Origin: Squalus acanthias | Lineage: Eukaryota | Assembly (NCBI GenBank): GCA_030390025.1 | Contig: CM059430.1 | Span: 97,092,001-97,156,000 of the forward strand | Direction: 5' to 3' | DNA: 64,000 bases | Shown: positions 1 to 64,000 of the stretch, piece after piece | Numbering within the stretch: position 1 is the first letter of the stretch | Layout of the letters: each line of letters starts with the position of its first letter | The notes under the pieces: model-generated | What the model was told of the DNA's origin: nothing | Databases searched by the model: none | What the model saw: the letters and a program-made list of their open reading frames with translations, nothing else | Position numbers and translations under genes: made by a program

Positions 1-11745: not shown

Positions 11746-13377
11746 TATTTATTAGATCACCGGCAAAATGGCCACGCCAGAAAACCGAATGTGTTCAAAT
11801 GGTGATAACTTGATAACTGACAGCACCTTCCAGGACTTTAGAAAGTACCAATGCTAGCGCAATAGGGATTTCAGGGCAAGAGGAATGACCATTCTTAGGG
11901 ATAGGGTGAACATTTCTAAAGAGAAGGAAAGGTGGAGAGGGAAGCAAGAAATATTGAAATGATACACAGGATGAGGTTAAATTAGGAGGCACACATCTTG
12001 AGGGTGATGCAAGGGAAACTATTGGATCTTACTGGTGTCCAAAAAGGTAGAGCAACCAAAAGAGCTGGTAGAGATTAAACTGAATATTGGGCATAATGTT
12101 GGAACAGAATGGAGCAATGCAACAATCTTTTTCTCTTGCCAATTTTCTCCATCCCTTCCTCAAGGTTGATTGCTTGCTAGGGTCTAGCTCCATGGGTGCT
12201 ATTTACCCTCCAGTAACTCACCCACCCAAGTGGTCATTCTTCATGTGTGAGTCTTGACAAGCAACCAGTTCAGTCCTGGGGATATCATAGCAGAGCCCAG
12301 TCTCATCTTCATCTGATGTCTACAGGTGCACTTTCAGCATGCAAGCAACCAGAAGTGGGAACCCTAACTGATTTCCCTCTCCATAAACCAGGGCCACTGT
12401 GGTCAATTGAAGGGCACTTAGCACCATACCAGCTAACTTAATACAAATCAAGGGTTGAACATGGACTCAATCACAGTGGAAACAAAGCAGAAAAGTGCAC
12501 CAAAAAGATCAACTTTCTCAAAGAGAACAGCTGAACCATTAGGGCAGATGATGGATGGATTCATATAATCCAAGGGACAGCTTTGGCCAGGGACCAAAAT
12601 GACCAGCTGCTAGAGGAGCAAGACAACAGCAATTGACACTTCTGTTCAATACAATTGCGAGCTGCAGTAGTGGATTTGCAGAAGTTGGGAGTCGAGATGA
12701 CATTGGCTCAGAATGCTTCACATTAATCAAGATGTCAGATGGAATGGCAGCATTTTTACTAGAGAAGAATGCCACACGAACCAAGATACAGTATCAGATC
12801 TGATGGGAGGGGAAGAGTGAGTTATGAAACCTTTCATTCCAACTAAAATAGCTTCACTGCCACAGAGAGAATAATCAGAAGAGTGAAAGCAGCAGATGGG
12901 CCAGGGAGCAGCAAAAAATTCTTGAACACCGTTCCAGTGGCTAAGTAATTGGAGCCAATTTTGCAAGGTAATGCTAGATAAGTACATGAGGGAGAAAGGA
13001 ATGCAAGGATATGCTGATAGGGTGAGGTGTGGAGGGGTGGGAGGAGGCTGGTGTGGCGCATAAACGCCGTCATAGACCAGTTGTGCCAAAAGGCTTGTTT
13101 CTGTGCTGTACATTTTATGTAAGTTGAGGCCTTCGGTGCAGTCTTGGTTGATGGGAGTGCCGATTGAAGAATCAGGGCACAAAGGTCAGTTTACCAGATT
13201 CACGATCATAATGATTGGGAGACTGGGGGGCAATGGATCTCACGCCTCATTCTTTGATCCATGCACCCACTGGGTGAGACGTTATCACCAAAAGCCTCGC
13301 CTCAGAACTGATTGTGCCAAGCAAGAAGGGACTGTACAGAGTTTTATGTCATTTGTTCAGGTGATTAATTTGCCTAC

Positions 13378-13523
13378 CTCCCAGTCAGAGTCTTTTCCTC
13401 GGAACTGAACTTCATATTCCAGACAGTGAGGCTTGATTTTGCCAGCAGGCGGTTCCCATTGGACATAAATGATATCTGTTCTTGATAAGGTCAAGTTGAC
13501 CTCGTCTGGAGCTGCTGTCTTAA
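13378..13523 (-). CDS. IL13RA2: IL13RA2 coding exon 6
   Basis: VKTAAPDEVNLTLSRTDIIYVQWEPPAGKIKPHCLEYEVQFRGKDSDWE; 146 nt, AG/GT, phase 1 to 0. Confidence 0.93.
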
Positions 13524-13659
13524 CTGAAAATGCAACAATTGCACTTCATGAGTACAACCACAAGCGTCTATTCAATGCAAGTTAAACATCTATGAGGCCA
13601 TTCAATATGACTGAATAATGTTTGATGATGTTAAATTACATTCATTTAGTATTTAGCTT

Positions 13660-14620
13660 GTAGGAATCCTCACCCTCCCAACAGAACTTATTGACCCAGG
13701 ACAATGTACCTGCAGTTCTGTGAGGAGCAGTGCATAAGGAAGCTGTGCTTCTTTAGGGAAGCTGTCACCTCCTGCAACAAGACCTACAACCAGCTGTCAC
13801 AGCTAGCACAGTATTGCATGTTGTAGTCAAGGTCAAGGTAGCTCTCAACTGTGCCTCCGGCTCCTTTCAGGCTTAGTAACATCCATAGGTCTGCAGTCCA
13901 TGCTTGCACTAAGCAGGTGACTGATGCCATGTTTGCCAGAGCAAACACTTTCATCACTTTCCCTGTGGACAAACGGAAGCAGCAGGATAGGGCTCTGGGG
14001 TTCTCACAGATTACAGGCTTCCCCCAAGCCCAAGGCCTCAGTGACTATACCCATGTCATCCTCACACAATCCCACTGCCTTCATGAATTGCAAGAGCTTC
14101 CACTCAATTAATGTGCAACTGGTGTGTGCCTGCTTTTCTGGCAGCTGTCACAATGCTTTTACCTTGTGCTAATCCTCCATCTCCCCACTCTTTACCCCTG
14201 CACACTTGGCTTATGATTTCTCCCAGAAACCAATGCTCGGTGGCCGAACTACAATCAGATCCACGGCTCATCTACAACTCTCACCGAACAGGCCTTTGGA
14301 GTCCTCAAGCAATGATTTCTCTACCTGGACCAGTCTGGTGGCTTCCTGCAATACAGCCATTGTGATTGGAGGAGAGCCATGGGAAGCGGTTTGAAAAATG
14401 CACCTCCCTTTAAGGGGCAGCCGTCCTCCACCGGATTTCTCCTACTCTCAATTGGCGTGCTGCCTCTAAGGAGCACAATCAGAGTGGGCAGCTCGCCTTT
14501 TCAATGTTAATGAAATCCAACCACAAAAATCGATTAGGCCTCCCTTTGAATTCATCAAGCAGGCAGAATAGACACTCACCCACATTCACCCAATATACGT
14601 CTGAAACGAAAATTACCCCC
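13660..14620 (+). mobile_element. decayed PIF/Harbinger transposase
   Basis: Frameshifted HARBI1-like peptide: SAVHACTKQVTDAMFARANTFITFP..GFPQAQG..DYTHV..FMNCKSFHSINVQLVC; TIR-like end GAAAATTACCCCC. Confidence 0.78.
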
Positions 14621-15223
14621 TACTTCTATAAATAATTATTGTTTTGGAGTTCCTGGTGTAAACAAGAGAGAACATCGATGTGGTAAGCACCCCCTTTGCA
14701 ACTAGAAGTGTTGGCTGAGGGACGAACGTTGACCAGGATACCAGGAGAACTTTCTGCTCCTCTTCAAGTAGTGCTTGGGGGATCTGCTGTAGATGGGAAA
14801 TGCACTATTCGTAAAGTTTTTTCCAATATTAATGTAGATACATTTACATAATTTTCTGTAAAAAAAAACCAATTTGGTTGCCCCAAAGATAAAGTGAGTA
14901 AATGCAGCACTTATATGTTGTACAGACCAGGAAAATTCTATGTTCATTTGCTGGTTTACATCAAGTTAGCTGCTCTCACCCAGGGTGCCAGCTAAGGTCC
15001 AATAACTGGGTTTAGCAGCCCTGCGCTAGGTCAAATCAGTGTCAAATGATCCTTGAAATCATACATGAAGACAGATGAGATGAGGCATTAGTGGTTATTT
15101 GGGTGTGGTGCTTAAGGTTTGTTAATACTTGCAGAAATGCAATCAGCATGAATCACTGCCTTCAAGATAGCAGTACAAAGTGAAAAATAAAATGCTTTCT
15201 TTAAAAGGTATAAGCTCATTTAC

Positions 15224-15408
15224 CTAGATCCTGAAGCTGTAACGTGTAGTATGCTGGTCTCACCGGCCCCATTTCTGAGGAGCCATTTATGTAGATGTTG
15301 AAATCACTGAACTCGATGAGATCGTCACTGTGAAAATGGCAGCCAACACTACGCCCCTGATTTTTAATGTAACTATTACACTCCACTGCTTGCTCCAGCT
15401 CTTTATGC
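15224..15408 (-). CDS. IL13RA2: IL13RA2 coding exon 5
   Basis: HKELEQAVECNSYIKNQGRSVGCHFHSDDLIEFSDFNIYINGSSEMGPVRPAYYTLQLQDL aligns with recalled human YEGLDHALQCVDYIKADGQNIGCRF..VNGSSENKPIRSSYFTFQLQNI; 185 nt. Confidence 0.95.
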
Positions 15409-16058
15409 CTGTTAATATTTAAAAGTTCATTACTTGCAGTAGAGTTCACTGCAATATAACAGTATACAATAATCCTACTAGTTTCCATGTGCACTATTTT
15501 CTGGCAAGCAGGCCTTTCTATAAAAATTTAAAATGGTAATTTTAATTCAAAACAGTGAGCTGCTTCCATATTTTGATTCTGTTGCATACATTTTTAATGA
15601 ATCATTTCTGTTTGGCAATTTTAGCGGCGATCTACTAAGTACTGTGTACGTTCCTTCGGTTTTCTCAAATTGGCACATAAAACATCAACCAGGCCACCCT
15701 TTCTAAAACAAAAAATGTTGCACCACTGAATTTGTTCATATTAGATGATTAGTTAAAAATGTCCTTTTAATTTTAAAGTGGCTATTTTTAAATTGGTATA
15801 TATTTTCTTATATTTCCCCACAGCAACACAGGGGGAGCACTTTAACTCACAAGATGTTGTCTCAGACACACTTCCTCTTTAATTATAAATGTCCATTGAT
15901 ATAATATAAGGTCAACAACATGGATCATATTTCATTTGGTATATTAATAAATGGAGTAATTCTGTGTTCCTTTTTGATGCCTGTGACATCTTGTGTCAGT
16001 ATACTTCCCTTTACATGACGCTACTATTTTATTGAGCTGTCAGTGTTGTCGTACATAC

Positions 16059-16178
16059 CAATAATGGAGTGTGTAATTGACATCATGTGGAGCACGAGTT
16101 CCTTTCTGCCATATACAGTCCATATATTCATGGTTGTAAACTATGCATTGTAAGTCCCTAACTTTGAGTCTGCATGTC
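16059..16178 (-). CDS. IL13RA2: IL13RA2 coding exon 4 (1-nt frameshift as assembled)
   Basis: GHADS(K)/VRDLQCIVYNHEYMDCIWQKGTRAPHDVNYTLHYW; 120 nt between AG and GT where 121 is required; frame break at ~16163-16165. Confidence 0.88.
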
Positions 16179-16335
16179 CTTTGAGGAAAGAGAAAACATT
16201 ATTTGTTATATCTAGCATGCAAAGGTATGCATTGACAGGGGAATTAAAAACAGTTCATTGTTCTCTTTGAAACATGCCCAATTGGCTCGCTACATTCTAT
16301 TCATAGTATTAAGCTGCCTGGTAGATATAAGAGTT

Positions 16336-18955
16336 CACCCTCCTCTGCATGGCAGAACTTGTTCTCACATTGAACAACAACTTATTTGAGTTCATTCACT
16401 TCCTCCAAATTAAAGGTGTTGCTATGGGAACCCGCATAGGTCCTAGCTATGCCTGCCTTTTTGTGGGATATGTGAAATATTCTTTGTTCCAGTCCTACTT
16501 AGGTCCCTTCCCTCACCTCATTTCCTACTCTCGCCCTGAACTAGAAAATTTCATTCACTTTGCTTCCAATTTCAACCCTGTCCTCACCTTCACATGGTCC
16601 ATCTCCGACTCTTCTGTTTTCATTTCTGGGGATAGGCTATCGACAAACATCCACTATAAGTCCACTGACTTCCACAGCTACCTGGACTACACTTCCTCCC
16701 ACCCCTCTTCCTGCAAGGACTCTATTCCACTCTCCCAGTTTCTCTGTCTCCGTCGCATCTGTTCGGACGATGCCATCTTCCATACTAGTGCTTCCGATAT
16801 GTCTTCCTTTTTCCTCAACCGAGGATTCCCCCAACCGTGGTTGACATGGCCCTCGACGTGTCCATTCCACTTCCCGCACTTTTGCTCTAACCCCTTCCCC
16901 TCCCTCCCAGGACCACGATAGGGTTCCCCTTGTCCTCACCTTTCACCCCACCAGCCTCCACATTCAACAGATCATCCTCCACCATTTCTGCCACATCCAG
17001 CGTGATCCCACCGCCAAACACATCTTCCCCTCACCTCCTCTTTCAGCATTCTGAAGGGACCGCTCCCTCCGCGACACCCTGGTCCACTCCTCAAGCACCC
17101 CCAACGCCTCTTCCCCTTTCCACAACACCCTTCCCGTGCAAGCGCAGGCGATGCAACACCTGCCCTTTTACATCCTCCCTTCCCACTGTCCAGAGCCCCA
17201 AACACTCCTTCCAGGTGAAACAGCGATTTACTTGTACTTCTTGCAATTTAGTATACTGTATTCACTGCTCACGATGCGATCTCCTCTACAATAGGGAGAC
17301 CAAACGCAGATTGGGTGACCGTTCTGCGAAACACCTCCATTCAGTCCGTAAGTGTGACCCCGAGCTTCCGATCGCCTGTCACTTTAATTCTCCACTTCAC
17401 TCCCACTCTGACCTCTCTGTCCTTGGCCTCTTACACTGTTCCAATGAAGCTCAACGCAAGCTCGAGGAACAGCACCTCATCTTTCAATTAGGCACTTTAT
17501 AGCCTTCTGAACTCAACATCAAGTTCAACAATTTCAGACCATAACCTCTGCCCCTATTTTTTTTTTTACATGGCTGCTGTTGATGATTCTGCCATTCCCA
17601 TTTACACCTCTTCTAGACTCATCTTTTGTTGAAACAGAGAGTATTGGTGAATGGTTGTTTATCGGACGGGAGGAAGGTATACAGTGCTGTTCCCCAGGGG
17701 TCGGTGCTAGGACCACTGCTTTTCTTGATATATATTAATGACTTGGACTTGGGTATAGAGGGCACAATTTCTGAATTTGCAGATGAGACATAACTTGGAA
17801 GTATAGTCAACAGTGAGGAGGATAGTGATAGACTTCAAGAGGACATAAACAGGCTGGTGGAATGGGTGGACACGTGGCAGATGAAATTTAACGCAGGAAA
17901 GTGCAAAGTGATACATTTTGGTAGGAAAAATGAGGAGAGGCAATATAAACTAAAGGGTACAATTCTAAAGGGGGTGCATGAACAGAGACCGGGGGTATAT
18001 GTGCACAAATTGTTGAAGGTAGCAGGGCAGGTTGAGAAAGCAGTTAAAAAAGCATACGGGATCCTGGGCTTTATAAATAGGGGCATGGAGTACAAAATCA
18101 AGGAAGTTATGATGAACTTTTATGAAACACTGGTTCGGCCTCAACTGGAGTATTGTGTCCAATTCTGGGTACTGCACTTTAGGAAGGATGTGAAGGCTTT
18201 AGAGAGGGTGCAGAGAAGTTTTACAAGAATGGTTCCAAGGATGAGGGACTTCAGTTACGTGGATAGACTGGAGAAGCTGGGGTTGTTCTCCTTAGAGCAG
18301 AGAAGATTGAGAGGAGATTTGATAAAGGTGTTCAAAATCAAGGGGGGTCTCGACAGAGACAAACTGTTCCCATTGATGGAAGGGTCGAGAACCAGAGGAC
18401 ACAGATTTAAGGTGATTGACAAAAGAACCAAAGGCAACATGAGGAAAAACTTTTTTACTCAGCGAGTGGTTAGGATCTGGAATGCACTGCCTGAAAAAAT
18501 GGAGGCAGATTCAATCGTGGCTTTTAAAAGGGAATTAGATAAGGAAAACATTTTGCAGGGCTATGGGGAAAGGCAGGAGAGTGGGACTAGCTGAAGTGCT
18601 CTTGCAGAGAGCCGGCATGGGCTTGACAGGCCGAATGGCCTCCTTCTTTGCTGTAACCATTCTATGATTCTATTCTATGATTCTTTACTTGTCCCATTAC
18701 CATCTCCTTTTGCTTTGTACTATCATCCCTTTTGTCATTTAATCACTCCTGCCTTCCATCCTATCACAGACCTTCCCTTTTGTTCTTTCCTCCCCTCCAC
18801 CCTCTCCCTGCCCCTGCACTTGCTTAAAAATCTGTTACATCTCTAACTTTTTCCAGTTCTGACGAAAGGTCATCGACCTGAAACGTTAACTCTGTTTCTT
18901 TTTCCACAGATGCTGCCTGACCAGCTGAGTATTTCCAACATTTTCTGTTTTTATA
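16336..18955 (+). mobile_element. Penelope-like element (RT + GIY-YIG), 5'-truncated, interrupted by a CR1
   Basis: GVAMGTRIGPSYA RT motif; CKRRRCNTC and VYCIHC..ETKRRLGDR GIY-YIG motifs; terminal hammerhead at ~18855-18892. Confidence 0.9.
17630..18679 (+). mobile_element. CR1 LINE 3' part nested in the PLE
   Basis: VPQGSVLGP, WQMKFNAGKCKVIHFG, RPQLEYCVQFW; (TTCTATGA)-type tail; PLE sequence resumes on both sides. Confidence 0.93.
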
Positions 18956-19011
18956 TTATATAATAATAGGATGTGCATTCTAAACAGTCTAGTTTCATTG
19001 GCTTTACTCAG

Positions 19012-19764
19012 TGGGCCAGAAATTCGGGTCTCTACGGGTGAGTACGCGCTGTGTACTCACCCGTAGACCCAACAAAAGTGCTGGTTTCGCGCATGCACTG
19101 CGCATGCGCTGGAAACCGGAACTTCCGTTCCCTTGAAGGAAGGGGTTCGGAGGTCAAACGCGTGCGCCGGAGAGGCAGCGCGTACGCCTGGAACTTCCGG
19201 GTTTTTTTCAGATTTCTCCATGAGGGTAAGTCCCTAGCAGCTGCGCGTTGAAAAAGCAGGTGCAAGGCTTGTTTTTAACAAGGTAAGTGGTGAATTAAGT
19301 AAAATTTAAACATTTTTTCCACAGGTTTATCTTTTTTAAATACTTTAAAGAAAGGTAAGTTTATTTTTAGCCCCGTTAAAAACTGTAAGTAATTTTTTCA
19401 AAAATTTTAATTTTTGTTTAAAATAGTTAATTTATGTAATTTATAGTTATTTTAAAAATGTGATGGTTTTTTTTTAAATTTATTTGAAGTTTTAGTTAGG
19501 TTTTGGGGCCGATCTCTATTCATAGATTTGACAGGTCTTCCTGTCAAATCTATGAATGGAGATTCCCTGCTCCGATTGGCTCTCCATGGCCCACGTGATC
19601 CCAGGGGACGCTTCGAACAAACTGCGCCCCTGGGATACGCGAGCACTGCGCGCGGCAGCTGGAGGAGGCCCAGGATCAGAATCAGCACAATGGCAGGTGC
19701 ACTAGGTAAGTGCAGGTTGGGGGCTTGCACCCGCGGGAAGCCTCCAACCCGAATTTCTGGCCCA
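19012..19764. mobile_element. MITE with 18-bp TIRs
   Basis: TGGGCCAGAAATTCGGGT (19012-19029) / ACCCGAATTTCTGGCCCA (19747-19764); internal similarity to 3401-4032. Confidence 0.85.
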
Positions 19765-19799
19765 ATATTATGTCTATGGAAGCAGCAAGCAGAAATGAA

Positions 19800-20260
19800 T
19801 GAAAGAAAGAACAACTGAATTTATACAGCGCCTTCGTGACCGCGGGACGCCCCAAAGCACTTTACAGCCAACGAAGTGCTTTTGAAGTGTAGTCACTGTT
19901 GTAATGTAGGAAACACGGTAGCCAATTTGCGCACAGCAAGGTCTCACAATGAAATAAATGACCAGATAATCTGTTTTACTAGTGTTAGTTGAGGGATAAG
20001 TATCGGTTAGGGCACTGGGAGAACTCTCCTGCTCTTCTTTGAATAGTGCCAAGTGATCTTTTACATGCACCAGAGAGGGCAGACGGGGCCTCGGTTTAAC
20101 GTCTCATCTGAAAGACGGCACCTCAGACAGTGGAACTCGGCCTCAGTACTGCACTGAAATGTCAGCCTGCATTATGCGTTCAAATTTCTTGAGTGGGACT
20201 TGAACCCCCAACCTTCTGACTCAGGCGAGACTGCAACCACCGAGTCAAGACTGACACCTT
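19800..20260 (-). mobile_element. Deu-domain SINE
   Basis: Reverse complement of the 10780 family, including B box and Deu core. Confidence 0.85.
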
Positions 20261-20471
20261 AAAGAATCACTTACTCCAAGGCATTCTGTGAGGACAGGAA
20301 ATTAAGAAAACAGGAAGTTAACTAGTGTTGCTTTTAATGAACCTTAGACAAGCAAAGAAGAGAGCTAGGAGGGCCAGGATAGATAATATATTAAGAAGCC
20401 TTTTTTCCCCATGACCAACCAAGTCCATAAATTTCTATTTCCTGCTCACTCCACCCTCATTTCAGACACTC

Positions 20472-21296
20472 AGAGCTGGATTTTACCGTAGATCTGGAGG
20501 TCGAGGCGGGACTGCTGGTTTTCGGGTTTCAGTCCCGCCCCCAGCAACGTCTGACGAATATACGCTATTTTGCCCTGATTGGTCTTGTTAAGCCCACCCT
20601 GCAGGCTTGCCGACCAATTAAGGGAAAGCTGGTGTCAGATGATGTCAGTGCATGACGCTTCATCTGCCGATTTTGTTAAAGTGACAGGCACCATAATTTT
20701 TTGACAGATGAATTGTCAGTGTTTGACAGCATTGAGGTGCTGTCAAACACTGACTATCAATGTCCAAAAGTGAGCCCTTGCAACCAGGCTCTCCAATGAC
20801 TCTCTCCTTAGGAGAAAACAGATGGCAGCTGCATGTGAGATTGCAGAAGCCATCTGTCAATTCTTCCAATCGGATGAGGCTTCACAGAAACATCAAATCT
20901 TGTCACCTGCAGATACATATAAACAGAATAAATATATTTCTCATTACATTCTCTCACCTGTCTTACTTACCTGTGCACCATTGCACCCATCACACTACCT
21001 CTGCAGCTGTCATTTGCACACTTACACTGCAGCAGACCCACAGCTCGCCTCGCTGACCCTAGCGGGGGTTTCCCGCCATCGGGAAGCCCGCATCAGCAGG
21101 CGGGAAATGGTGGAAAGCCTCTAATCCCCTTCCCGCTGCTAGGAGACGGGTCCTTGTGCGAGTCGGGGACCCACGTCCTGGGAAGATGGTTCGGAGGCGG
21201 GTTGGGAGCGGGGTTGGGACCCGCTCCCAATTTTTTCCATTTTCCCAGCAGTCCCGTCTCCAAATCCACCTCCTCAGGGCTGGGAAAATTCCCCCC
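20472..21296. mobile_element. MITE-like element related to 4834-5591
   Basis: Begins GAGCTGGATTTT and ends AAAATTCCCCC; GC-rich subterminal blocks and internal short inverted repeats. Confidence 0.55.
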
Positions 21297-21319
21297 TAAG
21301 TGTGAGGAGCTCATGATTT

Positions 21320-22570
21320 CTTTGAGACCAAGATCAAGGCCATCCATGCACCTGCCCCTGCTGTATTTCTCCCCTTCCTCTCCACTCAGGTCCCAGCTCC
21401 ACTGAACTCTAGTCCTGTTCTGTCCCACTTCCCTGCCTCCACCCTCTCCAAATTCATCTCGTCCACAAGACCAATGATGTCTTGACCCCTTCCCTACTCA
21501 ACTCCTCTTCCTGGCCATGTTGATATCGTTAAAAGTTCCTTCTTCTTAATCACCAACTCTTTCCCCTTCAAAACTGTTGTTCCCATCCCTTTTCTCAAAA
21601 ATCCCACCCAACCCTTCCGATCTCACCAACTGCCAGCGCCTCTCCAATCTCCCATCATCCTTTTCTCTCTAAAGTCCTCAAATGCATCATCACCTCCCAG
21701 CCCCATGCCCACCTTCCCCGAAACTCTCTCTTTTAACTTCCAGTCTGGCTTCCGTCCTTCTCCAAATACTGAACTGCCCCTAACCAAAGTTACATACAAC
21801 ATTCTTGAGATTGTGATCATGATACATTATCCCACCTCATCCTCTTTACATGGGTAGCCAACTCATTGTCCTCCAACACCTTTATCTCTCGGCTCCATGG
21901 AACTACCCTCACATGGTTCCAGTTCTACCTGTGCAAAAACATGGCTATTACATCTCCAGCATCAGCTATTCTTCTCTCCATTGCACCAAACCTTTAAAGT
22001 CCCCTAAGGATCTAACCTCGACCCTTCATCTTCCTCAATTACAAGGCTGTCTCTCAGTGATACCATAGATACAGGGTCAGCTTTCACCTGTTCGTTGATG
22101 ACACCCAGCTCCATCACCTCTCTCAGCCCACAATTGTAACGTCAAACTGCTTGTCCGATATCCAGTGCTGGATGAAGTCATAACTTCCTCCAGCTTAACA
22201 TCGGGAAGACCAAAGCAATCTCTTGGCCCCCGTCACAAACTCTGCTCCCTTGTCATTGATTCCACCCCTCTCCCTGACCACCATCAGCCCTATATTCCCC
22301 CCCCACAAACATGACATTCTTCTGACTCCACCTTTTTGTGCAACCCCTCCCTTTGCCCCACCATTGCTATTCTGAGCTTTCAGCTGCCTGGGTCCTACTC
22401 TTTGAAATTCCCTCCTAACCTCTATGACTTGCCATCTTTGAAAAATTTCTCGAAACCCATCTCTTTGACCAAGCAATATTAATTTCTTCCGAACTGGCTG
22501 GGGCATCAGCTTATTGGTGAAGTGCCTTGGGTCAATTTTTAACATTAAAGTGCTATATAAATGCAAGTTG
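21320..22570 (+). mobile_element. decayed L2 LINE
   Basis: C-rich RT remnants (QSGFRP..TE, LQLNIGKTKAI) and 3' end GTGCTATATAAATGCAAGTTG. Confidence 0.7.
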
Positions 22571-23779
22571 TATATAACAAAGCTAGATTTTTGGCTTTGA
22601 AATATTTAACCATGAGATGAGAGTATGGATAACTGGGACAGGTAATTCAAACTCACATCAATGAGTTATAAGTAGAGAAAGTAGAAGTGCTGGACTGGAA
22701 CAGAGGTTTAAAGGAGAATTACAAAGCTTAAAACCTAGCATAACCAACCAAGGTTTAAAACTTTGTTGCATTTTAGTTGATACATCTCTATAGACTCATT
22801 TAGTGTCACATTCACATCAATGATCACAAATGTTACACTAACATTCGAATAAAGACCTCAGACAAACCACACTCGTCCCTGTTCTATCTGGAGTATCTGG
22901 CAGTGAATGCTGCATTAGTTTCAGTCTAACATCAGGAGCTGACAATGCTGCACAGATGCAGAAACCACTGTGTGCTACATCATTTCAATGACACAACACA
23001 TATTAGCACAACTTTTCTCCTATTACATTTACTTACCAGTGCATCTCCAACTTCTCTAGTGTTTGTCTTTCCTTGACCTGGTCGTACTGATTGACCACAC
23101 TCAATGCTCCAATCTCTGTCTATAATTGGGACCACTATAACCAATAATTGCACAAGAATGACACTAATCATGGGAATATGTTTATATGTTTACATCAGTT
23201 TGTGGTGATCCTTCCTCTTCTGGAAGGAGTCAGAGTGTCTGGGCAGTTTAAGCAGCCATCTTCAAAATCTATCCATCAGAGAAGTTGGCTTGTGCCAGTT
23301 AGTAGATATTGAGGAATATAAATTGACCTTCTGTATACAGATGCTAGATCTATGTTGGTCCATAATATTTACCAGTTTGGTTAGAACAGACTCCTGAATG
23401 AATACATTCAAAGTACAGCAGGTCATCTATCTTGGCGGGATGCAAAAGCAGTTGGAGTTCATAATTTGAAAAAAAAATATTCTTGGGACACGGGTGTCAT
23501 TGGCAAGGCCAGAATTTATTGCCCATCCCTCGTTGCCCTTGAGAAGGTGGTGGTGAGCCGCCTTCTTGAATGGCTGCAGTCCATGCGATGAAGGTATTTG
23601 TTTATTTCACTTGTTTATTAAGGAGATTGGAAAAACTGAATATATATCCAGTATTTCATGTTATTTATCTATAAATATAATTACATATTTTATAACTAAT
23701 AAATATCATTAGCATTTATCACTTCACAAAGCAACTGGAGAGAATTGAAACATGATTTCTTGTAGATGTAGTAGTTTAC

Positions 23780-23933
23780 CTTCCATGGGTGGCCAGTATA
23801 CTATTTCAACCCAGTTACTGTGCAGCTCAGTCCCATTTATACATTGTTCTTTTACTAACGTCTGGATTTTCACATTTATTCCCTTGTTGAGGTTAAATCC
23901 ATCAGTGTACTTCAGTTGCCTGGTGATTACACG
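23780..23933 (-). CDS. IL13RA2: IL13RA2 coding exon 3
   Basis: RVITRQLKYTDGFNLNKGINVKIQTLVKEQCINGTELHSNWVEIVYWPPME vs recalled human TIITKNLHYKDGFDLNKGIEAKIHTLLPWQCTNGSEVQSSWAETTYW; 154 nt, phase 0 to 1. Confidence 0.96.
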
Positions 23934-24359
23934 CTGTCAGAAGAAACAAATCCATCACAGTTTAAAAGATTAAAATATTCCCCATTCAACCCTTCTCAAG
24001 AATGGTAGAAGACATTTGAATTTACTGTTCCCATAAATTCAGTTCTTTGTTTAAACCAGAACGGCTGTGAGATTATCCCTTAGGGGGAGGAAGGATCCAA
24101 AACAAATGGAGGATTTTTTCATTTTTCAAGATGAAGAACATCAGTGATAGGGAATGAAAGATTTTCTTTTCCAATTTGGTCCCCCAATGTCACTATCAAA
24201 CACTCCTATGTGAGATATGACACATTCAGCTTCCTTTACCCTGTTCTAACTAGCCTAACTAGTTCCTTAGCTCCAACCTCAGAAGAGAACCCTTTATTGC
24301 ACCAATGTGAATATCTAAACTTCATGCATTAGCCATCCTTTGAGACAAGTTGCCAATTA

Positions 24360-26612
24360 GTTATCTCCCTCTGAACTTGCAGCACTCCATTCTCCGAGAT
24401 CCAACCCTAACCTTGTCATTAGACCTGCTGACAAGGATGCCGGTATTGTTGTTTGGCGAACCAACCTCTACCTTGTGGAGGTTGAACACCAACTCTCTGA
24501 CACCTCCTCCTACCACCCCCTGGACCATGACCCCATCACCGAACATCAATCCATCGTTTCCAAGACTGTCACTCACCTCATCTCCGCTGGAGATCTTCCC
24601 TCCACAGCTTCCAACCTCATAGTCCCCCAACCCCGCACAGCCTGCTTCTACCTCCTTCCCAAGATCCACAAACAGGACTGCCCTGGTAGACCCATCGTTT
24701 CAGCCTGTTCTTGCCCCACAGAACTGATTTCTTCCTATCTCGACTCTTTTTTTTCTCTCCTTATCCAGTCTCTCCCTACCTACATCCGCAACTCTTACAA
24801 CGCCCTCTGCCACTTTAACAGTTTCCAGTTTCCTGGCCCTAACCATCTCCTTTTCACCATGGACATCCAATCCCTCTACACTTCAATCCCCCACCAGGAC
24901 GGCCTGATTGCTCTCCGCTTCTTCCTTGAACAGAGGCCCAACCAGTCACCATCCACCACCAACCTCCTCTGCCTGGCTGAACTTGTTCTCACATTGAACA
25001 ACTTCTCCTTTGACTCCACTCACTTCCTCCATATAAAAGGTGTTGCTATGGGAATCCATTTGGGTCCTAGCTATGCCTGCCTTTTCGTGGGATATGTGGA
25101 ACATTCTTTGTTCCAGTTCTACTCAGGTCCCCTCCCTCACCTCTTTTTCCGGTACATTGATGACCGTATCGGTGCCATTTCCTGTTCTCGCCACAAACTG
25201 GAAAATTTCATCAACTTTGTGTCCAATTTCCACTCTTCCCTCACCTGCATATGGTCCATCTCCGACTCTTCCCTTCCTTGACTTCTCTGTCTCCATTTCT
25301 GGGGATAGGCTATCAACAAATATCCACTATAAGCCCACTGACTCCCACAGCTACCTGGACTACAATTCCTCCCACCCGGCTTCCTGTAAGGAGTCTATTC
25401 CATTCTCACAGTTTCTCCGTCTCCGTCACATCTGTTCTGACGATGCCACCTTTCATACCAGTGCTTCCGATATGTCTTCCTTTTTCCTCAACTGAGGATT
25501 CCCCTCCACCATGGTTGACACGGCCCTCGACTGTGTCCGGTCCATTTCCCGCACTTCTTCTCTCACCCCTTCCCCTTCCTCCCAGAACCACGATAGGGTT
25601 CCCCTTGTCCTCACCTTCCACCCCACCAGCCTCCACATTCAACGGATCATCCGCCATCATTTCCGCCACCTCCAGCATGATCCCACCACCAAACACATCT
25701 TCTCCTTCCCTCCCCTTTCAGTATTCCGAAGGGACCGTTTCCTCCGCGACACCCTGGTCCACTCCTCTATCACCCCCATCACCCGCTCCCCTTCCCACAA
25801 CACCTTCCCATGCAAGTGCAGGAGATGCAACACCTGCCCTTTTACCTCCTCCCTTCCCACCATCCGGGGCCCCAAACACTCCTTTCCAGGTGAAACAGCG
25901 ATTTACTTGTACTTCTTGCAATTCAGTATACTGTATTCACTGCTCACGATGCGATCTCCTCTACATTGGGGAGACCAAACGCAGATTGGGCGACCGCTTT
26001 GCGGAACATCTCCGTTCAGTCCGTAAGGGTGACTCCGAGCTTTTGGTCGTCTGTCATTTTAATTCTCCGCCCCACTTCCACTCTGACCTCTCTGTCCTTG
26101 GCCTTCTACACTGTTCCAATGAAGCTCAACGTAAGCTCAAGGAACAGCACCTCATCTTTCTATTAGGCACTTTACAGCCTTCCAGACTCAACATTGAGTT
26201 CAACAATTTCAGTTCATAACCTTTGCCTCTATTTTTTCAGACAGCAGCTGTTGATAATGATTCTGATATTTCCATTTTCACCTCCTCTAGACCCATCTTT
26301 TTGTTTCTTTACTTGTCCCATTACCATCTCCTTTTGCCTTGCACCATCATCCCTTTTGTCATTTAATCTCTCCTGCCTTACACCCTATCACAGACCTTCC
26401 CTTTGTTCTTTCCCCCCTCCCCCTTTCCTTGCCTCTGTACTTGCTTAAAACCTGTTACATCTCTAACTTTTTCCCGTTCTGACGAAAGGTCATCGACCTG
26501 AAACGTTAACTCTGTTTCTCTCTCCACAGACGCTGCCTGACCTGCTAAGCATTTCCAGCATTTTCTGTTGTTATTTCAGACTTCCAGCATCTGCTGTATT
26601 TTGCTTTTGTAT
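24360..26612 (+). mobile_element. Penelope-like element (RT + GIY-YIG) with terminal hammerhead
   Basis: FYLLPKIHK, GRPIVS, MDIQSLYTSIP, GVAMG, FRYIDD; VYCIHC..YIGETKRRLGDRFAEH; hammerhead core at ~26476-26512; frameshifted. Confidence 0.94.
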
Positions 26613-27727
26613 TAGTGTCAGTTTTGTACTATGGGCTCATGCACACTAGAATATGGGTTGACAGTACTCGCATTCATTTCACACAGGACATTGCAGCAGA
26701 CAGAAAGAGAAGGTTTTCATCCCATCATCCTTGACTATTCACCCAGAAGTGAAAGTGCTGTGTGTTAACTCACTGCACCACCCTGTCTTAAAGTGATTTT
26801 AGAAAAGGATAGATAAATAAGTGACTTGTGCCAATCTTCCATATGTCCTAGTGGACTGTCACAAAATGGCCTGCAAAAAGAACTGTGAGCCCACTGTTGA
26901 TTAGAGAAATCTGTAATGACAGCGAAGGAGCCAATACAGAAGCAGGAAACCTTTTTTTATGGTGGGCAATGCAGAAGTAGAAACAAAAATGTACTTCAAA
27001 TATAGTTTAAACCAGTTAGGGACTGTTCTGTTTTGTTGTTCACAATCTAAGTCCTTTTTCAGATATATTTCCCACCACGTCAAAATGATTTGATTTTTCA
27101 ACCTCATATACCTTTGCCAATCAAATGTTGCATGCAAGGCACTCTGATATTGCTGAGGGGCATTCCATTAATTTAAGGATGTCATCAATGGTTCAGTGAG
27201 ATAAAAAAAAAAGGAACACTTAGCTTCCTATCCAAGTTATTACGTTGGTACTGAATGAACAGAATCATATTCGTGTGCAGGCTTTCCCAGGCATAAGTTT
27301 CATTAACCTCAGCTGGCCTTGGGAGAATAAGAAAAACTGACTTGAGGTAATTCCTGCCTACACTTCTCAAAGATGGTTCCTGATGGATCAACCAATTAGT
27401 GGCACTGATGTCCTCCATGGAGATATACCATCCTTATCAATGGTATCTAAGATACCTCTTGCTGGGCTGGGCAATCATATCCTCCTAACTGTACAGGGTA
27501 GTGCAGATGTGAGAAAATTACCGTAGAAGATTTCTTTTAAACAGTTAACACACAGAGGGAACTTCTGGCTGGTTGCCCCCATTTCTTTTTAAACTGCTCC
27601 TGATTTAGATCACTTTGGGTTTTCTACACAGATCTAAGTTTACCTTCTTGTACATGGAAATAGTAACAGTATTCTGAAATTATATGTCTGGAAAAGTCAC
27701 GCTTCATATTCAATGAGTTTCATTTAC

Positions 27728-27879
27728 CTTACAATTTGTTGAATCTACATTGCAATACCACAACATGTATCGGACCACACACAATTTCTTGCTCGTTAAA
27801 CTGAGTGGAGCTTTCCAACGTATATGAAGTGGACCCAGATGGCCAGGGTCTGTGACCTGCAGGTCAGTAGGTGGATCAA
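27728..27879 (-). CDS. IL13RA2: IL13RA2 coding exon 2
   Basis: VDPPTDLQVTDPGHLGPLHIRWKAPLSLTSKKLCVVRYMLWYCNVDSTNCK vs recalled human VNPPQDFEIVDPGYLGYLYLQWQPPLSL; 152 nt, phase 1 to 0. Confidence 0.96.
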
Positions 27880-27999
27880 CTGAAACAAGATAACATCTTT
27901 TTAAAGAAAGAGGAATTCTGAATTAAAAGATTTTGAAAAGTTACATAATTAAAGAACACGTTTTAGTAATTGTACAGCATCCCATTCTTGTGGTCATAC

Positions 28000-28078
28000 C
28001 TGATGTCAGCATCTCTGATCTAACACTGGGCCATAAAATTATAGCAAGAAGAAAAACAGCAGTACTGTTCAGATCCAT
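28000..28078 (-). CDS. IL13RA2: IL13RA2 coding exon 1 (signal peptide)
   Basis: Kozak ACCATGG; MDLNSTAVFLLAIILWPSVRSEMLTS; donor G|GTATGA; exon acceptor at 28129-28130. Confidence 0.9.
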
Positions 28079-28614
28079 GGTTCTAAGCTGGCTGATCAAT
28101 GTTGTGCCCACAAGAACAACACAATTACCTTGAACAAGAAAAATATACATAAATCCATACATGATATAGCCAGTTAACTATGCAGTATACCACAATTAGG
28201 TATGGCTAGATTGAACTATCCATTCCCAATGTCCACATTAGTTACACACTAACATGCTGCTATCTTTGTTTTTAGAGTAAAATATTAAAATATTACAAAA
28301 ATAGTATTTAGGATTGTTTATACAATTGTGCAATGTGAAATGGACATTATATAAATCTGCTTTTGCTCAATTTGAAGTGAAGCATTATTAAGGTCTTTAT
28401 TGCACAAATCAAAGTGAATTTGCCCTGATAGTTTCAACTTTTCCTCTCCATCTTATACAATGCCAGTTTGAATTTTGTCTGTGTTCAGACTTGGGATATG
28501 CATCCATAATATCCAAATTTGCATCTATTTTGATTTGAAATACTTGGAAAGTGAGATTACCCACCAGCAAAACCATTACACCGGCCAGCGCAAGCTTTAG
28601 TGAATCTGCTAGTT

Positions 28615-28818
28615 TCTTTGTTCGGGGGAATTAAATACGTGGGGTTACGGGGATAGGGTGGGATATGTGTCGGTGCAGGCTCGATGGGGATTCTGTGTGA
28701 GAAAGCAGGGACAGGGTACTGGATTTGGATGATCAGCCATGATCGTATTGAATGGTGGAGCAGGCTCGACGGGCCGAATGGCCTACTCCTGCTCCTAGTT
28801 TCCATGTTTCTATGTTCC
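28615..28818 (+). mobile_element. HE1 V-SINE 3' fragment
   Basis: Matches the reverse complement of 34337-34510, including the CR1-derived tail. Confidence 0.75.
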
Positions 28819-30249
28819 AACTTTAGTTGTATGATGTATCTACCAGCTCAGACACCTTCAGCTTGGGTCGGCGCTCTCTCCCTCCTGTCCGATCCGCAAC
28901 AAAATCAAAATCTTCTGGGAGATATTATGGATGCATATCCCAAGTCTGAACACTGACAAAATTCAAAGTGGCATTGTATAAAACGGAGAGGAAGTTGAAA
29001 CGCTGTGGGGGAGGAGGGGAATAATTTTCTGACCGAGCCTGCTGTACAACCCGCCCGATTTTTAACTCAGCAATTACCATCCGGGTGCGCCCTCTACAGA
29101 AGCTCTTTTCGCTTTGCATTTAGCCCCGCTGCACCTCACCTGAGAACCTGACACCGATAGAGTGCCAGTGCTCAACGGAAGAATATGCCAGTTGTCAGCT
29201 CTTTGACAAGAACAGACATTCACAATTCGAAAGAAAAAGTATAAATAGTACAAACAACCAATTGTCCTTTCATGGGTGTAGTCCAGCAATGTTTCGCACA
29301 CCTTTGGATACAGAGATGTGAAGAGGATTACAGCTGTTTTGTTTAATTGTACAAACTGAAGGAAACGTTATCTGGCATGTCTGAATACTAAGATTATCCA
29401 GAGACGCACCTTTCAGCCAAAAGCAAGTCAACGCAGCCAGAAGCCAATTCCTTTCTACACGGCGACACGCAATGGTCCTTCCACCCTACATATCACACAA
29501 CAATCGTTTTATTTGAATTATTTAATTAAATGGTACAGCACTGACAGTACTTGTTGGATACGCTGGGAAAGCCAGATTACACTATCAATATACACCTAAC
29601 TTTAAACATCAGAGCCGGAAATATCTGACTGGAAAGCGATAAAGGATTTTTTATTGGGTTTCAGAAATTGTTAGGAATACTTTAGGCTGATAAACTACTT
29701 ACTGCACTGGTGCATTCAACGTTTACCCACTTATTATCTACACTACGATTTATTGTATCTATCTGCACCGTACAGTTATAATGCATGAATCAGTTAACTC
29801 GCTGGCGTAGTACTCAGTTCTCATGCACTTAACTATTTCAGATACAAAGGAAGGCAATATTATGATGAAAAACCTGCTGATCGAAGTGATTCCGCAGAAG
29901 ATACATATACTGCACATAATAAGCTATAAAGGGGGAAAAGTACTGAACATTGGTTAGTATCAAATTATAGACCCAAGTTCCATTGAAATCTCATCAGAGA
30001 CTGATAAACAAAAAAACACTCAATATTCAAAAGGTACCAATACACTGCAGATCCACTGCTTTGATGTTTCATTACAGCCCAACCTGATCGATAGAAAAAA
30101 TAAGGCAACATATTTATAATTCAGACAACTATTGCACCGATTCTGCTTCACGGAATACATGGGAGAGAAAATAAAGAGTAGAAATGAATTACCACGCGAA
30201 TCCGTTAAAATTCACAGCGTGCCAAATGTGTATCGTGAGCACCCCTCAC

Positions 30250-30480
30250 CTTTTCTGCTCTTGATTCAGCGATGCTGGTCCCTCTGCCGAGCTGTCAGTC
30301 AGTCTATCTGACTGAGCAGAGACAGGATGTGAACGGTTGGGTAAGGCTACCCCCTCCCTCTCTGCCTATAACTTGAACTGCAACCAGTATCTCTCGTCAA
30401 GCCTAAAGCAATGGTCCACTTATGTTTTACGTAACTGGTTACGAAATGTATTAACCCGTTTGGAAAGATTGTCGCTTTAT
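30250..30480 (-). other. IL13RA2: probable non-coding first exon of IL13RA2 (5' limit uncertain)
   Basis: Consensus donor AAG|GTGAGG at 30250; upstream TATAAA (30505-30510, minus strand) and GC boxes; locally CpG-enriched. Confidence 0.55.
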
Positions 30481-30552
30481 CAGTTGTTCACTATCTTCCG
30501 TGGCTTTATAATATGGGCGGCCGATTTAACAATAAATTGTCCTAAAATCACC

Positions 30553-31765
30553 GCCCCCTCCTCCTCCTCTTCCCCTCCCCCCCTCTCCCTCTCCCCCCTT
30601 CTCCCCCACACTCCCTCTCTCCCCCCACTCTCCCTCTCCCCCTTCTCCCCCACACTCCCTCTCCTCCCCCTTCTCCCCCACACTCCCTCTCCTCCCCCTT
30701 CTCCCCCACTCTCCCTCTCTCCCCCCTTCTCCCCCACACTCCCTCTCTCCNNNNNNNNNNNNNNNNNNNNNNNNNNNNNNNNNNNNNNNNNNNNNNNNNN
30801 NNNNNNNNNNNNNNNNNNNNNNNNNNNNNNNNNNNNNNNNNNNNNNNNNNNNNNNNNNNNNNNNNNNNNNNNNNNNNNNNNNNNNNNNNNNNNNNNNNNN
30901 NNNNNNNNNNNNNNNNNNNNNNNNNNNNNNNNNNNNNNNNNNNNNNNNNNNNNNNNNNNNNNNNNNNNNNNNNNNNNNNNNNNNNNNNNNNNNNNNNNNN
31001 NNNNNNNNNNNNNNNNNNNNNNNNNNNNNNNNNNNNNNNNNNNNNNNNNNNNNNNNNNNNNNNNNNNNNNNNNNNNNNNNNNNNNNNNNNNNNNNNNNNN
31101 NNNNNNNNNNNNNNNNNNNNNNNNNNNNNNNNNNNNNNNCTCCCCCCTCTCCCTTCCTCCCTCTCCACCCCTCTCCCTTCCTCTCTCTCCCCCTCTCCCT
31201 CTCTCTCCCCCCTCCTCCCTCTCCTCCCTTCCTCCCTCTCCTCCTCTCCCCCCTCTCTCCCCTCCTCCCTCTTCCCCCTCCTCCCTCTTTCCTATCCTCC
31301 CTCCCCCCTCTCCCTCTCGCCCCTCCTACCTCTCCTCCCTTCCCCCTCCCCTTCCTCCCTTCCCCCCTCCCCTTCCCTTCCACCCCTCCTCCCCCTCCCC
31401 TCCCCCATCTCCCTTCACCCCCTCCCCTCCTCCTTTCCCCCCTCCTCCCCTCCCCTCCTCCCTTCCCCCTCCTTCCTTCCCCCCACTCCATTCCCCCCTC
31501 CCTTNNNNNNNNNNNNNNNNNNNNNNNNNNNNNNNNNNNNNNNNNNNNNNNNNNNNNNNNNNNNNNNNNNNNNNNNNNNNNNNNNNNNNNNNNNNNNNNN
31601 NNNNNNNNNNNNNNNNNNNNNNNNNNNNNNNNNNNNNNNNNNCTTCCCCCCTCCTCCCCTCCCTCCCTCCCTCCCATCCCCTCCTCCTCCTCCTCCCTCC
31701 CTCCTCCTCCCTGCCCTCCTCCTCTCTTCTCCCTCCTCCTCTCTCCCCTCCCAACCTTCCCTTCT
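30553..31765. repeat. polypyrimidine/polypurine low-complexity tract with two N gaps
   Basis: CCT/CCCT-rich sequence with short imperfect units; N runs at 30751-31139 and 31505-31642. Confidence 0.95.
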
Positions 31766-33124
31766 CCAAAACACACAGGAACCTCCTACTGCAGCGCAAC
31801 TTTATTTCGTGCTCCTTCCAATTTGAAGGCAGTGATTCATTAGAGGCAGCAGCCTCCGGTGCCTTGCTTATCTTTCAGTAATTGAGCAGCTGTAAGGCTA
31901 TTCAATAATGCAGATCTCCAGCAGGGATCACTGAACCAGAAGTAGGCAACCGTGGTGATTTCCCCCTCTCCCCCCTCCATTTCTCCCCTTCCCTCGCCCC
32001 TTTTCTCCACCCCCCATTTCTTCCCCCTTCCGGCCCCACCCCTCCCTCCCTCTCTTTCCGAATCAGTGTGGTTTGGTATCAAACCAGGTGGTATTGAGAC
32101 ATCAGGAAGTCACCCTTTTTATTTCAAATTGTCGGCGACAATTTTGGTGCCAAGGTTTTGAGTGTTATTAGGCACACACTGATTTAAATGATTCCCTAAA
32201 ATATACATAAATAAAATATCTGCCTTAAAATATAACCTCCTTTATGCTAGTGGTTTGCAGTCCCCTTCCCCAGCCACGAACACACAGCTAAGAACCTTCC
32301 TTCCAATCTTTGCACTGGCTGCTGGGCTTCTGGTCTTCGGTAAAAAAAAATGTTGGCAAACATGGTGTAGCGTTTACTGAAAGGTACATTGTCATTTCCT
32401 ATTTGCCCACATCATGTTTGTGATGTGCCACTTCGAATTAATACTATTAGTGAAATTTTTTTTAAACTTAGAAGTTAAATGAATGACTAATTAAAAATAA
32501 ATCCAGTTTATAATTGAATTATTAATTCATGTTTCATCTATTCATACCAAGACTCATTATGGAAAATCCAATTGTAAAAGTGTCACTTTTGCAAATTGTA
32601 GCCCCACAGCAATAGGTTATTAAAGTGCAAATGCAATTAAAACAATGATATAAGCTTCATCAGTTATGAATACATTAACAAAACAGTATGAGCAGTAGCA
32701 ACTAGCAACATCTCAAGTCCTTGGTGGCAATATTTTTAATGATTATCTTATCCAATAGTTCAGGCTAACTTATAGCTTGAATATAAAGTATAGGAGGAGG
32801 GGTAATATAAAAACAACTGAGCGCCACCCTAGTATTGCTGGGTCTGGAATGAGTTGCAGGTAATACGAATTGAAATATGGTTCTTACCTTGGATGCAAAG
32901 GTGGTATCTGACAGGTTTAAATGGAAATATCTGTTGCATATCTGGAGATTGTTGGTATATGGGTGGAATATCTGCTCCAGTGCATCAGGTGCACCAAATG
33001 CCATTATCTTTTGACTTAAAACATGCTACAAGACTTGTCCTTGCATTGGCTCTTGAACAGTAGAGATAAACCTCAAAGCTAACTCAGGTGTTCAAAATCT
33101 CAGGAACAGAGCTCACATTTTACA

Positions 33125-33455
33125 TTGGCCCAGATTTTGCTGCCTAAATAACGGCGAGTTTAATAGCAATTGCCATAATTAATGTGTAAATCATCCAGCA
33201 ACTTGCGACGAGGAAGAGATACCGCATGAAATGTGAATCACCACAAGATGTTGGACGATTTGCACTGCTCCAGTTAGTCTCGTGAAAACAGCAGCTCGAT
33301 CTCAACTGTGAGTTTCCTGAAATTGCTGCATTTGTGCATTAATTATTAAACTGTAATGAGATTTATGTTCCTGCGATGCTAATCAACCTCCACGACCAAA
33401 AAAGGAACAAATTAAACTGTGGAGTCTCATTCCTGCAAGTAATAAATTGTTCGCT
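33125..33455. mobile_element. MITE-like fragment
   Basis: Starts TTGGCCCAGATTTTGC and shares GTGGAGTCTCATTCC with 44111-44830. Confidence 0.5.
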
Positions 33456-34336
33456 TTTTAAAGTACTTGTCAGGGATCTTGTCTTGCCATCTGATTTGCA
33501 TTAGTCGTCTCAGAAAATAAAATGCTGAAGAGTGATGGTGCAAGGACGCATCCTTGCTTGACACGATGTGTAATGGGAAAGGGGATGGAATTGTCCTCAT
33601 TTTCCATCACTCAAGTCATGTAATTGTTTGACCATTTTAATTAATTTGTCTGGACACCCAAATTTTAGAGGATTTTCCAGAGACCCTCTCCCCTCTACTG
33701 ATAATGTTGAATGTTGTTGCCAAGTCAATGAAGATCAGTAGAGGTCTACATTTTAGAACATAGAACATAAGACGTAGGAGCAGTAGGTTATTTGGTCCCT
33801 CGAGCCTGCTCTGCCATTCAATAAGATCATGGCTGATCTGATCTTGGCCTCAACTCCACTTCCCTGCCCGCTCCCCATAACCCTCGACTCCCTAACCATT
33901 CAAAAATCTGTCTATCTCCACTTTAAATATATTCAATGACCCAGCCTCCACAGCTCTCTGGGGAAGAGAATTCCAAACATTCACGACCCTCGGAGAGAAG
34001 AAATTCCCCTAATTTCCGTTTTAAATGGGTGCCCCCTTATTCTGAAATTATGCCCCCTAGTTCTAGATTCCCCCACGAGGGGCAACATCCTCTCTGCATC
34101 TACCCTGTCAAGCCCCTTCAGAATCTTATATGTTTCAATAAGATCCCCTCTCATTCTTATAAACTCCAATGAGTATAGGCTTAACCTTTCTTCAAAAGAC
34201 AACCCTTTCATCTCCGGCATCAACCTCGTGAACCTTCTCTGAACTGCCTCCAATGCAAGTATATCCTTCCTTAAATAAGGAGACCAAAACTCTACCCAGT
34301 ACTCCAGGTGTGGTCTCACCAACGCCCTGTACAGTT

Positions 34337-34759
34337 ACATAGAAACATAGAATCTAGGAGCAGGAGTAGGCCATTCGGCCCGTCGAGCCTGCTCCACCAT
34401 TCAATACGATCATGGCTGATCATCCAAATCCAGTACCCTGTCCCTGCTTTAATCCCCACAGTACACACATCCCACCCTACCCCTGTAACCCCACGTATTT
34501 AATTCCCCTAACATATCCCATCCTATCCCCATAACCCCACATATTTAATCCCCCCCTAACACTAAGGGTCAATTTTTTATCATAGCCAAATCAACCTAAC
34601 CCGCACATTTTTGGACTGTGGGAGGAAACCGGAGCACCCGGAGGAAACCCACGCAGACACGGGGAGAATGTGCAAACTCCACACAGACAGTCACCCAAGG
34701 TCAGATTCGAACCCGGGTCCCTGGCACTGTGAGGCACCAGTGCTAACCACTATGCCACC
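34337..34759 (-). mobile_element. HE1-type V-SINE nested in the CR1
   Basis: tRNA head (GGTGGCATAGTGGTTAGCAC..GGTTCGAATC), V domain (GTGTGGAGTTTGCACATTCTCCCCGTGTCTGCGTGGGTTTCCTCCGGGTGCTCCGG), CR1-like tail. Confidence 0.92.
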
Positions 34760-35657
34760 GTTGTAACAGGACTTCCCTACTTTTATACTCCATTCCCTTT
34801 GCAATAAAGGCCAACACTCCATTTGCCTTCCTAATTACTTGCTGTACCTGCATGCTAACTTTTTGTGATTCATGTACAAGGACCCCCAGATCCCTCTGTA
34901 CCTCAGCAATTTGTAATCTCTCCCCATTTAAATAATAATTTTCTTTTTTCTGTTTCCTACCAAAGTGGATAACCTCGCATTTGCCCACATTATACTCCAT
35001 CTGCCAAATTCCAGCCCACTCACTTAGCCTATCTATATCCCTTTGGAGATTCTTTGCGTCCTCCACACAATTTGCTTTCCCACCTATCTTTGCATCAGCA
35101 GCAAATTTGGCTACATTACATTTGGTCCCTTCATCAGTCACTAATATAGATTGTAAATAGTTGAGGCCACAGCACTGATCCCTGCGGCACCCCACTAGTT
35201 ACCGTTTGCCAACCTGAAAATGACCCATTTATCCCGACTCTCTGTTTTCTGTTAGTTAGCCAATCCTCTATCCATGCTAATATATTACCCCCAACCCCGT
35301 GAGCTCTTATCTTGTGTAGTAACCTTTTATGTGGCACCTTATCGAATGCCTTCTGGAAATCCAAATACACCACATCTACTGGTTCCCCTTTATCCACCCT
35401 GCTCGTTACATCCTCAAAGAACTCCAGCAAATTTGTCAAACATGATTTCCCTTTCATAAAACTATGCTGACTCTGCTTGACTATATGATGATTTTCTAAA
35501 TGTCCTGCTACCACTTCCTTAATGATGGACTCCAGCATTTTCCCAATGACAGATGTTAGGCTAACTGGTCGATAGTTGCCTGCTTTCTGTCTCCTTCCTT
35601 TCTTAAATAGGGGCGTTACATTTGCAGTTTACCAGTCCACTGGGACCTCTCCAGAAT

Positions 35658-36916
35658 TGAGAGGTCGCACAACACCAGGTTATAGTCCAACAGTTTTATT
35701 TGAAATCACAAGCTTTCGGAGCTATCGATTTGCTCCTTCCTCAGGTGAAGTAAATTAGATACAGAATCGCCAAAGCATATATAGATAGAAAACAAAGCAT
35801 GTGTACTTTACAATTGCAGACCAATAAATTAAATCATCCTGACTATCTGCCGAGGTGTGATAAAGTTAATTAAGTCAGCAGGAAGGTACCACATCAAAGA
35901 CATAGCAAGATACAACTGAGACAATGAGGTGTAGTCGCAGGGGTTCTAACGTGTCAAAAGCTGCCGTCTGTATGTAAAACGAAAAGCTTTAACATTTTTT
36001 TACTGGGAAAATTTTTACTTTTTTTTACTGGGAATCACATCTGTGAACAAGCTAACGACGACTCGAGTCCGGATCACGTCATGTATCGTGACATAAACCC
36101 AAGATCCCGATTGAGACCGTCTTCATGAGTGCGGAACTTGGCTATCAGTTTCTGCTCGATGATTTTGCGTTGTCGTGTGTTTCTAAGGTTGCCTTGGAGA
36201 ACGCTTACCCGCAGATCCGAGGCTGAATGTCCTTGACTGCTGAAGTGTTCCCCGACTGGGAGGTAACAATCCTGCCTGGCGATTGTTGCGCGGTGCTCGT
36301 TCATACGTTGTCTCAGTGTCTGCATGGTCTCGCCGATGTACCATGCCGCGGTGCATTCTTTCCTGCAACGTATGAGGTAGACAACGTTGGCCGAGTCACA
36401 TGAGTATGTACCATGTACCTGGTGGGTAGTGTCCTCACGTGTGATGGTGGTATCTGTGTTGATGATCTGGCATGTCGTTAGCTTGTTCACAGATGTGATT
36501 CCCAGTAAAAAAAGTAAAAATTTTCCCAGTAAAAAAATGTTAAAGCTTTTCGTTTTACATACAGACGGCAGCTTTTGACACGTTAGAACCCCTGCGACTA
36601 CACCTCATTGTCTCAGTTGTATCTTGCTATGTCTTTGATGTGGTACCTTCCTGGCTGACTTAATTAACTTTATCACACCTCGGCAGATAGTCAGGATGAT
36701 TTAATTTATTGGTCTGCAATTGTAAAGTACATATGCTTTGTTTTCTATCTATATATGCTTTGGCGATTCTGTATCTAATTTACTTCACCTGAGGAAGGAG
36801 CAAATCGATAGCTCCGAAAGCTTGTGATTTCAAATAAAACTGTTGGACTATAACCTGGTGTTGTGCGACCTCTCAATTTTGTCCACCCCAGTCCAACACC
36901 GGCATCTCCGCATCAT
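35658..36916. mobile_element. Penelope-like element (family 2) with 405-bp inverted repeats around a GIY-YIG fragment
   Basis: Arms 35655-36059 and 36474-36878; minus-strand VVYLIRC..WYIGET..RQRMNEH..GLN; TSD GACCTCTCCAGAAT at 35644-35657 and 36917-36930. Confidence 0.92.
36785..36828 (+). ncRNA. minimal type I hammerhead ribozyme (PLE family 2); mirrored on the minus strand at ~35705-35750
   Basis: TCAC-CTGAGGA-A-GGAGC(loop)GCTCC-GAAA-GC-TT-GTGA: stem I, conserved core, stem II and palindromic AAGCTT stem III. Confidence 0.75.
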
Positions 36917-39807
36917 GACCTCTCCAGAATCCAGGGATTACAACCAATGCATCCACCTCTTTTAAGACTCTAGGATGCAGGCCATCGGGCCCAGGGGACT
37001 TGTCCACCTTTAGTCCCATTAGTTTGCCTAGTACTTTTTCTCTAGTGATAGTGATTGTTTTAAGTCTCCCCCCCCCCTCACCCCAATTGCCCCTTGATTA
37101 CCCATTATTGGGATGCTTTTAGTGTCTTCTACCATGAAGACCGATACAAAATATTTGTTCAAAGTCTCCGCCATTTCCCGTTATTAATTCCCCAGACTCT
37201 TCCTCTAGGGGACCAATGTTTACTTTAGCTACACTCTTCCTTTTTATATAGCTGTAAGAGCTCTTACTATCTGTTTTTATATTTCTTGCTCGCTTACTCT
37301 CTAAGCTATCTTCTCTATCATTTATTTAGTCGTCCTTTGCTGGTTTAAAAAAATTTCCCAATCCTCTGGCCTTCCACTATTCTTCGCAACATTGTACGCT
37401 TTTGTTTTCAATTTGATACCATCCTTTACTTCCTTAGTAAGCCACAGATGGTTCATCCTTCAGAGTCTTTCTTTCTCTCTGGAATATATCTTTGCTGAGA
37501 GTTATGAAATAGCTCCTTAAATGTTTGCCACTGTTTTTCTACAGTGTTACCCTGTAATATATTTTCCCAGTCCACTTTAAACAAGTCTGCCTTCAGACCT
37601 TTGTAATTACCTTTATTTAAGTTCAGGACACCAGCTTGAGACAGAGTTTTCTCACTCTCAAACTGAATTTGAAATTCTACTATGCTATGATCACTCTTCC
37701 CAAGAGGATCCTTCATTTCGAGATCATTAATTAATCCAGCCTCGTTACACATTACCAAATCTAAAATAGTCTTCTCCCTGGTAGGTTCCACAACGTATTG
37801 TTCCAAGAAACCATCCCTTATACACTCTAAGAACTCTTCAAGTCTACCTTTGCCAATTTGCTTTGTCCAATCAATATGAAGATTAAAATCTCCCATGATT
37901 ATAGCCATACCTTTCTTACAAGCCTATTATTTCTTGATTTATACTCTGTCCTACAGTGTGGCTACAGTTTGGGGCCCTGTAGACCGCTCCCACCAGTGAC
38001 TTCTTGCCCTTATTTCTTATCTCCACCCAAACTAATTCTACATCTTGATCTTCTAAGCCAATATCATTTCTCATTACTGCACTGATCTCATCCCTTATTA
38101 ACAGAACTACACCACCTCCTTTTCCTTTCTACCTATCCTTACAAAATGTCAAATACCCCTGAATATTCAGTTCCCAGCCTTAGTCACCTTGCAACCACAT
38201 CTCTATAATGGCTATCAGATCATACCCATTTATTTCTATTTGTGCTGTCAACTCATCTATCTTGTTACGAATGCTGCGTGCGTTCAGATTGAGCTTTTAA
38301 TTTTGTCTTTTTACCATTTTTCCCGACTCTAACCCCTCTTTCTGATGCACTCGTGTATACACTTTGTCCCTTCCTGTCACACTCCAGTTATCATTACCCC
38401 AATCGCTACCCTTCTCATTTTCCTTTGACTTTTTAAATTTCTGCTCAGCAAATCCCCCCACCCCCACTATTTAGTTTAAAGCCTTATCTACAGCCCTAGT
38501 TATTCGATTCGCCAGGACACTGGTCCCAGCCTGGTTCAAAAGAAGCCCGTCCCGACGGAACAGCTCCCTCTTATCCCAGTACCCCAAGAATCGAAACCCA
38601 TTTCTCCCACACCAATCTTTGAGCCACTCATTCACCTCTCTGATCTTATTTACCCTATGCCAATTTGCACATGGCTCAGGTAGTAATCCAGGAGATTATT
38701 ACCTTTGTGGTTCTGCTTTTTAATTTAGCCCCCAACTGCTCACACTCCCTCAGCAGAACCTCTTTCTTTGTCCTATCTATGTCGTTGGTACCTACATGGA
38801 CCACGACAACTGGATCTTTCCCCTCCCATTCTTAGGTTCCTCTCCAGCCCAGAGAAGATGTCCTTTTGCTCTCTACATTTTTCTTGGGGCTGTCTGACTG
38901 CAAAGATCATATCAGTTGTGCCTCTTCCCTTTTTGAACCCATATTGACTTTCTCGCGAGAGGTGAAATGGCTGTTGAACTCTGAAAACACTGTAGTGGTG
39001 CATACTATTCATGATAAATGGTACAGGAGATAAGTGATCAGCAACAAACACCAGTTTTATTTGCCAAAATTATACTGCTTATAAAACTATTTATTAAAAA
39101 CTTCATTTAGATAGCATTTTTGACACTATGAACACAGATCAGGGTATCTTCAAACTATTTTTTTCAAAAAATAAGAGTTTTATTTTTACATCCTTTATGA
39201 ACAAAGCACATTAAACAGATCCTGTGGGCAATATGACTAATAAACAAGCCCTCTCCCAAGTTGATACGTTACCAACATGAATGTATGCTTTGTAGCAACA
39301 TCCTAGATATACTGAATGATTGACCTAAATTAACTACAACTTCTTAGATATCCAAAACAACTAAAATTAGAAGTTTTCATGACATGCACTTAATGCCAGT
39401 ATCTAATGATTTTTGGATATAAATTACTGGTTAATGAAACTATTAAATTATAATTAATGTTTCACTGCAACAGCTATCCCAAACACCACTCAAGGGATAT
39501 ATTTACTTATGGTCCAAGGCTCTTTAAAGACGTTCACCATATTCTGTATGTAATCTTATTATCCATACTCCTTAGATCAGGTTTCTGAAAAGGAACAACG
39601 CTACACTCTCAGGCAGCCTTCTTTCTTCAAGTAGTATGTTATCTATCATACTTCCTCCCTATAGTGGGAACCCAATAATGGTACCATATTTTTCTAATAT
39701 CGTCAGAATTGAATCAATAGGCATTGTGTAATTGTAAATTCAAGTGCCTTTGATACAATTTTCCTTCACTAACACCGTAACACAGGACAAAGGCCCTAAT
39801 GTGGGAA

Positions 39808-39973
39808 TGATGCGGAGATGCCGGCGTTGGACTGGGGTGGACAAAAGTGAGAAGTCGCACAACACCAGGTTATAGTCCAACAGTTTTATTTGAAATCACA
39901 AGCTTGCAGCTCCGAAAGCTTGTGATTTCAAATAAAACTGTTGGACTATAACCTGGCGTTGTGCGACTTCTCA
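39808..39973. mobile_element. miniature palindromic PLE family-2 insertion
   Basis: TSD CTAATGTGGGAA at 39796-39807 and 39974-39985; ~59-bp arms 39847-39905 / 39917-39975. Confidence 0.9.
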
Positions 39974-40309
39974 CTAATGTGGGAAGGCAAAGGAAGAGAT
40001 TAGTGTTTATGGTGATCCTTCATCCACAGATAGGTGCAGTAGTGAACCTTTTTATTTAAAACCATGATCAACATCCTCCCTTAAACTCTTAATAAAAATA
40101 AAGCATAGTGAATGCATTAATCACAATATACCATTTTTGTGGTGGTGGAAATGGGGTCCAGGCATCATAACTTTCAAGGAAAGGGAAGTGTAGCCACAGT
40201 GCAATCAACAAAAGGATAGAATCCATCTTGGAGTCATTTTAAATACTGCTGTACTGAATAATGAGGAAAAATTAGGAAAAAAGTCAACACAGCTGTCCGA
40301 AAAGACAGA

Positions 40310-40315
40310 TTTATT
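40310..40315 (-). promoter_or_regulatory. candidate polyadenylation signal (LRCH2 distal 3' end)
   Basis: AATAAA with downstream TGTGTTGACTTTTTT and several upstream TGTA motifs. Confidence 0.55.
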
Positions 40316-43300
40316 TCTTGAACATGAAACAGTTTATGAAACATACTGTATAATATACATATATGTACAACAGTCTCAGGTTGGGTCATGCATGCAAAAT
40401 GTAATACAAATTATTTACAAAGACATTTGTAGGCTCCATAAGAGAAAACATACATATTTGGGAAAGTTTAACAATTGAATTCATGGTACACACAACTAAT
40501 ATTACAGAAATATACAGAATTTTGTATTAAAATGTTTTGAAAATAAAACACTGCATGAAATGACCTGTATGGAACAAAATAGGGAAATAGGACATCTGTA
40601 GTAAATTTATTTACACATGATTTCAGGCAATCCTATTGTATTGCAAGGAACATATGTTCATGTCAAACTAGTTTTATACTTGTTTTGCTTTATAACTGCA
40701 TCAATGATGTGCCGTCACCAAATTCTCAATTGCTCAAAACCTTTTTTCAGTTGCAGATAACAAGTTTCCACCAGTTTTTTTTTTAATTCATTCACGGGAT
40801 GTCAGCGTTGTTGGCAAGGCCAGGATTTATAGCAAATCCCAAATTGCCCTAGAGAAGGTGGTGGCAAGCTACTGTCTTGAACCGCTGCAGTCCGTATAGT
40901 GAAGGTATTCGCAATGAATAAAAATATGCTAATTACAAAGGTTATTATTTTTTTAACAAATTTTGTTTGCAAACATGTTCCATATACACATTAAATTTCT
41001 ATGTACATTGGACTATTAAAAGAATCATAGGGCATATACTTCCCTGAAATTACAGTAGGACAAACTGGCTAATGTGTTTGAAATTTACAAGATTGATATA
41101 CGAAAAGGAAAGTTTAAACACAACATAAAATATGCATACCGAGTTCTATGTGGGATTTATAATTTGATCTTTGCATCGGATTGTGCAATATGCATTACCC
41201 AGAACCCTAGAATTAGGTCAGTCACCCTGCCTCATTCACCCTATTGCCACATTTTCCCAGTTGAAGCTAACATCTATATCACCATACTCGATTAAAATTA
41301 TACCATTATCCATAACCGCAAAACTGAATATTGAAAACCTGTTACAAGCAACATTTTTATTCTGTTTTGAAAGTTGGTGGTGTCCCATCTGAAAAAAATT
41401 TTTTGAAGCAGGACTAATAATTAAAGAAATCTTACAATAAATCCAGTTTATTATTTCTGTGCAAGTTTGTTCCCTAATTTGGTATGAAATATTCACAAAA
41501 GTGCTCCAAGCTTGGAGAAATGCTTCTGGTAACATAAAAATGTTCACTATTCAAACTACGCACCACTGATTTCACAACACTAACCTATTTATACAGGATA
41601 AATTTGCTTGCAGATGCATGAAAAAGTACAAAGAAAATAGATTACAAAATTAGAGATCCTTCTGCAATTATTTGGCAATCTGCAAATGTCAACATTTCAA
41701 AAACATTAATACAAAGCACATGCGATTGTTAATGTGATATAAATCTCACTCACAATTGGATTCCATTTAGGATAGAACAAAGCCTTATGAATTACATATT
41801 ATCTCCCCTTCCAAAATCTGTAATGCTAAATACTTTCATGGCTGGTGCTCTTGCATACAAAAGGAATCTGATTTAACATTTATGTTAACCTAATTTATGT
41901 TAATAATGTATCTCATGGAATGTGAAAAACTGTGCTGGAAGATATAAAGTGACTGTAGTTCAACACAGGCATTAAATAAGTTTTATTTGGGCCCCAATAG
42001 AGTTTGTGGAAGGAGGAGAGGCTATATCTTTTAGCACACACATTTAGAGTAGAGACTGAGGATGGGCCTAACTTGCCTCTACACAGGTCTAATCAGTCTC
42101 TTTTTCTGAAGGTTTTGCTCCATTCCAAATCTGATTAACATACTGCTGTGTATTTCCTGTCCTGATAATATCCTTATGTACTTCTCCTTGCAACAACTGT
42201 CAGACTCTCATCCAAAGAAATTCAGTAAAATGGAGATTAGTTCTAAAACAGAAATTTTCAAATTCAAGGCTCAAGTTGTGTAGTGATAACCAATAATCAG
42301 CATCCCCATAAAATGTTAATCTGCAATGATCTATCTGAAGTCATTTTAATCATTTGTAAATTTTCTACTGTGAATGTAAGCAATCTTTGCTGCAGTATAA
42401 TTACTTTCCCCCCAAAAAAACTGTTTGAAAATTCAATAAATTAAAGATTTATATTTTCTGAAGAGTAAAAAGATAAACAAAACCTTATACTAAAATATAT
42501 GTAAACAATATCATACACCAAATTAAATAGATGGAAATAAGCTTAAGCTAGAATACCAATTCTGAGGCACAATTTAAAAACTATACAATTAAAATTTATA
42601 AACAATCTATTTGATACGATATGCCAGTTTCAAAACTTGTGCTGTATTCACCTCTATTTGCACAGAATACAGTACCATTTGTCATTGGCATACCAAGGGT
42701 GTACTGAAATAAAACCTGAACACTATACAGCAGTTAAATACATTTCATGATTCACAACCAAGTTACATTTGATTGCATCAAGGAGTCAGCTTACATGCAG
42801 TAAAGTTATTGCTACAGCTTTTAGTATTTTAGTAGAACGGACGCTGACTTAATTGTCAACAGAAGCTGGTGGGAATTAATTAATTCTATTTATTTAGAGA
42901 CTAAGCAAAACCCGTCAGAATTAATTTATATACATTATGAATCAACTGGTGCCTGAGGAAACATCCCATCAAAACTCAATTAGCTAGCACAAACTGCTGT
43001 AACATTCTTTAAGATTAATATATATATATTTTAACAGAAGTTTAAAAGTACATATAAACCTTACTTTTTCATTAGTATCAAACCAATTGAATTGGGGTTA
43101 CCAAGCTAAATTATTGCCATTTTGAAACAAGAGGAGTCAGATTATCCAGCATCTTTGTAGTGACTAGCCGTAAAAATGACATGTTCAAATTAATCTTTTT
43201 ACAAAATGCGTTTCCAGTTACTCTAACTTTACAATTCACATCAGATTACTGCTGATAAGGCAGTCAAGAATGCATTCTGTTCTCATTGCTACATTACTGC

Positions 43301-44110
43301 AACTTTCCTGCATATTTTCTGCCATACCGAATCAATCATAGTGCTTAATTTCTAATGTCAAGGAATTTTCCAGTATTTCAAATGATTGTTATAATGAAGC
43401 TAGAGTGCAAAGATGTTGACGGGCAGAATCTGATGTTGTATTTGCATTTAGTCTACAATTTCAACAACGTGGTCTTCATTAACTCATGGCTAGCAGGTCC
43501 AGGGAAATCCTAGATTCCCTGCGCAAAATGGTTCTGTATGTTTTCAACTAATGCAATAAAAAGCATTCAAATCATCAGGAATAACTTCATGTCCTGTATT
43601 ATGAATTTTAATACAATTAGTAAAAACAAACATATACAAAAATAAAAAATGTAAACACTTGCTTACTTTACCGTCCCTTTTATTAGAATTTTATTTTTGT
43701 TTTACCTCATCTAACCTATCCTATCATTTCTAACTTTTTTAAAACTCAAAAAACAAAACAAAAAATCACATTTAAATCCTTTAATTTTCCTTTTAGTTTT
43801 CCCCCCACCCCAGCACTGAACCTTTATTTTGGAGGCAGGAAAAGGCGTTTTAAAAGGTAAAAGCAGGCAGTTCTTCAACACCAACCCCAAATGTAAACGC
43901 CGTTTCTGCCAAAGTTCTGGCAGATGATCGGGAGTACCCCCAAGGAAATTCCCAGCAATGATTCATAAAGTAAAATAATTTTGTAGAGGCTCATTAGAAT
44001 AGGTCTGTCTCAAAGATAAGGAGAAGCTACAATTTCAGAGAAAAGTAAAATTACACATCATCAGAAAGTCTTCTCCAATCCTTCAATGCATTTCTTAGCA
44101 TACCTTATAT

Positions 44111-44830
44111 TTTGGCCCGCATTTTGCAGTAAAAATAATGGTGAAGATATGAGCACTCACTGCTATTAAACAGCAACTTCTGGCAACCGCACATGCGCAG
44201 TTAAAAGCGGAAATCAGAAAATTACTGTTCAAGTTGCCCTGCTCCTCCAGAGGCGTCGCTGTAACAGTCTCGCGCCGAGACACTCTGTATTGAAACACAT
44301 GGAATGTGCGATAGATACCAACTAAACCAGTCAGAAAAAGTTGGGGCTTGTCCATTCAAGTGCAAGTGAATTTTTAACGGCGTGATAATTCTTAATTACT
44401 GTCAAACAACCTCTACGGCACTGAAAATTAACTTTTATAAGTGTGGAGTCTCATTCCTTCAGAATTTAATTATTGTTGATGTAAAAATTTTTTTAAATGT
44501 AATTTCATTTTCACTTTTTGTCTCTTATGTCTCTTAATCCCATCTTTCTTTCCCTCTCCATTTCACTTTCTGTACATGATTTGGCATTGATTTAACTATT
44601 CTAACTTACATTTCTTGGTTTAGACTTTGCGTGCCTCAGTAAGGATTCTTCAATCTGACTTGTTAAGGAGACACATCATTGCTGGCCCTGTTCACACAGA
44701 TCCCACATTCTCCTGTAGAGAGATGTTTTGGATTTCTAAGTACCGCAAGTTTCAGTGCAAAAGCCCATAGAAAGTCTGTGGGAAAGTGTAAGTGTAATGA
44801 ATGATGAGCGTCGCTCGCTCACCACTGATT
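44111..44830. mobile_element. MITE-like element
   Basis: Starts TTGGCCCGCATTTTGC; related to 33125-33455. Confidence 0.5.
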
Positions 44831-45569
44831 AAGTACCATCTTCAACAGTTCCTATAGTCAGGAGAAAATCTTCCACTAGTTCACAATGGATGAAAACCCT
44901 AATTCATCAACCAGCCCCTAGTTCTTTGTGGCAGGAACAGATTTTAGTCTAGGCTGCAACTGCACAGCAAACGAAGCAACCTGCCAAAAAATTAAACAAA
45001 ATGTCAGAACTGCTGCGAAGACAGGAGCCGTTTGGTAAGAAACTTCTTTAATCTAAAGAAATTATTTCCTTACAATAAGGATACTTTCCAACAGACTTCC
45101 ACAACTCTAAACCTGAAGTTTTATAATCTCCCAGTTTCCAATGGCTAGACCAAAAATAGATTACCCTGGTTTTCGTCACTTGGACCAATGACAGTCAAAC
45201 TGTTTCTTTCTTCTATTAATTTTAATACAAAATGCCTGATGCACTTGCCCATTTCAGTACTCAGTAATAAAAGTGTGCACAAGCAGCAAATGTGTGTGTT
45301 ACTACTTCGCATGTAATTTCAGAATAAAATTTTGTATCCAAATTTCCACTTGCAGAATAAATCACCTCCACTATGGTTATAAACACATGCTACAAATACT
45401 AAGCAAGAAAATGGGACTTTGCTGATCAGTCCTAAGAGGGAATGAAATTCATCACTGGCTTTCTCCAGTGCAAAGATTTCTAGGTTTCTATGTTTGCAAA
45501 ACAACTGAAATGCAGGAAACATCAAAATACTAAAAACAGCTCATTTTATTTGTAACATTTCACACAATT

Positions 45570-46405
45570 TCCCACCCTGACAGTCACCATTGCAACACGC
45601 CAACTGAAATGTCAGCAATGGGTTTGAGGCAAACTGCAAGTTCTTTTGGAGCAGCTGCATTCACACCTCCTTCAATAGCGAAGTGGGCCATGCCAAACCA
45701 CAGCAAGACCTGGATAACATCCAGGCTTAGGCAGGTAACATTTATGCCACATGGGTACTGGGGCAATAACCACCTTCAACGAGAGAACATCTAATCACCT
45801 CCCACTGACAACCTTCAACAGCACCACCATCGTCAAGTACCTGAGCATCAACATCCTGGTGAACAACACCAAGGGTACAAGTGCAGGGCAGATGATGGGT
45901 TCTCTGCAATGAGTGGCTCACCTCTTGACCTCTCCACCAGCTAGAAGGCTCAAGTGAGGAGTGTGAAAGAATACTCAAAACTTAACTGGATGGGTGCAGC
46001 CACAACACTCACTAAGCTCCATGCAGGACAAAGCAGTCTGCTTGATCAGAGCCCCTGCCACTGAACACAATGTCCATCCCCTGCACACTGTCTATCTATA
46101 GAATGTATTGCTGCAACTCTCTAAGCTCACCTTGACAATACCTCTCAGCTCCACGACCTGTACTGCCAAGAATAACAGAGCAGCACTGTCATGGGAACAC
46201 CTTCAAGCTGCACACCATCTGCACTTGGAGATCACCATTCCTTCATTGTCTCTCGGTCAGTATCATGGAATTCCCCACCTGGTATCCTCACTACAAGGAC
46301 TACAGCAGTTCAAAGATTAGGTCCAGCACCCCCACCTTCTCAGGGCAATTTGGGATGGACAATAAATGCAACTTTGTCAGTGTCATTCACATCCTGAACA
46401 AATTG
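45570..46405 (+). mobile_element. old CR1-clade LINE 3' remnant
   Basis: DLDNIQA.WQVTFMP-like peptide remnant; 3' end TCTCAGGGCAATTTGGGATGGACAATAAATG. Confidence 0.6.
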
Positions 46406-47359
46406 GGGAAAAAATCCTACCTTGGTAAATACTCAGTGCTACATTTGTGTTTTAATACTGTGTATATTAAACAAGCTCCTGAATTACCCATAACATTTAT
46501 TTTCCTTTGAACTTTCAATTATTTGACCATTTTAAATCTACAACACTTTCTGTAGGCTTACATATGTAGGCGTATATTATAGGGAGCGGAAAATAGAAAG
46601 TATTCTCTTTCTAGGGAAAATCATTCAAATCTGTCTATAGTTTTGAAATAGAAAATGAAACAATAGTTTAGTTCCCAATTGCTGGTCTCCTGAGGGACAT
46701 CAGCTTTTACCAAGCAATTCAGCTTCTAACATTTTACAGAGCATGTAGTTTCAAACTTGAAACTGTATTTAATAAGGCTGGCATCGGGCAGTTATTTGTA
46801 GTCCTAACATGGAATAGAATGTGCAAAACTGCTTGATCAGTTTCTTATTCCAGACACCACTTAGCCAAGCACTCAACACCAGTCCAGGTATAAATTTATG
46901 AAATTCATAACATGTCCCTGGTAGGTTCTGCTTAGTCAGCATACTGTGTGCTGGAGTCTAAGATTAAAGCTGTGATTGCACTGGTCACCACTTGTGGCTT
47001 ACAGTAACTGATGAAACACTTCTGCTGACATTAGAGCATCTGGAAAGTTCATCAACATGGTTTTGAATACTCCATTTCTGGGGGATTCTATCAGTGAAGC
47101 ACTGGTTTGAGTAAAAATCCTTAGACTACAAAATCTTCAAATTAAAAAGCCCTCATACAGAAAAGTCAAAAATGTTTGGCCCTCTTAATGGAATCCTTCA
47201 GCGTGAAAGGATTTGCCTCAATAGAGGTTGCTCTTAAGAATTTAAATCCTGCACAGCTATTTTGATCAAACCAATACAAACCTTGGCTTCAGCCTCTGCT
47301 TTTAGATGATTATTGCCAACCTTGACGAGTGCCCCAATCGTCCGGTAATTAGTTGGAAG

Positions 47360-48362
47360 GTAGGAGAAAGAGTAGGGATACAGGGATGTGACAAGTGGTG
47401 CTCTCCAAGGATCTGTTCTGGGCCCTCAGCTTTTGACTTGGATAAAGGAATATAGAGTTGTATACCCAAGTTTGCAGATGACACTAAGTTCGGAGGCACA
47501 GTACATTGTGTAGATGGGAGCAGCAAGTTCCAAAGGGACATAGACAGATTAAGTGAACGGGCAAAACTGCGGCAGATGGAGTTCAATATGGGGAAGTGTG
47601 AAGCCATCCATTCTGGATCAAGAATAACAAATCGTAATATTTGCTTAATGATGAGAGATTAGGAACTGTGGAGGAGCAAAGGGATTTGGGTGTCTAGGTA
47701 CACAAATCACTAATAGCTAGTGCACATGTACAAAAAATAATCAAAAAGACGAATGGAAGGTTGGCCTTAATCTCAAGGGGGCTGGAATACAAAGGGGAGG
47801 AAATTGTGCTTCAGTTGTACACAGCCTTGATCAGACCCCATCTAGAGTACAGCGTTCAATTTTGGGTGCCGCATCTCGAAGAATATATTGACCTTGGATG
47901 GGGTGAAAGTGCAGATTTGCCAGAATTATACCAGGGTTTAAAGGATTAAATTATGAGGTCAGGTTGCATAAACTTGGCTTGTATTTCCTTGAGTTTATAT
48001 GATTGGGGGTGATCTAATTAAGGTGATTAAAGTGATAAAAGGATTCAATAGGGTAGCTGGAGAGAAACTATTTCCTCTGCTGGTGGAATCCAGAACAAGG
48101 GGCATAATAAAATTAGAGCCAGGATATTCAGGAGTGAAATCAGGAAGTACTTGTTCACACATAAAAAGTAGAAATCTGGAACTCTCTCCCCAAAAGGCTG
48201 TAGATACTGGGTCAATTGAAATTTTCAAGACTGAGATCGATAGATTTTTGTTAGGTAAGGGTATCAAGAGGTATCAAAGCCAGTTAAATGGAGTTAAGTA
48301 GAAATCAACCATGATCTGTTTGAATGGCAGAACAGGCTGAGTGGCCTACTCCTGTTTCTATG
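47360..48362 (+). mobile_element. CR1 LINE 3' part
   Basis: KFADDTK, WQMEFN.GKCE, RPHLEYSVQFW remnants. Confidence 0.88.
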
Positions 48363-50901
48363 CCAGTTGAAATTGGGAAATTTCCAAGACATCTGCCCCA
48401 TTGTCTTGGAGAACACTGAGAAGTGCATAGATGCTGCTCAAATAGCATCTACCTTAAAGTTCACTCTTTATAAAGGAGCCAGAAAGACTGCAGGATCACA
48501 GAAAAGCTCCACACCATCTCCCCAGTCACAAGGTAACAGAGAATCTTCTTCAAAATACATCAGTTCTGGGATTGTGTAATAACATCCATCTCTTCAAGAT
48601 GCATCTCTCTGATGTGGAGTGTTGCACTTTTTTGGGGGATCTGGCCTGCAGAACCAGTTCTGAAGACCAACTTTTAGTGAGTAGCAGTAGAGAGAGAAAC
48701 CATGCCTTCATCAAGGTAAAAGTCCAACAGGAAGGGAAAACTTAAATGCAGCCTGAACACGTAATGGTACACTTTGCATTGAACAAAATTAATAAAATAT
48801 AAAAAAATGAAAATTCCTTCAAAAGAATCAAAATGAGGATGATGAAATTTCACAACACAAATCAACAGTAGAATTGTTTTTCACCACAAAACAAAGCTTT
48901 CCTCTTAAATCTGGAAACAACAGGTAACAATACCACTGAAAGAAGTGAGCACTGAAAGCAAGCACTTTGCTCAGCAGTTTACCCTCCATGGATGACGGGC
49001 CTATGAGGTATGAGGACAAATGAATAATGAATAGTGGTATAAAGTATTATTTTTCCAAAGTAGAATCTTCCCTCTTCAAATGAAATTTAACCTCCATAAA
49101 TATTCAGGAATGTTCTGCCACCTTTAGGGTGATTTCCTCCCAGCTCTGGCGACTCTCAACCTCACTCATGCCTGGCCCTTAAGTTCTTGTCTGCTGAAGT
49201 TCCAGGTAGGGGTATTTGGATCTAGAGAGCTCTAATTTTGGTGCACACGTGATCAAGTAGCTGGTGAACAATCAAATCACATGAAGAGTGAGATATATAA
49301 AAATATAAAAACTTGAAAGATACAAATAGATATTAAAAAGATTCCCTTCCCCCACCAACAGAAGGCCACAACCCTAAGCTGTGCCAGGTCAGAAACAGAT
49401 GAAGGTTCGACTATGGGATAGTTTGTAGACTCTTGACTGAAGAGTGATCATTTTGTGGCTCAACATGCAGACACTAGTATATGCAGATGCCCTCCAACAG
49501 AGTTCATTAGCATTTGTTTAGTGATATGAAACCCAAACGGGAGGAAAACGTAAGAAAAAAAGTCTTGTGTCCTGTCCATATGTAAGCTAGCATCCTGTGT
49601 ACATTAACCACATTATATTTTATTTTTATGGGAAAGGTTGAAGAGGTGAGTAAGTTATCAGTACTGAAATTTCCTACAGGTAGGAATCAGAAACTATTCT
49701 GGATATGAAAGTGGGGAAATGAGGATTTTGGGAGGCTTTGGCTGATGCCTTGGTTACCCAGTCAATACTGATGGATAGCTTGCTGCCAGCTAAAAGCCTA
49801 CTCAAGGCTGGGTTGTACCTCACTGAACAGCTCTGGTGTCTAGGTCACACCCTGGCATCCAATACTGTAGACGTTGCGCAAGACCCCTTTACCCAACACC
49901 TTGCCCTATGCTGTACAAATTCACAGTAAGGGTCTTGCTTGGTACATCCATGGCAGGCACCTGAACAATCCTGGCTTGTACAACTCCCTCTCCGAACTTG
50001 GGGTTGAAGCCAGTTTTACTGAACGGATTATTGATGTTTCCCTAAATCCAGTACAGACATTCTAGAGGCCAGGAACGCTTCCAATCATTTTTGTGTTATT
50101 AGCTAGCCCTACCCAGCTTTAAGCAAACCTGACATGTATTAAATCTCAAGTAGTATGAGGCAACAGGAACAGTCATGAATGGCCGATATTGAAAAGGCTC
50201 CATGGCGGCACTCAATATAAAAGTACTAGTGTGAACCAGTTGCTGAAACTGGTATGGAAAATCTAGTAGCCCTGAGAAAACAATGGTACTAGAGGGTAAC
50301 CAATTAAATTTAAAACTTACTGACAAAGTCACAAAGCTAAACTAAAGTCACAAAAATGACAAAGCAACCAAAGAAATGTCAGATTATACAAAAAACAACT
50401 GATCCAAAGATCTCTACAGCACTGAAAAATCTTTTTCCTGGTGTGCAAGCAAGCAGGTTAAACAACTTGCAAGTTTGAGTGGGAGAAACATGTAATTTTG
50501 TAGAGCTATGGGGAGGAGGAAGTCACTTGACTAGTACAAATATTTAAATGGGTAGTGCTGCAAGAATGTTTTTTTCCCCTTAAATCTGGATAGAAGGAGC
50601 TTTGTATTTGTTTGTGAAGATTGAGCAAATGATACTTGTTCTGAACTTTCTTGTATGGCAGCTATGGTTAGCTGGGTGCAATTACCTGGCAAAACAGGTA
50701 AACATGGACATTTAATCCAACTATTGGCTTAAGTAGTGAGAGCTGTTATATTGGCTTTTAAAAAAATGTTGGCTTAACTGCTATTTCTGCAAGTATGACT
50801 TTTAAACAGAACTTGGTTTAGCCTTGGCTGTAAAACTGTAACTCAGTCCATGAATGTAACCATTTTATAAATGGTCATTAGCACAGGAAGAGGAACGTTA
50901 G

Positions 50902-51021
50902 TTACACTGCAGATAACTGTGCGTGTTTAGACGTAGGTAGTTCAAGTAGAGCTTGCACTGTAGAACCCACTTTCACGAGTCCCCTTTCTTCCAATATATG
51001 ATGAGGAAGACAAAGTTTATC
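50902..51021 (-). CDS. LRCH2: LRCH2 last coding exon (end of calponin-homology domain)
   Basis: DKLCLPHHILEERGLVKVGSTVQALLELPTSKHAQLSAV* vs recalled human ERLCLPHHILEERGLVKVGVTVQALLELPTTKASQLSVA; acceptor TTTTTTTTTAG; adjacent to IL13RA2 as in human. Confidence 0.93.
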   Translation of the reverse strand, partial: DKLCLPHHILEERGLVKVGSTVQALLELPTSKHAQLSAV

Positions 51022-51410
51022 CTAAAAAAAAATTAAAGATGATTAGATTCAAATAGAAGTTTATTCTACAGGTTGTCTGTATGCCCTCATACAAGTTATC
51101 CTCTTCAAGAAGTTAGACTACAAATGCCAGTTGTATTAGACCTTCTCACTTCAACCATTTAATTCTGTTGAGTATTTTTTTCCATTATTACTCGAGTATT
51201 TATTGCATTTTCGCAAGTCCTGTTTATATGCTTATTCAGCATCCAAAGCCATGACTTAGACTTTGCTCTGACTGAGCAGAAATTTTAACCAACCTAATTT
51301 TCAGTCAAAATATGCATCGTGACCCATTCAGCACTAAAACAATTATAAATTCGAAGAGGTTCCTCGGAGAATCAAGGATACACAAGATGTATATTATATA
51401 TATATATATT

Positions 51411-51540
51411 TTCTGACGAAAGGTCATTGACCTGAAAAGTTAATTCTGTTTCTCCCTCCACAAGTGCTGCTTGACCTGCTGAGTAGGTGCAGCATTTTCT
51501 TTTTTTTTATTTCAGATTTCCAGCATCCACAGTATTTTGA
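51411..51540 (+). mobile_element. PLE family-1 terminal fragment with mutated hammerhead
   Basis: CTGACGAAAGGTCATTGACCTGAAAAGTTAA. Confidence 0.8.
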
Positions 51541-52659
51541 CACCAAGAAAGTAGTAGAAGTTTTAAAAAAAAAATAAAACCAGTGGTAGAAGTTTGCAGT
51601 TAGTTTCAACTTTTACATGACAGTAAGTATTACAGTGTAAGTAGAAGGGGGTTCCTGTAAAAGGCAGAACGTGCACTTCTGTGCAGGTCATTCCTCATCC
51701 TCCAAATGAGGGGTGCTGGGAGTTAAAAATGAGACACAGCGAGAGCGATTACAGGAACCAAAAATTTACCATTCTACCAGCCAGATATAAATGTGTCACT
51801 TAGATGTACAAGTTTCCTTTAGATCAAGGGAAGTGAGATTTAAGCCAGCTAGTCCAAACATAGCTATCAACGCAGAAGGCGAATTTACCCAGGAGCAGAA
51901 GATCAAAGAAGTCTCGCTATCACCTCTGCGGACATATGTTCATCACTCTGTCTCAAGAGGTTAGCACCATTATTCCAGAGAAGGACAAAGCAACCAGCTC
52001 TACTATGCCAACTCATAAGGATGATTTCGCCCAAGTTCTGGATACATTGCTAACTACGAGTACATAAGACTTTAACCTATTTGGCTATCTAATACTGTTA
52101 ACTTGTCAGCTATCAAAGGAGTCTAATCATAAATTAATCTCACCAATTTATATCAATCTTGATCATGGATCTTACTGTCAAATAATATTCAGCAGGCCAG
52201 TTAATACTGAATTACCATGACATAACTGAACTACCTTTGTAGCCTCCATAATTCATATTCGTCAGTTAATCCTATCTACTAAACAATTTGCATACTCAAT
52301 GTCTAAATATAAATGCAGCTAATTATGATCATGAGATCAATCAAGAATCATTAGTTCATGACTTTATGGTTTGTCTGCTTCTTTTATGATTTGGCAAGAA
52401 CGGGTCAATTGATTCCCTCAGTAGGTTGTTCATATCCTAATATGAAGTTGGTAGTGTGAATGCTAACATAATCTGAACTGGTTGATGTAATACAGTTTGG
52501 CGAGCAAAACTCAGGCATCACTCTCTTGTCGGCATAGAGTGGGCAGTAAACCCCAGATGGTTCCTTGCTGAGGAAATAAAGTAAGGGTTAAGGATTCGTC
52601 GGACATTCATCTTCACCACTGACATTTTGTACTGGCTTCTGTGACTCGCGACGCGAGAG

Positions 52660-53612
52660 GGACCAGAGGAGGAACGGCAGAGTTAAAAGCAGCAGCGCCC
52701 GAGGCCAGAGACTAGAGGAGGAACAGCAGAGTTAAAAGCAGCAGCGCCCGAGACCAGAGACTAGAGGAGGAACGGCAGAGTTAAAAGCAGCAGCGCCCGA
52801 GACCAGAGACTAGAGGAGGAACGGCAGAGTTAAAAGCAGCAGCGCCCGAGGCCAGAGACTAGAGGAGGAACGGCAGAGTTAAAAGCAGCAGCGCCCGAGG
52901 CCAGAGACTAGAGGAGGAACGGCAGAGTTAAAAGCAGCAGCGCCCGAGACCAGAGACTAGAGGAGGAACGGCAGAGTTAAAAGCAGCAGTGCCCGAGGCC
53001 AGAGACTAGAGGAGGAACGGCAGAGTTAAAAGCAGCAGCGCCCAAGACCAGAGACTAGAGGAGGAACGGCAGAGTTAAAAGCAGCAGCGCCCGAGACCAG
53101 CGGCGACAGCAGGACCAGAGGAGCGGCAGAGTTAAAGGCAGCAGCGCCCGAGACCAGAGACTAGAGGAGGAACGGCAGAGTTAAAAGCAGCAGCGCCCGA
53201 GACCAGCGGCGACAGCAGGACCAGAGGAGGAGCGGCAGAGTTAAAGGCAGCAGCGCCCGAGACCAGCGGCGACAGCAGGACCAGAGGAGGAGCGGCAGAG
53301 TTAAAGGCAGCAGCGCCCGAGACCAGCGGCGACAGCAGGACCAGAGGAGGAGCGGCAGAGTTAAAGGCAGCAGCGCCCGAGACCAGCGGCGACAGCAGGA
53401 CCAGAGGAGGAGCGGCAGAGTTAAAGGCAGCAGCGCCCGAGACCAGCGGCGACAGCAGGACCAGAGGAGGAGCGGCAGAGTTAAAGGCAGCAGCGCCCGA
53501 GACCAGCGGCGACAGCAGGACCAGAGGAGGAGCGGCAGAGTTAAAGGCAGCAGCGCCCGAGACCAGCGGCGACAGCAGGACCAGAGGAGGAGCGGCAGAG
53601 TTAAAGGCAGCT
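52660..53612 (+). repeat. GC-rich tandem array (49-bp then 60-bp units) at the CR1 5' end
   Basis: About 9 units GACCAGAGACTAGAGGAGGAACGGCAGAGTTAAAAGCAGCAGCGCCCGA followed by about 7 identical 60-bp units from 53201. Confidence 0.95.
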
Positions 53613-54149
53613 ATCTGGGAGCGGGAGTGGATGGACCTGTGAGGGGGGAAAAAAAATCAAAGTGTGATGTCACAGGAAAGCAGTTAAGTGATTGGTTGCT
53701 GAGTATTTCTCTCTCTAAACTAGGGCATTGGTTTAAATTAAGAGCCATGATTATAGATTAAAAACTATACATAGATAATTGAGTGATTTTCAAAACTTGA
53801 AAACCTAATTAGTTAAATAAAATACAATAGAGATGGCAGGGCAGGTGATGTGTTGCAACTGTAGCATGTGGGAGCTGGTGGACCCCAGTCTGATCCACAG
53901 CAACCACATCTTCAGCTCGAGGAACTTCGGCTCAGAGTTGATGAGCTGGAGTCCGAGCTTCAGACACTGCGACGCATCAGGAAGGGGGAGAGTTACCTGG
54001 ACTCTTTGTTCCAGGAGGCAGTCACACCCCTTTGGTTAAATACTTCAAATTTGGGCCGTGGTCAGGGACAGGAGGGTGCGACTACAAGTGAGGCAGGTAT
54101 GGGGATCCAGAAGGTAGCATTGGAGGAGCCTCAGCTCTTGCTCTTGTCC

Positions 54150-57100
54150 TTCTTCTTCGACAGTCCCTTGGAACCGAGGATGACTTGCGTCCACACTAAA
54201 AATGAGTCCTCAGGTGACTGATGAGTCCAATGTGGGACCTACAGTCTCTGTCACAGGTGGGGCAGACGGTGGTTGAAGGGGCGGGTGGGTGGGTTGATGT
54301 GCGCTCCTTCCGCTTGCTCCCGGCAAAGAGACTCGAGGTGTTCGACGCTTTCCCAGATGCTTCTCCTCCACTTTGTGCGGTCTTGGGCCAGGAATTCCCA
54401 GGTGTCGGTGGGGATGTTGCACTTTTTCCAAGGAGGCTTTGAGGGTGTCCTTGAAGCATTTCTTCTGCCCACCTGGGGCTCTCTTGCCGTGTCGGAGCTC
54501 CAAGTAGAGCGCTTGTTTTGGGAATCTCGTATCGGGCATGCGGACGATGTGGCCCGTCCATCGGAGCTGATCAAGGTCAAAGCTTCGATGCTGGGTATGT
54601 TGGCCTGAGCGAGAACACTGACGTTGTTGCACCTATCCTGCCAATGGATTTGCAGGATCTTGCGGAGGCAGCGTTGGTGGTACCTCTCCAGTGCTTTGAG
54701 GTGCCTGCTGTACATGGTTCATGTCTCTGAAGCATACAGGAGGGCGGGTATCACTACTGCTCTGTGACCATGAGCTTGGTTTGAGGTCCTGGTCTTCAAA
54801 CACTCTCTTCCTCAGGCAACCGAAGGCTGCACTGGCACACTGAAGGCGGTGTTGGACTTAGTCATCGACGTCTTCCCTTGTTGATAGTAGGCTCCCGAGG
54901 TATGGAAAGTGGTTCACGTTGTCCAAGGCCTCGTCATGGATTGAGATAACCGGGCAGCAGTACTGTGTGGCGGGGGCAGGTTGGTAGAGGACCTTTGTCT
55001 TACGGATGTTTAGTGTAAGGCCCATGCTCTTGTACGCTTCGGTAAAGGTGTTGACTATGGTTTGGAGTTCGGCCTCAGAGTGTGCGCAGACACAAGCGTC
55101 GTCTGCATACTGCAATTCGATGACAAGAGGATGGGACGACCTTGGTTCTGGGCTGGAGGCAGCGGAGGTTGAACATTTTGTTCTGTAGATTAGCTCCACT
55201 CCAGCGGGGAGCTTACTGAGGGTGAGATGGAGCATTGCAGCCAGGAAGATCGAGAAGAGCGTTGGTGCGATGACACAGCCTTGCTTGACCCCGGTCTGTA
55301 CGTGAATTGGGTCTGTGGTGGATCCGTTGGTCAGGATCACGGCTTGCATGTCGTCGAAGCAGGCGGAGGATGGTGACAAACTTTTGAGGGCAGCCGAATT
55401 TGAGGAGGACACTCCATAATCCCTCACGCTTGACGGTGTCGAAGGCCTTTGTGAGGTCAAAGAAGGCCATGTACAGCGGTTGGTGCTGTTCCCTGCATTT
55501 CTCTTGTAGTTGACGCACAGTGAAGATTATGTCCATTGTGCCGCTTAGTGGGCAGAATCCACATTGCGACTCTGGGAGGAGCTCTTCAGCCACTGGGAGA
55601 AGGCAATTGAGGAGGAGTCTTGCGATGACTTTCTCTGTGGCAGACAGCAGGGAGACTCCTCTGTAAATACCGCAATCTGACGTCACCTTTCTTGAAGATG
55701 GTCACGATTACGGTGTCTGAGATCCCCTGGCATGCTCTTCTCCTTCCAAATAAGAGAAATGAGTTCATGTATTCGTGCCAATAGTGCTTCTCCACCATGT
55801 TTTAGCGCCTCGGCGGGGATTCCATCTGCTCCCGAGGCCTTGTTGTTCTTCAGTTGTCAGATGGCCTTTTCAACCTCATGCTGGGCTGCGGTTGTGCTGA
55901 GGTGGTGGCGGGTAGCATGCTGCGGGATGGAGTCGAGGACACTCGCGTCGAAGACAGCGTCTCAGTTAAGGCAATCTTCGAAGTGCTCCTTCCAGCGGGC
56001 ACTGACTGCCTCTCTGTCCTTGATGAGTACCTCTCCGTTCTTGGCCCACAGTGGGGTAGGACCTTGGGTGCTTGGGCCATAGGTGATCTTGACTGCGCTA
56101 AAGAATCCACGCATGTCGTGGTTGTCGGCTAGCTGCTGGATCTCCTGTGCTTTCGCCACCCACCATCTGTTCTTTAGGTTGTGAGTTTTTTGTTGGACCT
56201 TGGCCTTCAGGCGTCTGTAGAGCTGCTTTCTTGCTCTCGAGTTATGTTGCTGTTTCCAGATCAGGAATGCCTTGCGCTTGCGGCTTATTAGCTCCTGGAT
56301 CTCCTGGTCGTTCTCGTCGAACCAGTCTTGGTGTTTCCTGGTCGAGTGACCGAGCGTCTCTTCACAGGTGCTGATTATGGAGGTCTTGAGTGCAGACCAG
56401 GTGCTGTGGACACTCTGTCTCTGAATCACTGGGAGTCGTCAGGTTGGTTGTGAGGTGCAGGCTGAATAGGGCTTTCTTAGCAGGGTCTTTGAGTGCTCCA
56501 GCGTTGCTTTTCCTGCAGCATTGCTTCGGTTGTCGCTGGTGTTTTGGGGCTACATTGATGGAGATGACAGAGCGGTTTAGGCGGTGGTCTGTCCTGCAGT
56601 TGTCAGCTCCTGTCATGGCATGGGTGATGCAGACGTCCTTGCGGTCCCTCGCTCAGATGATGATGTAGTCCAGCAGATGCCAGTGCTTGGAGCGAGGGTG
56701 TTACCATGAAGCCTTGTACTTGTCTCTCTGACGGAACAAGGTGTTGGTTATGACAAGGCCATGTTCTAAGCATTTCGTCAGGAGGAGGGTACCGTTGGAG
56801 TTGACTTTCCCTACCCCCTCTCTGCCGATCACACCTCCCCAGAGGTCTGTGTCCTTTCCAACTCTGGCGTTGAAGTCGCCAAGGAGGATCAGCTTGTCAC
56901 CCGTTGGGACTCGGGACAGGGATTGTTCGAGGCTGGAGTAGAATTCCTCTTTGGTCTCATCTGTGGCTTCCAGTGTTGGGGCGTACGCACTGATGACCGC
57001 AGCGCACTGGTTCCGGGCTAGGGTGAACCGTAGAGTCATGAGGCGTTCGTTTATTCCACAAGGGGAGTCTCAGACGTTCAACTAGCTCACTTTTTACAGT

Positions 57101-57435
57101 GAAGCCTACCCAATGGAGGCGGCGTTCTTCTTCAGGTTTGCCTTTCCAGAAGAAGGTGTAACCACCGCCTTGCTCCTTGAGCTGGCCTTCCCCTGCCCGC
57201 CAGGTTTCGCTTAGGGCGGCGATGTCTATGTCGAAACGTCTGAGCTCCCGGGCAACGATAGCAGCATGGCGTTCCGGTCTGTCGCTGTTGGGGTTGTCCA
57301 CGAGGGTCCTGACGTTCCAGGTCCCGAACTTCATTTTAAAGGGTGGAAGATGCCTGTGCGTGAATTATTTTAACGTGGGGTGGCCGTTGCACACCAGTTA
57401 CCACACGGGCTTGACAGAGCAAGGTCTTGGTCCAA
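54150..57435 (-). mobile_element. full-length RTE LINE nested in CR1 ORF1
   Basis: MKFGTWNVRTL..ALSET APE start through RT to C-terminal CPTC..HLRTH; (GAA)n tail; TSD TGCTCTTGTCC (54139-54149) / TGCTTTTGTCC (57436-57446). Confidence 0.95.
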
Positions 57436-60400
57436 TGCTTTTGTCCAACAGGTACGAGGCTCTTGCAGCCTATGTGGACGAGAGCAGGGACTGCAGGGAG
57501 GATGAGCAAACTGACCACAGCACTGAAGTACAGGTGGCCATTCAAGCTGGGGGAGTAAAAAGGAATGTAGTAGTATTAGGGGACAGTATAGTTAGGGGGA
57601 TAGATACTGTTCTCTGCAGCCGAGAGCGTGAATCCTGAAGGCTGTGTTGCCTGCCTGGTGCCAGGGTTAAGGACATCTCCTCGGGGCTGGAGAGGAAGTT
57701 GGAGTGGGAAGGGGAGGATCCAGTTGTTGTGGACACGTAGGTACCAATGACATAGGTAAGACTAAGAAAGAGGTTCTGCTGAGGGAGTATGAGCAGCTAG
57801 GGGCTAAATTAAAAAGCAGAACCACAAAGGTAATAATCTCTGGATTACTACCTGAGCCACAAGCAAATTGGCATAGGATCAATAAGATCAGAGAGTTGAA
57901 TGCGTGGCCCAAAGATTGGTGTGGGAGAAATAGGTTTCGATTCATGGGGCACTACCACCAGTACTGGGGAAAGAGGGAACTGTTCTTTTGGGACAGGCTT
58001 CACTTGAACCATGTCGGGACCAGTGTCCTGGCGAATCGAATAACTAGGGCTGCAGATAGGGCTTTAAACTAAATAGTTGGGGGGGGGGGGGGGTTCAGGT
58101 GAGGGGAAATTTAGAAAGTTAAAGAGAAAGAATAAGGCAATAGTGCAGGGTAGCGATAAGGGTAATGATAACCAGAGTGAATGTGACAGGAAAGGACAGA
58201 GCGTACAAATATAAGAGAGCACCAGCAAATAGGGTCAAAGTAGGGAAAAATGGTAAAGAGACAAAATTAAAGGCTCTTTATCTGAATGCATGCAGCATTC
58301 GTAACAAGATAGATGAATTGACGGCACAAATAGAAATAAATGGGTATGATCGGATAGCCATTACAGAGACATGGTTGCAAGGTGACCAAGGCTGGGAACT
58401 GAATATTCAGGGGTATTTGACATTTTGGAAGGATAGGCAGAAAGGAAAAGGAGGTGGGGTAGCTCTGTTAAAGGATGAGATCAGTACAGTAGTGAAAAAT
58501 GATCTTGGCTCAGAAGATCAAGATGTAGAATCAGTTGGGTGGAGATAAGAAATAATAAGGGAAAGAAGTCACTGGTGGGAAGAGTCTATAGGCTCCCTAA
58601 CAGTAGCTACACTGTAGGACAGAATATAAATCAAGAAATAATGGGGGCTTGTAAGAAAAGTACTGCAATAATCATGGACGATTTTAATCTTCATACATAT
58701 TGGACAAATCAAATTGGCAAAGGTAGCCTTGAGGACGAGTTCATAGAGTGTCAAGACGGTTTCTTAGAACAAGACGTTGTGGAACCAACCAGGGAACAGG
58801 CTAATTTAGATCTGGTAATGTGTAATGAGACAGGATTAATTAATGATCTCATAGTAAAGGATCCTCTAGGGAAGTGATCATAACATGATAGAATTTCACA
58901 TTTAGTTTGAGGATGAGAAACTTGGGTCTGAAACTAGTGTCTTAAACTTAAATAAAGGCAATTACAAAGGTATGAAGACAGAGTTGGCTAAAGTGGACTG
59001 GGAAAATAGATTAAAAGGTAAGATGGTAGATAAACAGTGGCAGACATTTAAGGAGATATTTTATAACTCTCAACAAGGATATATTCCAGTGAGAAAGAAA
59101 GACTCTACGAGAAGGATGAACCACCCATGGTTAACTAAGGAAGTTAAGGATAGTATCAAATTGAAAGAAAAGGCATACAATGTTGCAAAGATTAGTGGTA
59201 GGCCAGAAGATTGGGAAATTTTTTGAAACCAGCAAAGGATGACTAAAAAAATAAAGAGGGAGAAAATAGATTGAGAGAGTAAACTAGCAAGGAATATAAA
59301 AACAGACAGTAAGAGCTTCTACAAGTATATAAAAAGGAAGAGAGTAGCTAAAGTAAACATTGGTCCATTAGAGGATGAGACTGGGGAATTAATAATGGGA
59401 AACAAGGAAATGGCACAGACTCTGAACAAATATTTTGTACCTGTCTTCACGGTAGAAGACACTAAAAGCATCCCAATAATAGTAATCAAGGGGCAAAAGG
59501 GAGGGAGGAACTTAAAACAATCACTATCACTAGAGAAAAAGTACTAGGCAAACTAATGGGACTAAAGGCTGACAAGTCCCCTGGAGCTGATGGCCTGCAT
59601 CCTAAGGTCTTAAAAGAAGTGGCTGCAGAGACAGTGGATGCATTGGTTGAAATCTTCCAAAATTCCTTAGATTATGGAAAGGTCCCAGCGGATTGGAAAA
59701 CTGCAAATGTAACACCCCTATTTTAAGAAAGGAGGGAGACAGAAAGCAGGAAACTATAGGCCAGTTAGCCTAACATGTCATTGGGAAAATGCTGGAATCC
59801 ATTATTAAGGGAGTAGTAGCAGGACATTTAGAAAATCATAATAAAACCATGTTGACTCTACTTGATTGTATGAAAGGGAAATCATGTTTGACAAATTTAT
59901 TAGAGTTCTTGGAGGATGTAACAAGCAGGGTGGATCAAGGGAACCAGTAGATTTAGTGTATTTGGATTTCCAGAAGGCATTCGATAAGGTGCCACATAAA
60001 AAGGTTACTGCACAAGATAAGAGCTCACGGTGTTGGGGGTAATATTAGCATGGATAGAGGATTGGCTAACTAACAGAAAATCGGGATAAATGGGTCATTT
60101 TCAAGTTGGCAAATTGTAACTAGTAGGGTGCCACAGGGATCAGTGCGGGGGCCTCAACTATTTACAATTTATATTAATGACTTGGATGAAGGGACCGAAT
60201 GTACTGTAGCCAAATTTGCTGACGATACAAAGATAGGTGGGAAAGCAAGTTGTGAGGAGGACACAGAGTCTGCAAAGGGATATAGATAGGCTAAGTGAGT
60301 GGGCAAAAATTTGGCAGATGGAGTATAATGTGGGAAAATGTGAGGTGGTTATCCACTTGGGTAGGAAGAATAGAAAAGCAAAATATAATTTAAATGGAGA

Positions 60401-62985
60401 GAGACTACAGAATGCTGCAGTACAGAAGGATCTGGGTGTTCTCGTACATGAAACACAAAAAGTTAGGATGCAGGGACAGCAAGTAATTAGGAAGGCAAAT
60501 GGAATGTTGGCCTTTATTGCAAGGGGGATGGAGTATAAAAGTAGGGAAGTCTTGCTACAACTGTACAGGGCGTTGGTGAGACCACACCTGCAGTACGGTG
60601 TACAGTTTTGATCTCCTTATTTAAGGAGGGATATACTTGTATTGGAGGCAGTTCAGAGAAGGTTCACTAGGTTGATTCCTGAGATGAAAGGGTTGTCTTA
60701 TGAGGAAAGGTTGAGCAGGTCAGGCTCTATTCAGTGGAGTTTAGAAGAATGAGAGGTGATCTTATTGAAACATAAGATTCTGAGGGGGCTTGACAGGGTA
60801 GATGCCGAGAGGATATTTTCCCTCGTGGGGGAATCTAGAACTAGGGGGCATAGTTTCAGGATAAGGGGTCGCCCATTTAAGACGAAGATGAGGAGGAATT
60901 TCTTCTCAGAGAGCCGTGAATCTTTGGAATTCTCTGCCCCATATAGAGCTGTGGAGGCGGAGTCAGTGAATATATTCAAGGCGGAGATAGACAGATATTT
61001 GAGCTACAGGGGAGTCAAAGGTTATGGGGAACAGGCAGGAAAGTGGAGTTGAGGCCAAGATCAGATCAGCCATGATCTTATTGAATGGCGGAGCAGGCTC
61101 GAGGGGCCAAATGGCCTACTCCTGCTCCTATTTATGTTCTTATGACTAGCTCTTCTGTACCTAGGATAAAAGAGGGGGATCTCCCTTGAACATTGCCCTG
61201 GTCATAATTACAGCTGTATTACCACCTACCGCTCTATAAGAAGTTAAGGGGTCTCAAATTTATCAATGACTCCTAAAGTCAATATCCAACACCATGGAAA
61301 TTGATAAATTTTACAGGTCCCTCTAAGTTTGCAGACTCTGCCCCCAAAAAAATGCAAACAGTTTAAAAAAAACACAGCTCATCTTGTATAGGAGCAACAA
61401 CCAGACCACATCTCTCCAATTTTGGAGAGGATAGACTGGCATAAAACAGGAAATAAATGGGAAGATTGGCAGAAGCAGGCATTTTTCTACCACTATTTGC
61501 CCAGATCATTTAACCCTAGCCATTTATAGGAACCTCTTTAGGATCAAGTAACAAATTATTGCTGCAGTGGAGTATACCTGCAATGTCTTTGGGGTTTTGC
61601 TGGCACTTTGAGCACCTCATCATGTTCCCCAAGATATTTTTCGCTCATAAGTACGGTCTAACTGCTTTATGTGGAAGCTTGGAAATATATAGTCTGGCAT
61701 TTTACTCCAAGGTGATTGGATAAAATCATATTCTCACTTCAAAAGTGTCACACTGGACCACTTCAGCCATTTCTTGGTATGACTATTTGCCATGGGAAGA
61801 ATGATGATCTTCAAAGAAGTATAGACCATCCTGGCAACCTAGTAGTTATGTAATTTTTAATTGGTGCAGTCATTCAACCAGTGCACCTGCTATGAATTCA
61901 TCCTCATTTACAAAGTACCCTGAAATACACCCCTAGCCCCATGCGCCCAATCTCTTAGATCCCATCTCAGGTGGCATGTGTTCTTTCCCTATTGCAATAA
62001 CTTCCTATAAATCAGGTGTTAGATGAGTATTGCAAAGGACAAGTAGACACCAATTATTACTCTAAATTAATCTATCTTGACTGGACTCAGCAACATTAAT
62101 TCAGATATCTCCAACCAAATCTGGAATGAAGAATTCTGAATACAGTAAATTCTAGGAGCTCTGATTTGCAACACAGTAGCCAGGAAAAGGTACATAAAAC
62201 AAAATCCTACTTGAGAATTGATGCTGCATTTGTAGATTAAAAAATAATTCAAAGGGCTACTCCAGGAAGTAGTTTCCTCTTTGCTCTCATTTGGATTCAG
62301 AAGAGCTCAGATTATTCAAACCATAGGTAACCTTAAACACAAACAAAGTAAGGGCTACGCAGTAGGATTAGCCAATACTCTCAAAAGCTGGGTAGGGCAT
62401 TGGCCAAAACCACTGGTCTTTCTAGAAGGAATCCAGAACCAAGACTAGTTGGATTGATGCAGCTACGTGGTAACCCTTTAATAGCTGTTATCCATCCATA
62501 ACAAATAATTTGATTGGTAGATTGTACTTGTGGGAGCGAAAGTCCGCATTACCCGAGTACCTCAAATGTTCTTTCTGGGAAGTCTGTGGAATCAGCACAG
62601 CATGTGCTTAAATTTGTTAAACATGCCTAAAAGCAAGGATATCTTCACAGGAAAGTAAAATAGTAGAATGTGTAAGAGTCATTCAGCCATAGCTGTAATG
62701 GTCTGGAATATGTCAGCTTGGTCACTTGTGTTTAGGGGAATGGGTAGAGTTTATGACAGCAATGAGGTCACTTGTGTTTATGGAAGTGCATGTTTGTTTA
62801 GTTCATGCTTATATTCTGTCGGCATTTGTATGCATCTTTGATGTACTATAATTTATTGGTGGTATGTTTGAAATGTAGTGGTGATCAAAGGTGAAATTTG
62901 ACATGAGAGGTGTGAATGAATCACTGTTCAGCAGCTCATACTGGAATCGTGAAGCATGTCTCAGAGCCCATACTGGTTCTGGATA

Positions 62986-63102
62986 TGATGCAGAGATGCC
63001 AGTGTTGGACAGGTGACCTGACGAAGGAGCAGCAGCTCCGAAAGCTTGTGATTTCAAATAAAACTGTTGGACTATAACCTGGTGTTGTGCGACTTCTCAC
63101 TT
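62986..63102. mobile_element. miniature PLE family-2 insertion with hammerhead core
   Basis: Inverted tail TGATGCAGAGATGCC + CTGACGAAGGAGCAGCAGCTCCGAAAGCTTGTGA; TSD TGGTTCTGGATA (62974-62985) / TGGTTGTGGATA (63103-63114). Confidence 0.88.
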
Positions 63103-64000
63103 TGGTTGTGGATAGTATGAGGTTTCAATAAAGTCCTGATCCTGCATTGAGTACTCGTGTAATCTGGCGTTTAAAGTAACGAGAGGAAAAAGAAGAAAGC
63201 AGTCCAACTGTACTCATGCCAGAACTTCCAAAAACTGAAAGACTCTGTGCTCTTGGAACCTAATTACCACTTCAACTCAAACTCCTGTGCCAAAATGTTA
63301 GCAACAGCAACTTTCAAAGAAAAGCATGATGTTGCAATACTGGAAATAACTCATCACCCAAGAACACCAATGCCTTGGGAAGACTGCCAGCAAGAGAAAG
63401 ACTGAAACTCGCTCCCTGGCCATACGAGACTGAATAGAGCTTACCTCAAACCTCAGTATCCGTGACTGACTAGAACATCTTCCTGTTTCAGAGGAATTCT
63501 TATATGACCTAGATTACTTGTGTTACGAGAATTGTATCAAATTACAAAGGCCTCTTCCAGTGCATGGAGCAAATTCATTCTATTTGAGCATCTGTTTCTA
63601 ATGATTTCTCGATATGCGCTGCTGGAGATGAAGACGCTCTTCAGTCTTGGAAGTTGTATCTTAATGAAGGCAATGAAGAAAACTGTGGCAATCAGGGGAA
63701 AAGCCCCACAACTGGATGCAGAGAACCCAAAACTGGGTGTTCAGCATGATCTGAAAGAGGCTTCAATTTGACCAAAGTCTGGAGGCTGACCGCGTGTAGT
63801 ATGCAAGTGGGAAAATCATGCAATAATTGCAAGGGTTTAAAACCTCAAAGTGACACCATTCCAGAGATTTTCCTTCATGGCACTCTGGCCTTAATGCACG
63901 TAGAGACAAGAAAGACAATTTAATGCTCTATTCAAGCACATCAACTTCCAATTAAAGCACCGAGTGTTAAATTCCAAGCTTTCACAATGCGAATGTTGTG

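Follow-up and report, generated by a model that had tools for sequence, protein, structure and literature searches.

Head-to-head insertions of a shark-type Penelope-like retrotransposon in Squalus acanthias and a probable origin by priming from both target strands

A 64,000-nucleotide stretch of Squalus acanthias contig CM059430.1 (here, the window) contains short units in which two arms of one element face each other head to head. How does a retrotransposon make such a structure? For the Penelope-like element (PLE) class, an inverted pLTR, a one-sided tail of 30 to 40 nt, and a target site duplication (TSD) have already been published (PMC3846280, PMC8557442; statements about cited papers refer to their accessible portions). 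PMC8557442 names the origin of inverted, one-tailed PLE insertions as an open question, and PMC11167929 explains the tail but leaves the inversion unexplained.

Three head-to-head insertions

The window holds three insertions, each composed of head-to-head, 5'-truncated arms of one Penelope-like family inside a TSD of 12 to 14 bp. Copy 1 (about 1.26 kb) lies between a left TSD at 35644 to 35657 and a right TSD at 36917 to 36930 (both read on the plus strand), and the last 3 bases of the left TSD also fit the tail-less end of the element. Its long arm (35655 to 36476, sense on the minus strand) consists of a 5'-truncated endonuclease remnant, a stop, and the 3' region/pLTR with a hammerhead, and it ends without a tail. 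The 443-bp short arm (36474 to 36916, sense on the plus strand) ends in a tail of about 38 nt (36879 to 36916, plus strand), which is found on one arm per insertion. The arms meet at 36474 to 36476 with 3 bases of microhomology and are 99% complementary between 35652 to 36059 and 36474 to 36881; a 10-mer palindrome (36060 to 36069) lies just 5' of the position in the element at which the short arm starts.

Copy 1 interrupts a LINE (33762 to 38798, minus strand) that we take from its motifs to be CR1-like; the LINE is delineated by inverted-repeat pairs and by Pfam Exo_endo_phos_2 and RVT_1 on the two flanks. An unbroken paralogue of this LINE is present in the window at about 57734 to 61140. 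In the paralogue, at about 59620 to 59690 (minus strand), there is a single 14-mer, alike in 12 of 14 letters, which runs on into the right-flank sequence. This stretch therefore represents an empty site for copy 1.

Copies 2 and 3 are far smaller (about 168 and 118 bp) and contain no ORF sequence. The left TSD of copy 2 (39796 to 39807, plus strand, 12 bp), whose last base is common to the tail end, is matched exactly on the right (39974 to 39985, plus strand), where the first 2 bases are common to the element. The tail-bearing arm (39807 to 39905, minus strand) is equivalent to 36818 to 36916, and the tail-less arm (39906 to 39975, plus strand) begins about 10 bases nearer the 5' end of the element; neither includes the hammerhead core. 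The inner junction is blunt, with a 6-mer palindrome at or beside it. In copy 3, the 12-bp left TSD (62974 to 62985, plus strand) has one mismatch to its right counterpart (63103 to 63114, plus strand), the first base of which is common to the element. Here the tail-bearing arm (62985 to 63013, minus strand) is limited to the last 25 to 29 bases of the tail, and the tail-less arm (63016 to 63103, plus strand) includes the hammerhead core, from 63018 on, with stem I reduced to 2 bp. The junction (63010 to 63020) is spanned by a 5-bp inverted repeat with a 1-base spacer. Because its arms do not overlap, copy 3 is inverted yet is not a palindrome.

A sequence-only reading of the window had reported these three insertions with their 12- to 14-bp TSDs, and the duplications were borne out as an exact 14 bp, an exact 12 bp, and 12 bp with one mismatch. 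As a chance control, pairs of random positions in the window, with a slack of 3 bases on each side, gave an exact abutting 12-mer in 378 of 200,000 cases and one with no more than one mismatch in 561 of 200,000. No target motif common to the three sites in register with the TSD was apparent by eye, and the window contains no full-length copy of the family. An inverted 5'-truncated copy, a 30- to 40-nt tail on one end, and a TSD were found together in all three copies.

Comparison of the ends gave a consistent picture. In every copy the tail end terminates at the position corresponding to 36916, whereas the tail-less ends follow the element through 36878, 36877, and 36879 in copies 1, 2, and 3, with 3, 2, and 1 bases common to the TSD, so that this end is fixed to about 3 bases and not to a single base. 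Of the sequence-only reading, two preferred 3' ends and the variable inner junction are supported; all three junctions differ. Each copy pairs one tailed with one tail-less end (3/3), and in each the tail-less arm extends further 5'. The arms overlap by about 403 bp in copy 1, by about 60 bp in copy 2, and not at all in copy 3. In no copy is one arm contained within the other; each holds sequence missing from its partner. This speaks against a simple fold-back of the cDNA and favors twin or dual priming.

A young family with a Neptune/Nematis-type linker in its relatives

The endonuclease remnant of copy 1 (36074 to 36478, minus strand), which is followed by a stop, matches the GIY-YIG domain PF01541 (E value of 9.7e-5; 23 bits against a cutoff of 22.6) and is 88% identical to P0001, a shark RT-endonuclease protein; both results support the proposed Penelope-like identity. 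The remnant has the CCHH motif defined in PMC8557442, in which two Cys lie between GIY and YIG. Of the eight relatives examined, seven share this motif, and P0061 gave no match to the GIY-YIG pattern. All eight relatives carry the CX2-5CxxC zinc-finger linker of Neptune/Nematis upstream of the endonuclease. The window copy ends at the last Cys of this linker, and the upstream motif codons are supplied by loose ends behind 36476 in all four public runs surveyed. In the contigs of these runs, loose ends at 36474 and 36476 show the endonuclease of the family passing directly into the 3' region and the ORF extending further upstream. The RT with its DKG motif is absent from the truncated window copies; RVT_1 and DKG are present in P0001, P0010, and P0026. 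Judged by sequence, the family is a young shark-type, endonuclease-bearing Penelope-like retrotransposon with the Neptune/Nematis linker in its relatives.

A minimal type I hammerhead is predicted on both arms of copy 1, as had been claimed for the family: at 35706 to 35748 on the minus strand (core at 35744) and at 36785 to 36827 on the plus strand (core at 36789 to 36795, predicted cut after 36823). The latter would comprise a 4-bp stem I, one unpaired A, a 5-bp stem II, a GAAA, and, where stem III would be, a palindromic AGCU. It appears to resemble in all matters of substance the minimal type I hammerheads of metazoan PLEs (PMC4209133), with a like core, an additional base ahead of stem II, a closing G-C pair, palindromic positions 15.2 to 16.2, and a short stem I. 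The motif is kept in the relative L002, where both bases of one stem I pair have changed; an Rfam scan of the window at the gathering score gave no match.

The further proposal of ribozyme-containing palindromes of any size, down to about 120 bp, is not supported. The whole hammerhead is found in copy 1 only; copy 2 lacks the CUGANGA box, and copy 3, with its 2 bp of stem I, is not palindromic. The proposal is weakened also because a head-to-head pair gives one sense hammerhead per transcript and the minimal motifs of metazoan PLEs are described as dimer dependent (PMC4209133).

A long hairpin is predicted at 36841 to 36897 (plus strand), with the tail-less end within its apical loop and an 8-bp basal stem (36841 to 36848 paired with 36890 to 36897) that is kept in L002. 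Its folding energy was no better than that of shuffled sequences (z of -0.43 to -1.36 for this hairpin and of -0.09 to -1.36 across all folded stretches), and no basal stem pair was changed on both sides among three sequences. We therefore treat a hairpin at the second site as a lead only. In metagenome contigs, searches with alignment A1 gave 4 loci from 56 candidates, with the pLTR common to L002 only and no clear tail-plus-TSD unit at the four loci, and a 24-base pLTR pattern gave no match. Two matches to a 19-base pattern in prokaryote genomes (L005 and L006), similar over 19 to 20 bases only, were attributed to chance, and a search of viral contigs with P0001 gave one candidate, which was not confirmed.

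Priming from both target strands and its alternatives

The head-to-head insertions probably arose when both cut strands of the target primed reverse transcription. We favor this origin for the young shark-type PLE with a probability of roughly 55%. A protein from an intact copy elsewhere would nick the two strands 12 to 14 bases apart. One 3' end would prime at the tail-end position of the RNA with 0 to 1 base of complementarity, and the other about 38 nt upstream, in the predicted hairpin loop, with 1 to 3 bases. Both cDNAs would stop early and variably and be joined through 2 to 4 bases of microhomology, by blunt joining, or with short filler, and fill-in would create the TSD. The overlapping arms of copies 1 and 2 would need two pLTR templates or strand displacement (dual priming); the nonoverlapping arms of copy 3 are compatible with one RNA (twin priming). 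In favor of two-strand priming, both outer ends are element 3' ends next to the TSD, and copy 1 has an empty site; against it, whole insertions seen number only three. A second PLE family in the window, with older copies, has an inverted arm in 0 of 5 copies and an exact repeat of at least 8 bases across its ends in 0 of 5. Its lack of inverted arms counts against two-strand priming, tempered by its greater age.

The claim that both strands prime at two internal RNA sites stands as the best-fitting mechanism, parts of which were already published (PMC11167929, PMC3846280, PMC8557442). Working in vitro with the anole element PAc (Anolis carolinensis, Poseidon clade), PMC11167929 reports that the PLE protein cleaves and extends both target strands, and that priming occurred without homology to the cut DNA. 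Two internal RT starts about 34 nt apart define the tail between them, and a stem-loop at the start site and a predicted dimer add to the likeness. PAc differs in belonging to the Poseidon clade, whereas the shark family carries the additional Cys linker of Neptune/Nematis; the same paper places the tail inside the ORF and found the start site to be alike on both strands. The like start sites and the priming without homology count against two-strand priming as proposed here. A term search of its accessible text found inverted insertions and TSDs not to be addressed.

We surveyed joints and ends in the contigs of four public runs, leaving out runs X19 to X24 (share of 0.06 or less). Loose ends with diverse flanks cluster at the tail end (68 at 36916 and 58 at 36917 in X3, 68 at 36917 in X1, and 10 at 36918 in X7; agreement of 0.37 to 0.5). 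No loose end at the tail-less position was among the best 24 of 919 rows, and the survey listed no sites where many molecules begin or end. Antisense endonuclease is joined to sense pLTR in 12 of the best 15 of 37 joints and in 4 from another table, hence in at least 16. These 16 use 16 different pLTR positions; 6 show microhomology of 2 to 4 bases, 8 have filler of 1 to 10 bases, and 2 are blunt. Two of the 16, at 36874 and 36877, start at the second site (P of about 0.04 versus uniform). The joints have short sides of 20 to 28 bases placed at 82% likeness, and could be nested antisense insertions. Two joints, 36138 to 36877 and 36188 to 36853, each recur in two runs that share an organism code. 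Summed depth, which is not copy number, drops from 36870 to 36876 (ratios of 0.50, 0.83, 0.52, and 0.65), where a polymorphic base coincides. Over 36810 to 36899 it is several-fold above most of the remaining reference in all four runs, again not as copy number; short copies may therefore be very common.

Two-strand priming might further be hard-wired, with a dimeric RNP giving one strand the tail-end start and the other the hairpin-loop start 38 nt upstream, so that nearly every insertion would be head to head with one tail. We hold this stricter version only tentatively and consider it rather doubtful. Strict pairing of one site with each end rests on three of three copies, an outcome that equal independent choice gives in 12.5% of cases.

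Fold-back is a possible but unlikely source of the units. A cDNA begun at the tail end would fold back at internal microhomology and copy itself out through the tail; the endonuclease would then cut the first arm at the base of the tail, and the unit would be joined to the target. Such self-priming is favored in PMC3846280, and PMC8557442 attributes the tail to endonuclease resolution. Fold-back predicts that the tail-less arm always extends further 5', as it does in 3/3 copies; the arms of copy 1 differ at just 3 of about 403 positions, and each junction has its short palindrome or inverted repeat at or near it. However, 10 of the 16 inversion-type joints, with filler or blunt, lack microhomology, as does the blunt junction of copy 2. 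The 1 to 3 bases common to the tail-less end and the TSD suit priming better than cutting, and in vitro both strands are extended on RNA and the two ends are RT start sites (PMC11167929).

Twin or dual priming without a program, in which each strand chooses either start site independently and the one-tail pattern is chance or mild bias, seems improbable to us. It agrees with the absence of a start-site difference between strands in PMC11167929 and with the 12.5% just given, but a published legend has the tail often at one end only, and here all three copies are mixed. We regard it as very improbable that the short structures are nonautonomous subfamilies or fold-back DNA elements copied whole, or nested insertions: the depth excess and the two recurrent joints would suit such an origin, but the junctions in the window all differ, the 16 joints fall at 16 pLTR positions, the two ends are asymmetric, and a single TSD pair encloses both arms of each insertion.

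Two known classes were rejected. MITEs and fold-back DNA transposons have symmetric terminal inverted repeats and an internal structure common to copies; here the ends differ by the tail in 3/3, copy 3 has no inverted repeat, and the junctions differ. The insertions work like L1 twin priming but are not members of that class. As in L1 twin or dual priming (PMC2837659), two inverted fragments lie in one TSD, both nicks would prime, and junctions show microhomology or filler. Unlike in L1, there is no poly(A) tail, and the second priming site, variable in L1, stays within about 3 bases; classical twin priming leaves a deletion, whereas the arms here overlap in two of three copies.

A test bed for inverted PLE insertions

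The layout is not new. In typical endonuclease-bearing Penelope insertions, such as Pen2a_Av of the rotifer Adineta vaga (PMC3846280) and those of Fig. 2 in PMC8557442, a 5'-truncated inverted copy likewise faces the main copy head to head, with a tail on one end, the unit inside one TSD, and a minimal hammerhead in the pLTR. The shark units differ in being much smaller, in that two lack ORF sequence, and in that the junctions are mostly without a clean palindrome; their TSDs measure 12 to 14 bp, against 8 to 10 bp in the rotifer examples. What is new from the window is that in 3/3 copies each arm includes sequence that the other lacks. A search for twin priming with Penelope in the accessible literature, judged by titles and abstract starts and with subscription reviews outside its scope, gave no PLE mechanism paper.

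Since the layout was already known, the value of the family is as a test bed. It is young and apparently abundant, with intact TSDs and insertions of 120 to 1,300 bp, so that the competing models are separable by counting alone: how the ends pair, which arm extends further 5', where the two arms mismatch in subfamily, and the chemistry of the junction. If hard-wired pairing were true, the inverted pLTR and one-sided tail found across the class would reflect an obligatory, asymmetric twin priming that replaces second-strand synthesis, and the pattern could be read off in shark genomes, where thousands of very short copies would record it.

Three inverted insertions and their ends

The three head-to-head Penelope-like element (PLE) insertions described in the sequence-only reading were all present in the window, at 35658-36916 (copy 1), 39808-39973 (copy 2), and 62986-63102 (copy 3). 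A blastn search of the window with copy 1 recovered its own inverted arms (35652-36059 and 36474-36881, 99%), both arms of copies 2 and 3, and a paralogous LINE, with no further copy of the family. The TSDs were 14 bp (exact) in copy 1, 12 bp (exact) in copy 2, and 12 bp with one mismatch in copy 3; per 200,000 random position pairs, a chance control for abutting repeats yielded 378 exact matches and 561 with at most one mismatch. Copy 1 breaks a LINE, with Pfam Exo_endo_phos_2 on one flank and RVT_1 on the other, which we take from its motifs to be CR1. In the second window copy of this LINE the 14-mer TSD occurs once, and this empty site answers the question of whether the duplication is genuine for copy 1. 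The three copies are real and clean, and their layout is known for PLEs: PMC3846280 describes a typical insert as adjacent inverted terminal repeats (pLTRs), one with a 31-bp tail, and a 9-bp TSD; PMC8557442 draws the same one-tail layout for all PLEs; and the curation guide PMC8969392 mentions it.

Positions within the element are given by equivalence to the plus-strand arm of copy 1. All three tails end at the base equal to 36916; copies 2 and 3 have this base in common with the TSD, and copy 1 does not. At the tail-less ends, the match to the element runs through 36878, 36877, and 36879 in copies 1, 2, and 3, with 3, 2, and 1 bases, respectively, common to the TSD. Because shared bases can be assigned either way, the tail is 37 to 41 nt long. 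It finishes on AT (around 36914-36917), and G comes next in a related PLE end from a metagenome contig, L002 (about 1005-1010); in two of the public runs described below, a weak consensus (agreement, 0.37) of the loose ends past 36917 opens with four identical letters. The tail may stop at the start codon of the ORF; in the anole element (PAc, Poseidon), it sits inside the ORF.

Coding region, relatives, and hammerheads

In copy 1, the minus strand reads from 36478 through 134 residues of a GIY-YIG endonuclease C terminus to a stop; the 3' region, a hammerhead, and the tail-less end follow. The main copy is this 820-bp minus arm, the tail lies on the 443-bp plus arm, and the arms join at 36474-36476 with a 3-base microhomology. 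Among protein candidates, 46 of 74 passed, the best from sharks; P0001 from Heptranchias perlo (88% identical; a cluster of 54 members) has both RT and endonuclease. A CX2-5CxxC linker, a feature of Neptune and Nematis (PMC8557442), was found in all eight relatives examined; the family may belong to either clade. Pieces of the endonuclease also turn up in isoforms predicted for host genes in sharks, among them septin 5a, XRCC5, and a cytochrome P450 (P0012, P0019, P0020, P0025, P0028, P0029, P0043, and P0045); these are either cases of exonization or gene-model artifacts.

In copy 1, each arm has a minimal type I hammerhead motif with the features listed for such motifs in PMC4209133; an Rfam scan of the window at gathering scores gave no match. 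The relative at L002 523-1010 has an endonuclease remnant, the same basal stem, and a retained hammerhead motif with one stem I pair altered on both sides. This 1,663-bp, low-coverage marine contig has flanks that look unrelated and is possibly a chimeric assembly. Neither small copy bears out the proposal that ribozyme-containing palindromes extend in size down to 120 bp, since both arms of copy 2 begin 3' of the hammerhead core and copy 3, which has the core, has a stem I of only 2 bp and nonoverlapping arms. Copy 2 (39830-39960) has T-to-C at the equivalent of 36858 in one arm and A-to-G at that of 36898 in the other; these changes would pair in an alternative helix, a reading that draws on one copy and supposes that CpG decay affected the opposite arm. 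Another metagenome contig, L003, holds a 62-bp near-perfect palindrome (2150-2211) that may mark a former head-to-head junction; some 130 bp downstream of it lies the decayed remnant of a PLE endonuclease.

Junctions in public contigs

Logan contigs from 4 of 24 listed runs (X1, X3, X7, and X18) were placed on 36060-36940. Loose ends in all four runs extend the family upstream into the ORF at 36476, and in X7 the endonuclease reads through into the 3' region. The 36474-36476 junction is therefore specific to copy 1. Among the 24 of 919 loose-end rows listed, ends with varied flanks clustered at 36916-36918 in X3 (68 and 58), X1 (68), and X7 (10), with no such cluster in X18 and no end at the tail-less position. 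No site where many molecules begin or end was listed across the four runs; depth falls over 36870-36876, a drop that is not a copy count.

In the reference, the endonuclease lies in antisense and the pLTR in sense orientation, so a skip from one to the other on a single strand marks a head-to-head junction. Such junctions made up 12 of the 15 joints listed (of 37), the others being one strand change within the endonuclease and two same-strand deletions. A second table (12 of 28 rows listed) contributed four more after removal of 5 duplicates and of 3 rows that did not represent such junctions. The pLTR position differed in all 16, which, with sides of only 20 to 28 bases, comprised 6 with 2- to 4-base microhomology, 8 with filler, and 2 blunt joints; four began at or within the tail, including one at 36874 and one at 36877.

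Origin of the inverted layout

In all three copies, each arm holds sequence absent from the other: the tail lies on one arm only, and its partner starts further 5' (endonuclease versus 36474 in copy 1, ~36808 versus 36818 in copy 2, and ~36787 versus ~36890 in copy 3). Under plain fold-back the second arm would contain nothing beyond the first, so this route is excluded unless the tail was trimmed later. Two RNA-templated syntheses, one from each of two target 3' ends, would account for the end positions, the bases held in common with the TSD, the TSD itself, and junctions that resemble end joining, and on sequence grounds we consider such two-strand priming the best explanation (probability about 0.55). 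It agrees with the in vitro behavior of the anole element in PMC11167929, where two start sites account for the tail; a term search of that paper found no discussion of inversion or TSDs. Overlapping arms would need two pLTR templates or strand displacement; PMC2837659 describes dual priming of this kind. Strict pairing, with one start site assigned per target strand, is doubtful. Fold-back followed by tail trimming predicts the same polarity in all three copies and is supported in PMC3846280 and PMC8557442; we rate it unlikely. Start sites chosen without pairing are less likely still. Insertions copied as units or nested elements are very improbable. From the public contigs, the points that weigh against two-strand priming are the short sides of the joints, nested insertion as an alternative source of them, the lack of a tail-less end among the loose-end rows listed, the empty listing of sites where many molecules begin or end, and the fact that the depth drop at 36870-36876 does not count copies.

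The window also holds a second, older PLE family, with copies at 24343-26627 and 16337-18954 and short ones at 9847-9997, 11618-11736, and 51411-51539. It retains remnants of the RT and the endonuclease along with a minimal hammerhead. None of its five window copies has an inverted arm or an exact flanking repeat of at least 8 bases. These copies are more diverged (~70 to 94% alike) with less certain 5' limits, so the comparison is limited to survivors and indicates only that the inverted layout is not universal among surviving copies. This family has a longer end (9997 and 26627) plus shorter ends ~25 to 50 bases upstream, and its copy at 16337 is interrupted by an insertion at about 17628-18677. 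Elsewhere, two adjoining tandem arrays at 52560-53671 (49- and 60-bp units, 97 to 99% alike in the core) have most unit sequence in common, and a low-complexity C/T-rich region at 30530-32030 contains two assembly gaps (30751-31139 and 31505-31642).

A search of freely accessible literature found no paper stating twin priming for PLE inversions, and PMC8557442 treats the origin of inverted one-tail structures as an open question. Small young copies would let that question be approached by counting.
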